Assembly (NCBI GenBank): GCA_041641305.1 | Contig: JBEPYN010000002.1 | Span: 96,001-160,000 of the forward strand | DNA length: 64,000 nt | Direction: 5' to 3' | DNA from: Nitrososphaerota archaeon | Lineage (GTDB): Archaea; Thermoproteota; Nitrososphaeria_A; Caldarchaeales; Caldarchaeaceae | Shown here: piece by piece, positions 1 to 64,000 of the stretch | Layout: every line of letters starts with the position of its first letter | How positions within the stretch are numbered: the stretch's first letter is position 1 | The notes under the pieces: generated by a model | Seen by the model: only the letters and a program-made list of their open reading frames with translations | The model's database searches: none | What the model was told of the DNA's origin: nothing | Position numbers and translations under genes: made by a program

Positions 1-496
1 TACGGCCCAGCTTTTCACGGCCTAGCAAGACGCGCGCGAGGACCCTCGACACGTTTGTGTCCACCGCTATAAGCCTCTTGCTGTAAACGTGCACCAGCAC
101 TGCTGTCGATATGTAGTCGCCCACTCCGGGCAGATGGGCTAGCGTGCTTTCGCCCACTTCCCCCCTGCACAGCGCGCTGGCTATGCGCAGCAGCTCCGCA
201 GCCCTAAACCTGTAGAAGCCTAGAGGTTTTAGGACAGCCTCCAGCTCCTCTGGACCCGCTTTCTCAAGCAAGCACGGGTTAGGCCACCTTCTCATTATTT
301 CGGTGTATGCGCCCGCCGCCTGCTCCGCCCTCGTCTGCTGGAGGAGCTTCTCTGCCACTATTATCTCATACAGCCCTGAAGCCTCGCGCCAAGGGAAGCT
401 TCGGCCGTTCTTCTGATACCACGTCATCACTGCGTTCGATAGTCTGATGAACCTGCGGCGAAGCTCTGTTACGGCTGCCTTTTTCAACTTGTTCAT
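1..496 (-). CDS. HhH-GPD DNA glycosylase, MutY/MIG (T:G mismatch) family; 3' end runs off the window
   Basis: Manual translation from ATG at 496: MNKLKK...WYQKNGRSFPWR..YEIIVAEKLLQQT...LKPLGFY..RA...LPGVGDYISTAV...AVDTNVSRV. Shows the HhH motif and catalytic Asp (VDTN). Starts 4 nt after the MTase stop. Absent from the ORF track because it has no stop in the window. Confidence 0.9.
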   Translation of the reverse strand, partial: MNKLKKAAVTELRRRFIRLSNAVMTWYQKNGRSFPWREASGLYEIIVAEKLLQQTRAEQAAGAYTEIMRRWPNPCLLEKAGPEELEAVLKPLGFYRFRAAELLRIASALCRGEVGESTLAHLPGVGDYISTAVLVHVYSKRLIAVDTNVSRVLARVLLGREKLGR

Positions 497-500
497 AAAC

Positions 501-1547
501 CTACAACGCTGGCTGGTTATAGTTGCCTGTTATCTCCCACTTTACGGATCCAGCGCCGCCGGCGAGTCTCGGCCTCCACCTAGCTCTGAGAAACATAAAC
601 CCTCCAGCACTGCTCTCACTAATCTTAGCAGCTTTCAATGACTTTGCAACGGCCAAAGCAACAGGCGGCGGGACGGCGTTTCCGACGAGTCTATATTTAG
701 CCTTTATTCCCCCTAAGAAGCTCCACCATTGCGGGAAGCCTTGTAACGCTGCGCACTCAAACCAACTGAAGCGCCTGTAGTGCGATAGGGGCGCTGTCGG
801 GGCCCATCTTCCACCCCTTTTCTCCAGCGGGGGCGAGTCCGGGTGGAGCGGAACGTGTCTGCAGCTGGCTGGGATAACCCAGCTGACATCGTCCCAACAG
901 CGCCTCCTGTTTCGACTCCAGTACACGGGGCTAAAGGACTCAAAGCAGACATCGTCACCCTCTGGTGGAGGCATGCCCTTCAGCGCCTGGCCAATAGTGA
1001 CGTAGCTCCTCCCAGCCAGAGGTCCGTGGGTAGGCGTAGGGACCTCGTATTTTACGTCTAGAGATTTTTTGAAGCCGATGAAGAATATTCGTGTCCTGCT
1101 CTGCGCTACACCGAAATCCTTTGAGTTAAGGGCGAAGTAGGCAACGTTGTAGCCGGCGGACTCGGCTAGCCTTAGAAACCTTCTGAGGTATACCCCCCGA
1201 TACATCGTAGCAAGCCCTCTAACATTTTCCATCACAAACCCGTAGGCATCGCATTCCTTCACGACTTTTATGAAGCGGCGGAACAGCGTGAATGGTTTGC
1301 GGTGCTCTATGCTGCCCCTGTAGTTGCTCACGCCCTGGCACGGCGGGCCTCCTATAACGAGGTCGGCTTCTTGAAACTCTTCCTGCATGACGTCTACGCA
1401 TTTCGCCTCAATCCCCATGCTCTCCGAGTAAGTTAGGCATGCCCACCTATCGGAGTCGGCCGCCCGCAGTATCGAGAAGCCGGCCCTGGCAAATCCGTAG
1501 TCGAGTCCACCAGCCCCGCAGAAAAGGGATACAACACTACTAATCAC
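501..1547 (-). CDS. DNA (cytosine-5)-methyltransferase
   Basis: Motif I LFCGAGG, IV GGPPCQ, VI MENV, VIII QSRTRIFFIG, IX RRFS..ECAALQGFP, X GNAVPP. The TRD (SRNRRRCWDD..IPAS..VPLHP) resembles HaeIII/BspRI-type TRDs. Confidence 0.95.
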   Translation of the reverse strand: MISSVVSLFCGAGGLDYGFARAGFSILRAADSDRWACLTYSESMGIEAKCVDVMQEEFQEADLVIGGPPCQGVSNYRGSIEHRKPFTLFRRFIKVVKECDAYGFVMENVRGLATMYRGVYLRRFLRLAESAGYNVAYFALNSKDFGVAQSRTRIFFIGFKKSLDVKYEVPTPTHGPLAGRSYVTIGQALKGMPPPEGDDVCFESFSPVYWSRNRRRCWDDVSWVIPASCRHVPLHPDSPPLEKRGGRWAPTAPLSHYRRFSWFECAALQGFPQWWSFLGGIKAKYRLVGNAVPPPVALAVAKSLKAAKISESSAGGFMFLRARWRPRLAGGAGSVKWEITGNYNQPAL

Positions 1548-1631
1548 AACCTTTTTCTTGTAATCTCAGGTATAAAAGAATATCATGAACGACGCGTTGT
1601 CTGTCGTGTCTGCGCTTATTCCCTTATATGC

Positions 1632-1895
1632 ATGGCGCCTTCTGAGGAAGGAGATGTGTTTCTGAGGCGTGTTCGTCTGACAAGCGATGTCCACAGGCTG
1701 GTGGGAAGATACGAGGCGTGCTCCGCCAACTGGCAGGTCTACGTCTTGGTGAAGGAGGACTCTGTTTTGGAGCATCCGGAGCACAGGGCGCTCACTATTC
1801 CGCCCGGCGACTACATATTGTCACGTGTAAGTGAGTTGGATAGGGAGCGGTTTATCAACAACTCGGAGAGGTACACGCGGGCTGTTTCTGATTGA
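1632..1895 (+). CDS. Small conserved hypothetical protein (GDV...HxEH..LPPGxY..RxxE...V-x-D type, usually paired with DUF6745-like genes in phages/proviruses)
   Basis: EGDVFLRRV...VLEHPEHRALTIPPGDYILSRVSE...RAVSD; stop overlaps the next start. Confidence 0.65.
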   Translation: MAPSEEGDVFLRRVRLTSDVHRLVGRYEACSANWQVYVLVKEDSVLEHPEHRALTIPPGDYILSRVSELDRERFINNSERYTRAVSD

Positions 1896-2776
1896 GCGTA
1901 GTTAAGCTTACCACTCGTCCCTGGTATGTTAGGCTGGCACCGGTTTATGTCTGGGCCTCAGCCTCTCTAGCTGTCGCGTTTTCCCTATACATCCTTCTGC
2001 CTCTACCCCTGGTGTTGTTGTTCAGCCCTATATGGGTTGCCGGCAGCGTGGCGGTAGGGTATGTGTTTACACGTCATCTACGGGAGCGGTTGTGTAAGTG
2101 GCTCTATCCCGCAGACCATCATGACTTCTCAACCATAAGGCCCAAGAGGCTTATTCTCGAGGATGGGCGGCTCATGGGCTTTACATGTTACAGGGTTGTA
2201 CGATGCGGTTGCTGCAAGAAGCGGTACAGGTTTATCCCGGTGGGGGAGGACCATTTGACCCGTCTGCTGAGAGAGTTTTTCTGGAGAAAAGGGAGGCGTT
2301 CTGACGACCTTTTCCGGTCCGATAAGGCGTTGCTTGCAGGCGAGCTGAAAGGCTATGGGATAAGGCTTGAGACCGAATACACGGCTTTTTTCCGCAGGTT
2401 CTACTCGCTGAAGTACGGCGGCTCCCATAAGGTGCTTACGTTTTACAGGCCTCCGAAGGAGCTGGAGAAGATGACGGGTATAAGGAGAGCCGTGTTACAG
2501 GTGCTGGATAAAGCCAGCGGAGGTGACGAGAACGGGGTAATCTACCTCCTAGCTGTCAAAATCAAGATAGACGACAGCCACTACACTATGTCGACACACC
2601 TCCTAAGAATCATGAAGAACGGCCATGTCTGGCTGAACCAGACTCCTCACATGCTCCCGCCAAGGCTGGACGACCACCTCGCGTGGATTATGGGGCTTAA
2701 CCCGGGTGAAAGGATGGAGGCTGACCGTGGCGAGGCTGTGTGGCGGCCTCCGAGAAGGATACGCGGCCAGGGCTAA
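1892..2776 (+). CDS. Hypothetical membrane protein (2 N-terminal TM segments, C-terminal LAWIMGL motif), probably mobile-element derived
   Basis: 294-aa ORF coupled to the upstream gene; hydrophobic N-terminus, CGCC motif, C-terminal PPRLDDHLAWIMGL. Confidence 0.6.
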   Translation: MSVVKLTTRPWYVRLAPVYVWASASLAVAFSLYILLPLPLVLLFSPIWVAGSVAVGYVFTRHLRERLCKWLYPADHHDFSTIRPKRLILEDGRLMGFTCYRVVRCGCCKKRYRFIPVGEDHLTRLLREFFWRKGRRSDDLFRSDKALLAGELKGYGIRLETEYTAFFRRFYSLKYGGSHKVLTFYRPPKELEKMTGIRRAVLQVLDKASGGDENGVIYLLAVKIKIDDSHYTMSTHLLRIMKNGHVWLNQTPHMLPPRLDDHLAWIMGLNPGERMEADRGEAVWRPPRRIRGQG

Positions 2777-2786
2777 TACCCCTAGC

Positions 2787-2801
2787 AGTTGCACAGCAAC
2801 T
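2787..2801. promoter_or_regulatory. Palindrome AGTTGC-N3-GCAACT, putative operator or terminator
   Basis: Perfect 6-bp inverted repeat between the 2776 stop and the 2851 ATG; one half-site recurs upstream of the paralogous copy near 10108. Confidence 0.35.
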
Positions 2802-2850
2802 CTCGCACTTTCGCGCCACTCTCTCAACTTATCAGAGACCCTGTGCTGAC

Positions 2851-3075
2851 ATGGTTATGGCTACGTATAGGGAGAGGCTTGAGCAGGAGCTTGAAGGCTG
2901 GAAAAAGTTTAGGGAAGCATTACTAGCCGATGAGAGGGCCGCCTTCGACGACATGGTTAGTTGCTCGCTTAAGTATGCTGGTGGCTCAGAGGCTTACAGG
3001 GAGAGGAGAACCTTCGACCTGCTAGTCATGTCGTCACGGATATCGCATGAGGAGGGGATTGAGGAAGTTGGATGA
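2851..3075 (+). CDS. Small helical protein resembling the archaeal PolB2-associated small protein; possibly frameshifted near the 3' end
   Basis: YRERLEQELEGWKKFREALLADERAAFDDMV...FDLLVMS; second degenerate copy at 10160-10357. Confidence 0.55.
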   Translation: MVMATYRERLEQELEGWKKFREALLADERAAFDDMVSCSLKYAGGSEAYRERRTFDLLVMSSRISHEEGIEEVG

Positions 3076-3168
3076 AGGGTTGAGAACGAGGATGCGGCTC
3101 GACAGCCGGATTGACGAAAGTTTGTTGAGCAGGAACTAAAGAACGAGTTAATGAGCAGGACAGATGAA

Positions 3169-4086
3169 CTATGTTATTGCTGCGGATAGCGTTTCTTTTA
3201 GTTCTTCTAGGTTCTGGTATTTTTTGTTGGGTATGTGTTTTAGTGCTTCCGCTACTCGCATCCTCTTTGTTGGTTTGTGGTCGAATAGTTTCCATCCCTG
3301 CTTAGCTATTATTTCGTCCTTGGTTGCTGGGAATGTGGTGTCCTCTGCTAGGACTTCCACGAGAGACTCCAGACCAATCTTCCCAGTCACAGGCGGCATA
3401 GTCCCAGTCATCCTGTATGCCTTGAGCCTGGCGGCGTCCACATACATCTTGAGCCCGTGGAACGACAGCATAACCCTCTTGGAGGGGGCTTTCTCAGCCT
3501 TTGAATTTATTTCTATAAGCTCTTGGTCGTCGAACTGGTATATGTTATTTCTTCCCCTGCCGAAGAGCCTTGTGTAGGTGAGTTCGGGGTCATAGTACCT
3601 AGGCTCCACCCTCGACAGGTCTGCTACATGTATTATCCCCATGTCCCGCATCTCCCTGTAGCAGGAATCATCGACAAGGCCCCTAACCTCAACACCAACC
3701 CTAACACCCCTCGAATCGACTGAGGAGAAGAACCTTGTGACCCTTTCCGCATCGAGCCTAACGCTTCGGGGAACTTCTAGGATGAGTAAAGGGGCGTTTA
3801 GTATACGGCATATCCCAACCATTTTCTCAAATGCTTTGTAGGCCTCCTCAACGGGCCTAAGACCATGCACATGGGTGACAACCCTGCTACACTTAACTGT
3901 GAATATGAAGTTCTCCGGAGCCCTCTTTCTCCAATTGTGGCAGAGGCTGGCGGGAACATCCCTGTAGAATGTCGTATTCACCTCCACAAAGTCGAAAGCC
4001 CTAGAGTACTCCCTAAGCCTATCCCACGCAGGTATGTTGAAGTACATCCAGCCACCGGTTCCTATCAGGACCTCGCCAGCCATCAA
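3169..4086 (-). CDS. DUF72 (TIM-barrel, endonuclease IV-like) protein with C-terminal DUF2795-like helical domain
   Basis: IGTGGWMY, FDFVEVNTTFY, FTVKCSRVVTH, YTRLFG; C-terminal FPATKDEII...ALKHIPNKKYQNLEEL. Confidence 0.85.
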   Translation of the reverse strand: MMAGEVLIGTGGWMYFNIPAWDRLREYSRAFDFVEVNTTFYRDVPASLCHNWRKRAPENFIFTVKCSRVVTHVHGLRPVEEAYKAFEKMVGICRILNAPLLILEVPRSVRLDAERVTRFFSSVDSRGVRVGVEVRGLVDDSCYREMRDMGIIHVADLSRVEPRYYDPELTYTRLFGRGRNNIYQFDDQELIEINSKAEKAPSKRVMLSFHGLKMYVDAARLKAYRMTGTMPPVTGKIGLESLVEVLAEDTTFPATKDEIIAKQGWKLFDHKPTKRMRVAEALKHIPNKKYQNLEELKETLSAAIT

Positions 4087-4127
4087 AGAGGATTCTTAAA
4101 TCCCCGCTCATAACCATTGACCATGGT

Positions 4128-5294
4128 TTGTCAACCATACTACTTGGTACTTCTGGGTGGAGCTATGATGAGTGGGTTGGACCTATATACCGTAGCAGGG
4201 ATGAGCCAAGGCTTAGAAGGTACAGCATGTTCTTCGAGACAGCAGAGATAGACTCCACCTTCTACTCATACCCAAGAAAAGAGGTTATCACGTCTATGAT
4301 TAGGAATGTTTCCAGCGGTTTCATCTTCACGGCCAAGGCCCCACAGGAGGTTACACACAAGAGGGCCTTGGATGTCAAGGCCGAGGCACATGAGGCGATG
4401 GACAGGTTCCTAGACCTTATGAAGCCCATGAGAGACTCGGGGATGCTTGGATGCATCCTCCTACAGCTACCTCCAAGCATGCGTCTCAACTTGGACAGGC
4501 TGGAAAGCTTCCTCCAAGAGATAGACATGGAATTCAGGTATGCCGTCGAGTTCAGACATCCAAGCTGGATAAGGGATGAAGTTTTCCGAACCTTGAGCAA
4601 GTATGATGTAGCCTATACTGTGGTCGATGAGTCGCTTCTACCCCCTGTTGTTGAGGTTACGGCTGATTTCGCATACGTCAGGTGGCATGGGAGAGGCTCA
4701 GACCCATGGTACAACTACCTATACAGCGACAGCGAGCTCACGCCATGGATACCCAGAATAAGGAAACTGTCGGAAAAAGCCAAGACGGTATACGGTTATT
4801 TCAACAACCACTTCCACGGATACGCGGTATACAACTGCATCAGAGTGATGGAGATGCTGGGAATAGCCGAAGAAAAACACACAAAACTCAAAACACAGAT
4901 AGAAAACTACTTCACACTAGCAGGAATATCCCCTGAAATGAACAGGGAACCGGACGAGGTTGAACACCTCCTAACAACCCTCTCAGACCAAAAAAGAATA
5001 ACAAGAGCACATCAAATAAACGACCAAGACGTGAAGATAACTAGGTTAGATGATGATGTGGTAGAGGCCATTGTCAAGGAATACCCCGTACAAATAGACA
5101 TACAGGGAAAAACTATTAGACACAACTGCCCAGACTGGCACAAAACATCAGAAGAAAGAAAACTATGCAAACACATAAACAAACTCCTCCTCACGATACC
5201 AAAAGAAAAAACAAAAACAATACTACAAAACATCACACAAACACCACACAAATGGAACCTAGAAAATCCACAACAGAACCAAACGGAACGGTAA
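4128..5294 (+). CDS. DUF72 protein with C-terminal SWIM-like zinc finger
   Basis: GTSGWSY, EIDSTFY, LLQLPPS, AVEFRHPSW, YVRWHGR, YFNNH; C-terminal HNCPDW...LCKH. Confidence 0.9.
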   Translation: MSTILLGTSGWSYDEWVGPIYRSRDEPRLRRYSMFFETAEIDSTFYSYPRKEVITSMIRNVSSGFIFTAKAPQEVTHKRALDVKAEAHEAMDRFLDLMKPMRDSGMLGCILLQLPPSMRLNLDRLESFLQEIDMEFRYAVEFRHPSWIRDEVFRTLSKYDVAYTVVDESLLPPVVEVTADFAYVRWHGRGSDPWYNYLYSDSELTPWIPRIRKLSEKAKTVYGYFNNHFHGYAVYNCIRVMEMLGIAEEKHTKLKTQIENYFTLAGISPEMNREPDEVEHLLTTLSDQKRITRAHQINDQDVKITRLDDDVVEAIVKEYPVQIDIQGKTIRHNCPDWHKTSEERKLCKHINKLLLTIPKEKTKTILQNITQTPHKWNLENPQQNQTER

Positions 5295-5374
5295 AAAAGC
5301 TAAAGTTATCGGAATTAAGCTAAAAAGTAGCCCGACCAAAAAGGCTAAAGTCGGCCTTTAAAAATACAAAGGTA

Positions 5375-7098
5375 ATGTGGCGTCCTCTCCATCTGGGAGT
5401 GGTTGTGTTATTTATGCTGAGCTTTTTCCCTCCCACAACTGCTCAACAAATTGATGAAAGGGGGTTTTCTACGTTAGAGTCATTATTTTCAGTAGCTCGG
5501 ATTGGACATCGGTTACCCTGCTCGGTGAAGAAAAGCTTGTGAATGTTAGACACAGACTTATTGAGGGTGATGCCCCCGTCGACGTAGCTTGGGAGGGCAA
5601 GTGGTTTGGTGTGAGTAGATGTTGCTACCCGGAGAAGGTTATAAACGCTACGGTTGAATTCCAGCTCCTAATAACCAACCTAAACCCTGATGGTGTTATC
5701 AGGATGCAGATGCAGAAAGGAGACGTAGGCACTACCATAATCGCAATATATGACAGAGAGGGGAGGACGATTAAGCAGATAACTCATAGCGGGATTGTCC
5801 CAGGCTCTGGAGGGAGAAATCAGCTGAACTTTACAATAGACTCTGCGAGCGTAGCTTCCTCAGGCATGGTTACTATGCTTGGAAAGAGTGGCTACGATAA
5901 AATGGTTTGGGCCGCTTATTACCCATGGTATTTCAAAGAAAGTTGGAGGGATGCTAAGATGGCGGATAGGCCTCTGATAGGTGAGTATGCATCTGATGAT
6001 GAGAATGTGATCAGGTTGCATATACGCATGGCCAAGGCAGCTGGTATAGATGGTTTCGCGGTCTCTTGATGGGGTCCTAACACCTTCACCGACAAAAATC
6101 TGATAAAAATCCTCAAGATCGCGGCTGAGGAGGGCTTCCATGTTGCGGCGTATCTAGAGTCGCTGGGAGGTCGGGGAGAACCAAGACCATTAGCCGAGCT
6201 TGAGAGCATGTTGGAGTATCTGCTCACATTTTACGGCGGCTATTCAGCATACTACAAGCTCCATGGAAAGCCTCTGGTGTTTGTTTGGGCGGCATGGTCC
6301 CATGAACTGGAAGAATGGGGTACAATATTTGAAAACCTCAAAGAAAAAGGAATAAGAGCTATTTACATCGCAACCACTCTAGACACAAAGTATCTTTCGT
6401 CCTTTGATGGTTTACAAAATTATGGCGGCGACGAATTGGATAGGATTACGCAGGTGTATGGTAAAGTAGGGCCTATTGTTAAAACTTATCACATCTTATA
6501 CGGTGGTGTGGAGAAGATATGGGTACCGTCGGTCTGGCCAGGTTATGATGAGCGTCTCCTACCTGACCGTATGGGGCTTTTCTTTGATAGGGAAGAGGGA
6601 CAATATTATCTAGGGTTCTATTCTGCAGCTAGAGCTAGCTATCCAGACTGGATATGGATAACTAGCTTCAACGAGTGGTGGGAGAATACACACATAGAGC
6701 CGAGTCACAAGTATGGCTACAAGTATCTCTTCCTAACAGAATACATAGTAGCCAACTTTAAAAACAAACCCATCAAGCCCGATAAACTACTAGGTATAGT
6801 TATCGATTTAGAAAGCCCATTGAGGACTATAACTAAGTTAGCTGTTTCAACCATTACCGTTACCCAGCAACTGGAGACAACAAGATTCATACATAGTGTA
6901 GAAACTAGGACAGTGGAGGTTTTCAGAACCGTAACCACGGTCTCCACCCTTCTGACGGAAAAAAGAACAGTAGAGATAGCCGATATCATATTGGTGACCG
7001 CACCACTGCTGCTTGTCGCCACGCTGTCTACTGTCTACGCAATTAGAACTAGGAGAAAACATGCCTCTCTACACCGGAGAGAAACAAGGATCAAATAA
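5375..7098 (+). pseudogene. Membrane-anchored GH99/GH71-like glycoside hydrolase, disrupted by a frameshift (G5 run 5460-5464) and a nonsense codon (6067-6069)
   Basis: Signal peptide from ATG 5375; AYYPWY, PLIGEYASDD, AKAAGIDGFAVS*WGP (WW to *W), KPLVFVW, SVWPGYD, WITSFNEWWENTHIEP; Thr-rich stalk, TM helix and basic tail. ORFs 5539-6069 and 6208-7098 are in the same frame. Confidence 0.8.
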
Positions 7099-7432
7099 AC
7101 ACCAAGCAACCACCATACTCCTCCCCTAACTGGAAACGGAGGAATATATCACTCACAGTATTGGATTTTAGCTCTTAAGGGGAAAGATTTTATGATTCGA
7201 TAAATGAAGCAATGTAACAGTTGTTTTCCTCATTTTCCTGGGATGAGTGGAGATCCGACAAAATTTACACCCATAATAATAACAAAGAAAACGTCATAGA
7301 TACCTATGAAGATAGCCCTAATCAACAACCTGAGACTAAAGATCGTGGGGAGGGGGGAGTAATGCATTGTTGACGGCGCCAGGCACACAATAGCCAAAAA
7401 CTTATTAAGCCTCTTATAAAAGTATCAAAAAA

Positions 7433-8683
7433 ATGCAATCCTACAGTCAGTACATTGAGATGGGTGGTGCTCTTAGACTTGAGGGGGTCTTCCTTGAAAG
7501 TATCGTAGCGGCTTACTTATTAACAAAGGGTGAGGAGATAGTCCCAAGTCCCGAGACTAGGGGGATCCAACATGATGTATTAGTGAAGCGAGTTGATGGA
7601 TTCATATTTTACGAGTGCACGGGGCTTTCGGAAATTTCCTCCCAGAAAATCCATAGATTCAGCGACGACGTGAGAGAGTTAAATAAAAGGCTACAAGAGA
7701 GCGAAAAGAAGGGTCTAACAGCAGCGTATTTTGTTGCTGCAGTCCATGAAAATGCTTGGACATCAGAGGCTAAAGATGCATTTCAACGCGTTAAGACACG
7801 GTTACGTGAGAAGTTACGAATAGATGTAAGACTCTTACAGGGTGACGAACTATTACTGGAATTATTGCGTTCAGGAGTTTTGGGGATTAGGTTAGTTAAA
7901 GATAAAGTGTATTGGGCAGGACCAGAAGACCTTGCAATAAGGTATAATGCTCAGAGCAACAGTTTTCAATATGGTCGTTGGAACGAGCACTATGTATCGA
8001 AATTCAACATGCTACACTTCTCATTGCTTCCATCATTTTACTGGGAAAGCTACTATCGCCCGCTTTTCGAAGAAGCTGTAAAGGATAAATTGGAATTACC
8101 ATTATCGGTTTTCACTTACCCTGACCAAGAAGGACTTACATGGCGTAATATAAGAGACGCGGTTGAATGCTTTGCGTCTTATCTTAGCAGACTAAATCGA
8201 ACGTATGTTTGGGAAAAAGGAGAAGACTTCATTCTTGAACTTCATACGAGTAAGAGAGGTTACGATTCTTATATCCTGTACTTGTTTACATCAGGTGAGC
8301 AGAAGAGTCAATCTCCATACGAAGCTAGATATGTTTCCTTAACTCTATTATCATCCCTTAAAGGAAAGGCAGAAGACCTAATAAGCAAGTTTAAAGAGGA
8401 TGGTAAAATACCGAAAGAGGAAAAGGTCAGCGTTATAGTGGTTTCTACCACACAATACTGGTCTCCTCGGGCATGGGGTGCTGTGAAAAAGATCCCTGAA
8501 ACATATAGTGAGGAGGTGGGTTATTCTGAGCGGATTCCCGGAAATGAGTTATTAACACGGCTTTTTAACGCAGGCATTTTGGGGTTTAGGTTTAAGGAGA
8601 AGAACCAAGTGGCAATCGTAGGAGATGGAATCCCTGCTGTTAGAAAGACTGTGGAAGGATTGAAGGTTGCATCTAACGGATAA
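7433..8683 (+). CDS. Putative Mrr-like PD-(D/E)xK nuclease-fold protein with internal duplication
   Basis: LESIVAAYLLTKG...GIQHDVLV...FIFYECT at the N-terminus; repeated segments LQGDELLLELLRSGVLGIRL and IPGNELLTRLFNAGILGFRF. Confidence 0.6.
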   Translation: MQSYSQYIEMGGALRLEGVFLESIVAAYLLTKGEEIVPSPETRGIQHDVLVKRVDGFIFYECTGLSEISSQKIHRFSDDVRELNKRLQESEKKGLTAAYFVAAVHENAWTSEAKDAFQRVKTRLREKLRIDVRLLQGDELLLELLRSGVLGIRLVKDKVYWAGPEDLAIRYNAQSNSFQYGRWNEHYVSKFNMLHFSLLPSFYWESYYRPLFEEAVKDKLELPLSVFTYPDQEGLTWRNIRDAVECFASYLSRLNRTYVWEKGEDFILELHTSKRGYDSYILYLFTSGEQKSQSPYEARYVSLTLLSSLKGKAEDLISKFKEDGKIPKEEKVSVIVVSTTQYWSPRAWGAVKKIPETYSEEVGYSERIPGNELLTRLFNAGILGFRFKEKNQVAIVGDGIPAVRKTVEGLKVASNG

Positions 8684-8748
8684 TCCTGACTGCGACAATT
8701 ATAGGCGGTAACACATATATGCTTGTGGCGGATATTAAACGTCATAGT

Positions 8749-9546
8749 ATGACCATAGTAATAGGTTTGAGATGGCAGTATAGGGACTCTGACGCGATAT
8801 TAATCACCTCCGACTCCAAGGTCACTACTTCTCTTGGCATAACTTATGAGATGAGGAAGGTTTACCCGATTTTGTTTAATGATGAAAGGCCTGTGGCTGT
8901 TGTTGGGGTTGCTGGCGATGCTCCTTTGGCTAAATACGGAGTGGAAGTAGTTGAGGATGTCTTACTAGGCTATGCTGAGGAGGGACTACCGCTGGAATAT
9001 GGCAAGTTCAGGTTAGCAGTCAGGGAGGTTGAGCGCCGGCTTATTCGTCACTTCAGCGAGCTCAGAACTCACGGTATTGACCCAAGCTTCCAGATGCTGC
9101 TAGGCGCCGTGGACCTGAAAGGGAAAGGTTCTCTCTATCTGTTCGACAGCAGGGGACTCTCCGAACCCGTACACGATAACCCGGGCTACGGTATCATAGG
9201 TTCGGGGATGATTACTGGAGGGATTCTGCTGCTTAGGATGATAGGTTTTGAACCTGGGCTAGAGCTAGGACTGCTCTCCGCATTCATAATAGACTCGGTT
9301 AGCGAGGTTGATTCATCGGTTGGCCGGTTCATAGGAGACAGCTACCTAATGAGGTTGGAGACTGAGAACAACGAGAGAAAAATAGTGCTGGGGCCGTTAA
9401 AGGAAGAGGCGCTTATAAAATACAAGGAACAAATACGTGCGAGGAGAGACATAATAGGGAGGATATGGCGGTTATGCGACGAGCTAGGAGAAGAAAAAAT
9501 AACAGAGGTTATCAACAATGTTGAAAAACATAAACATTCATACTAG
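8749..9546 (+). CDS. Divergent proteasome beta-subunit-like Ntn hydrolase without propeptide
   Basis: M-TIVIG (Thr1), ITSDSKVT (Asp17 equivalent), RKVYPI (Lys33 equivalent), GVAGD, MLLGAVD, LYLFDSRG, IIGSG, EVDSSVG; start reassigned from 8719 to ATG 8749. Confidence 0.8.
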   Translation: MTIVIGLRWQYRDSDAILITSDSKVTTSLGITYEMRKVYPILFNDERPVAVVGVAGDAPLAKYGVEVVEDVLLGYAEEGLPLEYGKFRLAVREVERRLIRHFSELRTHGIDPSFQMLLGAVDLKGKGSLYLFDSRGLSEPVHDNPGYGIIGSGMITGGILLLRMIGFEPGLELGLLSAFIIDSVSEVDSSVGRFIGDSYLMRLETENNERKIVLGPLKEEALIKYKEQIRARRDIIGRIWRLCDELGEEKITEVINNVEKHKHSY

Positions 9547-9560
9547 GTGAAAAGAATAGC

Positions 9561-9932
9561 ATGCAGGAAAGCACTCCATGGATAACTAACTACATCGAAT
9601 ATCTGGTAAATAGATACTTTGGGCCGTGTGGCTTGGCAGATGATGCTTTAAGGGAGCTCCGAAATCTTCCAAAGGGCCTCTCTCGACAGCTTGGTAATGA
9701 CGAGAATTTCTGGCGAGGGTATTTTTCTAACCCGACGAGACTGAACTTGATTGAAGGGGCCGTTAGATATGTAGGCGAAAGTGCTCGCCGACGCTCAGAA
9801 GAGCATGGCAGAAATCCGTGCTATTACCTCAACCTCGCGTTAGATAAGGAGGAGATGACAACATGGTTGGCGGGCTATCTACAAGTCTTCCTGCCGTATG
9901 AATTCTCCGAGAATAGAAATTCGTCGGAATAG
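9561..9932 (+). CDS. Hypothetical helical protein, probably co-transcribed with the Ntn hydrolase
   Basis: 123-aa ORF 14 nt downstream of the previous stop, preceded by an AGGTGA Shine-Dalgarno. Confidence 0.65.
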   Translation: MQESTPWITNYIEYLVNRYFGPCGLADDALRELRNLPKGLSRQLGNDENFWRGYFSNPTRLNLIEGAVRYVGESARRRSEEHGRNPCYYLNLALDKEEMTTWLAGYLQVFLPYEFSENRNSSE

Positions 9933-10159
9933 ACGTCTAACGCGGATTAAACATAAACTACTTTATCCATTATCGTGACATTACCGGTTAAAGGACGCGT
10001 ATACCCCGAATCACAATAAAGCATATTGTCTTCATCACGCTAAATACAAAATCTTCTTACCCATGACTTGTATAATCTTGGAATGATAGAGCTGAGGTCC
10101 CTGGTCAAGTTGCATCCTCGCACAGTATTTACAGCTTGTGAGGGAGTTGAAAACATCTC

Positions 10160-10357
10160 ATGCGTTGGCTTTATACAGGAGAGAGGCTGGGGCAGGACTT
10201 TGAAGACTGGAAAAGATTCAGGGAGGCTTTACTGGCTGAGTTAAGGTATGCTTTCGATAGCATGGTCAACCACCCGCTGAGGTACGCTAGAAAGAGGCTC
10301 AGGACCCTAGAGGACGGCCGGAAGGTGAGGATAACTCTATACAGTGTTATAGAATGA
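10160..10357 (+). pseudogene. Degenerate second copy of the 2851-3075 small protein
   Basis: GERLGQDFEDWKRFREALLAELRYAFDSMV aligns with RERLEQELEGWKKFREALLADERAAFDDMV; similarity is lost after about 45 codons. Confidence 0.6.
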
Positions 10358-10402
10358 AGGGCTGTAGCCAGCCTGCTTATTTCGGTGATACCGTCTGCAC
10401 CT

Positions 10403-11452
10403 TTATGAGGTTTTTATTAGCTCTAGTTTGGCTAGGATATTGTTTATTTTTTGCATGAGATTGGATGCTTCTAATACGTCTTCGACAGTCAGGTATGTGA
10501 TGTTTCTTCTGAAATCCTCTGACAGATCCTCTATCTCCTTCTTAAACTTATCCAACCCATCTGTGTTAGATACTATGATTATCTTCTGCACTGATTGATC
10601 CTTCTTCGCCTTCATGAGGTTCAGTATGGCTGAATCTATAGAGCCTGACTTATGAACTTCGAAGACATATTTTATAACTCCTAGGTTGCCTATCTTAGCC
10701 CGCCAGACGGCATCCACCCTAGCTCCCGTTGACACTGTCCTCTCGCTTTCGACTTCGAAACCAAGACCTGCACCGAGCTCAACAAGCTTCTCCACTATCT
10801 CGTCATGATCAAAGTCATAAACTTCTGATACACGGACCTCACCCTGCTCAGCTCCAAGCTGTATATAGTATAGGAATACGTCAACATCTAGCAAGTCTTC
10901 TCCTAAGCCCTCAGCCTTTAACTCTCTTTCTATTTGTTTAGCGATATTTAAAAACCTCTCGTACTCCTCTCCAGATATCCTATACTTGTTAACAGGTATC
11001 TCGTTACCAAGCCCTAAAACTCTGAGAGCACGTCTGCTCATCTCGTTCCATATGGCATACTCCGTCGGCCGAGCAAAACACATTATCTCTGTTGTTTGGG
11101 CAGGTCCCAAGCCCTTAACCCTCTTAAAGAACCTGTCGAACCTATCTCTAAGGCTGTCAGAACCCCATAAAAGGTCCTTAAACATCTCCCTCAAATTTCC
11201 TACGTCATTGTTCTCTAGGACCCTGTCAACAACGTATTGTTTATTAATCCAAGAGGCATTTGCCCAAAGCTCCATTACAACACGCGAGAGAACAGATACA
11301 TCGAGTTCATTTAACTTGTCAGCCGAAAATATCTCGGCATAGCGTTTACTCCTCTCCTCCCTTTCATACAACCATCTCCTCCCTTCCCCATCGATAAACT
11401 TCCTATATCCGGACAACTTTTTCTTTACTTCCTGAACAATCTCCATTTTCAC
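10403..11452 (-). CDS. Putative restriction endonuclease: N-terminal HhH-like domain plus C-terminal PD-(D/E)xK domain
   Basis: VKGLGPAQTTEIMCFARPTEYAIWN (HhH-like); HDEIVEKLVELG..LGF...RVDAVW...VFEVHKSG (catalytic D...E-x-H). Confidence 0.7.
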   Translation of the reverse strand: MKMEIVQEVKKKLSGYRKFIDGEGRRWLYEREERSKRYAEIFSADKLNELDVSVLSRVVMELWANASWINKQYVVDRVLENNDVGNLREMFKDLLWGSDSLRDRFDRFFKRVKGLGPAQTTEIMCFARPTEYAIWNEMSRRALRVLGLGNEIPVNKYRISGEEYERFLNIAKQIERELKAEGLGEDLLDVDVFLYYIQLGAEQGEVRVSEVYDFDHDEIVEKLVELGAGLGFEVESERTVSTGARVDAVWRAKIGNLGVIKYVFEVHKSGSIDSAILNLMKAKKDQSVQKIIIVSNTDGLDKFKKEIEDLSEDFRRNITYLTVEDVLEASNLMQKINNILAKLELIKTS

Positions 11453-11641
11453 TTCTCTCTGTAGCTAGACACTATATAAGTCGCTCCATTGACTTAGCAC
11501 TTCAGCTATCTCGTCCTTTTCCCATTGTAGGTCTAAAAGGGATTCGGAAATAACATCAAAAGCCATACAATGTGGAGCCCATGGTACGATGGGGTCAGCA
11601 GTCGAGGATCCGCAACATATAAAGCCTACTATAAATTGGTA

Positions 11642-11658
11642 GATAGTGTCCGGATAAG
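11642..11658 (+). repeat. IS6 terminal inverted repeat GATAGTGTCCGGATAAG
   Basis: Matches the reverse complement of 12180-12196 at 16/17 positions. Confidence 0.85.
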
Positions 11659-11687
11659 CATCTTTACCCACCTCCGTTCCTGATGGT

Positions 11688-11918
11688 TTAGTAGTACAGC
11701 GTGAAGAGGTTCAGGAACAAGTTCAGGTTCTTTATTCTCTGCTCGTAATCCCTTGCGCTCAATTTGTTGTGGAACACCATCGTCCTCTCCTTGAGGTACC
11801 TGAAGAACCTCTCTCCCCTATTCCTAATTCCGAACCTCTGGTGCTCGTACTCTAGCCCAAGCCTCTGCAACGCCCACGGATACCAAGGGCCCCTATCGAC
11901 TAAGGCTTGTTCAGACAC
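11688..11918 (-). pseudogene. IS6-family DDE transposase C-terminal fragment
   Basis: VDRGPWY..AL..LGL...RNR.ERFF..LKER. Confidence 0.85.
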
Positions 11919-12179
11919 ATCTTGAGGGCCTTCTTGAGGAAGTTTAGGGCGTTCAGGCAGCTCCTGCCTTACGAAGCCTCCGTGTACTGTGATTTGTTTA
12001 TTGGCTCTAGAGCTATGCTGAGCACCTTGGAGACCTTCCTGCAGCTTCCGCGGAACATGTAATCCAGGACAGCTAAGACCTTCACTCCACGGCTTTTTTG
12101 TTGCGCTTGAAGCAGCCCGAGATCAGGACCACTAGGTCCACACAGATTATCATCAAAGACCGGCCTTTAAATGTAGTCC

Positions 12180-12196
12180 CTTATCCGGACACTACC
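12180..12196 (-). repeat. IS6 terminal inverted repeat GGTAGTGTCCGGATAAG (minus strand)
   Basis: CTTATCCGGACACTACC on the + strand; GG terminus typical of IS6. Confidence 0.85.
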
Positions 12197-12284
12197 GGAG
12201 GATAGATATGATCCGCGGGTTTTCGAGGAGTTAAAGGAGTGAATATTTATTAATAGAACAGCAGTAAAGAGACGAGATAGGCAC

Positions 12285-12827
12285 ATGGTTGTTAAGGTGT
12301 ATCTTCCGACGCCGCTTCGCCAGTATGCCGATGGCCGGGACATGGTTGAGCTGGACGGCTCAACCGTTGGAGAGGTTCTAAACAAGCTAGTAAGCCGCTA
12401 TAACGCGCTTCAGAAGCATCTATTCAACGAAAACGGGGCAATAAGGAGCTTTGTAAACGTTTTCGTCAACAACGAGGACATCAGGTTTCTCGAAGGCGTC
12501 AACACCAAGATAAAGGACGGAGACGTCGTCTACATCATCCCCTCTATAGCTGGTGGACTGAGCATCGCGGCTCCGGCTGCCGTGGCGAGGAAACTGGGCA
12601 GAACGGTGAAGCAGCACGGCAGAATAACCGTTCCCGCGAAGCTTCTCAAAAAAGCCAAGAAAAACGAGGTAACAGTCATCATAGACGACGTCAAATACCT
12701 CTTCGAACCCGACAGATATAACCGCATCTACCTACCCCCTGCTCTCCGGGAAAAGATACTGCACATGTCATCCTTCGAGTTCACCTTGTCCGACGGCGAG
12801 CTCATCCTCAGGTTCAGAAGGTTTTAA
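12285..12827 (+). CDS. Ubiquitin-like (MoaD/ThiS/SAMP/CysO) domain with internal GG fused to a double AbrB/MraZ-like domain
   Basis: VKVYLPTPLR...TVGEVL...VNVFVNNEDIRFLEG..T.IKDGDVVYIIPSIAGG, then VKQHGRITVPAKLLK and PDRYNRIYLPPALRE. Confidence 0.85.
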   Translation: MVVKVYLPTPLRQYADGRDMVELDGSTVGEVLNKLVSRYNALQKHLFNENGAIRSFVNVFVNNEDIRFLEGVNTKIKDGDVVYIIPSIAGGLSIAAPAAVARKLGRTVKQHGRITVPAKLLKKAKKNEVTVIIDDVKYLFEPDRYNRIYLPPALREKILHMSSFEFTLSDGELILRFRRF

Positions 12828-12851
12828 GAGCAGGTAGACATAGGACTTTCC

Positions 12852-13256
12852 ATGGTTAAGTTTGTCGTAACGGTTGAGACGGAGGATGATGTAGAGGTTT
12901 CTCTCGAGGCCTCTTCTAAGGAGGAAGCTTTGGCCAACCTTGACGAGCTTCTCGCGTTGACACGCGCAGTCGCGGAGAGGCTGAAAACCAAGCCGCAGCA
13001 CAAGGCCCCGAAAAGACGTGGAAAATCCGAGGCGGTTAAAGCACTAGAGATAATCGAACAGAAACTCATACCCTCCTCCTTCTTCAGCACCGCGAGAACA
13101 ACAGCTGAAGTGAGACAAAAAATCATCGAGCAATCTGGTCTACCGTTTCAGAGCCGCAAAGTTAGCCAAGCACTGGGTATACTCTATGACAAAGGAACCT
13201 TAACACGTGTCGGGCAAAAAGGCAACTACAGATGGATACTCCCGAAATCGCCGTGA
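12852..13256 (+). CDS. Putative winged-helix DNA-binding protein
   Basis: FFSTARTTAEVRQKI...SRKVSQALGILYDKGTLTRVGQKGNYRW; 24 nt after the Ubl-AbrB gene. Confidence 0.65.
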   Translation: MVKFVVTVETEDDVEVSLEASSKEEALANLDELLALTRAVAERLKTKPQHKAPKRRGKSEAVKALEIIEQKLIPSSFFSTARTTAEVRQKIIEQSGLPFQSRKVSQALGILYDKGTLTRVGQKGNYRWILPKSP

Positions 13257-13300
13257 AGTGGATGAACCCATAAATAAAGACCAAGTAGTAAACTTCCCGG

Positions 13301-14173
13301 ATGAACGTGGCCGAGACGGTTAGGGTCTATTTTTCGCTGACGAAGCCCAATGTCTGGTGGCTTCTGGCTTTCACGGGGGCGGCGGGAATTTTCGCCGCCT
13401 CCAACGGGTTACCCGACCCCTATCTCTTCACGGTCGCTATTCTTTCAATAACTTTTGGTGTTGCTGGGACGGAGGCTGCTTCAAACTATCTTGAGATGTC
13501 GCTTGACTCTGTGATGAGGAGGACATCGAAGCGTGTTCTTCCGCGGGGGTTGATTAACCCGCCTTGGAAAGCTCTAGTGTTTGGTCTCGTTTTGATGACG
13601 ATTTCTCTCATTTTCGCTATTTTCATCAACCCTGTGACATTTTTCTTCATGGCTTCGGGGATGTTTGACTACTTGGTTGTCTATGTCATGTGGAGTAAGC
13701 GGCGGACGCCGTTGAACATTATTCTCGGAAGCTATGCGGGCGGAGCTCCTCTGATGGCGGGATACACCGCTGTGAGCTATTGGCCGACGCTGGAAGCCTT
13801 CATCCTCGCCGCCTTGATAGTTCTCTGGATTCCGCCGCATATCTGGAGCCTTGCTCTCATATACAAGGAGGACTATGCGAGAGCTCATGTGCCCATGCTC
13901 CCCGTCGTAACCTCAGAGGCCACAGCAATCCGCTGCATCTCCTCAACAACAATAATCTCAGTCCTCTTCACATTCCTCCTCTATTTCCTCTATCCAGAGA
14001 AGTATGGACTCATATATCTTGTCGCAGCCGTGGTCAGCGGGTTGATGATTGTTCTGCCAGCAACCGCGCTGATAGTTAATCCAAACCGTAAAACAGCTTA
14101 CCTACTGTTCAAAACCACGAGCCCACAGCTGTTCATCATTATGCTCGCCGTGGTACTGGACACTTTTATCTAA
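13301..14173 (+). CDS. ctaB: Protoheme IX farnesyltransferase (heme o synthase)
   Basis: LTKP, N..LE...D..MRRTSKRVLPRG, Y...SKRRTPLNI, LWIPPHIWSLA..YKEDYARAHVPMLP. Confidence 0.93.
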   Translation: MNVAETVRVYFSLTKPNVWWLLAFTGAAGIFAASNGLPDPYLFTVAILSITFGVAGTEAASNYLEMSLDSVMRRTSKRVLPRGLINPPWKALVFGLVLMTISLIFAIFINPVTFFFMASGMFDYLVVYVMWSKRRTPLNIILGSYAGGAPLMAGYTAVSYWPTLEAFILAALIVLWIPPHIWSLALIYKEDYARAHVPMLPVVTSEATAIRCISSTTIISVLFTFLLYFLYPEKYGLIYLVAAVVSGLMIVLPATALIVNPNRKTAYLLFKTTSPQLFIIMLAVVLDTFI

Positions 14174-15495
14174 CCAGGTTTAATCCACTGGCCCTCGGCA
14201 GATCCGCTGGGCTCTCCGTCGACTGCCACTATTTTTCCGCGTAGTATTGTGTAGCGGTGTTTGGCGAGGATTTCTCTGCCGTCGAAGGGTGTGAAACGGT
14301 GTTTGCTGTGCAGTTTGTCTGCCTGTATCTTCGAGGGTGTCCGTGGGTCGAAGATGGCGAAGTCGGCGTCCGAGCCTATCAACAGCCCCCCTTTCCGCGG
14401 ATACAGTCCAAAAGTTTTCGCCGGGTTTGTTGAGAGAACTTCAGCCACTTTCTCGAGTGGGATATATCCACGTAGGGCCGTGTCAACCATCAGGGGCCCA
14501 AGCAGCTCTACGCCAAACATGCCTGCGGGGGCCTCGAAAACGTTTCTGCCTTTTTCCTCTAAGGTATGTGGAGCATGGTCAGAGCCGATGTTGGTTATCA
14601 CACCCAGCCGCAGGCCCTGTAGAAGCTTCTCCCTGTCTTCTGGGAAACGTATTGGCGGGTTTACCTTCATCAGGTTACCGAAGCGCTTGTAGTCGCCGCT
14701 GTCGAGCAATAGATACTGTGGGCATGTTTCGACAAACACGGATGGGGCCCTATTCAGGCGGAGATAGTCAACAGCCTCGCCGCTGCTGAGATGCACAATC
14801 AAGGCACGGCCCCCTGTCTTAGCTGCGTAGTAGTTGATTTTGATGACGGAGTCGACCTCACATATCGCAGGCCTCGCATATAGGTGCGACAGTGGAGAAA
14901 CAGGTTCTCGCCGTGCTTTTTGTTCATAGTGGTGGACGAGGTAACGGTTTTCGCAGTGGAAAGCTATTGTGAAGCCTTTTTCACGGGAGAGTGTGAGGGC
15001 CTCGATGATTGTTGGGTCGCTGGGCTGCTCGATGTCTCCTGTGGTGGGTCCGAGAAACGCCTTGAAGCCAACCGCCCCTGCTTCAAGCATCTCCTCCAAG
15101 TTGTTTAGGCTCTGGTCGGTCAACACACCGTATAGCCCATAATCCACCCACGACTTGCCGCGCACACGCTCCGCTTTCATTCTAAGTGTTGACGCGTCGG
15201 CTACGGGTGGAACCGTGTTGGGCATCTCGAGAACAGTCGTCACACCTCCCGCCGCTGCTGCGGCAGAGCCTGTCGAGAAATCCTCTTTCCACTCGTAGCC
15301 AGGCTCCCTGAAGTGGACATGCTCGTCAACAAAGCCTGGAAACACATACATCCCCGACGCGTCAACAACATCCACGCCACGTATGTCAAACCTCTCACCA
15401 ACCGCCGCAATCTCTCCATCCTCGACATAAATGCTGGCCCGGACAACGCCCTGTGGTGAAACTATGTATCCATCCTTGATTACGAGCTCTGACAC
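14170..15495 (-). CDS. Cyclic amidohydrolase (allantoinase/dihydroorotase family); allantoinase favoured by the adjacent xanthine dehydrogenase genes
   Basis: PGFVDEHVHFREPG, AAAAGGVTTVLEMPNT, HCEN, ETCPQYL, KVNPPIR, GSDHAPH. Confidence 0.85.
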   Translation of the reverse strand: MSELVIKDGYIVSPQGVVRASIYVEDGEIAAVGERFDIRGVDVVDASGMYVFPGFVDEHVHFREPGYEWKEDFSTGSAAAAAGGVTTVLEMPNTVPPVADASTLRMKAERVRGKSWVDYGLYGVLTDQSLNNLEEMLEAGAVGFKAFLGPTTGDIEQPSDPTIIEALTLSREKGFTIAFHCENRYLVHHYEQKARREPVSPLSHLYARPAICEVDSVIKINYYAAKTGGRALIVHLSSGEAVDYLRLNRAPSVFVETCPQYLLLDSGDYKRFGNLMKVNPPIRFPEDREKLLQGLRLGVITNIGSDHAPHTLEEKGRNVFEAPAGMFGVELLGPLMVDTALRGYIPLEKVAEVLSTNPAKTFGLYPRKGGLLIGSDADFAIFDPRTPSKIQADKLHSKHRFTPFDGREILAKHRYTILRGKIVAVDGEPSGSAEGQWIKPG

Positions 15496-15555
15496 ATGTT
15501 TTCACCGGCTGTGAAGCATTTTAACCTTAAAAAGGCGTCATAGTTCACGTGGGTT

Positions 15556-17847
15556 GTGAGTGTTGACGAAGAAGCTTACAGCGTTATCCAGGAGTGGCTT
15601 TCGCGTGACAGGTTCATAGTCGTGAAAAAAGACGTCGTCAGACACGAGTCTGTCGCAGGTGTCAGGGGGATGCTTCGCTATGTCGAGGACTATGTCGACG
15701 GCCGCTGTCTCCACGCACGCATCGTGAGAAGCATGGTTCCACATGGGTTGCTCAAGTCAATCAAGTTAAATGACTCGAGTGGACACTTGATTACGGCCCG
15801 TGATGTCCCGGGTGAGAATCAGGTTGGTTACACGGTGGCTGACCAGCCTGTTCTCGCCGAGAAGAAGGTAAGGTTCTACGGTGAGTCTGTCGCGCTCGTG
15901 GTTTCGGACAACGGCTACTCTGCCGAGGATTTGCTTGAGAAAGTTGAGGTAGAGATTGAGCCTCTGCCAGCTGTTTACGATGTTTTCGAGGCTATGGAGA
16001 ACAGGGTTTTGATACATGAGGAGAGGGGCTCCAACATAGCTGTGACGGCGCATGTCAGGAAAGGAGATGTCTCGGTGGGCGAACGCGAGTCTGATGAAGT
16101 TGTGGAGAAGACCTATGTCCTCTCGCCGCAGGACCACGCCTACATGGAGACAGAGGCTGCTCTGGCCATCCCCAGCCCCGACGGCGTAACCGTCATAAGC
16201 CAAGCACAGTACCCACATCTAGCCCAGAAAACCGTCGCAAGAGTTCTCGGCATCCCGTACAGCAAAGTCGCCATCATCCAGCCCGCTATAGGAGGTGCCT
16301 TCGGTGGAAAGGATGACATGGGCCCGATTGTCTCGGCACAGGCCGCCCTCGCATGCTGGAAACTCGGTAAACCAGTCTACCTACAATACAGCCGTGAAGA
16401 AAGTTTCACAAGCCACTGCAAACGCGACCCCGCGGTAATCAAATGCAGAACAGGCGCCTCCCGTGATGGCTTGCTCAAGTTCCTGGATGCAGAGGTTATT
16501 TTTGACAGCGGAGCCTATGCAAACAGGGGCCCCTACACGCTCTGGCGAGCATGTGTCCATGTCGCGGGGCCCTACCGGATACCGCATGTAAACGTTGTCG
16601 GCAAACTTGTATACACAAACAAGGTTTACCAGGGAAGCTTCAGAGGGTTCGGCAATCCGCAGGCAGAGTTCGCGGCTGAGCGGCAGATGGATGAGCTGGC
16701 CCGTCGCCTCGGCATAGACCCAGTAGAGTTCAGGCTCAAAAACCTCCTAAGGCCCGGAGACCTTTCCGCCACCTCGCAGCCCATGCCCGAGGACACAGGC
16801 ATCGCGCCGCTTGTCGAAAAAATGAGGAACACTCTACACATCCCCAAGAAGAAGAGAGAAAACGGCTACCGGTATGGATACGGTTTCGCAGTCGCGTGGC
16901 ACGGCATAAGCACAAGCCGCGGCGTACCCGACTGGGGGTCGGCGACACTAACCGTCCTGAGGGATGGGAGCGTGGTTGTCTCAAGCGGCGTAGTGGAGTT
17001 TGGACAAGGGACGCATACAGCGATTAAGCAGGTTGTAGCGGAGGTTTTGGGCATACCGTATGAGTGGGTGAAGCTCGAGGGTGGAACAAGCTACGCCCCA
17101 GACACGGGTGCGACGCACGGCTCCCGTGGACTGACCCTCGGCGGCTCAGCCGCTCTTGTGGCAGCGGGCCGTGTGAGAAAAAGGGTTGTGAAGGTGGCTG
17201 CGGAGATGCTGGAGGCCAACCCCGACGACATCGAGATAGCCGACGGCAAAGTGTTTGTGAAAGGTGTGGAAAACAAGATGCTTGACTGGCGCGACATCGT
17301 CGCCGCATGCTACGCACGGGGAGTAGACCTCACCTCGAGCGGCTACTTCTTCCTCAAGAAGGACAAGTTCGACGAGTCCCGTGGACAGGGCCACGCCTAC
17401 ACCATTTACTCTTTTTCCGCAGTCTTGGTGGAGGTGAGGGTGGACACTGAGACGGGCAAGGTCGAGGTCACGAACGTGTGGCCCGGTGCGGCATGCGGCA
17501 GAATAATCAACCCGGGCATAGCTTTGGGCCAGATACATGGGTCGGTTGTCCAGTCTCTCGGCTACTCGTTGACTGAGCGCATGGTGTTTGAGGAAGGGCG
17601 ACTCCTCACGGCGAGCTTGATGGATTACCTCATCCCCTCGGCTGTCGAGACACCGCGGATACATGAACCCATATACCATGAGGACATCTGCCCACACGGG
17701 CCCCTCGGGGCTAAGGGCTTGGCTGAGCTGGCCCTGATACCCGTCCCCGCAGCCGTGGCCAACGCCATCAAAGACGCCGTCGGAGTAGATGTCGACGAAA
17801 TCCCCGTAGTCCCCGAGAAACTGATCAAGCAGCTACACCAACGGTGA
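15556..17847 (+). CDS. Xanthine dehydrogenase family molybdopterin-binding subunit
   Basis: HAYMETEA, GGAFGGK, SFRGFGNPQ, VEFGQG, GATHGSR, GAKGLAE. Confidence 0.92.
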   Translation: MSVDEEAYSVIQEWLSRDRFIVVKKDVVRHESVAGVRGMLRYVEDYVDGRCLHARIVRSMVPHGLLKSIKLNDSSGHLITARDVPGENQVGYTVADQPVLAEKKVRFYGESVALVVSDNGYSAEDLLEKVEVEIEPLPAVYDVFEAMENRVLIHEERGSNIAVTAHVRKGDVSVGERESDEVVEKTYVLSPQDHAYMETEAALAIPSPDGVTVISQAQYPHLAQKTVARVLGIPYSKVAIIQPAIGGAFGGKDDMGPIVSAQAALACWKLGKPVYLQYSREESFTSHCKRDPAVIKCRTGASRDGLLKFLDAEVIFDSGAYANRGPYTLWRACVHVAGPYRIPHVNVVGKLVYTNKVYQGSFRGFGNPQAEFAAERQMDELARRLGIDPVEFRLKNLLRPGDLSATSQPMPEDTGIAPLVEKMRNTLHIPKKKRENGYRYGYGFAVAWHGISTSRGVPDWGSATLTVLRDGSVVVSSGVVEFGQGTHTAIKQVVAEVLGIPYEWVKLEGGTSYAPDTGATHGSRGLTLGGSAALVAAGRVRKRVVKVAAEMLEANPDDIEIADGKVFVKGVENKMLDWRDIVAACYARGVDLTSSGYFFLKKDKFDESRGQGHAYTIYSFSAVLVEVRVDTETGKVEVTNVWPGAACGRIINPGIALGQIHGSVVQSLGYSLTERMVFEEGRLLTASLMDYLIPSAVETPRIHEPIYHEDICPHGPLGAKGLAELALIPVPAAVANAIKDAVGVDVDEIPVVPEKLIKQLHQR

Positions 17848-17853
17848 GGCAAC

Positions 17854-20148
17854 ATGCTCAGATATGTTGCAAAAGATAGACCACGGCGCGACGCTGTATA
17901 CCGTGTAACAGGCCGCATAAAATACACGGCGGACATCCAGCCCGCCAAAACACTCCACGCAGCTCTTCTCCACTCACCCTACCCACACGCAGTCGTAAAG
18001 CAAATAGATGTCTCAAAAGCTTTGAAGACACCTGGCGTAGCAACGGTTCTGACACCTTTCAACGTCCCGCAGCACAGGTTCGGCAGAACATTCTCACCGG
18101 TGCCATGGAAAGTTATAATGGACAGGAAACTCATAGACAGGGTTCAGCGCTTCGCGGGCGACATAGTCGCAGCCGTTGCAGCCGATTCTCTCGAAACAGC
18201 CTACGACGCCGTGGAAAAGATTGAGGTGGATTACGAGGTCCTCGATTACGTGGACTCTGCTGAAAAAGCGTTGCAGCCAGATGCGCCGCTTGTGCATGAC
18301 GAGATAGAGGTAGGCGGCGTCGTGAAAAAACTCGAGAGCAACATCGGGTTCATGGACACCGTAGAGATAGGCAGCAGAGAAGAAGCCTATTCACGTGTCA
18401 CGAAAACCTATGAGGACAGCTTCCGGACACAGATTCTCTACAACGCCGCGATAGAGCCGCGGGCCATAATTGTTTCACCGAGGCCGGATGGGACGCTTGA
18501 CGTTTTCTGCACAACCCAGTCTATCCATGGAACACGCTACTGGCTGTCCAAGGCTCTTCAGATGCCCATGAACAAGATAGTGGTCCATGGCATGACACTC
18601 GGCGGCGGCTTCGGCGCAAAGTACAACCTCGCCATCCATGAACCCGTCATCGCTTATCTGGCCTACGTAACAGGCCGCACAGTAAAATTCGTCTCAACAC
18701 GTCAGCAGGATTTCTACACAACCGCGCGGAGAGCCGCATACATGGATGTCAGGCTCGGTGTGAGCCGTGAGGGCCGGATTGAGGCTATGGAGATGAAAGC
18801 TGTTCTCCAGAGCGGCGCCTACGCGGACCACATGTTGGAAGCTGTTACATGCACGGGTGGATGGTTCATCTCCAGCTACGCGGCAAGCTACCGATACTTT
18901 GAGGGCAAAGGCGTCTACACCAACCTGCCCGTATGCGGAGCGATGCGTGGCTTCGGCAACCCGCAGCAAAACTTCGCCCTCGAATCGCTTGTCGACGAGA
19001 TAGCGGAAGACCTCGGCATGGACCCTCTCGAGTTTCGTCTAAAGAACCTGCCGCGTGTCGGCGACATCTACTATGGTCAGGGGCCGACGGTTACAACAGT
19101 TATACGGTCGATGGCTCTCGAGCAGGTGGCCCGTAAAACTGCTGAGGCGTTTGGGTGGACAACGGAGAGACAAGTGGTGGACGGCGTGGCCCGCGCCTGC
19201 GGAGTCGCGGTCGGCCATCACACATCGGGAACAGGTGGAGAAATGTCTGAGCAACAGGACAGACAGGAGGGCGCGGGCGTCGTGCTCAAACTCAACGAAG
19301 ACGGCACAATTTCCCTCAACACAGCCATGGTGGAGATGGGCCCAGGCGAACACGAAACACTCGCGGCTATATGCGCCGAGGCGCTGGGAACAAAGCCCGA
19401 AGACATCTACGTCGAGATAGGCAACACTCAGTACACGCCCTTCGACATGGGGACGCATGCAAGCCGAGGAACCTACGTAGGAGGACTCGCCGTCGTCTCT
19501 GCAGCAGAGAAACTCAGGGAACAAATCTTGACACAGGCGGCTGAGATGCTTGAATGCTCGCCGAAGGACCTGCGCATAGAAGATGGATGGGTCAAACATG
19601 TAGAGGACGAAGGTAAGCGGCTCAGCCTCTCGCATGTTGCTATGCGGTTCAAGACACGGAAAGGGTTTCTACCGATAGCGGTAAGCGGCCTAAGGCCCAA
19701 CGCGGCACCGCCGAGCTGGGCCGTTATCTTCGCACAGGTGGCGGTCGACCTTGAGACAGGCGCCGTGAAGATAGAGAAAATCGCCGGTGGATACGATATA
19801 GGATTGGTCGTCAACCCCTCCGAGGCAGCGGGCCAAGCACATGGAGGAATAGCGACCGGAATAGGCTACGCGTTGCTGGAGGAGGTGGTCGTGCAGGACG
19901 GAAAATACATCAACCCAAGCTTTATGGACTACATGCTCCCCGGCGCCACCGACATCGCAGAAACCCTGGTCTTCTTCGCCGACTCCTACGACCCCTACGG
20001 CCCATTCGGAGCCAAAAGCATAGGCGAGCTCGCCACAAACCCCGTCGCATCAGCCATCGCCAACGCCGTCTCACGAGCAATAGGAAAACGAATGAAAAAA
20101 CTGCCCCTAAGCCCTGAAACAGTCCTCAACGCAGTCAAACTTTTTTAG
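17854..20148 (+). CDS. Xanthine dehydrogenase family molybdopterin-binding subunit (second paralogue)
   Basis: VTGRIKYTAD, GGGFGAK, AMRGFGNPQ, EMGPG, GTHASR, GAKSIGE. Confidence 0.92.
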   Translation: MLRYVAKDRPRRDAVYRVTGRIKYTADIQPAKTLHAALLHSPYPHAVVKQIDVSKALKTPGVATVLTPFNVPQHRFGRTFSPVPWKVIMDRKLIDRVQRFAGDIVAAVAADSLETAYDAVEKIEVDYEVLDYVDSAEKALQPDAPLVHDEIEVGGVVKKLESNIGFMDTVEIGSREEAYSRVTKTYEDSFRTQILYNAAIEPRAIIVSPRPDGTLDVFCTTQSIHGTRYWLSKALQMPMNKIVVHGMTLGGGFGAKYNLAIHEPVIAYLAYVTGRTVKFVSTRQQDFYTTARRAAYMDVRLGVSREGRIEAMEMKAVLQSGAYADHMLEAVTCTGGWFISSYAASYRYFEGKGVYTNLPVCGAMRGFGNPQQNFALESLVDEIAEDLGMDPLEFRLKNLPRVGDIYYGQGPTVTTVIRSMALEQVARKTAEAFGWTTERQVVDGVARACGVAVGHHTSGTGGEMSEQQDRQEGAGVVLKLNEDGTISLNTAMVEMGPGEHETLAAICAEALGTKPEDIYVEIGNTQYTPFDMGTHASRGTYVGGLAVVSAAEKLREQILTQAAEMLECSPKDLRIEDGWVKHVEDEGKRLSLSHVAMRFKTRKGFLPIAVSGLRPNAAPPSWAVIFAQVAVDLETGAVKIEKIAGGYDIGLVVNPSEAAGQAHGGIATGIGYALLEEVVVQDGKYINPSFMDYMLPGATDIAETLVFFADSYDPYGPFGAKSIGELATNPVASAIANAVSRAIGKRMKKLPLSPETVLNAVKLF

Positions 20149-20179
20149 ATAATTCTCCACAGGTTTTCCGTGATTTTTT

Positions 20180-21217
20180 ATGCGTAAAGTGGTGTTGATA
20201 AAGGGGGATGGCACGGGTCCTGAGCTTGCGGCTGCGTTGAAGAAGGTTTTGGACGCTGTTTCCCCACCTCTCGAGGTTATAGAGTGTGAGGCTGGTTCTG
20301 AATGGTGGATGAAACATGGCGGTAACAGCATGATACCTGCGGAAACGTGGGAGGCCATTAAGTCAAGCGATGCATGCTTCAAATCACCGACAACCACTCC
20401 ACCGGACCCCAACGCTCCCAGAAGCGTCGCCGTCTCAATCAGGCAAACCATGGATCTCTACGCAAACATAAGACCAATCAAAACCTTCAAAGGAGCCGAA
20501 AGCCCGTTGTCAAACATTTTCGGGCCCTTCGACTTTGTCTGTGTCAGAGAGGCGACCGAGGGGCTTTACTCAGGTCTTGAGCACAGGCTCAGCGACGATG
20601 TCTCCATAGCAATAAGGAAAATAACGCGTAGGGGGAGCGAGCGGGTTGCGCGCTGGGCCTTCAAGATAGCGGCGGAGAGAAACTGGAGCAAAGTCATCGT
20701 CATAACCAAGCGCAATATTCTCCGCGTAACCGACGGCGTGTTCTGGGAAGCTGTCGAAAAGGTTGCGAAAGAGTTTCCCGGCATAAGCTACGAAGAATAC
20801 TACATCGACAACATGTCTCAGCAGCTAATCAAAAACCCAGACCGCTTCAACCAAAATGTTCTCCTCAGCACAAACCTTTTCATGGATGTTTTGTCGGAGG
20901 CTGCGGCGGGGCTGGTGGGCAACATCGGCATGGTTTACGCAGCCAACATAGGCGACCGCTACGCCATGTTCGAGCCGGCGCATGGAAGCGCTCCCAAATA
21001 CAAGGGTATGGATAGAGTGAATCCGACGGCGACAATCTTGGCCGGTGCATGGATGCTGAAATACCTCGGACTAACCAAATACGGTGAAGCAATCGAGAAA
21101 GCAACCGAGCAGGTAATAGCTGAGCATAAGGTTGTAACCGTCGACCTCGGAGGGACGGCGAAGACATCGGAGATGGCTGCGGAAATAGCTAAGAAAGCGG
21201 CGCAAATTATTTCCTAA
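20180..21217 (+). CDS. Isocitrate/isopropylmalate dehydrogenase family, probably isocitrate dehydrogenase
   Basis: GDGTGPE, KSPTTTP, DLYANIRP, REATEGLY, NLFMDVLS, FEPAHGSAP, NPTATIL; lies upstream of the sdh operon. Confidence 0.88.
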   Translation: MRKVVLIKGDGTGPELAAALKKVLDAVSPPLEVIECEAGSEWWMKHGGNSMIPAETWEAIKSSDACFKSPTTTPPDPNAPRSVAVSIRQTMDLYANIRPIKTFKGAESPLSNIFGPFDFVCVREATEGLYSGLEHRLSDDVSIAIRKITRRGSERVARWAFKIAAERNWSKVIVITKRNILRVTDGVFWEAVEKVAKEFPGISYEEYYIDNMSQQLIKNPDRFNQNVLLSTNLFMDVLSEAAAGLVGNIGMVYAANIGDRYAMFEPAHGSAPKYKGMDRVNPTATILAGAWMLKYLGLTKYGEAIEKATEQVIAEHKVVTVDLGGTAKTSEMAAEIAKKAAQIIS

Positions 21218-21270
21218 AAATTTTATCCATAATTGTTATAAATCATCATATCCCTGATTTTTGCGTAAAA

Positions 21271-21462
21271 ATGCCTCTTGAGGCAACGGTCTACATCAGG
21301 AAGAAGAGACACGCGAGCGGGAAAACCTATCTCTACATCCACATCCCATCAAAGATAGCGTCTGACAGCATGTTCAAGTTCCGCGAAGGCGATAAGCTGA
21401 AAATGGTTGTCGACCCACGGAGAGGACGCATAATTTTGCTCAAGCAGATGAAAAAGAAATGA
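21271..21462 (+). CDS. Small AbrB/SpoVT-like DNA-binding protein
   Basis: YLYIHIPSKIA....FREGDKLKMVVD..RGRIIL. Confidence 0.7.
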   Translation: MPLEATVYIRKKRHASGKTYLYIHIPSKIASDSMFKFREGDKLKMVVDPRRGRIILLKQMKKK

Positions 21463-21507
21463 AGAATAATTACCGTTAAATTGTGCTGGTCAGAGTATAA
21501 ATGATGT

Positions 21508-23223
21508 ATGGGCGCTGATGTGGATGTTGATGTTGCGGTTATTGGCTCGGGGCTTGCGGGTCTTCGGGCCGCGATAGAGGCGGCTCGTGTGGGCCGTGAA
21601 AAGGTTGTTGTCGGGGTGTTCACAAAAACGCAGGTGATGCGTTCACATTCGGTTTCGGCGGAGGGTGGGACGGCTGCTGTTCTCTATCCCGAGGAGGGTG
21701 ACAGCCTCCAGTCTCACATGTATGACACTGTCAAGGGATCGGATTTTCTCGCCGACCAAGACGCCGTCGAGTTGTTTGTGAAAAAAGCGCCGGAGGAGAT
21801 TCTGCAGCTTGAGAGATGGGGGATGCCATGGGCGAGACGAGAAGATGGAAAGATTGCGCAGCGCTTTTTCGGTGGACAGAGTTTTCCACGCGCCTGCTAC
21901 GCGGAGGACAAGGTTGGGTTCTTTGAGATGAGCACCCTCTATGACACGGCTCTCAAATACGATAACATCCATTTCTATCCCGAGTGGGCTGCGGTCAGCC
22001 TCTTGGTGGAGAACGGGAAGTTCAAGGGGCTTGTGGCCCTCGAGCTGAAGACGGGAAAAATACATACGGTCGCGGCTAAGGCGGGTGTTCTCGCTACAGG
22101 AGGAGCGGGCAGGCTCTACTCATTCGCCACCTTCGGATACTCCTCAACACCTGACGGCCTCTACATAGCTTACCGAGCTGGCGCACCGCTCAAAGACATG
22201 GAGTTTGTCCAGTTCCATCCCACTGGCCTCGTCCCATCCGGCATCCTGATAACCGAAGCCGCACGCGGAGAAGGAGGAATACTAACCAACGCCAACGGTG
22301 AAAGATTCATGAAGAGATACGCTCCAGAGAAAATGGAGCTCGCACCTCGAGATATCGTCTCACGCGCCATGTATAACGAGATTGCCGAGGGCCGTGGAGT
22401 AGAGGGCCCCGGCGGCGTCAAATGCCTATACCTCGACCTAACCGTGCTGGGCGCGGAAAAAATCAAGAAAAAGCTTGCCGGCATACGTGAATACTGTATG
22501 CGTCTCGCCGGCATAGACCCCATCAACGAACCCATACCTGTCAGGCCCGTGGCCCACTACTACATGGGAGGCGTGGACACAAACATCGGAGGAGCAACAG
22601 CCGTCAAAGGCCTCTGGGCCGCTGGCGAGGTTGCATGTGTATCCATCAACGGGGCCAACAGGCTCGGCTCAAACTCCACAACAGAGTGCCTCGTATGGGG
22701 TGCCATCACAGGAAAAGCAGCTGCAGAGCATGTCCTCGCCAACCACAACCAAACACCGGTCAACAAATCCGACGCCGCCACCATCGAGAAACACATCTAC
22801 GACGAGCTGCTGGGCAAAGCACCAAAAGAAAACCCCTACGACATCAGACAGGAGCTGCAGACAACGATGGAGCAAACCTGCCACATCTACCGCGAGGAAA
22901 AAAGCCTCTTTCAGGGCATCGACCAAGTCAGAAAAATCAGGCAAAAACTATTCAGAGGAGTGGTTGACAGCAGCCGCTACTACAACACAAACCTCATGAA
23001 CGTGCTCGAGATAGAGATGATGATTGAGGTCGCCGAAGTAATTCTAATCTCGGCTCTGAACAGGAAAGAGTCGCGTGGAGCGCATGCACGTGTTGACTAT
23101 CCCAAACGAGACGACGTCAACTTCCTCAAACACACCCTCGCATACTACACCGAGGATGGGCCGCGGATAGAGTACATAAGCCCCGTCATCACAGAATATG
23201 CACCAACGGAGAGGAGGTATTGA
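21508..23223 (+). CDS. sdhA: Succinate dehydrogenase flavoprotein subunit
   Basis: IGSGLAG, RSHSVSAEGG (FAD-His), QFHPTG, ELAPRD, AHYYMGG, GANRLGSNS, ESRGAHAR. Confidence 0.96.
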   Translation: MGADVDVDVAVIGSGLAGLRAAIEAARVGREKVVVGVFTKTQVMRSHSVSAEGGTAAVLYPEEGDSLQSHMYDTVKGSDFLADQDAVELFVKKAPEEILQLERWGMPWARREDGKIAQRFFGGQSFPRACYAEDKVGFFEMSTLYDTALKYDNIHFYPEWAAVSLLVENGKFKGLVALELKTGKIHTVAAKAGVLATGGAGRLYSFATFGYSSTPDGLYIAYRAGAPLKDMEFVQFHPTGLVPSGILITEAARGEGGILTNANGERFMKRYAPEKMELAPRDIVSRAMYNEIAEGRGVEGPGGVKCLYLDLTVLGAEKIKKKLAGIREYCMRLAGIDPINEPIPVRPVAHYYMGGVDTNIGGATAVKGLWAAGEVACVSINGANRLGSNSTTECLVWGAITGKAAAEHVLANHNQTPVNKSDAATIEKHIYDELLGKAPKENPYDIRQELQTTMEQTCHIYREEKSLFQGIDQVRKIRQKLFRGVVDSSRYYNTNLMNVLEIEMMIEVAEVILISALNRKESRGAHARVDYPKRDDVNFLKHTLAYYTEDGPRIEYISPVITEYAPTERRY

Positions 23224-23227
23224 GGAG

Positions 23228-23698
23228 ATGAGCAGGCTATCCCTTGCTCTGAAAACTTGGCTGTTTCCCGTCCGCTATGGGCTGGAGCGCTGGAGCTACA
23301 CTCTTCAACGCGTCTCCGGTGTGGCGATTATACTTTTCTTCGTGTTGCACATCGCGGAGACAGGAAATGTTGTTGGGGGCCCAACGGTCTGGACAATTCC
23401 GCCCTATGAGTATGCGAAGCAGGTGTGGAACGAGACCAAAGAGTTTCTCTCCAACCCGTTATTCGACATAGGCCTTGTCCTCCTCGCCTTCATGATATTC
23501 TTCCACACATTCAACGGAATACGACTAACACTCGCCCACTTCGGCATACTGCTGGAAAAACCCAGGCGACCCGAATACCCCTATCACCCCGGCTCGATGT
23601 CAAAAACCCAGCGCATCCTTTTCTGGATAAGCATCGTGTTGGCTACCGCGGCCATCATCTATTCTATGGATGTTTTCTTTAAGGTGCTTCAGCCATGA
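23228..23698 (+). CDS. sdhC: Succinate dehydrogenase cytochrome b anchor subunit C
   Basis: LQRVSGV...LH...FHTFNGIR, three TM helices; start moved to ATG 23228 behind GAGGAG. Confidence 0.88.
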   Translation: MSRLSLALKTWLFPVRYGLERWSYTLQRVSGVAIILFFVLHIAETGNVVGGPTVWTIPPYEYAKQVWNETKEFLSNPLFDIGLVLLAFMIFFHTFNGIRLTLAHFGILLEKPRRPEYPYHPGSMSKTQRILFWISIVLATAAIIYSMDVFFKVLQP

Positions 23699-24048
23699 GA
23701 GAGAAAACGGTTCAACTCCTTCATTACATAACGGGGATAGGGATACTGGTGGCTGGGGCTATTCATCTGGCTACGGTGTTTCTCCTCAGCCCCTACGAGG
23801 CGAGCATGGCCTTTGATGGACACCCATTCTCCGTCATCTCCGTCTACCGCAACATACTGCTGGCCGCATCTCTCCAGGCTCTCCTCGTCTTCGTGGCTTT
23901 CCACGGCTTCAACGGCGTCCGAACAATCCTCTCAGAGCTCTACCAAGGAAAAACATATCTCAGAATAGTGAACATAGCAGTCACAGTCGCCGCCTTGGCC
24001 GTGGTAATCTATGGCACACGCACCATAGTGATAGCGCATTTGTTGTAG
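23695..24048 (+). CDS. sdhD: Succinate dehydrogenase hydrophobic anchor subunit D
   Basis: LHYITG...IHL...FHGFNGVRTILSE. Confidence 0.85.
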   Translation: MREKTVQLLHYITGIGILVAGAIHLATVFLLSPYEASMAFDGHPFSVISVYRNILLAASLQALLVFVAFHGFNGVRTILSELYQGKTYLRIVNIAVTVAALAVVIYGTRTIVIAHLL

Positions 24049-24059
24049 AGGGGGATGCT

Positions 24060-24773
24060 ATGCAGGAAGTAAGGTTCAGGGTTTTCCGATACGACCCAGA
24101 CAAAGATGGCCGGAGAAGCTACCAGACATACACCGTGCCAACGTTCAAGGGGATGACGGTTCTACAAGGCCTTCTCCACATAAAGGAAAAGATAGACCCA
24201 ACGCTGTCGATACGTTTCTCATGCAGAATGGCGACATGCGGCTCCTGTGGCATGATGATAAACGGGCTGCCACGGCTCGCATGCTATACCTTGATAGAGG
24301 AGCTGAAAACACGAACCATCGTTGTCGAGCCGCTCCGCAACTTCCCCGTAATCAAAGACCTCGTAACAGATTTCGAAGAATTCTTCAACAAACACAGATG
24401 GGTCAAACCCTACCTCATAAGACTAGACACGTATGAGCAGGAGAAGAGCAACATCTCCTATAAACAGAGCGACGAAGAACTTGAACGATACATCCAGTTT
24501 GCATACTGTATCAAATGCGGCCTCTGCTACTCAGCCTGTCCCGTGACAGCGACGGACAAGGATTTTCTCGGGCCACAGGCCCTTGCCCAAGCATACCGCT
24601 ACTACGCAGATTCGCGTGACGAAGGAGGTGTGGATAGGCTGCGGCCTCTCGCCGAAGGAAGCAGGCTTCTGAGATGCCATTTCGCTGGCTCCTGCAGCAA
24701 AGTCTGTCCAAAAGGCGTCGACCCAGCTCTCGCAATCCAGCTACTGCGCCGAGAAGTTCTCCTGCGAACATAG
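24060..24773 (+). CDS. sdhB: Succinate dehydrogenase iron-sulfur subunit
   Basis: SCRMATCGSC..ING..RLAC; CIKCGLCYSACP; CHFAGSCSKVCPKG. Confidence 0.96.
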   Translation: MQEVRFRVFRYDPDKDGRRSYQTYTVPTFKGMTVLQGLLHIKEKIDPTLSIRFSCRMATCGSCGMMINGLPRLACYTLIEELKTRTIVVEPLRNFPVIKDLVTDFEEFFNKHRWVKPYLIRLDTYEQEKSNISYKQSDEELERYIQFAYCIKCGLCYSACPVTATDKDFLGPQALAQAYRYYADSRDEGGVDRLRPLAEGSRLLRCHFAGSCSKVCPKGVDPALAIQLLRREVLLRT

Positions 24774-24776
24774 CAC

Positions 24777-25700
24777 TTGAACCCGGTTACGTTACTGCTT
24801 CATCCGTCAAAAGCCAAATCCATAGATGGTTCACGCGAAATCAGGAAAGCGCTGATAGTTTTCGCTTTGGCTGCGCTGAGCCAAGCCGCGGTAGCCATCT
24901 ACATCTATCGCTTCAAAACAGTTTACGAGATAGCGTTGGGGCCCTATTCGATTGTTGAGCTGGAGCTTTTTCAGCCGGATTACCTGTTGATGGCGAGTTT
25001 GACAACGGTCTTCATAGCCCTCGTCATCATAGTGGGCGTTGGACGGATATTTGGCAGGCTTCTCGGCAGAAACCATGCATCGATGCGTGACTTCCTCACC
25101 GTTTTCCTCTACCTCTTCACGGTCTTCGCCATAATTAACGTGGTTATATTAGGCGCGTCAATACCCTCAGCACCCGAGAAATACTATGTATTCGGCGCAC
25201 AATTCTCAGACGTAATCTTCAGAAACGCGACGCTGACATGGGTTGATGGAGACATAGCGAGAACAATCGAGGCAGAGCTGCTCTACGCAAAAAGAGCCAA
25301 CGTTACACGGATGTTAAGTGACGGGAAAATGGTTGAAACAGGCGGATACACAGCGGAGGAGATACAGAGAATAATTTCAGAGAGCGTTCTCACCGTTTCT
25401 CTTCAAAACCCCGCCGCTCCGCCATATAGTTTGCCGGAGAGCATCACTCTGGAGGATTTTGTTTTCCAGGACATCACTCCCCGTAACACACTTCTCACAT
25501 CCATAGCAGCTGTCAGAGACCAGCCCGGAGCATACATTCCCACCATCAGCGTTGTGAAAAACTTTGCCTGGCGCATTATCATGTCCATATACACGGGCCT
25601 TTTTGTCATGTATCTACATAACACGTCACGGAAATCAGCCTTTCTCGTGATACTGCTGACCTACCTCGCCGTCGCTAACCTTGTTCCAGCGATTTCCTGA
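24777..25700 (+). CDS. Hypothetical multi-pass membrane protein (Yip1-like topology with a soluble insert)
   Basis: About five hydrophobic segments; follows sdhB by 3 nt. Confidence 0.7.
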   Translation: MNPVTLLLHPSKAKSIDGSREIRKALIVFALAALSQAAVAIYIYRFKTVYEIALGPYSIVELELFQPDYLLMASLTTVFIALVIIVGVGRIFGRLLGRNHASMRDFLTVFLYLFTVFAIINVVILGASIPSAPEKYYVFGAQFSDVIFRNATLTWVDGDIARTIEAELLYAKRANVTRMLSDGKMVETGGYTAEEIQRIISESVLTVSLQNPAAPPYSLPESITLEDFVFQDITPRNTLLTSIAAVRDQPGAYIPTISVVKNFAWRIIMSIYTGLFVMYLHNTSRKSAFLVILLTYLAVANLVPAIS

Positions 25701-26376
25701 GCTTCCCCAGCACCGTAATCTCACCCAGCATGACACGGGTTGATGAAACTGGCTGCCCATCCTCAGCCACCACGAGAGGACATATCCTGACATCGAGCTG
25801 GTTGAGGTTTCTCTCAGCTCTTTTCATGTTTATCTCTGAGGCGCGGTACGCCGTGGCGGGGCTTGTTACTATGAGTTCGACGGCTGGATCGTCAAGCGTT
25901 GGGCCATAGGGGTCTTCGAGAGCAGTTATCCTCGCCCTCTCAAGCCATCCATGTTTGCCGAGAAACTCCCGCAACTGTTTAACCCTCTGCTCGTAGGATG
26001 GTATTGGATATTTTTTCCCGAGTTTTGCGGCGTAGCTGTCGGATGTGACGCCGACGATCACTTTCTCCGCTCTGGTGAATGCTTCGGCGAGCAACGCCAT
26101 GTGACCCACGTGGATGACTGAGAAGGTTCCGCCCAGCGCCGCGAAACCATACTCCATGTCCTTTTTCTCAGCACAGTTCTCCAGCATCGCCAAAACCTCT
26201 TCACCGGTTTTACGCAGCTCCCAGAGAATAACCATCGCCTCCCCTCTTGTTACACCAAGACGGTTAACCACCTCCTCCACGGAGATGTTGGGCTTCGCCA
26301 GCAACATCTTATCCCGCACATATGCCATGTGGCTACGGTAAAGCGGAAGAGACTTAACCACCTCAACCAAAGTCAT
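25675..26376 (-). CDS. coaD: Phosphopantetheine adenylyltransferase (archaeal type) with N-terminal helical extension
   Basis: LGGTFSVIHVGH, VGVTSD, LEDPYGP, IN.KR, AEDGQPVSSTR; start taken at ATG 26376. Confidence 0.85.
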   Translation of the reverse strand: MTLVEVVKSLPLYRSHMAYVRDKMLLAKPNISVEEVVNRLGVTRGEAMVILWELRKTGEEVLAMLENCAEKKDMEYGFAALGGTFSVIHVGHMALLAEAFTRAEKVIVGVTSDSYAAKLGKKYPIPSYEQRVKQLREFLGKHGWLERARITALEDPYGPTLDDPAVELIVTSPATAYRASEINMKRAERNLNQLDVRICPLVVAEDGQPVSSTRVMLGEITVLGKLRKSLEQG

Positions 26377-26516
26377 CCAATCAGCCGACAACCCTGGATA
26401 ACACATCCACCATCGTTTGGGGCGAGGCTTTTTAATAGTTTAGCCACGTTGTCCTGTCGGATGCGGGGGTTTGCGAAAAACTTATTACACCTATAAAGGG
26501 TGAGAAAAACGGCGGA

Positions 26517-26771
26517 ATGGCAGCCGATACCGACTACATGGAGAAAGCCTTGACAGAGCAGCTGGAATACTGTGAAAAAATGCTTGAAATGGAGGCGCGT
26601 CTCGACCTCGTCGTAGCCATGCTTGAGGAAATAATCAACGAGCTCTCCACGCCGAAGACATGGCTTTCCGAGGAAAAACGCAACACACTCCTCGAGAGAG
26701 CCAAAATATCCTACTACAGGGCCAAAACCCTTCTCTACCTCACCGAAACAACCCGAGGCACAAAATTCTAA
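26517..26771 (+). CDS. Small hypothetical helical protein
   Basis: 84-aa ORF with TATA-like upstream sequence and normal codon usage. Confidence 0.65.
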   Translation: MAADTDYMEKALTEQLEYCEKMLEMEARLDLVVAMLEEIINELSTPKTWLSEEKRNTLLERAKISYYRAKTLLYLTETTRGTKF

Positions 26772-26896
26772 ACCAGATCTAGCAACCGTCTCCCCCGCAT
26801 AATGTAAACTTCTCGGAAACCTTTCGAACGTTTCTGAACGGTTTTGACGCTTTCTACATGGGGTAAGGTTTTTCGGCGTCTTTTCGGAGACAAGCA

Positions 26897-27745
26897 GTGA
26901 TGAGGGCTTCGGCGTTTATGGCGGTTCTGGTGTCGGCGGCTGTTCTGGCTACGGTTGCTTTGGCTGCTGCTCAGGAACTATCAGATGTGTCGTTGGGGCA
27001 GCGGATTACCGAGGAGCTTAGGTCAATAGTGGTTGAGCATAGAGAGGCCGTGAGAGAGGCGTTGCTCGAGTTCAAGCTAAAGCTGGAGCAGGTGAAGGAG
27101 AATCGGACGGAGCTGATAGCCCAGTTTCTCGAGGAGCGGCATAACAGAATAGAGGAGATTAGGACAGAAATAGAGAACCTGCGACAACAATACCTCGCGG
27201 GAAACATTACAAAAGAAGAGTATCTGGCGTCGTTGAAGGCCCTGCAAACAGAGCTCAAAGCCTTAGCAAAATCATCCGAGAAACTCGGCCAGAAGATGCA
27301 GGAGCTTGTGAAAGACCTGAAGGATGCTGTGAAGGAGAAGGTTGAGAGGCTGCGGGAAATCAACAGAGAATTTGGTCAACGGGTCGCCGAGGAGGCTAAG
27401 AAGCTGGGCGACCTTGCAAAGGAAGAAGTCGAGAACAGTGGTCTGGGCAACGGCAGGGGAAATGGCCGGGGTAACCCGCATAGAGATAACTCAACAGAAA
27501 CAAGCGACGTCGGCAACAGTAACAGAGGGCAAAATAATGCTGTTGATGAGCGGCCCGGCAACAGCGGCAACTCAACAGACACAGGCAACGCCGAAAACAG
27601 AGGAAGAGGGCAAAACAACAGCGGCGACGATGAGCCAGGTAACCGGAATAACAACCCGCACCATGATAACGCAGCGGATAACGGAAACAACGGTGACCGA
27701 GGCAACTCGGACAACGGAAGAGGCAGGGGACGCGGCAGAGAATAA
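26897..27745 (+). CDS. Secreted coiled-coil protein with Asn/Gly/Arg/Asp-rich low-complexity tail
   Basis: Ala-rich signal peptide, about 150 aa of heptads, tail repeats GNGRG / NRGQNN / PGN. Confidence 0.8.
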   Translation: MMRASAFMAVLVSAAVLATVALAAAQELSDVSLGQRITEELRSIVVEHREAVREALLEFKLKLEQVKENRTELIAQFLEERHNRIEEIRTEIENLRQQYLAGNITKEEYLASLKALQTELKALAKSSEKLGQKMQELVKDLKDAVKEKVERLREINREFGQRVAEEAKKLGDLAKEEVENSGLGNGRGNGRGNPHRDNSTETSDVGNSNRGQNNAVDERPGNSGNSTDTGNAENRGRGQNNSGDDEPGNRNNNPHHDNAADNGNNGDRGNSDNGRGRGRGRE

Positions 27746-27790
27746 CATCCTCGGGAAACCTATATACACAGAGATGCATAAGCCATCCAC

Positions 27791-28663
27791 ATGATTACCT
27801 CTCTCTTTCTTCTGCTCATGCTCGCATCCTCACAGCTTCCCTCATACGCAACCCTGTACATAGTGGAGCTAAGTGCTGATGGTTCAGCGACTTGGCAGAT
27901 ATCCCACGCCTTTCCGCTGGCCTCTGTTGAGGAGGCTGAAGCATTCAGGGCGCTGGCTTCAAACATGTCTCTTCAGAGTGGTGAGTATTTGGCGAGGGTT
28001 GAGAGGCTTGTCTCCGATGCAGCGGCTGCTACGGGTAGAGAGATGATGGTTGAGAATTTCCATGTTGAGCATGAGGTTGTTGAAACGGTTGGGGGGATGC
28101 TTGGCGTTGTTAAAGTGGTGTTCCGGTGGAGCGGGTTCGCCAAGAAGCTGGATAACAGGCTCGAGGCTGGAGACGTCTTCGTCGGGGGAATGGTTTTGCT
28201 CGACGGCGAAACACTTAGAATAACTTTTCCACAGAGTTACAGGGTTGTCGAGGTCAGGCCCACGCCCGACGGCACGGGCGACGGGTTTCTCGAATGGAGA
28301 GGACGCAGAGTATTCGGCGAAAAAGAGCCACACATCGTTCTATCCTCGTCCAACATCATTCCCGCTCCACCCAGCTTTCTCCAAAATGGCTGGATAATGT
28401 TTCCGGCTCTGTTTTCTGCAGCCGCTGTAGCAGCTGTTGCCTTGTTTGTGAAGCGGCGTAGGCGTGTTTCCGGTGACGAGCTCTTGGTTGAACGTGTTTT
28501 GGCTGTTCTCAGGAGGCATGGCGGGGAGATGAAGCAGTCGCAGATAGCACGGGAGCTCGGTCTTCCACGTTCAACAATCAGCACCGTGATGAAGGTTTTG
28601 GAGGAGCAGAGAAGGGTTTCAAGGGTTAAAGTGGGCCGCGACGTCATCGTGAAGCTGCAGTAA
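27791..28663 (+). CDS. Membrane-anchored winged-HTH transcription regulator with extracellular domain
   Basis: Signal peptide, beta-rich ectodomain, TM helix plus KRRRR, then LRRHGGEMKQSQIARELGLPRSTISTVMKVLEEQRRVSRVKVGR. Confidence 0.85.
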   Translation: MITSLFLLLMLASSQLPSYATLYIVELSADGSATWQISHAFPLASVEEAEAFRALASNMSLQSGEYLARVERLVSDAAAATGREMMVENFHVEHEVVETVGGMLGVVKVVFRWSGFAKKLDNRLEAGDVFVGGMVLLDGETLRITFPQSYRVVEVRPTPDGTGDGFLEWRGRRVFGEKEPHIVLSSSNIIPAPPSFLQNGWIMFPALFSAAAVAAVALFVKRRRRVSGDELLVERVLAVLRRHGGEMKQSQIARELGLPRSTISTVMKVLEEQRRVSRVKVGRDVIVKLQ

Positions 28664-28670
28664 CGCTGCT

Positions 28671-29939
28671 TCAGCGACGATGGCTATACCAGCCCTCCAT
28701 CTTCTCCCAGCTCCAGCCATAGCTCGACGGAACAGCATACCCGAAGACGATGCAGCCCCTCCACACAGCATACTGAGGCTCTGCTGAAAGCTTCACAACA
28801 GGGTTCTCAACACCTCTTTGCCTCAGCTCATGTGTGAGACGCATCTCGCTGTCAACCGCTACTCCACGCAGCCTCTGCGGCGCCTGCCACGAAAAATTCC
28901 CACCTGAGAGAATAACTTGGCTGTAGAGAAGAGGCTGAAGCTCTGTGGGGCATTTCTCGACAGCTTGGATGATTGTGTCGACTATGCTGAGTGTGCCGTA
29001 GAAGACCACGTCACCGACCTTCGTGTCCGAGGGCCTCGGCATACCTCTACGGTGATAGCTCTCGAAGATTTCGTGGTTGGGGTTGAAGACGTATTCACCG
29101 ATGAGGAAACGCGCCCACGAGTCTTTTCCGAGGTCGATTTTTATCCGCGTCCCCGGAGGCTGATACACCGTCTTCAACTCGTCTGGATAGTTCTTCGCGA
29201 AAGCCAGCGCCTTATCCAGCTCCAGCGGCAACAGACCTATGTTTTCCTTGACTTTTCTCACGAGCGCCTCTTCCTTCACGAGGTCGCCGTAGCCAGCGTC
29301 TTTGAGTATCTCAGCGGTTATGGCGTTGGCTGCGCTTCCTCCTCTGTTGAGGGCGATGACCGCCTCGCGGATGGGTGCTCTCGATATCGGCGAGACCTGT
29401 GTGTTGCCGTGTCCGCTTTCGACTACGACGCATGAGGTCTGCTTATGCGCTATCGCGACGGCGAGGGGCTGGGGAATGATTGTCGATGAATGTATAAGAC
29501 CTTCCGCGGCCAGCTTGTCATAGATGCTGAAGAGCCGTTCATACATGTAGCGGGGAGCGGTTGCGGAAAGTGCTGCGACGACGTAGAAACCTTTGAACCC
29601 GAAGCCGCCGGGTTTGAACTCGGCGAGGCTTTGTCGGGTCAGCTCCTCGACAACACGCCACGCCCTCTCATCATCCCGTCCAATCGCCCCACTCCTCATA
29701 GGGTAGACAAGACGTATAGAGAGCTCCGACCCCGCGCCGAGAAAAAGCGTAACATCTTTCCCCACGACAACCTCCTTCTCCACACCCAACAGCTCCGAGA
29801 CAATAGACTTCTCCGGAAAATATCCCCTATTGGCCGTGACAAGAGGCTTATCACCCTGCGTGATAGGGCCATACTTGAAGTCACTCGTCCCATAGTCGCA
29901 TCCAAACACGTAACGCCGCCGATAATCCTCGTCGAACAT
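28671..29939 (-). CDS. Crenactin (archaeal actin)
   Basis: FGCDYGTSDFKYGPIT, YPMRSG, ALSATAPRYMY, PQPLAVAIA, VESGHGNTQV, LNRGG, ILSGGNFSW, EPQYAVWRG, EGW; collinear with Pyrobaculum crenactin as recalled. Confidence 0.93.
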   Translation of the reverse strand: MFDEDYRRRYVFGCDYGTSDFKYGPITQGDKPLVTANRGYFPEKSIVSELLGVEKEVVVGKDVTLFLGAGSELSIRLVYPMRSGAIGRDDERAWRVVEELTRQSLAEFKPGGFGFKGFYVVAALSATAPRYMYERLFSIYDKLAAEGLIHSSTIIPQPLAVAIAHKQTSCVVVESGHGNTQVSPISRAPIREAVIALNRGGSAANAITAEILKDAGYGDLVKEEALVRKVKENIGLLPLELDKALAFAKNYPDELKTVYQPPGTRIKIDLGKDSWARFLIGEYVFNPNHEIFESYHRRGMPRPSDTKVGDVVFYGTLSIVDTIIQAVEKCPTELQPLLYSQVILSGGNFSWQAPQRLRGVAVDSEMRLTHELRQRGVENPVVKLSAEPQYAVWRGCIVFGYAVPSSYGWSWEKMEGWYSHRR

Positions 29940-29971
29940 CTAAACACAGGAGAAACTCGCCATAATTAACT

Positions 29972-30592
29972 TCACTTTTTTGCGGATAAAAGCTCGACCC
30001 ATGGGTTGTCCTCTATGAAGGATGGCAGAGCCTCGGTCCTCGTTTTCTTCGCCTTGTTTTCGCTTTTGACGGGTTGGACAGCTGGCTGCGGCTCCACCCG
30101 TACAGGCTGCTTACCCAATTCCTCTACCCTCTTCTCCAACTCTTCTACACGTCTCAAAACCGTTGACAGCATGTTCTCCAGCCTCTCAACCCTCTCAACA
30201 TATGCAGCTATCTTTTCACCCACGGCAGGCCGCTGCTCCTCAACCGTTTTACTAGCCTGCTCCACCTCAACAATCTCGACAACGCCCCGCTCATCATAGA
30301 CCAGCACACCAATCCTGTTTACGCGAAAAGCATAGTCACCGACCCGCGAAACAAACCCCACAGGCATACAGACATAGGCCATTCTCCCACCACCCGAATC
30401 CATCGCAGCCTGAATAATCGTGGCCAACATCTCATCCCGGCTAGCCAACTCATCGACAACCCTGACAACCGTCTCAGCTTCTCCGCAGAAAAACCGCAGA
30501 AACCCATCGGCCACAGATTTCTCCACAACCCTGCATCCCTTCTCAGCAAAATGGCTCTCAACCCACTTCATCAACATGCTGCGGGCCGGCAT
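29972..30592 (-). CDS. Arcadin-2-like protein (crenactin regulator)
   Basis: Directly upstream of crenactin; coiled coil then C-terminal EDNPWVELLSAKK, resembling the actin-binding ENEWVKILRSKR helix of arcadin-2. Confidence 0.7.
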   Translation of the reverse strand: MPARSMLMKWVESHFAEKGCRVVEKSVADGFLRFFCGEAETVVRVVDELASRDEMLATIIQAAMDSGGGRMAYVCMPVGFVSRVGDYAFRVNRIGVLVYDERGVVEIVEVEQASKTVEEQRPAVGEKIAAYVERVERLENMLSTVLRRVEELEKRVEELGKQPVRVEPQPAVQPVKSENKAKKTRTEALPSFIEDNPWVELLSAKK

Positions 30593-30634
30593 CTTCCTCC
30601 GAAAAATGCCCCCGGGGGGGCGGATTAAGGTTTT

Positions 30635-31525
30635 CTATGCGGGGACCCTGCTTTTGATTTCTCTGTGGACTTCAATCACTTTGGCGAGGAGCTTTGACTT
30701 GACTTCTTGCCAGCCGCTTGCGGGCGCGTCGAAAACTATGGCGACGATGTAGTATGTTTTGTCGCTCTGCTCCTCGAGATAGATGTCCTTCACCTCGGGA
30801 AACTCTGCCAAAGCCTGTCTCAACATGCTCAACGTATTCTCTGGGCTGATGTCTATGGGAAACTCGTACCGGAGCATCCGCTCACGGCCGGTGACTTCAG
30901 AGTAGTTGGCTATCGCGGAGTTGGCGAGGATAAGGTTGTTGGGAATCCTGATCACCAGGCCATCGTCTGTGACGAGGGTTGTGTACATGAGACTCATGTT
31001 CTCCACCACACCCGAGTAGGCGGGGACGACGTAGTCTCTTGAAAAGAATTTGTAACCGGGTAGAAATGCCCATTGATAGGGGATACTGCTCGTGACCACT
31101 GCTATCCTGTCACCTATCTTGAAGGGCCTTGACATCAGCAGTATTACTCCGGCGATGACGTTTGAAAGAGTTGTCTGACCGGCTAAACCTATCACAAGCC
31201 CCGTGACTGTCCCACCAGCGAGAGCCGTCTCAGGAGATATGCCCAGCATGGACAGCACGAAGACCGCTATCAAGATGTATCCGATTATCTGGATGATGAG
31301 GCCTCCTCCAACAGCCTGTTGGCCAACAAGTGGCCTGAAGGTTTTGACGACATGGGTGGAGGTTATTCTAATGAGGTATATTCCCACAAGCACGGCAGAA
31401 GCTACAACCACAACCCTCTCTGCGAGAGGGGGCAGATACCCTAGGTTAACTGAGGCGAATATGGTGAGGTAAAGACCGACAGCCGCCAGAACCGCTAGGA
31501 TGAAGCGTGTCCTGAACCCTGCCAT
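30635..31525 (-). CDS. mscS: Small-conductance mechanosensitive channel
   Basis: GLAGQTTLSNVIAGVILLMSRPFKIGD...G.V..M.L.YT..VT.DG..IRIPN. Confidence 0.9.
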   Translation of the reverse strand: MAGFRTRFILAVLAAVGLYLTIFASVNLGYLPPLAERVVVVASAVLVGIYLIRITSTHVVKTFRPLVGQQAVGGGLIIQIIGYILIAVFVLSMLGISPETALAGGTVTGLVIGLAGQTTLSNVIAGVILLMSRPFKIGDRIAVVTSSIPYQWAFLPGYKFFSRDYVVPAYSGVVENMSLMYTTLVTDDGLVIRIPNNLILANSAIANYSEVTGRERMLRYEFPIDISPENTLSMLRQALAEFPEVKDIYLEEQSDKTYYIVAIVFDAPASGWQEVKSKLLAKVIEVHREIKSRVPA

Positions 31526-31615
31526 GTGAACAATAGCCGACCAGAACCATATAAAGGAAAACCTGGCAAATTTTTTAGCTCCCCTCTAGCGATGTAATGT
31601 GTACAAGGTTCCTCC

Positions 31616-32236
31616 ATGTTAAGAAAAATTGCAGAGTTTCTTTCCAACGGTTTGAAGAGTATTCGGCTGAGTCTTGAGATATCGGGTACGAATGTTGCTG
31701 TCCGGAGGTATTTTTTCAGCAACTCTTTTGATGGTGTGTTGACCGTTACGGGGCTTTGTCTGGGAGCCGCGGTTGCGCCGGGGACAAAGGTTTCGACAGT
31801 TGTTTTCGCAGGCCTAGGAGCCTCTATAGCCATGCTTGTCTCAGGCTTCACCGGTATCTATGTGACCGAAAGCGCCGAGTCACGGAGAAGGGTTCGGGAA
31901 ATTGAGGAATCCATGCTCCGCGACGTAAGCGACACAATCATCGGGAGAGCAGGCATGGTTGGCCCGCTCATCGCCTCGCTAATCGGCGGGTTATCCACCT
32001 TCCTCCTCTCGGTGACGGTGCTTCTGCCATATATCGCGAGCGTGTACATAGAGGAGCTGCAGCCTTATGCCATGTTTCTCTCTCCCGCCGTGGGGCTTGT
32101 GCTGCTGTTTGTGCTTGGAATGTTTCTCGGAAAGTTCTCGAAAATTGATATGGTTAAGACTGGTTTGAAGATGCTGGGGATGGGGGTTGTCACAGCTGTG
32201 TTAATTCTGTTGATGGAGATTTTCCTCAACCTGTGA
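31616..32236 (+). CDS. VIT1/CCC1-family membrane protein
   Basis: RRYFFSNSFDGVLT, IAMLVSGFTGIYVTESAE, multiple TM segments. Confidence 0.8.
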   Translation: MLRKIAEFLSNGLKSIRLSLEISGTNVAVRRYFFSNSFDGVLTVTGLCLGAAVAPGTKVSTVVFAGLGASIAMLVSGFTGIYVTESAESRRRVREIEESMLRDVSDTIIGRAGMVGPLIASLIGGLSTFLLSVTVLLPYIASVYIEELQPYAMFLSPAVGLVLLFVLGMFLGKFSKIDMVKTGLKMLGMGVVTAVLILLMEIFLNL

Positions 32237-33269
32237 GAAACTTGTTGAGCTCGTCCGGTTTGAAGACACCTTTCTCCGTTATGACCGCGGTGACAAGCTG
32301 TGGGGGTGTGATGTCGAAGGCGTAGTTTATGGCCCGTGTTCCCGGCGGTGTTATTCTCTCACGGCCCACGTAATGCACCTCATCCTCAGACCGCTCCTCA
32401 ATCACCACCTCATCGACAGTTTTATGCAGATCTATGGTTGACGTGGGCGCCGCGACGTAGAAAGGTATGTTGAAGTGATGTGCGTTAACCGCTGCTGATA
32501 GCGTGCCTATCTTGTTGATGACATGGCCTGTTTTGGCGAGGATTCTGTCGGCGCCGACCACGACGCAGTCTATCGTATGTCTCGACATGAGGAAGGCGAC
32601 GGCTGTGTCGGGCACAACGTAGAACGGTATTTTGAGTGTTTTGAGCTCGAAGGCTGTGAGCTTCGCTCCCTGTAGCCGTGGCCGTGTCTCGCTAGCGTAG
32701 ACGAGTATTTTCTTCCCCGACTCATGCGCATACCTGATTACACCCAAGGCTGTGCCGTAGCCAGCCGTGGCGAGGGCCCCTGCGTTACAGTGTGTAAGTA
32801 TTTTTGCGCCGTCGGGTATGAGGTCTGCGCCGAGCCTGCCGATTGTCTTGTTCATCTCCACATCCTCTCTGTGGATTTTGTGTGCTTCATTGAGGAGTGT
32901 CTCCGCGATTTTTGACGGCGACCCATCCATGTTCTCGGCCTTTTTCATCATTCTGTCAAGGGCCCAGAAGAGGTTGACCGCTGTTGGTCTTGTGGAGCCG
33001 AGTTTTTTCGCGGCTTGTCTGAGCTTGATCAACAGCTGTTCACGAGTCTTAACCCTTGAACGGAGGGCCGCCAAAGCCATTCCATAAGCGGCGGCGACAC
33101 CGATTGCAGGAGCACCTCGGACAGCCATATCCTTAATCGCCACCGCAACCTCGTCAACAGTTCTACATCGTAGAAACTTTACACGCATAGGCAGAAGCCT
33201 CTGGTCAAGCAAAACAAGCTCGCCACGCCGCTCATCCCAGCGAATAGTCTCAACAGCCGGCAAACGCAA
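32226..33269 (-). CDS. mtnA: S-methyl-5-thioribose-1-phosphate isomerase (eIF2B-like family)
   Basis: LLDQRLLP, MAVRGAPAIG, TRPTAVNL, LTHCNAGALATAGYGTA, ETRPRLQGA, VGADRI, NKIGT, FDITP. Confidence 0.92.
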   Translation of the reverse strand: MRLPAVETIRWDERRGELVLLDQRLLPMRVKFLRCRTVDEVAVAIKDMAVRGAPAIGVAAAYGMALAALRSRVKTREQLLIKLRQAAKKLGSTRPTAVNLFWALDRMMKKAENMDGSPSKIAETLLNEAHKIHREDVEMNKTIGRLGADLIPDGAKILTHCNAGALATAGYGTALGVIRYAHESGKKILVYASETRPRLQGAKLTAFELKTLKIPFYVVPDTAVAFLMSRHTIDCVVVGADRILAKTGHVINKIGTLSAAVNAHHFNIPFYVAAPTSTIDLHKTVDEVVIEERSEDEVHYVGRERITPPGTRAINYAFDITPPQLVTAVITEKGVFKPDELNKFLTG

Positions 33270-33328
33270 TCACTCTGACAACAGCATTGTAGGTATTTAA
33301 TGGTTTATAATTTGGCGAAATAATTGGG

Positions 33329-34480
33329 GTGGATGGTTTGAGCGAGGTCCTTGTTCTTGGCGCGGGTTTCGGCGGCCTAGCTGCGGCGGTGGAGTTAAGG
33401 CGACTGCTTCCCCCGGAGCATAGCGTAGCAGTTGTTGATAGACGGGATATGTTTTCGATGGGTTTCATGAACCTCTGGCTTATGGTTGGTGAGAGAGCTA
33501 TGCCCCGTGAATGCCTGTTTCCGGTTAAGGGTGTGGAGAAACGTGGCGTACGGTTTGTGAATGAAGAGGTTCTCGAGATAGACCCTGTCTCGAGAAGGGT
33601 TGTCACAAGCGGGGGTGTCTACAATCCCGACCTGGTTGTGGTTGCTCTTGGCGCCGAGTATGCTTTCGATGCTGTCCCCGGCTTCCGAGAACATGCACAC
33701 AACTTCTATGACCTGATGGGTGCCTACGCAGCCCAGAACATGCTCAAAGACTTTACACGCGGCCGCATAGCCATCCTCATAGCCAAACCACCCTACAAAT
33801 GTCCACCAGCACCCTATGAAGCAGCCCTACTCATAGACTCCTACTTCAGAAGACGAGGTATCCGCGACAAGGTCGAGATAGATGTCTACACCCCTGAGCC
33901 GCAGCCCATGCCCGCCGCAGGGCCCGTCGGCAAACGTGTTGCACAGTTTTTGACAGAGCGTGGAATAGGGTTTCATCCACGCAAACAGGTTAAACAGATT
34001 GTGGATGGCAAACTTGTGTTAGAAGATGGTGAGGCCCCGTTCGACCTTTTGCTCGGTGTCCCTCCACACCGCGCGCCTAAGCCCGTTAGAGATTCGCCGC
34101 TCGTCGACGAGTCTGGCTGGATTCCCGTAAACCCCCAGACCATGGAGACAAAGTTCAAAAATGTCTACGCCATCGGCGACATCACGTCGGTGAAGCTGCC
34201 GAGCGGAATGTTTCTCCCCAAGGCAGGGGTCTTCGCCGAAGCCATGGCCCTGACCGCTGCACGACGCATAGCCGCCACACTCCTGAACAAGCCTGCCGAA
34301 GAACTTTTCAACGGCATGGGCTACTGTTTCTTCGAGGTGGGCGACGGCCAAGCAGGCAAAATCGTCGCCAACTTCTACACAGACCCGGCTCCATCAATAA
34401 TGTTCGAGTCTCCTTCTCCAAAGTATAGGGAAGAGAAGGTTGAGTTCGGAAACGTTAGGTTGAGTAGGTGGCTGCTGTAG
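33329..34480 (+). CDS. Sulfide:quinone oxidoreductase-like FAD-dependent oxidoreductase
   Basis: LGAGFGG, YKCPPAPYE, VYAIGD, LPKAG.FA, GYCFFE. Confidence 0.85.
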   Translation: MDGLSEVLVLGAGFGGLAAAVELRRLLPPEHSVAVVDRRDMFSMGFMNLWLMVGERAMPRECLFPVKGVEKRGVRFVNEEVLEIDPVSRRVVTSGGVYNPDLVVVALGAEYAFDAVPGFREHAHNFYDLMGAYAAQNMLKDFTRGRIAILIAKPPYKCPPAPYEAALLIDSYFRRRGIRDKVEIDVYTPEPQPMPAAGPVGKRVAQFLTERGIGFHPRKQVKQIVDGKLVLEDGEAPFDLLLGVPPHRAPKPVRDSPLVDESGWIPVNPQTMETKFKNVYAIGDITSVKLPSGMFLPKAGVFAEAMALTAARRIAATLLNKPAEELFNGMGYCFFEVGDGQAGKIVANFYTDPAPSIMFESPSPKYREEKVEFGNVRLSRWLL

Positions 34481-34481
34481 C

Positions 34482-37211
34482 TCAGCTGCTCATGATGCGT
34501 CGCAGCACATACTGGAGTATGCCGCCGTGTCTATAGTATTCGACCTCTATTTTTGTGTCGAGACGTGTTATGACGTTGAATTTCTTGACTTCGCCGTTGT
34601 CGCTGACGGCCTCGACGGTTAGTTTTTTGCCGGGTGTTAGACCCTCTGATATCCCATGTATTGTGTAGCGTTCGCGGCCGGTGAGTCCGAGCTGCCTCCA
34701 TCCCTCGCCCTCCATGAACTGGAGAGGCAGCACACCCATGCCGACAAGGTTGCTCCTATGGATGCGTTCATAGCTCTCCGCAATCACAGCTCTGACGCCG
34801 AGTAGACGTGTGCCCTTCGCTGCCCAGTCACGTGAGCTACCCGCACCATACATCTTCCCAGCCAAAACAATCAAAGGAATACCGGCTTCTTTGTAACGCA
34901 TCGCAGCATCATAGACTGTTGTAACCTCGCCTGTCGGATGATACAGCGTCCACCAGCCTTCCTTACCCTCCACCAAAAGGTTCTTCAGACGAATGTTCGC
35001 GAATGTCCCGCGTATCATGACCTCGTGGTTTCCTCTTCTTGCACCGTAGGTGTTGAAGTCAACGGGGTCTACGCCTTTCTCTATGAGGTATTTGCCTGCT
35101 GGGCTGTTGACTGGGATTGCGCCGGCGGGTGAGATGTGGTCGGTTGTGATGCGGTCGCCGACTAGGATGAGGACGCGGGCGTTGACTATGTCGTCCGGCT
35201 CCTTAGGCGTCTTCGACATGTTGATGAAGTAGGGCGGCTCACGGACGTAGGTGGAGCTCTCATCCCACTGGAACACCTCTCCAACAGGAGCGGGCAGCCT
35301 CTCCCACCTCTCCTCACCCTTCAATATGTCAGCATATTTTTTGATAAAGAGCTCCGGTGTAATGGCTTGGTTGATGACCGACTTTATCTCCTCGAGGCTG
35401 GGCCAGATGTCGCGGAGGTAGACTGGCCTACCGTCTGAGCCGATGCCCAGCGGCTCGTTGAACATGTCGATGTCTATGCGGCCGGCGAGTCCATACGCGA
35501 CCACAAGCATAGGTGACATGAGGTAGCTGGCTCTCACATGCGGATTTATCCGGCCCTCGAAGTTTCTGTTTCCGCTGAGCACCGCGACGGTGTAGAGGTT
35601 TCTCTCCTTTATCTGTTGAACAATATGCTCGGGTAATGGACCGCTGTTGCCGATGCATGTTGTACACCCGTAGCCCACCAGGCTGTAGCCAAGCTTCTCG
35701 AGATAAGGTGTAAGACCCGCTTTCTCGAGATACTCTGTCACGGCCATCGAGCCGGGTGCGAGGCTCGTCTTGACGTAGGGTGGTGTACGTAGGCCTTTTT
35801 CCACGGCTTTTTTCGCAAGCAGCCCCGCCCCGATCATCACCGAGGGGTTTGATGTGTTGGTGCAGCTGGTTATAGCCGATATCACCACCGAGCCGTGAGA
35901 AAGTCCATCAACCCCGCTGCCTGTTTTCTTCTGCACGGTGGTCACGGAGGCCTTCGGCGCCCCGCCTTCATAGCTCCACTCACGCTCGTTAACATCATCA
36001 ACAGATATCCCGGCCTGTTTGAGATAAGCCAGCATGATTTCACGCGTCCGCCTCTTAGCCTCCCTAAGCGGTATACGGTCCTCAGGGTTGGCGGGCCCTG
36101 CGATAGAGGGCTCCACCGTTGACAAGTCAAGCTCCAGCGCAGTGTTGTACACAGGTGTTTCCGCGGGGTTGTAGAAGAGGCCCTGCATCTTCGCATATTC
36201 TTCGACGATGCGTATGTGTTCCTCTGGCCTGCCTGTCATGCGTAGATAGTTGATGGTTTCACGGTCTATGGGGAAGTAGCCGATGGTTGCGCCGTATTCG
36301 GGGGCCATGTTAGCTATGGTGGCGCGGTCTGGGACGCTGAGCTTCGAGAGGCTTGGGCCGAAGAACTCGACAAACTTGCCGACCACGCCATGTTTTCTAA
36401 GCATCTCCGTGATTGTTAAGACAAGGTCTGTCGCCGTAGTGCCTTCACGCAGCCCGCCGACAAGTTTCACACCCACAACCTCGGGCGTGGTCATGTAGTA
36501 GGGCTGGCCCAGCATAACCGCCTCCGCCTCGATTCCTCCGACACCCCATCCAACCACGCCCAGCCCATTAACCATCGGAGTATGCGAATCCGTTCCCAGC
36601 ACAGTGTCAGGGAAAGCGGTTAAAACCCCGTCAAAACCACGCACATCAACAACCTTCGCCAAATACTCGAGGTTGACTTGGTGAACAATACCTCTGCCCG
36701 GCGGTATCACGCGGAAGTTTCTAAAAGCATTCTGCGCCCACTTGAGAAAAACATAGCGCTCAGTGTTGCGTTTGAATTCGTAGTCGAGGTTGAGGCTGAA
36801 CGCCTCGGATGTTCCATAGAAGTCAACCTGAATAGAGTGGTCTATGACGAGGTCAACCGGGATGCTTGGGTTAACTTTAGCGGGGTCTTGGCCGACGCGT
36901 TTAACAGCAGACCGCATGGCCGCGAGGTCAACCAGCGCAGGCACACCCGTAAAGTCCTGTAAGAGAACACGAGACGGGAAGAACGGGACCTCTCTTTTCC
37001 CACCATGCAGATAATTAGCAGCCTCCCTCACATCATCATCCGTGCAGATAAACCCGTCCTCGTTCCGCAGCACATTCTCCACAAAAACCCTAATGCTGTA
37101 GGGAAGCTTAGCCAATTGAAGGATACCCTGCTCCTCCAAAACCTTCAGCGAATAATAACGCATCCTCCTGCCATCAACCACAAACTCCCTGGCGGCTAAA
37201 TCCCGCAACAA
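34482..37211 (-). CDS. acnA: Aconitate hydratase A
   Basis: LQDFTGVP, DHSIQVD, GTDSHT, AITSCTNTSNP, GCTTCIGNSG, SGNRNFEGR, TTDHISPAG, GSSRDWAAKG. Confidence 0.97.
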   Translation of the reverse strand: MLRDLAAREFVVDGRRMRYYSLKVLEEQGILQLAKLPYSIRVFVENVLRNEDGFICTDDDVREAANYLHGGKREVPFFPSRVLLQDFTGVPALVDLAAMRSAVKRVGQDPAKVNPSIPVDLVIDHSIQVDFYGTSEAFSLNLDYEFKRNTERYVFLKWAQNAFRNFRVIPPGRGIVHQVNLEYLAKVVDVRGFDGVLTAFPDTVLGTDSHTPMVNGLGVVGWGVGGIEAEAVMLGQPYYMTTPEVVGVKLVGGLREGTTATDLVLTITEMLRKHGVVGKFVEFFGPSLSKLSVPDRATIANMAPEYGATIGYFPIDRETINYLRMTGRPEEHIRIVEEYAKMQGLFYNPAETPVYNTALELDLSTVEPSIAGPANPEDRIPLREAKRRTREIMLAYLKQAGISVDDVNEREWSYEGGAPKASVTTVQKKTGSGVDGLSHGSVVISAITSCTNTSNPSVMIGAGLLAKKAVEKGLRTPPYVKTSLAPGSMAVTEYLEKAGLTPYLEKLGYSLVGYGCTTCIGNSGPLPEHIVQQIKERNLYTVAVLSGNRNFEGRINPHVRASYLMSPMLVVAYGLAGRIDIDMFNEPLGIGSDGRPVYLRDIWPSLEEIKSVINQAITPELFIKKYADILKGEERWERLPAPVGEVFQWDESSTYVREPPYFINMSKTPKEPDDIVNARVLILVGDRITTDHISPAGAIPVNSPAGKYLIEKGVDPVDFNTYGARRGNHEVMIRGTFANIRLKNLLVEGKEGWWTLYHPTGEVTTVYDAAMRYKEAGIPLIVLAGKMYGAGSSRDWAAKGTRLLGVRAVIAESYERIHRSNLVGMGVLPLQFMEGEGWRQLGLTGRERYTIHGISEGLTPGKKLTVEAVSDNGEVKKFNVITRLDTKIEVEYYRHGGILQYVLRRIMSS

Positions 37212-37316
37212 CCCAACCCATGTGCAAAAAAGCAGCTATTAAACCAAAACATCCACCACACAAAATACCGAAGTCTTGCTTAACGTTTTTAACCAAGTTC
37301 ATGCAGGAAAAACTAA

Positions 37317-39557
37317 ATGCGCTCAGCAGCGTTTACTATACTGCTTGTTGTTGTTTTAAGCCTGCTACCGCACAGCAGCTGGTCTTTCCCCACGCCTCAG
37401 CAGACATCGGACGAATATCGTGTTTTGCCCATAGAGGGCGACCTGTTGGTCAATGTTTTCTTCTACGACGTGGACCCGCAGTGGTTTGGTGCTAGAAACC
37501 TTAACGAGTTGTTGAACATGGTTATCGAAACCGGGATAATCCGGGATAAGGCCCGTTCCCAGATAGCAGCCTTCACCACGGACGAGAACTTGGCCCCATT
37601 CACGTTTGATATTTCATTACGCTTCATAATTCCATCCAACGACATCGTGTCAGAGTATCGTCAACGAATGCGTTCTCTTGTCTCTAAAACACCTTTCCAA
37701 GTGGCCCAGAAAGCTGTTGAGTTTGCAGTGGCCTGGGGTATGCCGCTTGGATGGACCGACCAGACAATAAAGGCCCGCGACGCTTTACGGGTCTTCGCCA
37801 CACTCACCGAAGAATATTTCCCAGAAGTAGCCGGAGGCTACGCAATTTTCTTCTTCTGCAGCATACCTTTCATGAACGGTGAAAGACCAGTCATCTACTA
37901 CACATTCGGCCAATCACCCGACACCGGAAGATACCTGGCCGACTTCGGCATAACGATTTTCGGCGGCCCATGGTGGGGCAGATACTATTACATAGACATC
38001 TGCTCATTTCCGCCCCCACGCTTCCGCGACGTTATCAGACCCATTTACAACATCGGAACCCCGGAGGAACGCGTGACCTATCTCGCAACTCTCATAGACC
38101 TGCTGATAGACATGGGTGGCTTCGTCAAGTCGACTGTTTACCAGCCCAAGTATGGTCTCCAGACCCTTGTAGATGTGGTGGTTATTGATGCTACGGTGGC
38201 TGGTGTCGGTTTCGACATGTTGGTGCGGTACTTTGACGCCGAGATGATGCTGAAAGCCTATACCACTTTGTTGCCTTACAACAAGTTCAACATAAGGCTG
38301 AAACGAGTTGACTTGGCCACGGTGCCTGAGCTGAGAAACACCCTCGTATACACGCAGCAAGGCATTCTCCTCAAAACTTACCAAGCCTATGACATCCTTA
38401 GGCAGAAGGGATACATCGAGGCTTTGGGCGAGCAGCGATACACATACATGCCTGTGATTGTTCTGGTTACGACCACGAACTCGTTCATAGAGGAGCCGGG
38501 TGTACTCGGCCAGGCCTCGCCTGACCCAGATAACCCCACGAAACCCCATCACGCATCGGCGGCAGTTTACTACGAACACATGATAGAACAAGGTATGACC
38601 GTCCTCGTGACACATGAGGCAGGCCACATCTTCGGGCTAAGACACCCCCATGACGACTATGACGAGTATCGCAAATCTCAGTCCAGCTTCTTCCCGCTGA
38701 CATACTTCACCGAAACAATCATGAGCTATAGCGTTTCCTGGGCTTCAGCCGTTGAGCAGAACCTTGTCTTCCCCAACCACTATCCCATGAGAACCTTCTA
38801 CAGCATCTTCGACCTCGACAACATCGACCGTGCCACAATCATCCTACTGCTACAAAACTACGAACAAAACATCCAAACAATTTTATCAACGCTTGAACGC
38901 AACAACATGCGTTTACAGGATATCCCGGAACTTGAGCAGGTGCTTAACGCGGCGAAAGAGATGGCCCGGCTCTCGGTACAAGAGTTTAAGAAACATAACT
39001 ACTTCAACAGACTCACTTTCAAGGGCCTCGGCGCCCAGCATGAAACAGCCTTCGACCTCGCTTTCACCGCTTGGCTATACACAGAGAACACCAAAAACTA
39101 CCTACTCCCGGGCTTGGTTGACGAGCAGCGGAGACTGGGAGGCGAGATCTCACAGCTAACACAGCTGCGTGACCAGCTTAGGAGCGAGGCCGAGAAGGCG
39201 CAGAGAGACCTCGACGATGCACGGGCTAGGCTTGAGGAGAAGAGAAGGGAGCTGTCTGACGCTGAATCACAGCTAAACCAGCTTGAGAAAGCCGTCAGCG
39301 ACGCTGAGGAACGTGCCGCAAAAGCTAAGGCAACAGCAAAAGACATAGAGAACCTTGAAAACAGCTTGAGCAGGGTTTCAGCCGATGTTGAGAAGATGCG
39401 TGAAAGAGTGGAGTCTCTTAGACAGCAGACCAACCTGCTTATTGGTGTCGCGGTGGTTGGGGCGGTTGCCGTCGGAGGAGCCGCTATAGTTGGGCGCAGG
39501 TTCACAACAAGGAGGAGGATGCCTCCTCCGCCTCCGCCGCCTCCACCTGGCGTCTAA
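37317..39557 (+). CDS. Secreted, membrane-anchored metzincin-type zinc metalloprotease with coiled-coil stalk and poly-Pro tail
   Basis: Signal peptide; HEAGHIFGLRHPHD; Met-turn ETIMSY; about 110-aa coiled coil; TM helix; RRRMP9GV. Confidence 0.85.
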   Translation: MRSAAFTILLVVVLSLLPHSSWSFPTPQQTSDEYRVLPIEGDLLVNVFFYDVDPQWFGARNLNELLNMVIETGIIRDKARSQIAAFTTDENLAPFTFDISLRFIIPSNDIVSEYRQRMRSLVSKTPFQVAQKAVEFAVAWGMPLGWTDQTIKARDALRVFATLTEEYFPEVAGGYAIFFFCSIPFMNGERPVIYYTFGQSPDTGRYLADFGITIFGGPWWGRYYYIDICSFPPPRFRDVIRPIYNIGTPEERVTYLATLIDLLIDMGGFVKSTVYQPKYGLQTLVDVVVIDATVAGVGFDMLVRYFDAEMMLKAYTTLLPYNKFNIRLKRVDLATVPELRNTLVYTQQGILLKTYQAYDILRQKGYIEALGEQRYTYMPVIVLVTTTNSFIEEPGVLGQASPDPDNPTKPHHASAAVYYEHMIEQGMTVLVTHEAGHIFGLRHPHDDYDEYRKSQSSFFPLTYFTETIMSYSVSWASAVEQNLVFPNHYPMRTFYSIFDLDNIDRATIILLLQNYEQNIQTILSTLERNNMRLQDIPELEQVLNAAKEMARLSVQEFKKHNYFNRLTFKGLGAQHETAFDLAFTAWLYTENTKNYLLPGLVDEQRRLGGEISQLTQLRDQLRSEAEKAQRDLDDARARLEEKRRELSDAESQLNQLEKAVSDAEERAAKAKATAKDIENLENSLSRVSADVEKMRERVESLRQQTNLLIGVAVVGAVAVGGAAIVGRRFTTRRRMPPPPPPPPPGV

Positions 39558-41734
39558 GCCCTTCTTCTAAAGAAGACCAGCGTAACCCCTGCTCCGGCGA
39601 ATAAGACAACCGCCACCCCGGTGAGAACCATGTTCAAGCTTTCCAGCTGAGCCGCATCGGCTTGAGCCCGCTGAAGCTCAAGGTTTTTCTCGCTCAGCTC
39701 TTTCTCCAGCTCTGTTTTTCTCTGGCTAAGCTGCTGCAGGTTAGCTGCTTCTCTCTCCAGCTGGGCAAGCTTTTCCTCCAGCTGTGCAGCCCTTTCACGC
39801 GCAGCCGCTATCTGCTGCGTAACCTGGCTAATCTCATCCTCTGTGTTGCTCTTCTCTCTGCGAATCTGCTCCAATCTCTGGGACAACGTCTCGACCTCGT
39901 TTCTGAGCTGCTCAATATCGGGCGTGAGCCTCTGGTTTTGCAGCAAAGCCGCTTCGAGATAGATTTTCATCAAGTCTGTGGCGGCCCATGCCATGAAGGC
40001 GTAGTCGAGAGAGGTGTCAAGCTGTGCGCCGAAGCCTTTGAAAGTGAGGCGGTCGAAGTAGTTGAATTTCTTGAACTCTTCGACAGCCTGTCGAGCCCAC
40101 TGTTTAGCCGTTGACAGAACGGATTTTAGCGTCTGCAGGTCGTCTAACCTGAGGCCAGCCTCATCCAGCTTGCGCAGTATCTCGGCATAGTTTTTCTCAT
40201 AGTTTTGGAGAAGAAGTGAGATGGTGACTCTGTCGATTGCGTCAAGGTCAAAGATGCTCCAGTAGGTCCGAATCGGATAAAATCCCTCCCTCACCGTTTT
40301 TTGCTTAACACCTTCAACCCAGGAGGTACTGTAAACCATGAAAGTCTCCATAGAATCCGTGTAAATCCATTTAGGCCCCACTTCAATTTCATTCACCTCG
40401 TCAAAATCGTCGTGAGGATGTCTAAGTCCGAGAACATGTCCTATCTCATGAGCCACTGTGACGGCCATTCCCTCGTAGAACAACGAGTAATAGCTAGCCC
40501 CAGCTGTTGCCACTAAACCATACATGGGCTGCTCAGGGTTTTCCAAGGCAATCCCCAGAGCCGGGCCCCAGTCCTCAAAACCAGGTATCAAAACACCTGT
40601 GCTATACTGTGTTACAACAATTATTGTGGGGACGTATTTGTATTCCTCTGTTTCAGCCTCGATTATTCCAGCTGATTTTAAAATGTCGTAGGCTTGGTAG
40701 GGGTCGAAAACAGCCACCTGCTCCTTTCCTCTACGCGTCTCAAACTCATCAACTCTTATGATTGATGAGAAGCCGGGAATTTCATCGACATCATAGAGTC
40801 TTAGGCGGAAGCTGTAGAAGTTATACGGCGTTAAAGTTCTCAACGACGCCTCCGTGAGCTCGATGTCGAAGGAATTCACCAACGTTTCAAAGTTGATACC
40901 CTGTCCAGAAGCATCTACAACTATAACGTCGACGAGAATCTGAAGGTTGTAATATGGAAGATATACCGTGGACTTGACAAACTGGTAGTCAATCAACTCG
41001 TCGACATACTTGGACAATAGTTGAACTCTTTCCTGCGTAGACTGGATAGATAGAACAGATGGATATTCGTCACCTGAGCCGTAGCCTGCACAGATATCGA
41101 TGAAAACATATCTTCCCCACCAAGCGCCTCCATACATGTTCAGAAACAAAACGCCTCCTACTTTCCCGGTCTCAGGCAATATGCCGTAGGTGTAGTAGTT
41201 GGCGCTTTTGCCGAGCGCGTTTACGCTGCAGATGAAGAAAATGGTGTAGCCCTCAAAGGGTGTCTGCAGATACTTATTTGAAAGGTCGATGAGAGTTTTG
41301 AGGGCTGTTGGTGCATGAATACCCGATAATGAGCCGTTGTACTTCTTTTGTATGAGAAGATCCCGTGGAACAGGCTGGTTTAAGCTACGCCAATCGGACC
41401 TGAACTCCTGCAGCGCCGCGCTTCTCAGCTGGAAACCACGCAGCAACACGTCATAGCTGTAGGGTGCGTAAAGGATGCCTTGGTCGGTATACCATGTAAG
41501 CGCAGACTTGGCCTCAGCCCTAACCCCGGTGGCAACCCTCCTCAGCAAATCCTCCAAACCATTCACGCCGAAAAGCGTAAAATCAACATCTACGAAAACG
41601 AGGTTGACCACCAAATCGGACTCGATGGGGAGAACCCTGTAGTCTTCCTGAGCAAAACCATGTGGTAGAAGCGAGGTTAGAAAAAGCATGGCCAGTAGGC
41701 AGACGAGGAAAGCTCTCATTGTCAATTCGGGCAA
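39554..41734 (-). CDS. Secreted, membrane-anchored metzincin-type zinc metalloprotease with coiled-coil stalk (paralogue)
   Basis: Signal peptide; HEIGHVLGLRHPHD; ETFMVY; coiled coil; TM helix plus RRRA. Confidence 0.85.
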   Translation of the reverse strand: MPELTMRAFLVCLLAMLFLTSLLPHGFAQEDYRVLPIESDLVVNLVFVDVDFTLFGVNGLEDLLRRVATGVRAEAKSALTWYTDQGILYAPYSYDVLLRGFQLRSAALQEFRSDWRSLNQPVPRDLLIQKKYNGSLSGIHAPTALKTLIDLSNKYLQTPFEGYTIFFICSVNALGKSANYYTYGILPETGKVGGVLFLNMYGGAWWGRYVFIDICAGYGSGDEYPSVLSIQSTQERVQLLSKYVDELIDYQFVKSTVYLPYYNLQILVDVIVVDASGQGINFETLVNSFDIELTEASLRTLTPYNFYSFRLRLYDVDEIPGFSSIIRVDEFETRRGKEQVAVFDPYQAYDILKSAGIIEAETEEYKYVPTIIVVTQYSTGVLIPGFEDWGPALGIALENPEQPMYGLVATAGASYYSLFYEGMAVTVAHEIGHVLGLRHPHDDFDEVNEIEVGPKWIYTDSMETFMVYSTSWVEGVKQKTVREGFYPIRTYWSIFDLDAIDRVTISLLLQNYEKNYAEILRKLDEAGLRLDDLQTLKSVLSTAKQWARQAVEEFKKFNYFDRLTFKGFGAQLDTSLDYAFMAWAATDLMKIYLEAALLQNQRLTPDIEQLRNEVETLSQRLEQIRREKSNTEDEISQVTQQIAAARERAAQLEEKLAQLEREAANLQQLSQRKTELEKELSEKNLELQRAQADAAQLESLNMVLTGVAVVLFAGAGVTLVFFRRRA

Positions 41735-41763
41735 AGAAGTCGTTTATATTTTTATTTTTTTAG

Positions 41764-42090
41764 CTATTGTTTGTTTTGTTTTTTGAGCATGTCTTCAAGC
41801 GTGTAGGTTGATGGTGGTGGAGGTGTTTTCCCTGTGAGCTTTTCCTCGACTGCTACGGTGAGAAGGCTTGTTTTCAACACTTTCTCAAGACGTTTTACCA
41901 GGTCGAGGGGTGGGTTGAACTCGTTCTGCTCAATCTTCTTGATGATTGTTTCTTTCGTCTTCACGAGGGCTGCCAGCTCAGCCTGCGAGAGACCAAGCTT
42001 CTCCCTCTCACGTCGAACAACCTGTCCAAGATCATCCACATACTCATACTCTATCTCGAAATCTTTTCGTCCACGAGCTGGCTTAGCCAT
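41764..42090 (-). CDS. Archaeal multiprotein bridging factor 1 (HTH_3), lacking the N-terminal Zn ribbon
   Basis: EYVDDLGQVVRREREKLGLSQAELA...KKIEQ..FNP....KRLEKVL..SL...YTLED. Confidence 0.85.
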   Translation of the reverse strand: MAKPARGRKDFEIEYEYVDDLGQVVRREREKLGLSQAELAALVKTKETIIKKIEQNEFNPPLDLVKRLEKVLKTSLLTVAVEEKLTGKTPPPPSTYTLEDMLKKQNKQ

Positions 42091-42105
42091 GCATATCCAT
42101 AGTGC

Positions 42106-42798
42106 TTAGGGGGGTTTAAGGTTTTGCTCGATGTAGCAGAGCACGCGTGAGACAACTGTCCAAGCCTCGAGAGGGGTTTGATGTATTGCGAGGGCTTTGT
42201 CGGCGAGGGATTTTGTTTCGGATGTAAAGTCGCCGTGGGGAAAACAGCCAACCATAATCAGAGGCCTTGCATAGCCTGCCAAGGCCGCGGAAAATCTCAA
42301 GGCATTGACATGCTCTCCCCTCTCCGTCAGCAGAATTTTGGTGGACGGGTTAAGGGTCTCGGTCAAGGATTTGAGGGATTTTTTCTCACACCGCAGCAGC
42401 GTCTCACCTGTCTCAGACCTTATCTCCCCCTCTTCGAATAGCTTCTCCACTACGCCTTTAAACCGCTCATATACACGGGGCAGCCTCACACGTGGGTTCA
42501 CATATATGACGAGGCCGCTATTTGTCGAAACGTATGTCTCCAGCTTGTTGGCTTGGTTGAGCGGTGAGCCAAGCGCCTCGAGCAAACAAAAGTGGACAAT
42601 ATCTGGTCTGCCGCGTTTCTCGGCGTCGGGAAGCTTTTTCATGGCGAAATGATGATAAGACTTGTCAAGCAGTATCTGGCCCGGCTTTTTCCCACGCCGC
42701 CTAGCATCCTTAACAACAGCGGGATGCCCCTGTATCTCGGGTGGAACAGTCTCAAGCGCAGCCTCCACCAAAACTAGGAAAACCTTCTCCAACAACAA
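42106..42798 (-). CDS. nep1: 16S rRNA pseudouridine N1-methyltransferase Nep1/Emg1
   Basis: EAALETVP, LLDKSYHH, RGRPDIVH, SPLN, RLPRVYERF.G, VGCFPHGDF. Confidence 0.93.
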   Translation of the reverse strand: MLLEKVFLVLVEAALETVPPEIQGHPAVVKDARRRGKKPGQILLDKSYHHFAMKKLPDAEKRGRPDIVHFCLLEALGSPLNQANKLETYVSTNSGLVIYVNPRVRLPRVYERFKGVVEKLFEEGEIRSETGETLLRCEKKSLKSLTETLNPSTKILLTERGEHVNALRFSAALAGYARPLIMVGCFPHGDFTSETKSLADKALAIHQTPLEAWTVVSRVLCYIEQNLKPP

Positions 42799-43040
42799 GC
42801 AACCGGAAAACCCTATAGGCCACAGACCACTTAAACCTGTCCATAGAGTACCATGTAGATGTGCAAGCTAGGCTGATGCCAAACATCACAAGAACCGCGA
42901 AGGGAAATACGGTTTGAACACTTCGCTTATCCTAAATCCCTGCAACAGCAAATACGTGTTACAAACACCATCATCAACACTGCCAGAGAAAAAAATTAGC
43001 CTCGGCGTTACCGGGTTTGAAGCTGGTTTCGGAGAGGGCT

Positions 43041-43264
43041 AAGGATGGGACCATGCGTCTCATGGGTCAGCCCAACTGGCTAGAAGAGATACTTGTGAAA
43101 GGCTTGGAGAGAAACATCGTCTGGCCGGCATAATGGTCGCGGAAAACGTGGTAATGGTCTACGCCCCAAGAAATGAGGACGAGATAGACACTGTCTACAA
43201 CATCGTTCTACTAGTGGGCAAAGAATACCAGACCCTAGTAGCGTTTAATAGCCAGCCGAGGTAG
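43041..43264 (+). pseudogene. Fragment of a luciferase-like (DUF5519-type) domain gene
   Basis: DGTMRL...EEILVKG /frameshift/ GEKHRLAG..VMVYAPRNEDEIDTVYNIV. Confidence 0.5.
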
Positions 43265-43307
43265 TTGATGGACTTTTTTATCGAGGGTTGTCGGTGTTTG
43301 AGACGTC

Positions 43308-46300
43308 TTGAGAACGATGTACAGGGGGCTTTGCCCGAACTGTGGCGGCGACGCAAACGATGAGGAGTTGTTAACTAACGGTGTTTGCGGCCGCTGTGTC
43401 GGCTTCAGGGCCTCGAGCAAAGCAGAGGTTTACCGGTCTCTTCTCGAGACAGGTAGGCTGAGAAATGTGAAAGATGTGTTTGAGCTGGCCATGGAGATGG
43501 AGGAGTTCAGTAACCTTTTCCGGAGACTGGTCGGCTCTGAGCCGTGGTCTCTGCAGGAGACTTGGATGAGGAGGATGCTTCTGGGTAGAAGCTTCTCAAT
43601 CATCGCTCCCACGGGAATCGGGAAAACCACCTTCGGCATAGTCGCCGCGATACATCTACATCAGAAAAAAGGTTTGAAAAGTTACCTCATCTTTCCCAGC
43701 AGCCTACTGGTCCAACATGTTTATGAAAGGTTCGGCGAATATCTTTCAAAACTCGGCGAGGGCCCCCGTGTCACAGCATACTACACCGGAGTCCCAAAAC
43801 CTAAGACGCTTCTTGACGATATCATGTTTGGAGAGTTCGATGTCCTGATAACCACAGACCGGTTCCTCTACAGCCGCTTCGACACGTTAAGGGGGAAGGA
43901 GTTTGACCTGGTTTTCGTAGACGATGTCGACTCCTTTCTCAAGAGCCCGCGAAACATCGACAAGGTTGTGGAGCTGCTGGGCTATAGCCCTGAAGTCGTC
44001 GAAACAGTTCTTAAGAAAATACGTGCCAAGTCTCTTGACGAGAATCCTGAGAACTACAGACGCTCCGTGGGAAAGAAGATTTTAATCGTCTCCGGAGCTA
44101 CCTCGAGGGCGAAGAGAACTCTTAGAGTCAAGATCTTTAGACAGCTTTTTGGCTTCGAGCCGGGCCACACCTTCGAGCTTGTCCGAAACATCGGCACATA
44201 TTATCTGAGGCTTGAGAAACCGGCTGCGATGGTTGCAGCGGAGTTGTTGGAAAAGTTTGGTGGAGGTGCTCTTGTTTTTGTTCCACAGACCCAAGGCGTC
44301 GAGGGCGCCGAGAACCTCGCCGAAGAGCTGAGACGACGCGGTATACCATGCATGGCTTATCAAAAATTCAGCCCAAGCATGCTTGAGAAGTTTGAAAAAG
44401 GAGAGTATGAGGCGCTTATCGGAGTCGCGAGTAGTAGAAACCCGCTGGCGAGGGGAATAGATCTACCCGAGAGAATCAGATATGTTGCCTTCGCCGGCGT
44501 ACCAAGGAGAGAGATAGTGATAGAGCGGGCGGAGTATAGGCCTCAGATGCTGCTTACCGTTTTGAAGCATGTTGCACCGCTTCTCGATGAGCCGGTGGCA
44601 GCCGAGGCTATGCGTCTGATGGGCAGCCTTTCACGGGTAATTCCTACATCGGCAGAGGTGGTTGAGAGAGTTAGGGAAGCCATAGCAACAGGCACCGATT
44701 TGACGGGGTTTGAGGGTCATGTGCAGCGACTCGTGAAACAAGCTAGGACGCTGCTCGACAAAATCATGACACCAGAGATGGTTGCGGCTGTCTCCGAGCG
44801 AGCCGACATCAGGCTCAGCATAACATCCACAGGATTCAGCCTTGTGACACCAGACGTCGACGGCTTCATACAGGCGTCGGGCAGATGCTCGAGACTCTAC
44901 GCGGGAGGAATAACACGCGGCGTAGCAATCATGCTTGTGGACGATGAGAAAAGTTTCTACAGCTTCAGCAAAAGGCTTGAAACAATCTATGACGAGACTA
45001 TGGAGCCGTTTGATATGGAGAAGGTTGCAGAGGACTTTAAGCGTGTGGACGAAGACAGGCGGAAAGTTGCGCTGGCCCGTATGGGGAGGCTGGAGACCGC
45101 CCGTCAAGACATGATGAGAAACGCTCTCGTCGTTGTCGAGTCTCCGACTAAGGCTAGAACAATCGCAACCTTCTTCGGCAGACCCGTCAGACGGAGGATA
45201 AATGGTTTAACAGCCTATGAATCAATCAGCGGAAACGCTCTCCTCACCGTTGTGGCCTCCGGGGGCCATGTCTTCGACCTCACCACATCAGGAGGATACC
45301 ATGGCGTCCTCATAACGGACTCGAAATACATCCCGGTCTACACGACTGTGAACCGTTGCATGGAATGTGGTCAACAGTTCGTCGACTCTGCAAGGTGTCC
45401 ATACTGCGGGTCGGAGAAGGTGTCCAGCAAGTTGACTGTGGTGGAGGCGGTTAGGCAGCTTGCTCTTGAAGCCAACGAGGTGCTCGTCGCCACAGACCCT
45501 GACGCCGAGGGTGAAAAAATAGGCTATGACATCTACTGTTTTGTGAAGCCGTATAACGAACGGGTCAAGCGTCTCGAATTCCATGAGATAACGAGAAAAG
45601 CACTTGCAGCAGCCCTTGCGTCTCCGAGAGATGTTAAGGAGAGCCTCGTCGAGGCCCAGCTGCTCCGCAGAATCGAGGATAGGTGGGTCGGGTTTGAGTT
45701 GAGCAAAAAGGTGCAGGAAATTTTTGGGAGGAAGAATTTATCGGCGGGAAGGGTTCAGACACCTGTTCTAGGATGGGTTGTCAACAGGACAGAGGAAGCG
45801 GCTAAGAAAATCCCTGCTCTAGCTATCACGCTCGCGGACGGTCTGGTGTTCGAGTTTCTTAACCCAGCTGAATTGGATAAGATGGAGGAGCTTTTCAACA
45901 GAGGCAGCCTCACATGCTCTGTCGAGGTCTCTTCAGAGCTGCGAGTTGTTGCCCCAGCGCCTCCATACACGACCGACTCGATGCTAAGAGATGCGTGGCA
46001 ATATCTCAGGATGGGTGCGGCTGAGGCGATGGCGGCGGCCCAAACACTCTTCGAATCAGGTTTGATAACCTATCACCGAACAGATTCAACAACCGTCTCA
46101 ACCACCGGCCTCGGCGTAGCCAAGGCATACATAGAGGACAAGTTTCCCACATTCTTCAAGCCAAGAACCTACAGCCGCGAAGGCGCCCACGAATGCATAA
46201 GGCCAACGAAACCCCTCGACGAGAAAACCCTCAGCTACTACATATCCTCAAACATTCTCAGAACCGTGGCGAAAATTGGCAAAAGAGAGTTGGCGCTCTA

Positions 46301-46844
46301 TGGCTTGATTTTCAGACGGTTCATGGCGAGCCAGATGCCCGAAGCCCGTGTATTATATCAACGGCTAACCGTCAAAATGTTGTCAAACGTGCTAGAGGTC
46401 GAGAGACCCGTTGAGATAGTGGAGGAAGGCTTCCTAAGGTTTAACCCGGTAGTCACCGTCCAGCCACGTGTGGAGCCGGGAACAAGGAAAGTTGTCGCCA
46501 TGCAGGTCAGAAAAGTGCCCGCGGCAAGGCTATTCACCGAAGGCGAGCTCATAGCCATGATGAAGAGCAGGGGAATAGGCAGACCCAGCACCTACGCAAA
46601 AATCATCCAAACACTCTACGAAAGAAACTACATCTTTCAAAACGCTGGAAGAATAATCTCCACAAAACTCGGCAAAGCGGTTTACCGCTATCTATCCAAC
46701 ACCTTCGGCGAATTCGTCTCAGAAGACTTGACGAGAAAACTCGAGAGAGTTATGGACGAGGTTGAAGAAGGCCAAAAAGACTACATAGAAGTTCTGAGAG
46801 AGCTATACGGCTCATTAAAGACGTTCACAGCCCTTACGAAATAA
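43308..46844 (+). CDS. rgy: Reverse gyrase
   Basis: N-terminal CPNCGG...CGRC; APTGIGKT; DDVD; RGIDLP; QASGR.SR; VESPTKA; second Zn finger; DPDAEGE; SAGRVQ; ITYHRTDS; GIGRPSTY. Confidence 0.97.
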   Translation: MRTMYRGLCPNCGGDANDEELLTNGVCGRCVGFRASSKAEVYRSLLETGRLRNVKDVFELAMEMEEFSNLFRRLVGSEPWSLQETWMRRMLLGRSFSIIAPTGIGKTTFGIVAAIHLHQKKGLKSYLIFPSSLLVQHVYERFGEYLSKLGEGPRVTAYYTGVPKPKTLLDDIMFGEFDVLITTDRFLYSRFDTLRGKEFDLVFVDDVDSFLKSPRNIDKVVELLGYSPEVVETVLKKIRAKSLDENPENYRRSVGKKILIVSGATSRAKRTLRVKIFRQLFGFEPGHTFELVRNIGTYYLRLEKPAAMVAAELLEKFGGGALVFVPQTQGVEGAENLAEELRRRGIPCMAYQKFSPSMLEKFEKGEYEALIGVASSRNPLARGIDLPERIRYVAFAGVPRREIVIERAEYRPQMLLTVLKHVAPLLDEPVAAEAMRLMGSLSRVIPTSAEVVERVREAIATGTDLTGFEGHVQRLVKQARTLLDKIMTPEMVAAVSERADIRLSITSTGFSLVTPDVDGFIQASGRCSRLYAGGITRGVAIMLVDDEKSFYSFSKRLETIYDETMEPFDMEKVAEDFKRVDEDRRKVALARMGRLETARQDMMRNALVVVESPTKARTIATFFGRPVRRRINGLTAYESISGNALLTVVASGGHVFDLTTSGGYHGVLITDSKYIPVYTTVNRCMECGQQFVDSARCPYCGSEKVSSKLTVVEAVRQLALEANEVLVATDPDAEGEKIGYDIYCFVKPYNERVKRLEFHEITRKALAAALASPRDVKESLVEAQLLRRIEDRWVGFELSKKVQEIFGRKNLSAGRVQTPVLGWVVNRTEEAAKKIPALAITLADGLVFEFLNPAELDKMEELFNRGSLTCSVEVSSELRVVAPAPPYTTDSMLRDAWQYLRMGAAEAMAAAQTLFESGLITYHRTDSTTVSTTGLGVAKAYIEDKFPTFFKPRTYSREGAHECIRPTKPLDEKTLSYYISSNILRTVAKIGKRELALYGLIFRRFMASQMPEARVLYQRLTVKMLSNVLEVERPVEIVEEGFLRFNPVVTVQPRVEPGTRKVVAMQVRKVPAARLFTEGELIAMMKSRGIGRPSTYAKIIQTLYERNYIFQNAGRIISTKLGKAVYRYLSNTFGEFVSEDLTRKLERVMDEVEEGQKDYIEVLRELYGSLKTFTALTK

Positions 46845-46910
46845 TGGTGCATCAAAGCATAGACATCTTGATGGTAAAAAACAGAAATACTGCATCCGTT
46901 TTGTGGTTTC

Positions 46911-47738
46911 GTGGTCAATCTTCTGTATGTTGTGTTCATCTCTTTTATCGCTGGTTTAGTGGGCTCTGTGACGGGGTTGGGCGGCGCCAGCATAACCACC
47001 CCTCTTCTAACCCTGGTGGGTGTCCCTATAAAGTACGCCATCGCTGCGGGCATAGTCTCTATAATAGCCACGTCAAGCGGCTCGGCGGCATCGTATGTGC
47101 GGGGCGGATTATCAAACGTAAGAGCAGCCATGTTTCTAGAGATGTTCACCATCGTGGGCGGAATCATCGGCGCAATAATAACAGTCTACATCGTGCCACG
47201 GCTTCTCTACTTTTTCTTCGCAGCATTTCTACTCACGTCCTTCATAGGTCTTAGAAGGCATTTAGGTGAAGAAATTCCATCTAATGTGAAGCAGGACAAG
47301 GCTGCGAGGTGGCTGGGCCTCTCTGGCTCCTACTACGACAGACGTCTGGGTAAGGAGGTGACATACAAGCTCACGAAACCTCTTGAAGCAGGAGCAGGCA
47401 TGTTCATCGCAGGCTTGGCGGCAGGTATGCTGGGCATAGGCGCGGGCGCCTTCAAAGTAGCTGTCCACGAGCTCATCCTAAGAATGCCATCTAAAGTCTC
47501 ATCAGCCACAAGCACATTCATCATAGGCATGACCGCGCTAGCGGGGGCCAGCATATATTTCGGTTCAGGTCTTCTCTACCTAACCCTAGCAGCACCCATG
47601 GTTGTAGGCACAACAATCGGAGCTATGGTGGGCTCCCGCCTCCTCAACAGGATAAGCAACAGAGGCACTAGAATTTTTTTCCTAGTAGTGGTGCTATACC
47701 TCATAGTGCAGATGCTGTTAAAGGGGTTGCTTGAATGA
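46911..47738 (+). CDS. TauE/SafE sulfite exporter family protein
   Basis: GLVGSVTGLGG, IATSSGS, GMLGIGAG, P.KVSSATS. Confidence 0.9.
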   Translation: MVNLLYVVFISFIAGLVGSVTGLGGASITTPLLTLVGVPIKYAIAAGIVSIIATSSGSAASYVRGGLSNVRAAMFLEMFTIVGGIIGAIITVYIVPRLLYFFFAAFLLTSFIGLRRHLGEEIPSNVKQDKAARWLGLSGSYYDRRLGKEVTYKLTKPLEAGAGMFIAGLAAGMLGIGAGAFKVAVHELILRMPSKVSSATSTFIIGMTALAGASIYFGSGLLYLTLAAPMVVGTTIGAMVGSRLLNRISNRGTRIFFLVVVLYLIVQMLLKGLLE

Positions 47739-48091
47739 GTCAGAACGAGAAGCTTGAATATATCATAAGCGCAATTCTCATAACCGGGGTTGCCGCCAGC
47801 CTAGTAACGACAACCTGGGGATTAACACTATATTGTCTAACCGGCTGCAACGATGTTGATTTCAGCGATAGATATAGAGTAAGCTCGGAGAGCTTCTTTT
47901 TTTATGTGCTCCACCTACCAACAAGCGGCGCAGCAGGCCTAATGGCGGCAGGCCTGGTCATTCTCATGCTAACCCCCTATATCAGGGTCGTGGCTTCACT
48001 GGTATACTTCCTCGCCAAACGCGACTTCAAATACACATTCATAACAGCCTTCGTCCTCATAATCCTAACAATAAGTCTGATCTTTCGTTGA
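47735..48091 (+). CDS. DUF1634-like membrane protein
   Basis: GLVILMLTPYIRV...D.KY; typical TauE partner with overlapping start. Confidence 0.8.
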   Translation: MSQNEKLEYIISAILITGVAASLVTTTWGLTLYCLTGCNDVDFSDRYRVSSESFFFYVLHLPTSGAAGLMAAGLVILMLTPYIRVVASLVYFLAKRDFKYTFITAFVLIILTISLIFR

Positions 48092-48156
48092 ATCTGATAC
48101 TTTCGTGTTGTTATGCAGCATAGGCTGCCGCGGAATAGTTGTAGGTTTGATGTCTT

Positions 48157-49008
48157 CTATGTCCACTTCACTTTGATTTCTGCTTCGTCTGTCACGTCTT
48201 TTTGCAGCCGTCTGACCAGCACCAGTTTTAGAAGGTGTTTGACATTTTCGCCATCGGCTACTGTTGTGTCGCGTTTCACTATTTTGTATAGGAACAATTC
48301 TTCTAGGATGTTTGATGGTGTGCATCCGAGTGCGCGGAGGATTTTCTTTACGTGACGTTTCGGTGGAAGGCTTCTGGTTGCGGTGAAAAGAGGCTGGGGC
48401 GGGCCTACTACAGGCATCCACTCGAAATACTGTGTAGCACCCGACTGTGCCCGTGCAATCTCCTGACCTATCTTTTCGTATTCGTTGTCTATCCATCTCT
48501 CGAGTATAAGCTTGGCGACTGTGTTTTCGGGGCCCTGCACAGTCAGGCTGCCGGTGAGCCGGCCGTCCTCACTCTGTAGCGAGGCGTACGCCATGCTGGC
48601 TTGGTCCGATACGCTGAGCATGTTCTTCCCGAGGTTTATCGAGAATTTACCGCTCCATGGCGTGAAAAACATCATCCAAACATCTGTTCGATACGCTATA
48701 TCCAGTTTAGCCGCAGGAGCTGTGAGAACGCCGCTGGATGTTTTCACCAAACCTGTACAGGGGTTAGCGGGCATTTCGAAGGAGAGGCGGTCTCCGGAGA
48801 CCGCGACAGTGTCAACAGGGCCTAGAAACCTGTAGCTGGCATCCCACCCACTTCCGTATCTGCGTGTATATCGTTGTCTGAATGAAAAGCTTCCGTAGCC
48901 CAGCTCAACACCTCTAACCTGCTTAGCCCCAATCACCTCAACAACAACTCGTCCATTATGGAGACGGCATTCAAGACCTTTGAGGCCGGAGAAGTTGAGA
49001 ACCTGCAT
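48157..49008 (-). CDS. Hypothetical beta-rich protein
   Basis: 283-aa ORF following the nucleoside hydrolase; no motif recognised. Confidence 0.65.
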   Translation of the reverse strand: MQVLNFSGLKGLECRLHNGRVVVEVIGAKQVRGVELGYGSFSFRQRYTRRYGSGWDASYRFLGPVDTVAVSGDRLSFEMPANPCTGLVKTSSGVLTAPAAKLDIAYRTDVWMMFFTPWSGKFSINLGKNMLSVSDQASMAYASLQSEDGRLTGSLTVQGPENTVAKLILERWIDNEYEKIGQEIARAQSGATQYFEWMPVVGPPQPLFTATRSLPPKRHVKKILRALGCTPSNILEELFLYKIVKRDTTVADGENVKHLLKLVLVRRLQKDVTDEAEIKVKWT

Positions 49009-49046
49009 TTAAAAGATACCTCATAGGCATCGATAAAAATTTCACG

Positions 49047-49964
49047 TCACCTTAGACGCTCTTGAAACATCGCTAGAAAACGTGGGCCGTCGACATGTTC
49101 GCATACCTCGGCATTCGGTTCGCGTTTTATCCAGAACCTTCTCTCGACGATGGTTTGGCCGCGTGTCAGCTCCCCGTCACAGACTACGTACACGTGGTAC
49201 GGGTTGGTTTTGAAGAGAGAGGGGTTGATTGAGGCTGCGACTGCCATCGGGTCATGAAGCTGCACAAACCCAAACCTCTCCGCAAACCTCCACACAATTT
49301 TCGCAGCGGTCCTGGCTGTTTCAGAGCTTGATGAAGCCATTTTCTCCACATCTTTTTTGCTCAAGGTGGCCGCAGGGTTCGTCGTCACATCAAGCCCTAT
49401 GCAGAGGGGGTTTAGGCCGCTTTGGAAAACGATTTTTGCAGCCTCGGGGTCGACGTAGATGTTGAACTCGGAGACGGGTGTCTCGTTGCCGTAGCCGTAG
49501 GGTGTTAGCCCGTATGCGCCGCCCATGAGAATCAACTGCTTCAAATGTTTGGCTATGGCTGGCTCGATTAGGAGTGTATGTGCTATGTTGGTCAAGGGGC
49601 CTGTGGCTATGAGCGTGACATCCCGCTCAGAAGAAAGTGTTTCTATGAGGAACTTTACTGCGCCGTCGACGGGTTTTCGCGAGGCCATAGGTATGCCGGC
49701 GTCCCCGAGCCCATCTTCTCCATGCACCCACTCCGCCGTCACAAGGCTCTTCACCAGAGGCTCAGCCGCACCACGGAAAACAGGGATATCCCGCCTACCC
49801 AAAACCTCTAAAACACGCAACGCGTTGACAGAGCTTTTATCGACATGAACGTTTCCGCTCACAGTCGTTATGCCGAGAACCTCAAGCTCCGGGGAATTAA
49901 CAGCCAGCATGATAGCCAGAGCATCGTCGATGCCCGGGTCCATGTCGAGAATAACCTTAGCCAC
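49047..49964 (-). CDS. Nucleoside hydrolase (IUNH family)
   Basis: DMDPGIDDA, GNV, HGEDGLG, TGPLTNIA, MGGA, EFNIYVDPEAA, GLDVT, LHDP; GTG start at 49964 chosen. Confidence 0.93.
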   Translation of the reverse strand: MAKVILDMDPGIDDALAIMLAVNSPELEVLGITTVSGNVHVDKSSVNALRVLEVLGRRDIPVFRGAAEPLVKSLVTAEWVHGEDGLGDAGIPMASRKPVDGAVKFLIETLSSERDVTLIATGPLTNIAHTLLIEPAIAKHLKQLILMGGAYGLTPYGYGNETPVSEFNIYVDPEAAKIVFQSGLNPLCIGLDVTTNPAATLSKKDVEKMASSSSETARTAAKIVWRFAERFGFVQLHDPMAVAASINPSLFKTNPYHVYVVCDGELTRGQTIVERRFWIKREPNAEVCEHVDGPRFLAMFQERLR

Positions 49965-50026
49965 AGCATCTTTAGAGAAACAAATCAATTATAGATTTTT
50001 ATGGTCTTGACACAGGGGGTCGGTAA

Positions 50027-50989
50027 ATGGTGGATGTTGTCGTCGTGGGCAGCTTGCACATGGACCTTACGGTAAAGTTGGCACGGCTGCCGTCGAGAGG
50101 AGAGACCGTGATTGGCGGATTTTTCCAAGTGTCTCCAGGTGGTAAGGGTGCTAATCAGGCGGTGGCTGCTGCGAGGCTCGGCGCCAGCGTTGCTATCGTG
50201 GGACGTGTAGGCTCTGACCTTTTCGGCAACCTTATACTGGATAGGCTGAGGAAAGAAAATGTTTCGACAAACTTTGTTGTCAAAGATGAGGAGACGCATT
50301 CGGGTGTCGCCTTGATTATGGTTGACAAGAGGGGGAACAACATCATAGCCGTGGCCTCCGGAGCCGACTCGAGATGCTCACCAAGCGATGTGGATGCTGC
50401 GGAGAATATGATAGCGTCGTCGAAAGTGCTCCTAACACAGCTTGAGATACCCCTTGCAACGGTTGAGCGCGGTGTTGCGATAGCGCATAGACACGGCGTC
50501 CCCGTGATACTTAACGCAGCTCCTGCGCAGCGTCTCTCTCGCAAGTTCTTGGAGAATGTTGATGTGGTTGTCGCGAACAGGATTGAGGCCTCTGTTTTGA
50601 CGGGGATACGTGTAAATGATGTTTCTTCGGCGGTGCGTGCTGGGAAGAGGCTGTTGGCGATGGGTGTGAGATACGCTGTTGTCACGCTTGGAAGGAGAGG
50701 CGCTGTGACGGTTGACAAGAAAGAGACTGTTCACCTTAGAGGCGTGAAGGTGAAGGCTGTGGATGCGACAGGTGCGGGTGATGCGTTCTGCGGAGCCCTC
50801 GCATATGGCCTCGTCAGAGGAATAAGGATTCATGACGCGGCGGAGCTGGCCAACAACGCCGCCGCACTCGCCACAACAAAGGTCGGAGCACAGGAAGCCA
50901 TGCCAACCCTCGCAGAACTCCAAAAATTCATGACATCAAATGGCAGAGCCAAAAACCTTGAAACCCTCTTCAACAAAACCTACAGCTAA
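50027..50989 (+). CDS. rbsK: Ribokinase
   Basis: GGKGANQAVAAARLG, QLEIP, NAAP, NRIEA, DATGAGDAF; divergent from the nucleoside hydrolase. Confidence 0.93.
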   Translation: MVDVVVVGSLHMDLTVKLARLPSRGETVIGGFFQVSPGGKGANQAVAAARLGASVAIVGRVGSDLFGNLILDRLRKENVSTNFVVKDEETHSGVALIMVDKRGNNIIAVASGADSRCSPSDVDAAENMIASSKVLLTQLEIPLATVERGVAIAHRHGVPVILNAAPAQRLSRKFLENVDVVVANRIEASVLTGIRVNDVSSAVRAGKRLLAMGVRYAVVTLGRRGAVTVDKKETVHLRGVKVKAVDATGAGDAFCGALAYGLVRGIRIHDAAELANNAAALATTKVGAQEAMPTLAELQKFMTSNGRAKNLETLFNKTYS

Positions 50990-51003
50990 CAAAGTTGTTT
51001 ACC

Positions 51004-52005
51004 CTAAGAAACGAGACCTGCCCAGCTGATAACGGCCACCAACATCACCAATATGATGGTAACGGTCAAAAGGGTCATGATGATGTATTTTCGGGCTTTT
51101 TTCTGCTCATAATATTTTCTGGGTCTTACACCTCTGGCGATCAGTGTGATGATGCCGCCGATGTTTAGTCCGAGGATGTTCATCAGAGTCAGGGAAAACG
51201 CGCCTACCATGGTGTCGGCCCTACCCAACGCTATTCCGATTCCTGTTACCGAGGCAGGTGGTATTAGGGCCGCGGCGATGGCGACGCCTACAAGCAGCTC
51301 AGGTATGTTGGTTGTCAATGCGAGGCCCGCGCCAACGCCGAGCAATAGAGCCAGAGCTATGTCCGGTATGGTCATCCTTGTTCTCCGCATAATCTCCTCA
51401 TTTAGGGGAATTCCGAAAGTTTGATTCAGGAAAAATGCGCCAAGCGTGGAGGTTAGGATGGCTAAACCAAGCATCAAAAGAACAGTGAACTCGCCTCTGA
51501 GCACACGCATCGATTTTCCGAGGCATGTGTTGACGTTTACGGCGTTTATTGGTCCGAGAAGCGGTGAGAGAAGCATAGCGCCTATTATGATGACAGGGTT
51601 GTTGAGATAGAGACCTATCAGAGCCACCGCCGATGCCAGAGCAACCATGATAGACATTTCACGCGAAGGCTTCAGAAAACGGTCAACCCTCTCAACAATA
51701 GCCTCGAGAGGATTGAATGTATTTCCCGAGCCGGAGCTCTGCTTCAACCGCTCCATGTAGGGCGAAACTGTTGCAACCAAGTCGGAAACATATATGATGC
51801 TCTCCTTCCTCCTAAGGTCCATTTTCTGCGAAACCTGCTCAATTATCTTTCCAACCATCTCCTCCGACACAACTATGCTATATTGGAAACATTTCTGGCC
51901 CCCGCATGTTACCGTAGATTTAGAGTATGGCAGAGCGAGAGCCTCCATCGCCTCGTCGACACCTTTAACATTGTCTTCAACCACGCGGATTGTGACGCAC
52001 TTCAA
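51004..52005 (-). CDS. DUF389/TIGR00341-family membrane protein
   Basis: IIIGAMLLSPLLGP, LVGVAIAAALIPPA. Confidence 0.88.
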   Translation of the reverse strand: MKCVTIRVVEDNVKGVDEAMEALALPYSKSTVTCGGQKCFQYSIVVSEEMVGKIIEQVSQKMDLRRKESIIYVSDLVATVSPYMERLKQSSGSGNTFNPLEAIVERVDRFLKPSREMSIMVALASAVALIGLYLNNPVIIIGAMLLSPLLGPINAVNVNTCLGKSMRVLRGEFTVLLMLGLAILTSTLGAFFLNQTFGIPLNEEIMRRTRMTIPDIALALLLGVGAGLALTTNIPELLVGVAIAAALIPPASVTGIGIALGRADTMVGAFSLTLMNILGLNIGGIITLIARGVRPRKYYEQKKARKYIIMTLLTVTIILVMLVAVISWAGLVS

Positions 52006-52050
52006 GTTATGTTGAGAAAGCTTGGCAGCCTAATATAACCTCTAACAAAT

Positions 52051-53751
52051 ATGGTATTGTTCGCCGCAAGTTCCCAAAACGGGATAATTGGCCGAGCCTT
52101 GCTACATGTTTTTATACAGGGTCTCTGGTTGTTGTGGACAAAGGGTGGGGGTGCTAAAATCGATTACGTCGAGGTTTTGGACACCACTCTCCGCGACGGC
52201 GCGCAGACCCGAGGAGTAACCTTCACTCTCCACGACAAGCTCCGCATAGCCGAGAAGCTTGACGAGATAGGTGTTGATATTATCGAGGGAGGCTGGCCTG
52301 GATCTAACCCGAAGGATGAAGACTTTTTCCGCGAAGCTCGGAAGCTTTCCCTCAGCAACAGCAGACTCGGCGCCTTCGGGTCCACGAGGAGACCGAACGT
52401 CAAGCCATCTCAAGACCCGTCTGTCAACGCCCTACTCAAAGCCGACGTCCCAGTCGCAATAGTCTTCGGCAAATCCTGGATACTCCATGTAATCGATGTC
52501 CTGAGAACAACTCCCGAGGAGAACCTTCGGATGGTCGCCGACACAATAGAGTACCTAAGGGAGCATGGGATGGAGGTGGTGTTTGACGCGGAGCATTTCT
52601 TCGACGGCTACCGAGAGTCCCCCGAGTATGCGATGCAGGTTCTGAAACAGGCTAGAGACGCGGGGGCCAGCACGATTGTTCTCTGCGACACCAACGGAGG
52701 CACACTGCCGTTCAGAGTGGCTGAGATAGTTAGAAGGGTTCGACGCGAGATAGACACGCGTCTGGGTATTCATGCCCACAACGACTGTGGAGTCGCGGTG
52801 GCGAACAGCCTAATGGCGGTGACCGAGGGTGTGAGGCATGTGCAGGGCACGATGATTGGGTTGGGTGAGCGCTGCGGCAACGCCGACCTTACACAGATTA
52901 TCCCGAATCTCGCGCTCAAGATGAATTACCGTGTTCTCAGAAACAGTGAGGGGCTTAGAAAGCTCAAAGATGTTGCATACTACATCGCGGAGGTGTCTGG
53001 TTTCCAGATTACACCCAATTACCCATTCTTCGGCATCAACGCCTTCGCCCACAAAGGCGGAGTACACATAGACGCGATGCTCAAAAACCCGCGCACATAC
53101 GAGCACATCGACCCATCTCTCCTCGGCATGGACAGAACCCTCTCAGTCTCGGAGCTCGCCGGAAGAGCAGCCCTCGTCAACCACGCCGCCAAGCTCGGAC
53201 TCGTCTTGACCAAGGAACAGGTGACGAGCATCCTCGAGAAGATAAAGAGGCTTGAGGCTGAGGGGTATCATTTCGAGCCTGCTGACGCCACGGTTTCTCT
53301 GATGATCCTCGAGGCGGTTGGCTATGATGTGGAAAGGCTGAGAGTTAGGACTTGGTGGGTGGAGGTTTTGATGGCTGGAAAAATAACCGCGCGGGCGGTT
53401 GTCTCAATGGACATTGATGGGGAAGCTGTGACCGAGATGGCTGAAGGCGTAGGCCCTGTCCACGCTCTTGACGCAGCCATACGCGCAGCCGTTCTCAAAC
53501 GCTATCCACAGCTCGAGACCACGCAGCTGGCCAACTACAAGGTCTCGGTGATCGACACAAAAGACGCTACAGCAGCAGCCGTCAGAGTTTTCGTGGAGTT
53601 CAGCGACAACGGTAACAGCTGGGCAACCACAGGGGTCTCCAAAAACATCGTCGAAGCAAGCCTCAAAGCGATAGTCGACGGCTACAGCTACAAGCTATTG
53701 GTGATTGACGGCGGGTTTACTTCACGTTCACAAGCAGATAACGGTTCATAA
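52051..53751 (+). CDS. cimA: Citramalate synthase (alpha-isopropylmalate synthase family); true start probably about 25 codons downstream
   Basis: DTTLRDGAQ, EGGWPGSNPKD, FDAEHFFDG, LCDTNGG, HAHND, GERCGNA, AFAHKGGVH, LeuA-type allosteric domain. Confidence 0.9.
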   Translation: MVLFAASSQNGIIGRALLHVFIQGLWLLWTKGGGAKIDYVEVLDTTLRDGAQTRGVTFTLHDKLRIAEKLDEIGVDIIEGGWPGSNPKDEDFFREARKLSLSNSRLGAFGSTRRPNVKPSQDPSVNALLKADVPVAIVFGKSWILHVIDVLRTTPEENLRMVADTIEYLREHGMEVVFDAEHFFDGYRESPEYAMQVLKQARDAGASTIVLCDTNGGTLPFRVAEIVRRVRREIDTRLGIHAHNDCGVAVANSLMAVTEGVRHVQGTMIGLGERCGNADLTQIIPNLALKMNYRVLRNSEGLRKLKDVAYYIAEVSGFQITPNYPFFGINAFAHKGGVHIDAMLKNPRTYEHIDPSLLGMDRTLSVSELAGRAALVNHAAKLGLVLTKEQVTSILEKIKRLEAEGYHFEPADATVSLMILEAVGYDVERLRVRTWWVEVLMAGKITARAVVSMDIDGEAVTEMAEGVGPVHALDAAIRAAVLKRYPQLETTQLANYKVSVIDTKDATAAAVRVFVEFSDNGNSWATTGVSKNIVEASLKAIVDGYSYKLLVIDGGFTSRSQADNGS

Positions 53752-54109
53752 TGCTCCAGTACTCGACAGCTACACCTGGCTCAATCTTCGCCCGCAGGTT
53801 CTCGTCCTTGGGCATCGGCACCTCAACAATCTCGAGGGACTGATTATCCATAACTGATACGGAGTCTCCTGAGATAGCCACGACCTGCCCCGTCCGTTTA
53901 TCCACTATCGGCACCTCGACCTTGTTGTCCGCGGGGCCGACCATACTCCTCTTAACCTCGTCAAATATCCCGATAGCCACGAGCCTTACCTTCGCCGAGC
54001 CATGTTTACCGGGCTTGCTCTTCTCGACCTCGACAATCCTGCATGGTTCACCGTCGATGACGATGTTATGCCCCTCCTTCAGGGAACCGAGTTCAACCGG
54101 TTTGCTCAA
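53717..54109 (-). CDS. eif5a: Translation factor aIF5A/eIF5A
   Basis: SKPGKHGSAK hypusine loop. Confidence 0.96.
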   Translation of the reverse strand: MSKPVELGSLKEGHNIVIDGEPCRIVEVEKSKPGKHGSAKVRLVAIGIFDEVKRSMVGPADNKVEVPIVDKRTGQVVAISGDSVSVMDNQSLEIVEVPMPKDENLRAKIEPGVAVEYWSIMNRYLLVNVK

Positions 54110-54141
54110 ACCAATCCATCCCCGCTGGACCCGTTTTTAAA

Positions 54142-54825
54142 CTATTCGTGGACACTTTTATCAACCAACACAGCTCTCTCAATCCTCAGAAACCCGTAAA
54201 CACCTCGCCACACCATTCTCCACCCCAGCGGCCGAATCTTTTTGTGGAAAAGAGGGCAGTCGAGAACCATGGTCTCCATTTCACCGCCTTCGCCGCCAGG
54301 GTTGATGCCGTAGCGTTCAGCGAGGGCCTCCAGCTCCTCGACAGCTTCTTCATCAAGCATTCGGCCCAGCCAATTTCTGTCCAGCCCCGCGGCCGCCACA
54401 GCCACAACCATGATCTCAAACCCATCCCGGAGCATTTGGCGGAGAAGCTCACCAGGTTTTTGACCCCACAGCGGTGTCAAGACCGTGAGTCCATGTTTCT
54501 CAGCCGCATGCTTCATCCGCTCTCTTTGATAGCTGCTGGCGAGGGCTCCTGCGACGATGCCATCCACCCTGCCTGCAACCTCTGACAGCGCCCTGTTCAA
54601 GACCTCTTCTTCATCCATGCCTGCTATAGGGTATATGATGTGGTGCTTCCCCATAGCCTCAGCCTGCAAAGGCGTAAGATGTAGGTTAGGATAGTGGAAA
54701 AGGTAGCTGTCAATGGACTGCGGCAAAAAGGTGAGCAACATTTCGACAACATGGCCACCGGCTTCAGCGCGGTAAACGGCGTAGGTCGAGTCTTTACCTC
54801 CAGAGAACAGCGCCGCGAGTCTCAC
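54142..54825 (-). CDS. dph6: Diphthine--ammonia ligase
   Basis: ALFSGGKDS, GALASSYQ, PLW, GEGGEMET.V.DCPLF. Confidence 0.9.
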   Translation of the reverse strand: MRLAALFSGGKDSTYAVYRAEAGGHVVEMLLTFLPQSIDSYLFHYPNLHLTPLQAEAMGKHHIIYPIAGMDEEEVLNRALSEVAGRVDGIVAGALASSYQRERMKHAAEKHGLTVLTPLWGQKPGELLRQMLRDGFEIMVVAVAAAGLDRNWLGRMLDEEAVEELEALAERYGINPGGEGGEMETMVLDCPLFHKKIRPLGWRMVWRGVYGFLRIERAVLVDKSVHE

Positions 54826-54887
54826 ATCAGCTCCATCTCAAAACATTATCCATGCCTTAAGTTAAATTCAGGTGTTCGCCGCTTATT

Positions 54888-56012
54888 TTGATGAAGCTTT
54901 ACGAGTTTGAGGGCAGGGAGCTTTTCCGACGCTATGGCATCCCTGTGAACGATTACGTTGTCGTGAAAAGCGTGGAGGAGGCGCGGCATGCTGCGGAAAA
55001 GCTTGGCGGACGAACGGTTGTAAAGGCTCAGGTTCTCGTTGCTGGCCGTGGAAAAGCAGGCGGCGTCAAGGTTGCGGAGAACGCAGAGGAGGCAAGGATG
55101 TTGGCGGGCAAAATGCTCGGCTCCGAGATAAAGGGTGAAAGGGTTGAGTCACTCATCGTAACAGAGTACACAGAGATTTCTCGCGAGCTTTACCTCGGCA
55201 TCATAGTTGACAGGTTTAAGCGCTCACCCGTGGTCATCGCATCGGCCGAGGGAGGTGTAGAGATTGAGATGCTTGCGAGAACAAGCCCCGGCCACGTGTT
55301 GAAGACCGAGGTCAATCCTCTGCTGGGTCTCGCAGACTATCAGGTGAGGAAAATCGTCTCCTTCATGAAGCTTGACCAAGTGCTGGCACAGCAGGCCGCA
55401 TCTATTCTACGCGGTCTTTACCGCCTATTTGCCGAAACAGATTGCGAGCTTGCGGAGATAAACCCTCTAGCTGTTACGCCGGATAATAGGCTGGTTGCGT
55501 TGGATTCTAAGATTATTGTTGATGATAATGCGTTGTTTAGACGTGGTGAGTTTAGTCGGCCTGAGTCTGGGACGGGTTTGGAGGCCGAGGCTCGGCGTCT
55601 CGGGTTTGCTGCGGTGGAGCTTGACGGGGATATAGGCATTATTGGGAACGGTGCGGGGTTGACGATGGCTACGATGGACATGGTTAAGCTGAAGGGTGGA
55701 AACCCTGCAAACTTCCTCGACGTCGGTGGAGGCGCTGCTGAAGATGTCGTGGAAAAGGCTGCGAGACTGCTGCTCACCCATCCACGGGTTAAAGTGGTGT
55801 TCGTAAACATCCTCGGAGGCATCACACGTTGTGACGAAGTAGCCCGTGGACTTGTCTCTGCATACAAATCAGTTGGAGCGGGAAAAAAGATTGTGGTCAG
55901 GATGATGGGCACCAACGAGGAGGAGGGTAAACGCATCCTTGTCGAAAACGGTATCTACCCGCTTGACAGCATGGAGGAAGCGGCTGCGAAGGCCGCGGAG
56001 CTGGCGAGGTGA
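54888..56012 (+). CDS. sucC: Succinyl-CoA synthetase beta subunit
   Basis: [51 protein letters not shown]. Confidence 0.96.
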
Positions 56013-56893
56013 AGAACGTGGCAATACTTGTCAACGCGGACACACGTGTTCTCGTTCAGGGCGTTACAGGTAGACAGGGGGCCTTCCACACAAGAGCCAT
56101 GCTCAAGTATGGCACGAAGGTTTTGGCCGGTGTGACCCCTGGCAAAGGTGGCCAATCTGTCGAAGGTGTGCCCGTTTATAACTCGGTTGAGGAGGCGGTG
56201 GCGCAGCATCCCGAGATAAACACATCGATGGTGATGGTTCCCGCGCCCTATGCAGGCGATGCGGTGATCGAGGCGCTTGACGCGGGTATGAAGCTTGTCG
56301 TCGTCATCACAGAGCATGTCCCCATCCATGATGCCATGAAGTTCATCGCATACGCGAAGCTCCGGGGCTCAAACATAGTGGGCCCCAACTGCCCCGGTGT
56401 CATAACACCCGGCGCAGCCAAGGTCGGCATCATGCCTGGCCACATCTTCAAGAAAGGAAGGGTGGGAATTGTTTCGCGCAGCGGTACGCTAACTTATGAG
56501 ATAGCGCACGCCATAACGGTCAAAGGTCTTGGTCAGTCAACATGCATCGGAATAGGAGGCGACCCAGTCGTCGGCCTCAACTTCATAGATGTGTTGGAGA
56601 TGTTTAGAGGTGATGATGAGACGGAGGCTGTTGTGCTCATCGGCGAGATAGGGGGAGACCTTGAGGAGAGGGCTGCCGAGTACATCGTCAGAACAAGCTA
56701 TCCCAAGCCGGTTATAGCCTACATAGCGGGGAGAACCGCACCACCTGAGAAACGGATGGGCCATGCGGGGGCCATCATATCCCTCGGCGCAGGAGACCCC
56801 GCAAGCAAGGTGAAAGCGCTCACAGAAGCAGGTGTACACGTCGCAGCAACACCCGGAGAAGTAGCCAACAAACTCGCCCAACTCCTAAAATGA
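56009..56893 (+). CDS. sucD: Succinyl-CoA synthetase alpha subunit
   Basis: [37 protein letters not shown]. Confidence 0.96.
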
Positions 56894-57681
56894 CAGATTT
56901 AGCACAACTCGCTGAACAAGTCGCTGAAACACTGCGCAAAGAACCCTCGCTGCTGAGAACCGATAGCCAGCTCATACTGGTTGTCGGCGACACCCACGGA
57001 GACGTAGACTCCACCAAAAAAGCCCTCGACGCCGCGGATGAGATAGGGGCTGTTGCGGTTTTTCTCGGCGACTATGTTGACAGAGGTCCTTACCAGATAG
57101 AAAACATTAGCCTGCTTTTTGAAAGGAAGCTTGCAGAGCCGAATAACCTTCTCCTTCTACGCGGCAACCATGAAACCCTCACCATGAACACCTACTACGG
57201 GTTTCTCGACATCGTCACACGCAGACACGGCCTCAAAACCTACCAACAATTTCTCAAAGCATTCACACAACTCCCATACGCGCTACGATGGAGGGATGTT
57301 TTCCTTGTTCACGGTGGAATAGCGAGAGGTTTGCACAAGGTCGACGAGGTTGAGAAGCTCGAGCGTGGAGAAGACGACCCAGAACACCCCATCGCGTTCC
57401 AGCTTATGTGGAATGATCCACATCCGGGTGTCAAAGGATTTGTCGAGAGCGAGCGTGGGGGAGGCGCGCTCTACTTCGGGGAGGATGTGTTCACACGCTT
57501 CATGGAGCAAAACGGTTTACGGCTGATGATACGCTCTCACCAGCCCATGCCCGACGGCTACCGATACATCTTCGGCGGAAAGCTTCTGACGGTTTTCTCA
57601 TGCCGCTACTACATGGTTCCTCCCAAGGCCGTCCTGCTCCAAACCTATATTGAGAAGGCAGAGACAATTGAGTTGAAGTAG
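56890..57681 (+). CDS. PPP-family Ser/Thr protein phosphatase
   Basis: GDTHG, GDYVDRG, RGNHE, HGG, LMWNDP, FG, IRSHQ, TVFSC.YY. Confidence 0.9.
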
Positions 57682-57682
57682 G

Positions 57683-58561
57683 TTGCGTGTCTCGGAGAAG
57701 GTTTACCTGATTGACACACGGGCTCTCGGGTTTGAGAAAATAGTCGCCTGCTACCTTGTCTGGGGAAAGAAAACAGCCTTAGTTGACGCAGGATACGCGG
57801 CGACGGCCGATATCGTGATAAATGCTTTGCGGGAGCTGGGTGTCACGAGGCTCGACTACATAATTCCCACCCACGTCCATCTCGACCACTCGGGCGCGGT
57901 CTGGAGAATCGCCGAACACTTCAGAGAAGCCGAGGTAATCGCTCATCAGAAAGCCGTTAAACACTTGGTTGACCCGTCTAAGCTTGTGGCCAGCGTCCTA
58001 GATGTCTATGGCCCAGACATTCTACAGGTTTTCGGTGAGGTGAAGCCTGTGGAGGAGCACCGTGTCCACAGCGCCGGCGACGGAGAAACCCTTGTCCTCG
58101 GTGATGTCGAGCTAACCTTCATCTACACTCCGGGCCATGCGCCTCATCAGTTCACGATCGCGGTCAGCGATGGATCCATCATCACAGCCGACGCCGTCCC
58201 CGCAAAATATCCCGGCAAACCTTTCATAATCCCGCCAACACCGCCGCCCAGCTTCGACCTCAACCAGTACATCGACAGCCTCGCGAAGCTCGGAAAACTC
58301 GGCTCAGCGGTCTTCCACACACCTCATTTCGGCAGCTACCAAACAGATGAAGCCTATGTCGAGTTTCTCGTCAAAAAGACGCGGGAATTTGTGTCGGCGG
58401 CTGAGAAGGCGTATAGAGAGGGGGCGGGTGTCGGCGGAATATACGCCGCTCTTGAACGGATGCTTGAGAAGGAGGCTGGTGAAAAACTTCCTGTCTATGC
58501 ACAGAACCTCGTCAAAATCTCAGCCATGGGCCTCTACGACTTTTTCAGAAAAACTGGCTGA
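57683..58561 (+). CDS. Metallo-beta-lactamase fold hydrolase
   Basis: THVHLDHSG, TPGHAPH, ITAD, PHFG. Confidence 0.9.
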   Translation: MRVSEKVYLIDTRALGFEKIVACYLVWGKKTALVDAGYAATADIVINALRELGVTRLDYIIPTHVHLDHSGAVWRIAEHFREAEVIAHQKAVKHLVDPSKLVASVLDVYGPDILQVFGEVKPVEEHRVHSAGDGETLVLGDVELTFIYTPGHAPHQFTIAVSDGSIITADAVPAKYPGKPFIIPPTPPPSFDLNQYIDSLAKLGKLGSAVFHTPHFGSYQTDEAYVEFLVKKTREFVSAAEKAYREGAGVGGIYAALERMLEKEAGEKLPVYAQNLVKISAMGLYDFFRKTG

Positions 58562-58593
58562 AGCTATTTTACATGCGTTGAAGTAGATTTTAC

Positions 58594-59523
58594 ATGCCGT
58601 TAATTGCTGTGGTTGGAAGTGGAAGGGTTGGGACATCGGCTGCTTTGCAGATTGCTCTCCGCGAGCTTGGCGACATAGTTTTGCTGGATGTTATTCAGGG
58701 TCTTCCGCAGGGTGAGGCCCTCGACCTAAACCATGCATGTGCAATATTGGACCTCGATGTCGATGTGAAGGGCTCTAACGACTACCGAGACATAGAGGGC
58801 TCGGATGTAGTCGTGGTCACCGCGGGACTTACACGCAAACCCGACATGACCCGGCTCGACCTCTTGCTGAAGAACGCGGATATAATCAAGGAGGTTTCGA
58901 GGCATATAAGGGAGAACGCTCCGAAGTCTAAGGTAATTGTTGTGACAAACCCGCTCGATGTGATGACCTATGTTGCTTATAGGGTGACAGGGTTTGAGAG
59001 CAAGCGTGTGATGGGCTTCAGCGGGCTGCTTGACGTGGGGCGCTACCGATACCTCATCAGAAACAAGCTGGGCGTCAGCTACAAGTCAATCAGAGGGATG
59101 GTTATAGGCGAGCACGGTGACTCGATGGTTCTGCTGCCAAGCCACACCTATGTTGGCACCGAGCCCCTGAGCAAATACTTGGATGAGAAAAGCACCGCGG
59201 AGATTGTGGAGGCGACGCGGAAAATGGGTGCGGAAATCATCAGGCTGAAGGGCTGGTCCGCCCACCACGCACCCGGAGCAGGCGTCGCCGTCATGGTGGA
59301 GGCGATACTCAAGAACCTGAAATCCATCATCCCCACATCAACCCTGCTCACCGGCCAATACGGTGAAAAAGACGTATACGCCGTTCTCCCCTGTGTGCTG
59401 GGAGCAGAGGGGGTTGAGAAGGTGCTTGAGCCGAGCCTGTCCCCCGAGGAACTCGCCAAATTCCGCGAAAGCGTAAAAATCATCCGAAACGCTGTCGGCC
59501 AACTCAGCCTAGACAAGACTTAA
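58594..59523 (+). CDS. mdh: Malate dehydrogenase (LDH-like)
   Basis: VGSGRVG, GEALDL, TAGLTRKPDMTRLDL, VTNPLD, IGEHGD. Confidence 0.93.
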   Translation: MPLIAVVGSGRVGTSAALQIALRELGDIVLLDVIQGLPQGEALDLNHACAILDLDVDVKGSNDYRDIEGSDVVVVTAGLTRKPDMTRLDLLLKNADIIKEVSRHIRENAPKSKVIVVTNPLDVMTYVAYRVTGFESKRVMGFSGLLDVGRYRYLIRNKLGVSYKSIRGMVIGEHGDSMVLLPSHTYVGTEPLSKYLDEKSTAEIVEATRKMGAEIIRLKGWSAHHAPGAGVAVMVEAILKNLKSIIPTSTLLTGQYGEKDVYAVLPCVLGAEGVEKVLEPSLSPEELAKFRESVKIIRNAVGQLSLDKT

Positions 59524-59549
59524 AACGCCGCTATCCAGAGTATTTATGG

Positions 59550-59684
59550 ATGGGAACCGAGAAGAAAGAGTTCAGATGCCCATACTGCGACTCCGTCTTC
59601 AAGACCGAGGCCGAGCTCTCCAAACACATCGACAGAATACATATCGGCAGCGGGTTGCTTGAAGGCGACCGTACAAAATGGTGA
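59550..59684 (+). CDS. 44-aa C2H2 zinc-finger microprotein
   Basis: Manual translation MGTEKKEFRCPYCDSVFKTEAELSKHIDRIHIGSGLLEGDRTKW; fills the mdh-M20 gap and overlaps the next ATG; below the ORF-track cut-off. Confidence 0.85.
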   Translation: MGTEKKEFRCPYCDSVFKTEAELSKHIDRIHIGSGLLEGDRTKW

Positions 59685-61024
59685 ACTATACCGCTCTTTT
59701 CCAACACATCGAGGAAAACCGTGACAAGTATCTCGAGTATGCCAAGCGTCTGATAACCGTGCCAAGCGTCTCAACATATGGCAGCGGCCTCGAGGAATGC
59801 GCTGACCTCGTGGAGGAGATGCTGGAGAGCCATGGATTCCGTGTGGAGAAGTTCAGCAACCCCGAGGGCGGCGGCCCCATACTACTTGGCACGTTGAACT
59901 ACGAGGCCCATGCCACGTTGATGTTTTACAACCACTACGACGTCCAGCCCGCTGAGCCGCTGGAAAAATGGACAACACCACCTTTCACACCAGCCGTCAG
60001 AAACGGCAAACTCTATGGAAGGGGTGCAGCCGACAACAAGGGCAACATCGCCGCCCGTCTCGCAGCCATCGACGCTATGCGCAGCACCATAGGCGAGCTG
60101 CCTGTGAACGTGAAGTTTTTGATCGAGGGAGGCGAGGAGGTTGGAAGCCCGGGCCTCGAAAAATTTGTCCGCGAAAACCGTGACAAACTCTTCGCTGACG
60201 GCTGCATATGGGAATATGGCTACGTAAGTAGAAACGGGTCACCGGTCATCTACCTTGGACAGAAAGGGATGCTTTATGTCGAGCTCGAGACACAGGGCCC
60301 GGCCAGCGACCTACATTCCTCATGGGGAGCCGTTGTCGAAAACCCTGCTTGGAAGCTTGTCCAGGCTCTTTCCACGATGCGGAGCCCCGATGGCAGAGTA
60401 ACGATAGAAGGTTTCTACGACGACGTGGTGTATGAAGGGTTGGAGCTTTTGGAGAAGCTTGACATCGAGGAGTTCAGCCCGCCTCATAAGCTTCTCAAAT
60501 CGGCTGAGCAGGACCCGTTGAGTCAGCTGTTCCTCGAGCCAACCATAAACCTCAACGGCCTCTACGCAGGCTACATAGGCCCCGGCAGCAAAACAATCAT
60601 TCCATCAAAGGCCTCGGCAAAGCTTGACATACGTCTCGTTCCACGCCAAAACCCCGAGAAGATAAAGCAGCTTCTTCTCCAGCATCTCGAGAAACACGGC
60701 TACGCCGACATCAAGCTCCACATCCACCAATCCTACCCAGCTGCCCGGACAAGCCCCGACAACTTCCTCCCCAAACTAGTAGCAGACACAGCAACAACAG
60801 CATACGGAAAACCTCCAATCATAGTTCCTTCTGGAGCTGCCTCGGGACCGATGTACGTCATAACAGACATCCTCGAAACACCATGCGTCTCAACAGGATG
60901 CGGATACCACGGCTCCTCCCCACACGGGCCCGACGAAAACATACGCCTAACAGAATTCACCGCAAACATCAAACACATCGCACTCATCATGTATAACTTC
61001 AAAAACTACCTTTACATGGGTTAG
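59678..61024 (+). CDS. M20 metallopeptidase (ArgE/DapE family)
   Basis: YNHYDVQP, GRGAADNKG, EGGEEVGS, DLHS, HGPDEN. Confidence 0.93.
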   Translation: MVNYTALFQHIEENRDKYLEYAKRLITVPSVSTYGSGLEECADLVEEMLESHGFRVEKFSNPEGGGPILLGTLNYEAHATLMFYNHYDVQPAEPLEKWTTPPFTPAVRNGKLYGRGAADNKGNIAARLAAIDAMRSTIGELPVNVKFLIEGGEEVGSPGLEKFVRENRDKLFADGCIWEYGYVSRNGSPVIYLGQKGMLYVELETQGPASDLHSSWGAVVENPAWKLVQALSTMRSPDGRVTIEGFYDDVVYEGLELLEKLDIEEFSPPHKLLKSAEQDPLSQLFLEPTINLNGLYAGYIGPGSKTIIPSKASAKLDIRLVPRQNPEKIKQLLLQHLEKHGYADIKLHIHQSYPAARTSPDNFLPKLVADTATTAYGKPPIIVPSGAASGPMYVITDILETPCVSTGCGYHGSSPHGPDENIRLTEFTANIKHIALIMYNFKNYLYMG

Positions 61025-61035
61025 GGAAAGAGGGG

Positions 61036-61935
61036 ATGGAAACAGACCCAGTCGACATCTCATCGGATGCTGCATTTTTCCGCGATGATGAATACTTCGA
61101 CCACGTCGTGTACCGGGAGCTTGCGCGGCGAGAGAAGAATGGGAAACGGAGGGAAATGCTGGAGAAGCTTTCCGAGATGGAGAAGGAGCACTACGAGTTC
61201 TGGCGAACGCTTGCACCGGATCAGAGACCCGTTTTCAGCAAGCTCCGCTTCTGGCTCATCATAGTTCTGAGACGCCTGCTTGGAATAACCTTCATCATCA
61301 AATTCCTCGAACGCCATGAAACCGAGGTCATCAACAGATACCGCAAAGTCATAAACAAGGTTGAGGAAAAGCACCGGGAAAAAGTCGAGGACTTTCTCCG
61401 AGACGAGGAGGAGCATGAGAAAACTCTCCAAAACCAAATCGATGAACCCATACTGAAATACATAGGCTTCATAGCCTTGGGGCTATCCGACTCGATAATC
61501 GAAGTCTCAGGAGTTCACGCAGGGTTTCTTGGTGTTACTTCTTCGACGCTGATAGCGGGTGTCGCGGGGCTTGTCGTCGGCTTCGCCGCATCAATATCCA
61601 TGGGTGTCGCGGCATACCTCAAGGCGAAAAGCGAGCTCAGACAAAAATCACTCACCTCGGGGCTCGTCACAGGCGTGGTCTACCTACTGTCAACAATCAT
61701 CCTCGCATTACCCTACTTCCTAACACATGACATGCTCGAAGCCTTCACAGCCTCCATAGCCCTCGCAATAATCCTCGCCTCAACATTCACATACTATGTC
61801 GCCGTAGTCAACGAGACTAGCTTCAAAAGAGAAGTCCTCGAAAACACCCTGCTGATAATGGGCACCGCAGCGGCCACATTCCTCTTCGGCGAATTCCTCG
61901 GAAACCTCTTCGGTATACCAGGGTATTTCCGCTAG
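61036..61935 (+). CDS. Rubrerythrin/ferritin-like domain fused to VIT1/CCC1 transporter (MbfA-like)
   Basis: DE...Y..LA, EKEH, DEEEHE di-iron motifs; LGLSDSIIE, AASISMG..AYL. Confidence 0.88.
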   Translation: METDPVDISSDAAFFRDDEYFDHVVYRELARREKNGKRREMLEKLSEMEKEHYEFWRTLAPDQRPVFSKLRFWLIIVLRRLLGITFIIKFLERHETEVINRYRKVINKVEEKHREKVEDFLRDEEEHEKTLQNQIDEPILKYIGFIALGLSDSIIEVSGVHAGFLGVTSSTLIAGVAGLVVGFAASISMGVAAYLKAKSELRQKSLTSGLVTGVVYLLSTIILALPYFLTHDMLEAFTASIALAIILASTFTYYVAVVNETSFKREVLENTLLIMGTAAATFLFGEFLGNLFGIPGYFR

Positions 61936-62945
61936 CCTGTCTTCCACTGCTCTATTATGCTTTCAACGGAGTCCTCTCCCTTTTGAGCCATGACATACCT
62001 TAGCTCTTCCAACATTTTCTTAACCGTGTAGGGTCCTCTATAAACAAGCGCCGTGTAAAGCTGTACGGTATTAGCTCCTCTTCTCAACGCTTCATATACA
62101 TCTTTGCCCGTAAATACTCCTCCTAACGCGTGGATTTCAAAATTTGAGTCAACCATTTCTCGGACGTCGGAAACAACACGGAGCATGTATGGGAAAAGCG
62201 GTTTGCCGCTGAGGCCTCCTCTGCCAGCTGAAACACGTGGCTCGTCAACCAGTAAAGCGTTTACAGCAGTTACGCCTGTGAACCCGTTTTCAAACCATGT
62301 CTTGACTACACGGTATATGGATTGTTTTTCCTCTGGGCTGTTGTGGGGAGGTATTTTGAGGTAGGTGGGCTTGGTTTTCTCGGCAGCCAGCGACTCGGCG
62401 ACATCTTTGAAAACAGCTGGCGAGAAGTAGTGTCTCAGTTGGGGTGTGTTGGGTGAGCTTATGTTTATCTCTATGGCGTCGGCGTGTTTCTGAGCCTCTC
62501 TGTAGCATTTGAGAAGATACTGTGGATTTTCGTCGGCAACACTTATCAAGACCGGAACATCATAGGGCTTGTTCTTGTCGATGTTTTTCAGAAAATCTTC
62601 TAACCCGGGGTTTGGAAAGCCCATTGCGTTGACCAGCGCCTCTTCCCTTTCTCGTCTGACAACACGTGGTTTTGGAAGACCCTTTCTACGCATCAGCGTA
62701 ACAGTCCCTGCCACAACATAGCCGAATCCGAGCCGCTGCAGAGCTTTGACGTATTTTCCATGTTTATCGAAGCCTGCCGCTAAGCCTATCGGGTTTCTCA
62801 ACCGGCCGAAACATGTGTTAACGCTAAAGCCCCCTTCATCCATGTTTACTCTAATAGGTGTGAGTGAAAGCAAACGGAGACCGAGGACATGGCCCGTCTC
62901 GGGTGGCAGCCTTCTCAGAAACGCGTAAACATATTCTGCAAGCAA
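61932..62945 (-). CDS. pyrD: Dihydroorotate dehydrogenase (class 2-like)
   Basis: PETGH, NPIGLAAGFDK, GTVT, NAMGFPNPG, EINISSPNTP, LKIPP, GGLSGKP, GA..VQLYTALVYRGP; start reassigned to TTG 62945. Confidence 0.92.
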   Translation of the reverse strand: MLAEYVYAFLRRLPPETGHVLGLRLLSLTPIRVNMDEGGFSVNTCFGRLRNPIGLAAGFDKHGKYVKALQRLGFGYVVAGTVTLMRRKGLPKPRVVRREREEALVNAMGFPNPGLEDFLKNIDKNKPYDVPVLISVADENPQYLLKCYREAQKHADAIEINISSPNTPQLRHYFSPAVFKDVAESLAAEKTKPTYLKIPPHNSPEEKQSIYRVVKTWFENGFTGVTAVNALLVDEPRVSAGRGGLSGKPLFPYMLRVVSDVREMVDSNFEIHALGGVFTGKDVYEALRRGANTVQLYTALVYRGPYTVKKMLEELRYVMAQKGEDSVESIIEQWKTG

Positions 62946-63137
62946 TCTATGCCTTCTAATTATAGGGTCTTTATCAACTATACCGGATTTAAAGATGTAG
63001 CAGGATAAAGATATATACCGAATATTCGAGGAGATTTTGTGGGGATGATTGCCGCGTTTTACGCGGTCTTGATTGGGGGCTGGGAGTCTGTCTAATGGGT
63101 CAGCGGCTTTTTTCTGTGATGGATGGGAGGGTTCTGG

Positions 63138-64000
63138 ATGCGTGTGCTGGTTCTGGGTGTAGGAGCGGTTGGAGAGGTTATAGCTAAACATCTCGTAGGT
63201 GAAAGCGGAGTCTCGCTGACGGTCGCCGACATCGATGAGCTGAGGCTGAGGCGAATCAGACGCATGCTGCGGAGAAGAGTTGAGACACGGATGGTAGGCG
63301 AAAACGGCTTTGATGAACTGGTTAAAGACGTCGACCTCGTCATAAACTCTGCAAAGCCCGCGATAAACCTTGAACTCATGAGGACTTGTCTACGATACGG
63401 TGTGAACTACATGGATTTGGCGAGTGACGATATTGATGAGCAGCTGGCTATGGACAGGAGCTGGCGGCGAAAAGAAGCCCTCGCGCTAATCTGCATGGGC
63501 GAGGACCCGGGCCTATCCAACATATACGCCAGATATGCCGCGGACAAGCTGGACAGAGTTAACGCCATCAGGATAAGGGACGGAGAATACTCTAAGAGCA
63601 GAAAATATCCTCTGATAGCGTTGTTTGCCCCCGAGATTTTCTTTGACGAGATACTGTCGCCTTCTCTTGTTTACGTAAACGGCCGATTCAGGAAGTTGCC
63701 TGCTCTCAGCGGCTATGAGGTTTACGAGTTTCCGGAGCCTATTGGCAAGCTTCCGGTCTACTCCGTCAGCCACGAGGAGGTGTATACTCTTCCGAGGTTT
63801 ATCGGGAAAGGTGTTCGCTACGTTGATTTTAAGCTGGCTCTTGCCGATGAATTGATAAACGCAACCAAGCTTCTGAAACGCATCGGGTTGCTGAGGTCGC
63901 GGCGTATGCGTGTCAAAGGTGCATCCGTGTCCCCGCGAGACGTATTCTTCGCTCTCATGCCCAAGCCCTCCGAGATAGCTAAGCATATCGAGGGTTATGC
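63138..64000 (+). CDS. Saccharopine dehydrogenase family protein (partial, runs off the window)
   Basis: Manual translation MRVLVLGVGAVG...VADID...DLVINSA...YMDLA...MGEDPGLSN...HEEV. Confidence 0.85.
   Translation, partial: MRVLVLGVGAVGEVIAKHLVGESGVSLTVADIDELRLRRIRRMLRRRVETRMVGENGFDELVKDVDLVINSAKPAINLELMRTCLRYGVNYMDLASDDIDEQLAMDRSWRRKEALALICMGEDPGLSNIYARYAADKLDRVNAIRIRDGEYSKSRKYPLIALFAPEIFFDEILSPSLVYVNGRFRKLPALSGYEVYEFPEPIGKLPVYSVSHEEVYTLPRFIGKGVRYVDFKLALADELINATKLLKRIGLLRSRRMRVKGASVSPRDVFFALMPKPSEIAKHIEGY

Follow-up and report, generated by a model that had tools for sequence, protein, structure and literature searches.

A catalogue of proteasome homologues drawn up in 2021 comprises twenty-two families, of which nearly none has a function. 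The ACC family, represented by WP_161937350.1, has been described and is uncharacterised (Fuchs et al. 2021). Connectase, which carries out protein ligation with the same Thr1 chemistry (PMC7980362), is defined by the loss of helices H1 and H2 and by a two-helix insertion between strands S3 and S4 (PMC8665760). Anbu, a bacterial homologue whose Thr1 directly follows the initiating Met, is encoded in an operon with ATP-grasp, alpha-E and transglutaminase genes. Among defence systems, a protease is coupled to an effector in CalpL-type Lon-SAVED, in Craspase and with the gasdermin-activating proteases, although to our knowledge none of these employs a proteasome-family Ntn peptidase. The literature that we searched contained no paper tying a proteasome homologue to archaeal defence.

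We considered three genes of a hot-spring archaeon, here called P1, P2 and P3, within a window of 64,000 nucleotides (the whole stretch of DNA that was analysed). A preliminary description had presented them as a candidate defence module of three co-oriented genes with gaps of 65 nt and 14 nt, the last preceded by a Shine-Dalgarno sequence. The spacing holds when P2 is read from its homology-supported start, and the AGGTGA ahead of P3 can be read directly from the sequence (Table 1).

Table 1. Positions, in the window, of the three genes and of nearby features
Feature	Position	Strand	Remark
P1	7433-8683	+	416-aa ORF
P2	8749-9546	+	265 aa from ATG 8749, homology-supported start
P2 alternative start	in-frame ATG 8719, upstream	+	would add 10 residues (275-aa form)
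P3	9561-9932	+	123-aa ORF
AGGTGA, Shine-Dalgarno-like	9545-9550	+	10 nt before P3 ATG; overlaps P2 stop codon
P1 inter-domain linker motif codons	8021-8056	+	invariant alignment columns
IS6-family transposase remnant	11688-11918	-	inside perfect 15-nt inverted repeat
Truncated GH99-like ORF	6208-7098		
349-aa ORF	10403-11452	-	weak OGG-like match, E 5e-4

The genes lie in a low-GC variable island of about 9.7 kb, as judged against the closest complete relative: the stretch from ~3120 to ~12850 of the window stands where that relative, of the same genus, has only ~530 bp. The AT-richness noted earlier is real, the GC fraction dropping to 0.39-0.50 over ~4.5-12 kb from 0.55-0.60 on either side, and the insertion sequence reported nearby is a piece of an IS6-family transposase. 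A repeat search found no direct repeats flanking the island, Rfam found no RNA families in positions 1-20000, and within the window the P1-P2 pair has neither an integrase nor a replication gene linked to it. Some 6-25 kb upstream are two methylases (Eco57I/MmeI-type and C5) and two helicases (PLD-SNF2 and DEAD); the variable island adjoins a DISARM-like/methylase cluster, and the view that the surroundings are a defence island is borne out. The second nuclease said to stand beside the three genes could not be upheld, as the 349-aa ORF in that place has only the weak match listed in Table 1 and no NCBIfam or PDB match.

By predicted fold and conserved residues, P2 is a catalytically intact, propeptide-less Thr1 peptidase of the proteasome family, with the Thr1/Asp/Lys/Gly set intact and structural matches to beta subunits, as had been proposed. 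The model aligns with the beta subunits of M. tuberculosis and T. acidophilum at Z 22-23, with an rmsd of 2.0-3.1 A over 197-219 residues for prokaryotic beta subunits (VIA-align), and Foldseek matches it to 20S beta subunits at E 5e-11 and probability 1.0. Residue 12 of the model (T12, D32, K47 and G66 are numbered in the 275-aa form) aligns with residue 1, Thr1, of mature beta subunits. Among 48 aligned homologues, T12 is present in at least 90% and D32, K47 and G66 are invariant; all of these proteins begin MT(L/I)V, thus leaving no room for a propeptide. The sequence is more remote than the fold, with a PF00227 score of 14 bits, below the cut-off of 22.4 (Pfam), and a profile of the P2 family matched nothing in the PDB significantly.

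In the model, helices span residues 68-86 and 94-117, and the protein ends in two long C-terminal helices (229-256 and 258-274), with neither an S3/S4 insertion nor any other. It thus differs from connectase, as the predicted structure keeps H1 and H2 and is without the two-helix insertion. The fold matches Anbu (PDB 5nyg, 5nyw, 5lox) at Z 20.5-21.5 over ~220 residues including the long C-terminal helix, and P2 probably assembles by way of its C-terminal helices into an oligomer resembling that of Anbu. Sequence similarity between Anbu and P2 is nevertheless undetectable, and ATP-grasp, alpha-E and transglutaminase-like genes are absent among the neighbours in the window and in more than 40 related loci. 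P2 fits ACC, matched by the published description of that family and not by sequence: both are small families restricted to archaea, with a proteasome-like core carrying Thr1/Asp17/Lys33/Gly47, no propeptide, no large insertions, and long C-terminal helices (in ACC, a predicted coiled coil) (Fuchs et al. 2021). The P2 family is therefore not an unknown one, and most of its members stand without P1. Homologues occur in the Caldarchaeales, Bathyarchaeia, Nitrosocaldus (RefSeq WP_103287179.1), Thermoprotei, Korarchaeia and Aenigmatarchaeota, and patchily so, in 13 of 400 genomes of the phylum and two of 11 in the same genus. A single contig labelled bacterial also carries one and may be misbinned.

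P1 was modelled by AlphaFold with a pLDDT of 89 and a pTM of 0.87. The duplication suggested earlier is evident in the model as two tandem restriction-endonuclease-like domains (residues ~15-146 and 238-376), with a beta meander of four strands after each one and a G(I/V)LG(F/I)R motif common to both. Foldseek matches P1 to AF1548 (1y88) and NucS/EndoMS (5gke, 2vld) with probability 1.0, while VIA-align gives Z 8.6 for residues 239-369 against the NucS C-domain and Z 8.3 for residues 19-138 against CdiA-CT. Both domains match PD-(D/E)xK nucleases at Z 6.4-8.6, values that are middling but point consistently to this fold, and on the predicted structure P1 belongs to the PD-(D/E)xK superfamily. 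The label "Mrr-like" thus stands at the level of the superfamily and no further: Mrr_cat (PF04471) was not matched by Pfam or NCBIfam at E up to 1, the best matches are to NucS, AF1548 and CdiA-CT, and the Mrr-like N-domains of Avs4 (Z 6.9) and LlaBIII (Z 7.2) match no better than other PD-(D/E)xK proteins. Two apparent multi-domain relatives of P1, P0147 and P0150, proved to be low-complexity or coiled-coil artefacts.

In the N-terminal domain H47, D48, E61, G64 and K72 are invariant and E22 is nearly so, while in the C-terminal domain no acidic residue and no Lys is invariant. P1 lacks the canonical lysine of ExK (E61-C-T63, with position 63 being T, M or N in the family), and nuclease activity is therefore not assured, although K72 may substitute. 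P1 is pseudo-dimeric: one copy is degenerate, and the other has a site (E22/D48/E61/K72) that is probably active in cleaving or nicking DNA. It shares the restriction-endonuclease-like core with NucS/EndoMS and AF1548, the best structural matches of both domains, and differs from them in its tandem cores, its single conserved site, its D..E-x-T/M/N..K in place of D..ExK, the lack of the NucS N-terminal domain, and the lack of any sequence-level match. The linker between the domains is poorly modelled (mean pLDDT 49-62 over residues 201-230) and holds a motif in which S197, P200 and W204 are invariant and Y203 and Y208 nearly so, a candidate docking or processing site.

The search for recurrence that the preliminary description had called for found the two genes adjacent in 9-10 distinct loci and in three gene orders: P1 before P2 in the window and in loci L008, L023/24, L047 and L050/51, P2 before P1 in L002, L006, L022 and L025-27, and the two convergent in L001/L032. 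In these loci, which are spread over the Caldarchaeales, Bathyarchaeia and other lineages, P1 identity is 38-58% and the intergenic gaps are 0 to 65 nt. Wherever there is enough flanking DNA, a P1 homologue of 38% identity or more adjoins a P2 homologue, and the P1-linked P2 proteins all fall in one clade (support 100/99), each of whose three subclades has a gene order of its own; the adjacency has therefore outlasted at least two rearrangements. The P1 and P2 trees are in strongly supported conflict, and the pairing has therefore outlasted partner exchange as well. Either gene can nonetheless function alone, because P2 occurs without P1 in most of the family (in L048 and L049 of the P1-linked clade and throughout the others), and two distant P1 homologues of 26-31% identity, on short contigs, lie without P2 between transporter or metabolic genes. 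A complex prediction for P1 with P2 residues 11-275 scored 0.00 and was counted neither way.

The pair adjoins PLD-SNF2 helicases, MmeI-type restriction-modification genes, DUF499, a resolvase and toxin-antitoxin genes in L022, L023, L025 and L051. Where P2 occurs without P1 in the same clade, its neighbours include Prim-Pol, PIN and MazE genes (L048) or a terminase (L049), and P2 neighbourhoods are otherwise very variable.

The third gene is not a fixed part of this unit. P3 has an invariant RYFG.CGL and a second invariant Cys, and only three clusters of homologues were found in 5.8 billion proteins. It accompanies the pair in about four loci, among them the window, L001 and L025-27 (where it is frameshifted), and in L041/42 it follows a 47-aa remnant of P2. 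It also occurs without the pair, in a BREX island (L043/44) and beside Cas6 and a Cas_APE2256 fragment (L045/46). The fixed trio of the preliminary description has to be given up on this evidence, since P3 is absent from most loci with the pair and also stands alone; it is an optional, island-associated small protein, a facultative neighbour.

The sister clades of P2 have a different large partner, c2, usually with c8 before it. The C-terminus of c2 has an invariant E..D..ExE..K pattern, which would fit a single conserved peptidase whose nuclease-like partners can be exchanged. Profile-profile comparison matched P1 to neither c2 nor c8, a PDB sequence search with c2 found no match, and Pfam returned a single weak HSDR_N_2 match (E 0.09) on six c2 proteins; that P1 and c2 might have a nuclease domain in common is an idea drawn solely from their similar D..E..K motif patterns. 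In L056 and L057 P-loop NTPases lie beside c8-c2-P2; they are mutually unrelated, and we rejected them as a conserved ATPase component.

Because the pair recurs across archaeal loci in three gene orders, P1 and P2 probably make up one conflict module. Our full proposal, that the two genes are a module of thermophilic TACK archaea, mobile by horizontal transfer, in which a peptidase and a nuclease-fold protein act on each other, we hold to be about evenly balanced between right and wrong. Such a module could be of the antiviral/abortive-infection or the addiction-like type. In the version that we prefer, P2 would control the level or activation of P1, possibly by way of the conserved flexible linker between its domains. 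The analysis shows the predicted folds, the conserved residues, the recurring adjacency and the setting in an island; we infer DNA cleavage by P1, action of P2 upon it, which of the two controls the other, and an antiviral effect, if any, and the defence role suggested by the island is only guilt by association. More tentatively, and with rather less confidence, ACC-type proteasome homologues might form the common core of an undescribed class of archaeal immune or conflict systems, in which a Thr1 peptidase would work with nuclease-fold partners that can be swapped (P1 in this clade, c2/c8 in others) and proteolysis would switch the nuclease on or off under attack by viruses or plasmids.

The strongest rival, though an unlikely one, is that the pair is addiction cargo of a mobile element, a toxic nuclease P1 being held harmless through continuous proteolysis by P2, so that loss of the element kills or arrests the cell in the manner of a toxin-antitoxin system. 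Close-family P1 never occurs without P2 while P2 often occurs without P1, an asymmetry that would be expected if P1 were a toxin dependent on its neutraliser; in L047 P1 is split and P2 intact; and mobile-element genes are near in the window (the IS6 remnant), L023 (the resolvase), L048 and L049. The lack of a linked integrase or replication gene in the window speaks against it, as do the distant P1 homologues without P2, and we know of no precedent for a catalytic protease as an antitoxin.

It is improbable that the pair is an accessory to DNA repair or end processing, with P1 a NucS/EndoMS-like structure-specific nuclease and P2 a protease for its turnover, in genome maintenance at high temperature. 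The structural matches of P1 would suit this, and in L025-27 and L047 the pair abuts the housekeeping NurA-HerA-Mre11-Rad50 operon, in two different arrangements, but the patchy spread, the low-GC insertion, the shuffled gene orders and the exchanged partners are all atypical of core repair genes. We consider it no less improbable that there is no functional link, P2 being an Anbu-like peptidase that acts by itself and P1 the product of an unrelated nuclease-fold gene, both of which gather in the same variable islands. Each family does have members without the other, and the neighbourhoods of P2 vary greatly, but chance gathering sits poorly with direct adjacency in so many loci, at such P1 divergence, in several lineages and in three orientations. 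That P2 is a connectase-like sequence-specific ligase or transpeptidase, joining or modifying P1 or P3, is very improbable despite the common Thr1 chemistry (PMC7980362) and the strictly conserved linear motif in the flexible linker of P1, since the modelled P2 departs from the definition of connectase (PMC8665760) and its whole core resembles proteasome beta and Anbu.

The proposal of a peptidase-nuclease conflict module would, in its broader form, give ACC its first function and be the first case of a proteasome-family enzyme with a role in defence. An orphan enzyme family becomes a testable two-protein system, and a thermophile-specific module would be of practical interest, archaeal immunity being under-sampled. 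For the ACC-type family there is now a conserved partner gene, with another in its place in particular clades, and a setting in a defence island, whereas the paper describing ACC gives no gene context, and P1, the c2/c8 partners and the island do not appear there (Fuchs et al. 2021).

As had been expected, a comparison of the three proteins with PADLOC-DB v2 gave nothing significant, the best score being that of P1 against PDC-M04B (E 0.03, 12 bits), and Pfam, NCBIfam and PADLOC together gave nothing above cut-off for P1, P2 or P3, so that no model supports any role. In linking a protease with an effector within a defence island, the proposed logic is the same as in the protease-linked defence systems, from which P1-P2 differs in being without a cyclic-nucleotide sensor, a CRISPR component or a pore-former. 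If the peptidase does control the nuclease, the pair would represent a new regulatory principle among prokaryotic conflict systems and a route by which proteasome-type chemistry is recruited outside bulk protein degradation.

The preliminary description had proposed, as a defence module, three consecutive genes (here P1, P2 and P3) encoding an Mrr-like nuclease, a proteasome-beta-like hydrolase and a small orphan. That observation as a whole is confirmed and its interpretation is supported in part; both folds and the pairing of P1 with P2 hold. All P2 homologues in a 48-sequence alignment have MT(L/I)V as their N-terminus, so we took ATG 8749 as the P2 start rather than 8719, and with this start the spacing comes to 65 nt between P1 and P2 and 14 nt between P2 and P3, in agreement with the preliminary description. 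The three co-oriented ORFs and the AGGTGA are likewise present in the sequence. The AT-richer stretch is real as well (GC down to 0.39-0.50 at about 4.5-12 kb, 0.55-0.60 outside), as is the IS remnant near the module, which derives from an IS6-family transposase. About 530 bp in the closest complete genome, from the same genus (G018), correspond to window positions ~3120-12850, and therefore the genes sit in a variable island of about 9.7 kb. Its further content includes a truncated GH99-like ORF and two DUF72 genes. The source genome (1.66 Mb, 99% complete) shares its genus with a contig labelled Candidatus Caldarchaeum sp.

Coordinates and gene orders in the window and in compared loci (L, locus; G, genome; C, contig; plain numbers are window positions)
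Feature	Position or loci	Strand	Remark
P1	7433-8683	+	ORF, 416 aa
P2	8719-9546	+	ORF; start taken as ATG 8749, homology-supported
P3	9561-9932	+	ORF, 123 aa
AGGTGA	9545-9550	+	read from sequence
IS6-family transposase remnant	11688-11918	-	within perfect 15-nt inverted repeat
15-nt inverted repeat	11644-11658 / 12180-12194		spans 11644-12194
DUF8156-like gene	2740-3075	+	match at 2863-3054
DUF8156-like gene, elsewhere	L022:2485-2760, L048:4170-4427		just upstream of P2 gene
ThiS-MraZ fusion gene	12248-12827		
ThiS-MraZ, relatives	G018:C1:674833-675375, L045:7350-7929		92% identical to window copy
C5 cytosine methylase	501-1547	-	
Upstream cluster	G000:C2:81772-95844 (L061)		
P1->P2 order	window, L008, L023/24, L047, L050/51		P1 split in two in L047
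P2->P1 order	L002, L006, L022, L025-27		
Convergent order	L001/L032		
c2 joined to P2-type gene, usually c8->c2->P2	L004, L005, L013, L015, L017, L056 (G352:C1), L057 (G205:C22)		L017 is a fragment
Frameshifted P3	L025:3666-4003, L026, L027	-	called as 65-aa and 51-aa genes
P2 C-terminal remnant	L041/L042:5845-5985		directly upstream of intact P3 homologue
P1-less P2 and terminase genes	L049:3272-5780		

The inverted repeat around the transposase remnant probably marks the termini of an IS6 element that has decayed. At the left island edge, here and in G018, lies a small DUF8156-like gene; such genes recur beside P2 in two unrelated loci, and may be island-associated regulators or markers of an integration hot spot. 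At the right edge sits a ThiS-MraZ fusion gene that is inverted and in another chromosomal place here as compared with its relatives, suggesting rearrangement at a hot spot.

P1 was modelled with a pLDDT of 89 and a pTM of 0.87 as two similar domains (residues ~15-146 and ~238-376). A four-stranded beta meander comes after each of them, and a G(I/V)LG(F/I)R motif is common to both. Foldseek matched it to AF1548 and NucS/EndoMS with a probability of 1.0, while a Foldseek-independent scan gave NucS for residues 239-369 (Z 8.6) and a CdiA-CT nuclease toxin for residues 19-138 (Z 8.3), with further matches at Z 6.5-7.7 to EcoT38I, FokI, the N-domains of LlaBIII and Avs4, and the nuclease domains of Card1, Can2 and Cap4. 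These Z values are middling, yet the matches are consistently PD-(D/E)xK nucleases. No Mrr_cat sequence match was found for P1, so the "Mrr-like" label is justified for the superfamily alone. Among 18 full-length relatives, H47, D48, E61, G64 and K72 never vary and E22 hardly does; position 63, where the ExK lysine is usual, is T, M or N, and no acidic or lysine residue is conserved in the second domain. Given one conserved residue set and none in the second domain, P1 is a nuclease-fold pseudo-dimer with one candidate, non-canonical active site. The most conserved linear motif (S197, P200, W204) lies in the inter-domain linker, which is modelled with low confidence and is a possible docking or processing site. 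The P1 family is tiny: clustering at 90% identity gives 13 groups, and a set of 1.84 billion proteins yields 40 representatives, most of them fragments.

P2 is barely seen by sequence libraries (PF00227, 14 bits, E 0.04), and the evidence for its fold comes from the family model (pLDDT 89), which matches 20S beta subunits with a Foldseek E of 5e-11 and, in VIA-align, with Z 22-23 and an rmsd of 2.0-3.1 A over 197-219 residues. Thr1 of mature beta subunits coincides with residue 12 of the model. In 48 homologues, D32, K47 and G66 (275-aa-form numbering) are invariant and T12 is kept in at least 90%; these are the equivalents of Thr1/Asp17/Lys33/Gly47. A propeptide is absent, and the C-terminal end is modelled as two long helices (229-256 and 258-274). 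The fold, the MT start and the catalytic set uphold the propeptide-less proteasome-beta-like assignment, and P2 is predicted to be an active Thr1 peptidase with intact catalytic residues. Five canonical proteasome genes lie elsewhere in the same genome, which makes P2 an additional and highly divergent paralogue.

Wherever the flanks are usable, each P1 homologue with 38% identity or more directly adjoins a P2 homologue, and the pair recurs in three gene orders. Two distant P1 homologues (26-31% identity), on short contigs, have no adjoining P2. In the P2 tree the P1-linked sequences all fall in one clade (support 100/99, 8/11 rows), whose three subclades match the three gene orders. The P1 and P2 trees conflict at well-supported nodes; L023 groups with the window for P2 and outside the window's clade for P1. 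Although the taxa are few, this suggests that modules have exchanged partners. For one P2 homologue inside the archaeal P1-linked clade (L003, DATKOK010000005.1), the contig is 5.8 kb long and was assigned to a Methylomirabilota bacterium: either archaeal DNA was put in the wrong bin or the gene has passed to bacteria.

P2 also occurs without P1 (L048 and L049). In L049 split genes for the large terminase subunit (Terminase_6N / 6C) precede the homologue by about 160 nt, and some members of the family may thus be carried by (pro)viruses. In a sister clade, and in certain distant members, P2 is found joined to a protein of 560-700 aa that we call c2, and another, c8 (360-410 aa), usually lies in front of c2; in L057, c8 is present twice and a P-loop NTPase is encoded upstream. 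The invariant c2 C-terminal residues E453, D462, E476, E478, K489 and E495 form an E..D..ExE..K pattern resembling the P1 site, which suggests a candidate nuclease domain; profile comparison of c2 with P1 and Pfam searches were negative. As close P1 homologues are always with P2, but P2 is often without P1 and elsewhere with c2 or c8, the asymmetry suggests a shared P2 core, with the nuclease-fold protein as an exchangeable part that depends on it.

P3 has three homologue clusters only, among 5.8 billion proteins. Loci that have both P3 and the pair are the window, L001, where P3 lies upstream of P1, and L025-27, where P3 is divergent and frameshifted. These last three contigs, which come from different samples, carry the same frameshift; the interrupted P3 gene either is a stable pseudogene or exists in two pieces. 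In L041/L042, P3 and a 47-residue P2 remnant (60% identical) adjoin a DUF1156 methylase / SNF2 helicase system, and the module is present there in decayed form. P3 is also found without the pair, beside BREX genes in L043/44 and behind a Cas_APE2256 fragment beside Cas6 in L045/46, an island that has the ThiS-MraZ gene in common with the window. The trio is thus not a fixed unit, and we regard P3 as a small protein associated with islands that is often, though not necessarily, found with P2.

The DNA that directly precedes the window encodes a PLD-SNF2 helicase, a DEAD-box helicase of 1001 aa and an Eco57I/MmeI-type methylase. Together with the C5 cytosine methylase and two coupled unknown genes (284 and 443 aa), they make up a DISARM-like defence cluster immediately upstream of the island. 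Elsewhere the pair is near PLD-SNF2 helicases (L022, L051), an MmeI-type enzyme (L025), DUF499 and a resolvase (L023), or a UPF0175/DUF3368 pair (L050). The P2 family is patchy, in 13/400 sampled genomes of the phylum and 2/11 in the genus. The pair is accessory and island-borne.

We infer that P1 and P2 act on each other, and prefer a model in which proteolysis by P2 would control the abundance or activation of P1, possibly at the conserved inter-domain linker, with the result that DNA would be cut when an invader enters or once the element has been lost. That the two constitute an addiction module is unlikely. A NurA-HerA-Mre11-Rad50 operon adjoins two pair loci and counts against a purely defensive reading; a role as DNA-repair accessory nevertheless seems improbable to us. 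We give equally little credit to P1 and P2 being chance neighbours, and argue for a functional link because their adjacency has outlasted rearrangement and partner exchange. P2 acting as a ligase is very improbable.

Compared with known proteasome homologues, P2 has neither the H1/H2 loss nor the S3/S4 insertion of connectase, and the operon partners of Anbu are absent around it. It fits the ACC family of archaeal proteasome homologues (Fuchs et al. 2021), placed there by the family's description rather than by a representative sequence; its peptidase family is thus already published, though uncharacterised. We found no description of the P1 family, the P1-P2 pairing or its defence-island setting in PADLOC or the literature searched, in agreement with the preliminary description, which knew of no such system. 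P2 is a proteasome homologue whose dedicated partner is new, and we suggest, tentatively, that P1-P2 could represent a new class of archaeal conflict system.

Follow-up and report, generated by a model that had tools for sequence, protein, structure and literature searches.

The closest described relatives of the protein analysed here are proteasome-type Ntn hydrolases that stand apart from the canonical 20S particle. A survey by Fuchs, Alva and Lupas (2021) listed 22 new homologues of the proteasome, for which the gene context was uninformative and contained no AAA+ partner, and suggested ATP-independent roles for them (PMC8665760). One of these homologues, ACC, is confined to archaea (Euryarchaeota, Crenarchaeota and other archaea; 17 sequences at nr90, with WP_161937350.1 as the representative), lacks a propeptide, has a C-terminal helix for which a coiled coil was predicted and was placed in group II, which is remote from the 20S subunits (PMC8665760). 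The distribution table of the same survey lists Anbu in bacteria only, and Connectase is described there as being devoid of H1 and H2 and as carrying a two-helix insertion between S3 and S4 (PMC8665760). Our literature search retrieved no later work characterising ACC or tying proteasome homologues to defence.

The locus studied here, referred to as PH, lies in a 64,000-nucleotide stretch of DNA (the window; contig JBEPYN010000002.1, positions 96,001 to 160,000) from a Nitrososphaerota archaeon of the Caldarchaeales. The host is a hot-spring archaeon, the genome of which measures 1.66 Mb and is 99% complete. Our preferred reading, to which we assign a probability of roughly 0.6, is that PH is an active Thr1 Ntn peptidase of an accessory family (likely ACC) that forms a module with an adjacent protein of 416 residues and is engaged in conflict with viruses or mobile elements.

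Fold of the protein and extent of its family

The following features of the window were assigned to the protein itself:

8749 to 9546, plus strand: the PH gene, encoding a 265-residue Ntn hydrolase resembling proteasome beta subunits and Anbu (ORF call, homologue alignment, structural model, fold and profile comparisons)
9403 to 9543, plus strand: the predicted C-terminal helical extension of PH, residues 219-265 (model, superposition and conservation)

The structure of PH was predicted with AF2 from an alignment of 41 family sequences, which also served as the basis for all the conservation counts given below. The resulting model reached a pLDDT of 87.6 and a pTM of 0.85, while the model generated from the single sequence was useless (pLDDT 48). 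Foldseek matched the model to 20S subunits and to Anbu with a probability of 1.00. Among the structural comparisons, the M. tuberculosis beta subunit (VIA Z 22.8, rmsd 2.5 Å, 214 residues aligned) and the T. acidophilum beta subunit (Z 22.6, residues 2..231 of the model onto 1..201 of the chain) were followed, on the DALI scale, by Anbu (Z 21.8), the 20S alpha subunit (Z 18.4), HslV (Z 17.5) and BPH (Z 14.1). The two comparisons with Connectase gave Z 12.2 and 11.0 with 135-137 residues aligned, and NAAA, acid ceramidase and the penicillin acylases were weaker matches (Z 8-12.7). Helices H1 (residues 58-78) and H2 (residues 84-107) are both present in the model, according to which PH is a proteasome-like Ntn hydrolase with an alpha-beta-beta-alpha fold containing H1-H4.

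The similarity is far less apparent in the sequence. The Pfam family PF00227 scored 14.1 bits on PH (E 0.038), below its cut-off of 22.4, although a few of the relatives do have a precomputed match to it. Searches of the PDB with phmmer (E 1.8) and hmmsearch returned nothing significant, the beta subunits being found at E 0.3-1.8, and searches of NCBIfam, PADLOC and PHROGs yielded no family match for PH or its neighbours. When the family alignment was compared by hhalign with the beta subunits of the host and of related genomes, the probability reached 93-96% (E 2.6e-7 to 9e-9), and nothing significant was obtained against the alpha subunits. The sequence link between PH and PsmB thus emerges solely at the profile-profile level. 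The first-pass annotation had described a stand-alone protein of the proteasome-beta fold that is distinct from canonical PsmB. The Foldseek and hhalign probabilities and the Z value of 22.8 place the match well outside chance expectation and bear out the fold, and the sub-threshold PF00227 score and the phmmer E value against the PDB bear out the distinctness.

The C-terminal helical extension that had been proposed from the sequence is also present in the model, where the tail consists of a helix at residues 219-246, a conserved Gly247-Glu248 and a second helix at residues 248-264, adding up to 46 helical residues. The tail overlaps helix H5 of the beta subunits and Anbu, runs approximately 33 residues past the end of archaeal beta and, in the superposition of the model, extends approximately 12-15 residues beyond the end of Anbu. 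It is certainly an amphipathic helix. In a rough test, its hydrophobic periodicity peaked at 3.6 residues instead of 3.5, and a coiled coil is accordingly not established for this tail.

Homologues were searched for among 5.8 billion proteins and clustered at 90% identity, which resulted in a family of 93 clusters with members of approximately 260-285 residues; an exhaustive HMMER scan gave 86 representatives at 50% identity. The family was found in Caldarchaeales, Bathyarchaeota, Korarchaeota, Verstraetearchaeota, Thermoprotei and Nitrosocaldus. The named matches came from TACK archaea and from one Aenigmatarchaeota MAG, with two short contigs (L009 and L011) binned as bacteria, and there were no euryarchaeal members among them.

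The variable island and the genes beside PH

The surroundings of PH in the window comprise the following features:

3119 to 12851, no strand: a variable island of approximately 9.7 kb carrying the module (approximately 0.5 kb at the matching site of the nearest genome; GC dip)
7433 to 8683, plus strand: the gene of the 416-residue orphan partner, adjoining PH here and in the seven further loci named below
9561 to 9932, plus strand: a small ORF of 123 residues downstream of PH
11688 to 11918, minus strand: a short repeated ORF or sequence near the right edge of the island, likely an insertion-sequence remnant (many matches in related genomes)

Positions 2804-3118 of the window match positions 728405-728719 of the nearest genome (G018), and positions 12852-20000 match positions 729250-736398 of the same genome at 89% DNA identity. 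Since the two flanks stand only approximately 0.5 kb apart in G018, the segment between them was delimited as an island. The GC content is 42-47% over roughly 5-12 kb of the window versus 53-58% in the flanks. Neither flanking direct repeats nor tRNA genes were found at the island ends. Within the ORF at 11688-11918, which gave no match in Pfam, positions 11764-11902 match many contigs and contig ends in four related genomes (G050, G081, G018 and G308), and this element is probably the remnant of an insertion sequence.

PH was present in 13 of the 400 sampled genomes of the phylum, approximately eight of which contained a full-length match, and in one of the ten other genomes of the same genus. 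In this sole congener (G308, locus L007), the module is located approximately 180 kb from the matching site and the protein is 53% identical. In a quick maximum-likelihood tree, sequences from Bathyarchaeota, Sulfolobales, Thaumarchaeota and Nitrosocaldus were mixed at short distances, and several branches were long. The patchy distribution, the island position, the low GC content and the phylum-mixing tree agree with the horizontal mobility proposed in the first-pass annotation; the transfer of PH between genomes on variable islands is therefore supported.

The gene context was read from 22 genome loci, 12 metagenome loci and six loci cut from genomes. The 416-residue partner adjoins PH in eight loci and in four gene arrangements. 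It is situated upstream of PH on the same strand in the window and in the partial locus L015, downstream on the same strand in L008, L013, L029 and L034, divergently in L031 and convergently in L007. Both partner copies that are intact in the 400-genome sample adjoin PH, and for three further pairs of PH and partner clusters the longest contigs are of equal size. The orphan partner stays beside PH through several rearrangements on mobile, low-GC islands. It also occurs without PH in L030, L032 and L036, and in L030 an M48 zinc peptidase is found beside it in the place of PH. Many PH loci have other recurrent neighbours or none. The word stand-alone accordingly applies to PH in one respect, as the search found no longer fused forms (which is weak evidence), and fails in another, as the gene recurs beside a specific partner gene.

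At its N-terminus, the partner has an HD...YECT...K motif; it also contains an internal repeat and, by motif only, resembles a PD-(D/E)xK nuclease. It had no match in Pfam, NCBIfam, PADLOC or the PDB, and its own family comprises 26 clusters, all of them hypothetical and without a Pfam domain. The small ORF downstream of PH shows 36% identity to positions 8137-8493 of L007, the congeneric locus and the only one among the PH/partner loci in which it recurs; it had no family match in Pfam, NCBIfam, PADLOC or PHROGs. In other clades, PH is accompanied by a recurrent pair of proteins, B (360-410 residues) and A (560-660 residues), the latter with a D...EVE...K motif at its C-terminus. The pair was observed in L010, L020, L022, L024, L069 (Nitrosocaldus) and L074, with a weak occurrence in Thermoproteus tenax, where the genes downstream of the PH orthologue encode proteins of 100, 308 and 442 residues and the 442-residue protein weakly resembles A. 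Neither A nor B had a family match. Homology between the 416-residue partner and A was considered, as their D...E.(T/E)...K motifs can be aligned, but it is not claimed, the hhalign probability of 0.4% being without significance; the hhalign comparisons of the partner with A and B revealed no relation. PADLOC-DB v2 contained no match for PH, and the partners gave noise only (E 0.016-0.037).

These observations could be explained if PH were the protease shared by undescribed archaeal conflict or defence modules, in which the nuclease-like partners (the 416-residue protein in one clade, A with B in others) are interchangeable. Upon infection, PH would then activate or destroy the nuclease-like protein. 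We regard this extended reading as tentative, with the odds against it. If true, it would for the first time assign a biological role to one of the orphan proteasome homologues of 2021 and place a proteasome-type protease in prokaryotic immunity.

The best-surviving alternative is that PH is a housekeeping or stress peptidase, comparable to Anbu or to an uncapped 20S particle, which clears unfolded proteins and whose neighbours are fellow passengers on the island. Such a role would be in keeping with the structural likeness to beta and Anbu, which extends to the long H5 helix, with the differences in PH neighbours between clades, and with the ATP-independent functions suggested for homologues that have no informative context or ATPase partner (PMC8665760). 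However, a general peptidase would hardly be expected in merely 13 of 400 genomes and one of ten congeners, nor on an island, and its adjacency to the 416-residue partner would not be expected to survive four gene arrangements, or a second partner set to recur in six to seven other loci. We consider the housekeeping role unlikely.

Start codon, active site and proposed mechanism

8749 to 8754, plus strand: the Met-Thr start of PH (conservation of Met1 and Thr2, maximal ORFs of relatives, superposition on mature beta)

The PH reading frame opened at the ATG at 8749 gives the N-terminus MTIVIG, and a further in-frame ATG is present at 8719. In the family alignment, Met1 is kept in 37 of the 41 sequences and Thr2 in 40, and Leu3 is also near-invariant. 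The maximal ORF of at least 13 related loci opens precisely at Met-Thr, and the ten additional codons of the 8719 start show no conservation among the relatives. Because Met-Thr is near-invariant and the maximal ORFs of at least 13 relatives open there, the start was assigned to 8749 and not to 8719. Consistently, residue 2 of the model superposes on residue 1 of the mature beta subunits. As judged from the sequence, PH is made without a propeptide; the first-pass annotation had read it in this way, while noting that a true start at 8719, with no processing to expose the threonine, would refute it, a possibility contradicted by the unconserved upstream codons and by the relatives that are unable to start there.

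The hhalign comparison paired Thr2, Asp22, Lys37 and Gly53 of PH with Thr1, Asp17, Lys33 and Gly47 of the beta subunits, respectively, and the GSG motif with its GSG counterpart; in the global alignment, Asp188 falls on Asp166 of beta. The triad of an exposed Thr1 with Asp and Lys, suggested beforehand from the sequence, is thereby recovered. All the motifs listed at that stage are present in PH, namely ITSDSK (Asp22), MRKV (Lys37), GVAGD (Gly53, Gly56 and Asp57), IGSG (residues 151-153) and EVDSSVG (Asp188), but two of the serines contained in them are not conserved. The GSG serine equivalent to Ser129 is S in 20 sequences of the family alignment, K in ten, T in nine and R in two, and the second serine of DSSVG is likewise unconserved. 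By comparison, Asp22 and Asp188 are kept in 41 of 41 sequences, Lys37 in 40 and Gly53 in 37. The near-invariance of the catalytic residues across roughly 40% sequence divergence in the family points to selection on catalysis. Opposite Ser169 of beta, the family has an invariant Val, and since Ser129 is also unconserved, the hydrogen-bond network of the PH active site would differ from that of 20S. Residues that are invariant in this family specifically are Lys62, His142 (in EPVHDNPGY), Thr156-Gly157-Gly158, Arg202, Lys226, Arg232, Trp240 and Glu248.

The loss of the Ser129 and Ser169 equivalents and the emergence of invariant residues such as His142, Lys62 and Arg202 would also suit an Ntn amidohydrolase acting on a non-protein substrate (for example a small molecule, a lipid amide or a modified nucleotide), and the model does match NAAA, acid ceramidase and the penicillin acylases. 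These matches (Z 8-12.7) nevertheless lie far below those to the proteasome subunits (Z 20-23), and the combination Thr1/Asp17/Lys33/Gly47 is found specifically in the proteasome family, which makes a non-protein substrate improbable. We judge similarly, and marginally more sceptically, the transpeptidase option of the first-pass annotation, in which PH would be a sequence-specific protein ligase of the Connectase type. As in Connectase, Thr1 of PH is placed directly after Met without a propeptide, and PH has a restricted archaeal distribution and, possibly, a dedicated protein partner. Connectase is, on the other hand, the weakest of the proteasome-like structural matches (Z 12.2 and 11.0 over 135-137 residues versus 22.8 over 214 residues for beta), and the PH model retains H1 and H2 and has no two-helix insertion between S3 and S4 among its listed helices; the transpeptidase option is thus disfavoured. 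A catalytically silent scaffold, or a protein started at the in-frame ATG at 8719 of this genome so that Thr is never exposed, is the least credible of the alternatives, given the unconserved ten codons, the at least 13 relatives that cannot begin upstream of Met-Thr and the near-invariant catalytic residues, which speak for selection on catalysis.

For PH as an active peptidase, the preferred reading, the following course of events may be envisaged. The specificity of methionine aminopeptidase allows Thr as the second residue, and Met1 would be removed by this enzyme; since there is no propeptide to cleave off, this step would suffice to expose Thr1. In the manner of other Ntn peptidases, the exposed Thr1 would serve as both nucleophile and base, with Asp22 and Lys37 in the roles of Asp17 and Lys33 and with Gly53 as the glycine of the oxyanion hole. 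PH probably assembles into a ring or a helical oligomer in which the C-terminal helices make contacts between subunits, as in Anbu. In this clade, PH and the nuclease-like 416-residue protein would constitute a two-gene module, where the protease either activates or degrades its partner or itself serves as the effector. We infer the removal of Met, the catalytic activity, the oligomeric state and the defence role of PH from the evidence presented above. The weakest step of the argument, and our best guess, is to assign PH to a conflict or defence module; this is prompted by the island position and the swapping of partners.

Comparison with known proteasome-type systems

The canonical beta subunit PsmB (PDB 1pma, 6bdf and 3krd) is the best structural match of PH, with Z 22-23 and rmsd 2.1-2.5 Å over approximately 200 residues, and its Thr1, Asp17, Lys33, Gly47, GxG motif and Asp166 all align. 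PsmB, however, is synthesised with a propeptide, which is self-cleaved upon assembly with the alpha rings, whereas PH has none. PH further differs from PsmB in its sub-cut-off PF00227 score, the unconserved Ser129 and Ser169 positions and the approximately 33 additional C-terminal residues, and it is an accessory rather than a universal protein without a cognate alpha subunit nearby. In agreement with the first-pass annotation, Pfam scans of the neighbouring genes detected neither an alpha subunit nor an ATPase gene, and all five canonical PF00227 genes of the host are located on another contig. PH is therefore separate from the 20S proteasome of the cell, which is encoded elsewhere.

Anbu (PDB 5nyw, 5nyj and 5lox) resembles PH in being stand-alone and propeptide-less and in having a long H5 helix. 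Its comparison with the model gave Z 20.2-21.8 and the longest aligned range (residues 2..250/253 of the model), at a sequence identity of approximately 15%. Anbu is bacterial, whereas the PH matches with names are nearly all archaeal. Anbu genes share an operon with genes of the ATP-grasp and transglutaminase-like types, and no such domains were detected among the PH neighbours in the Pfam scans. Connectase (PDB 6zw0 and 8jtu) is, like PH, archaeal with Thr1 right after Met, and sets a precedent for proteasome-fold enzymes as specific protein-modifying enzymes. Unlike Connectase, PH has kept H1 and H2, and none of the listed helices of the model is a candidate for the two-helix insertion.

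The first-pass annotation had regarded PH as a further, that is, new branch of the proteasome fold. This novelty was not sustained, as an orthologue in T. tenax has already been named a proteasome-type protease (WP_014126178.1 / CCC80921.1 / UniProt G4RMX7) and the description of ACC in the 2021 catalogue fits PH. The T. tenax protein matches the family profile at E 1.8e-80 over positions 1-265, begins with MTLVIG and has identical motifs; it belongs to a different clade and lacks the 416-residue partner. PH taken on its own adds one more ordinary member to an enzyme family that had been described before.

That family is probably ACC, to which PH was matched by way of the published description. 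ACC is confined to archaea, and the named PH matches are nearly all archaeal; both families lack a propeptide and combine the Thr1/Asp17/Lys33/Gly47 core with a long C-terminal helix. Both are also small, sporadic and uncharacterised families, remote from 20S in sequence and devoid of an ATPase partner, and the number of PH-family members in NCBI by 2021 was of the same order as the 17 ACC sequences. The PH loci supply the archaeal stand-alone homologues of 2021 with a gene context and, hence, a testable lead: where no informative gene context was reported for ACC, PH has a recurrent partner.

Partners of the proteasome homologue

The proteasome homologue of the window, a predicted Thr1 peptidase of 265 residues, belongs to a family with a second recurring set of partners, comprising an orphan protein of 360-410 residues and an orphan protein of 560-660 residues. 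Loci with this set include:

L010, 6779-9785: second partner set
L020, 396-3201: second partner set
L022, 2922-5826: second partner set
L069, 545-3612: second partner set
L074, 3782-6801: second partner set

The larger partner ends in a conserved D...EVE...K motif, and searches of Pfam, PADLOC and the PDB returned no match for either protein. At another locus (L030, 550-1791 and 2189-2941), the 416-residue partner, the nuclease-like orphan protein adjoining the proteasome homologue in the window, has a homologue whose neighbour is a zinc metallopeptidase of the M48 family that carries a zinc ribbon, and the proteasome homologue is absent. This single case may represent a protease swap, with the M48 enzyme standing in place of the proteasome homologue.

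Two family members approximately 46% identical to the window's protein (L009 and L011) come from MAGs labelled Methylomirabilota and Nitrospiraceae, where they sit on short contigs of 5.8 and 6.7 kb. The explanation is either a binning error or gene transfer to bacteria.

Possible decay of the module and of its island

In Candidatus Methanodesulfokora washburnensis, the gene for the proteasome homologue (L026, 5941-6790) is disrupted by two stop codons near its start and by a frameshift, and a partial second copy lies on a different contig (L028, 19-339). Fragments of the 416-residue partner gene with an internal TGA were detected in two congeneric genomes (G081, C5:30022-30344; G206, C23:13454-13776). 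The persistence of these fragments in genomes devoid of the proteasome homologue suggests that the module was lost from both.

The variable segment (island) of the window carrying the module also contains the following elements:

5539-6069 and 6208-7098: GH99-like glycosidase, apparently split in two ORFs
10403-11452 (-): uncharacterised protein of 349 residues
11688-11918 (-): short repeated sequence

The second GH99-like ORF matches positions 136-308 of the PF16317 profile, and the gene may have decayed within the island. The 349-residue protein showed a weak N-terminal OGG-like match (PF21790, E = 4.8e-4) and a C-terminal nuclease-like D...EVHK motif, which was picked out by eye. The short repeat, present on many contigs of related genomes, including contig ends, is probably an insertion sequence fragment.

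Canonical proteasome genes of the genome

Outside the window, the same genome (G000) encodes a second proteasome alpha/beta operon:

G000:C1:662518-663658 (loci L004/L005): second proteasome alpha/beta operon

Its beta subunit (187 residues) begins with MTTIVG and lacks a propeptide, and a divergent alpha-like gene (228 residues) lies directly downstream. This tandem beta/alpha-like pair was observed in G000 and in five further genomes of the genus. Genes of PF00227, the family of canonical proteasome subunits, number up to five per genome in this genus, versus three in other genera of the order.

Follow-up and report, generated by a model that had tools for sequence, protein, structure and literature searches.

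Architecture of the fusion protein

An open reading frame of 180 codons (12285-12827, + strand) in the window analyzed here, by which we mean the whole stretch of 64,000 nucleotides, raises the question of why a ubiquitin-like protein (Ubl) continues past its Gly-Gly into a probable DNA-binding protein. A sequence-only reading of this locus had proposed either a regulator switched by proteolysis or a Ubl that serves as a built-in degron. The first 91 residues (12285-12557; Gly-Gly codons at 12552-12557) form a beta-grasp domain that ends in IIPSIAGG, after which the frame continues without a stop, as that reading had observed. The domain matched Pfam ThiS (E value of 2.7e-14) and scored above the NCBIfam cut-offs for SAMP1 (62.6 bits; cut-off, 60) and moaD_arch (57.9; cut-off, 49.5). 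Its closest solved structures were CysO proteins (best PDB matches, 4n6e_B and 3dwg_C), with an E value of 1e-17 as opposed to 5e-9 or worse for SAMP1 structures.

The Ubl domain is followed by a ten-residue linker (12558-12587), the least conserved part of the protein, which would have the JAMM cut site at its start, and by amino acids 102 to 180 (12588-12827; stop codon at 12825-12827), a basic domain predicted to form a tandem AbrB-repeat barrel similar to MraZ, PhS018, and B3 domains. The two AbrB motifs reported previously (HGRITVPAKLL and YNRIYLPPALR) were both found in the 89-residue tail. The Ubl is acidic (pI 5.7), whereas amino acids 92 to 180 are basic (pI 10.3). In all fused homologs the Gly-Gly is invariant, and the residue that follows it is L, M, or A. 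The linker had been described as Ala-rich, which holds for this species and its closest relative but not for the other fused homologs; it is probably the remnant of a former intergenic spacer and N terminus.

The C-terminal domain

The Pfam MraZ profile scored above its gathering cut-off in the query, gave two stretches when the tail was scanned alone, and matched 27 of 27 aligned relatives; the tail profile, in turn, matched AbrB at an E value of 0.01. The tandem repeat was called from the motifs and the HMM stretches, and a BLASTP comparison of the first AbrB repeat with the second gave no alignment. The second repeat aligns to Bacillus subtilis AbrB, and the equivalents of Asp11, Arg15, and Arg23, for which a role in DNA contact has been described (PMC3159460), are invariant in all 27 sequences.

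A tail model based on 27 sequences was a compact barrel (pLDDT 90, pTM 0.75). The nearest solved folds were plant B3, restriction enzyme B3, MraZ, and PhS018, with Z scores of 3.5 to 5.7, none of which is decisive alone, and the top eight structural neighbors were B3, BfiI, or MraZ DNA-binding barrels. The best fold match was only middling (Z of 5.7, rmsd of 2.9, 78 aligned residues), and no Foldseek match with the model reached an E value of 0.001. Atlas neighbors of the model had TM scores of 0.58 to 0.67, and an atlas feature search with the tail returned only a match at 0.78. The model of the full-length fusion was too poor (pLDDT 59.7, with the Ubl half under 50) to bear on a possible covering of the DNA-binding face by the Ubl. 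Judged from its motifs and modeled fold, the tail likely binds DNA. Inspection by eye of the sequences that precede the operon and the Ubl gene revealed no shared operator.

MraZ proper was considered for the tail and rejected, since the scores were 13 to 16 bits against equivalog cut-offs of 98 and 162, the domain has 80 amino acids, and dcw genes were not found nearby. A paralog of the tandem AbrB-like domain, a stand-alone protein of 87 amino acids (G000 C1:757164-757427, - strand; E value of 8e-9), occurs in most genomes of the genus Caldarchaeum.

The tail is under purifying selection as strong as that on the Ubl, with pN/pS values of 0.07 to 0.25 for the tail, 0.04 to 0.34 for the Ubl, and 0.29 to 0.56 in most pairs for the linker. 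The linker region of the fused loci lacks a conserved internal start codon, and two loci have no in-frame ATG, GTG, or TTG between codons 80 and 112, so that the tail domain can be made there only from the fusion.

Cleavage of an ortholog by a JAMM protease

The sequence cluster of the fusion protein includes BAJ50561.1 of "Candidatus Caldarchaeum subterraneum," which is Csub_C0702 and is identical to the query at 173 of 180 positions (96%). The synthetic gene published for Csub_C0702 agrees with BAJ50561.1 both at the beginning and over the Gly-Gly junction. The 89 extra residues after the Gly-Gly were noted in 2011 by Nunoura et al. (PMC3082918), and Fuchs et al. (2018) reported for this protein, which they term a SAMP precursor, that CsJAMM, the product of the adjacent gene Csub_C0703, cuts it in vitro into N- and C-terminal fragments within minutes, whereas CsRpn11 does not (PMC6043591). 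The evidence consists of gels obtained at high enzyme levels (their Suppl. Fig. 8), and an effector was unnecessary. The JAMM of the genome under study is 91% identical to CsJAMM and retains the E...HSH...D motif. The earlier suggestion that cleavage at the Gly-Gly would free the Ubl and its tail agrees with the published cleavage of the 96%-identical ortholog by JAMM. With a ThiS/MoaD beta-grasp domain that carries an internal Gly-Gly and an extension, and with an intact cognate JAMM, the locus has two features of a JAMM-processed Ubl precursor.

A full-text literature search found Csub_C0702 named only in PMC3082918 and PMC6043591, and the passages of these articles considered here treat the tail as the extension of a SAMP precursor, without identification. 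The extension and its cleavage by JAMM were thus on record, whereas what the tail is and where it came from appear to be new. The new elements comprise an unrelated and probably DNA-binding passenger, its traceable origin from a neighboring gene, and the resemblance to the ubiquitin fusion precursors of eukaryotes.

Caldarchaeum also possesses a separate eukaryote-type ubiquitin system (PMC3082918). We rejected this system (CsUb/Rpn11) as the one to which the fusion belongs, because its E1/E2/E3 operon lies elsewhere (C1:260-263 kb) and CsRpn11 leaves C0702 uncut. Its presence also bears on the proposal of a built-in degron, by which the Ubl would direct any precursor left uncut to the proteasome (PAN and 20S) and JAMM would rescue the DNA-binding domain. 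The 20S proteasome of Sulfolobus does engage engineered N-terminal Urm1 fusions, and PAN unfolds them, but these are artificial fusions of a different Ubl, and much of the passenger stalled undegraded (PMC4569737). Considering also that the gene context described below indicates sulfur transfer, and that no evidence of a degron role was found, we regard a degron as quite improbable.

Distribution and origin of the fusion

A search for the same architecture in other Caldarchaeales had been suggested, and 11 of the 12 Caldarchaeum genomes contain the in-frame fusion, with tails that are 63 to 94% identical to the one studied here. The twelfth genome, which is 76% complete, had no orthologous match to either half. 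Three sister genera are represented by five genomes, and in all five the Ubl and the AbrB-like domain are encoded by separate, adjacent genes, and the AbrB-like gene (87 to 92 amino acids) begins within a few bases of the Ubl gene. The split Ubls end in GG-stop, GG-SYD, GG-VGA (twice), and GG-EGHA. The sequence-only reading had named a stop after the Gly-Gly and a separate AbrB gene in relatives as evidence against its proposal; this, with the stop at or just after the Gly-Gly, is the arrangement of the sister genera, whereas the Caldarchaeum genomes are fused. The separate genes of the sister genera show that each half can function by itself and that the fused state is the derived one, and this favors polyprotein processing over a switch built for the purpose.

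Stand-alone homologs of the tail were found in 17 of 19 genomes of the next family, and searches in the other two families of the order gave only two weak partial matches. Apart from one spurious repeat protein, the matches among 50% representatives were all of the fused or the split form. When longer proteins were searched, no further fusion emerged except P0024, a possibly chimeric protein of 368 amino acids recorded once, on a contig of 1.6 kb.

The concatenated EF-2 and RpoB tree resolved the genera as ((g1,g2),(g3,g4)) with 100% support. FastTree and a reduced IQ-TREE analysis each gave full support to the family topology; the EF-2 sequence used for the outgroup genome G020 is probably in a wrong frame (819 amino acids, long branch). 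Given this topology, parsimony favors a single fusion on the stem of Caldarchaeum over two fissions. At the split locus of genome G013, the junction sequence Gly-Gly-stop-His-Met shares the reading frame of the downstream gene and is in the same register as the Gly-Gly-Leu-Ser-Met of some fused forms; this junction illustrates a short route to the fusion and is not proof of the route taken.

Four of the five split relatives have a tail after the Gly-Gly, as do most of the Ubls in the next family. That such tails are common in the next family suggests that trimming by JAMM came first. In the CysO-like Ubls of that family (L054-L065), the tails are highly variable and comprise 0 to 11 residues, which suggests relaxed selection on the stop codon wherever JAMM is present.

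A stop near the Gly-Gly does exist in the sister genera, so the fusion in this genome might be thought an assembly artifact or a recently lost stop codon. We rejected this reading, the probability of which is close to nil, because the in-frame fusion with its 63 to 94% identical tails occurs in 11 species-level genomes and a full-length ortholog was expressed and cut in the published assays. In addition, the gene is covered by contigs of two other studies, and among the differences listed there were only substitutions and no indel.

A strain-specific island and a probable promoter

The first 12,247 positions of the window are the right part of an island of 28,270 bp (G000 C2:79978-108247). When the sequence is aligned to that of C. 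subterraneum, the break falls exactly in the spacer between JAMM and Ubl genes, and in strains from two other runs or studies, one of which is near-identical, the JAMM end is joined directly to position 12248; the island is therefore strain specific. Its genes include a type IIG-like restriction-methyltransferase, a PLD-SNF2 helicase, and a cytosine methylase-like gene. Both ends carry what appear by eye to be transposase-like remnants, with no Pfam match, and no target-site duplication was found at the ends. An island open reading frame of 275 amino acids (8719-9546, + strand) matched Pfam Proteasome weakly (E value of 0.04), and its codon 11 may begin a Met-Thr start of the type seen in N-terminal-nucleophile hydrolases; PDB and PADLOC searches did not support this assignment.

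A TATA-like box, an all-A/T 8-mer, lies upstream of the fusion gene (12243-12255, + strand). An all-A/T 8-mer was present 35 to 42 nucleotides before the ATG in 15 of 15 family loci, as compared to a genome-wide chance of approximately 1.6% per site, a figure to be read with the relatedness of the loci and the AT richness of intergenic DNA in mind. The box is probably the fusion gene's own promoter, and as the island stops at it, the gene probably keeps this promoter. In a metatranscriptome, one read pair of a related strain spanned the gene, which is too little to show expression.

Gene context and a probable sulfur carrier pathway

In relatives, the gene order is a 71-amino-acid ribbon-helix-helix (RHH)-like gene, a cysteine synthase gene, the JAMM gene, the Ubl and AbrB-like sequences, usually the gene for a 134-amino-acid protein, and cyoE. 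The order RHH-cysM-JAMM-Ubl is kept in Caldarchaeum and its sister genus, whereas in two genera, as in this strain, the Ubl-AbrB unit and cysM-JAMM lie at separate places. Here, the cysM-like gene (G000 C2:78634-79542) and the intact JAMM gene (G000 C2:79539-79961) lie 28 kb upstream and outside the window, and the heme o synthase gene (cyoE/ctaB, 13301-14173, + strand; TIGR01473 above its cut-off), the usual downstream neighbor in the genus, lies within it.

The 71-amino-acid gene (L007:8408-8620; G000 C2:78408-78620) is 91 to 100% identical across the genus, and in all four genera it is the first gene of the cysM-JAMM operon. It had no Pfam match, and the RHH call is a reading of its sequence, by which its product would be a better candidate for the regulator of the cysM-JAMM operon than the fused domain. 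In genome G006, cysteine synthase and JAMM share one open frame of 464 amino acids (L012:2-1168), possibly a second fusion or a frameshift in this operon.

The gene that follows the fusion gene after a gap of 24 nucleotides encodes a conserved hypothetical protein of 134 amino acids (12852-13256, + strand). Strong matches to it occur in 16 of the 17 genomes of the family, and its gene is directly downstream in 10 of the 11 fused genomes; in C. subterraneum it is 54 kb away. The gene and the gap are as described previously. The wHTH label given to it was not confirmed in profile searches, which yielded only weak, sub-threshold wHTH matches, and its sequence pattern indicates a probable C-terminal winged helix.

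Since the Ubl is behind cysM-like and JAMM genes in relatives, it is most likely a CysO-type carrier. The substrate-binding region of the synthase was most similar to Mycobacterium tuberculosis CysM, with Lys at the position of Arg220, a residue that we take to mark O-phosphoserine specificity. Over its full length, the synthase was most similar to other cysteine synthases and remained below all NCBIfam cut-offs. An E1-rhodanese of the MoeZ type, comprising ThiF and rhodanese, is encoded at G000 C1:672264-673433, and no match of the CysE and SepRS profiles in the genome reached the cut-off. Taken as a whole, this gene set would fit a cysteine route of the CysO/CysM/Mec type. The CysO assignment is less than certain because the Ubl gene has its own TATA-like box, because two genera and this strain keep the Ubl-AbrB unit at a distance from cysM-JAMM, and because NCBIfam classes the Ubl as SAMP1.

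The same processing would also be compatible with a Ubl that acts mainly as a SAMP1-type modifier or as a general sulfur carrier (for Moco or tRNA thiolation), or with a barrel that is a non-specific, chromatin-type protein. The SAMP1 score above the cut-off, the term SAMP precursor used by Fuchs et al. (PMC6043591), and the absence of linkage to cysM-JAMM in two genera agree with the former, and the proposal that the archaeal AbrB-fold protein Sso7c4 binds DNA non-specifically (PMC3159460) agrees with the latter. However, the CysO structures are much closer than those of SAMP1, and a different Ubl gene, the ortholog of Csub_C1603 (CsMoaD; G000 C1:158150-158512, - strand), overlaps the single moaE and probably encodes the Moco carrier, although cross-use of the two Ubls may occur in the cell. 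We consequently hold these variants to be improbable.

The Csub_C1603 ortholog has 23 residues after its Gly-Gly, as compared to 12 in C. subterraneum, and is a second JAMM substrate. A third Ubl-like open reading frame with a free Gly-Gly end (G000 C1:500204-500758, - strand) is near a gene similar to those for molybdopterin dehydrogenase FAD subunits and may encode a carrier that needs no JAMM.

The fusion had also been thought to link sulfur or Moco status to nearby molybdoenzyme genes, an idea that found no support. The xanthine dehydrogenase-family genes (15556-20148, + strand) lie beyond cyoE and an opposite-strand amidohydrolase gene and are nearby in only one of the three relatives examined, whereas the conserved neighbors are a cysM-like gene and a JAMM gene; moaE, for its part, is associated with a different Ubl. 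The xanthine dehydrogenase-family genes encode two tandem molybdenum subunits, with no adjacent genes for FAD or Fe-S subunits.

Constitutive processing or a regulated switch

We consider a two-protein precursor, that is, a polyprotein processed by JAMM in a largely constitutive manner, to be the best explanation, with a probability of roughly 0.7. A single chain would be made and, largely constitutively, cut after Gly91 by the JAMM zinc protease, the CsJAMM ortholog. One product would be a CysO-type Ubl with a C-terminal Gly-Gly; the E1-rhodanese would charge it with sulfur destined for the CysM-like synthase, and a further role as a SAMP modifier is possible. The other would be an AbrB/B3-like barrel of 89 amino acids that probably binds DNA, as its stand-alone orthologs presumably do. 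Sister genera obtain this pair of proteins from two genes. The two adjacent, co-oriented genes would have merged once, in the Caldarchaeum ancestor, and the fusion would have been tolerated because JAMM already trimmed tails from the Ubl. As a result, both proteins would be synthesized at a 1:1 ratio and both would depend on JAMM. Two points temper this explanation: the fixation throughout the genus and the near-constant length of the linker could reflect selection for the fused state, and the passages on this protein describe cleavage in vitro only, by gel and at high enzyme levels.

A rival explanation is a protease-gated transcription switch, in which the Ubl would block or change DNA binding and JAMM would cut only under certain conditions, such as a supply of zinc or freedom of JAMM from Ubl-cysteine or Ubl-protein conjugates, tying sulfur carrier flux to gene expression. 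The fixed fusion with two conserved halves, the union of an acidic Ubl with a basic tail, and the reactivation of an engineered SAMP1-MoaE through cleavage by the JAMM HvJAMM1 in Haloferax (PMC4443979) are consistent with such a switch. On the other hand, the free domain suffices in the sister genera, the linker and the residue after the Gly-Gly vary, neither an operator nor a regulon was found, and the published cleavage proceeded without an effector. Moreover, the pathway needs free Ubl, and holding back cleavage would starve it. We view a switch of this kind as rather unlikely. Stated more broadly, that conditional cleavage by JAMM controls how active or how long-lived the AbrB-like domain is and so gates a transcription factor by sulfur carrier flux, the idea is unlikely. 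No evidence of regulated cleavage was found for the protease-switchable regulator proposed initially, and the split genes of the sister genera favor simple polyprotein processing. If a switch did operate, it would be a natural prokaryotic Ubl fusion in which a deubiquitinase-type cleavage directly gates a transcription factor; otherwise, the locus is a neat but modest evolutionary case. As the protein and the protease have already been purified, according to the published assays, the two explanations are directly testable.

Comparison with known systems

The M. tuberculosis cysteine pathway consists of Mec, CysO, and CysM together with MoeZ (structures 3dwg and 3dwm). The same set of JAMM, CysO-like Ubl, and CysM-like pyridoxal phosphate (PLP) enzyme is clustered in the relatives studied here, with the E1-rhodanese elsewhere. 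The M. tuberculosis CysO ends in a free Gly-Gly, whereas the JAMM studied here would also mature the carrier and, in doing so, free a folded passenger. The systems further differ in gene order and in the Lys that replaces Arg220.

With the AbrB/MazE/MraZ swapped-hairpin family, PhS018, and the B3 pseudobarrels, the tail shares the presence of two AbrB-type motifs in one chain, the Asp/Arg/Arg positions kept in its second repeat, and a similar modeled barrel. It differs in that no toxin partner was identified and in that its family was detected in just two families of this order. MraZ proper, a two-domain repressor of approximately 140 amino acids encoded in the dcw cluster, is longer than the tail of approximately 80 amino acids. 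Csub_C0702 and CsJAMM are direct orthologs (96% and 91% identical) with the same 89-residue extension, and this strain differs from C. subterraneum in the 28-kb island between JAMM and the Ubl gene.

JAMM-cleaved Ubl fusions as such are already known. They include a MoaD-MoaE fusion cut by DRJAMM of Deinococcus (PMC8832034) and the engineered SAMP1-MoaE (PMC4443979), and archaeal MoaD fusions have been surveyed (PMC11237513); these, too, are prokaryotic proteins of the order Ubl, Gly-Gly, and folded protein, with release by JAMM. In MoaD-MoaE fusions, however, the passenger is the Ubl's own partner enzyme, whereas here it is an unrelated, probably DNA-binding protein. The prokaryotic Ubl fusions that we found in the literature join a Ubl to enzymes of its own pathway, and the present passenger is unrelated and conserved. 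The split versions in the sister genera, one of which is a single stop codon away from fusion, make this locus a dated natural example of the way in which a precursor of this kind originates where a trimming protease is already present.

Eukaryotic ubiquitin-ribosomal protein fusions comprise UBA52, RPS27A, and FAU. Like the protein described here, they combine a Ubl and an unrelated small, basic, nucleic acid-binding protein in one chain that is split after the Gly-Gly. The archaeal fusion differs from them in its independent origin, its Ubl of the ThiS/MoaD family, its JAMM metalloprotease, and its confinement to one archaeal genus. The precursor layout of the eukaryotic type has thus arisen independently in a lineage that also holds a eukaryote-type ubiquitin system.
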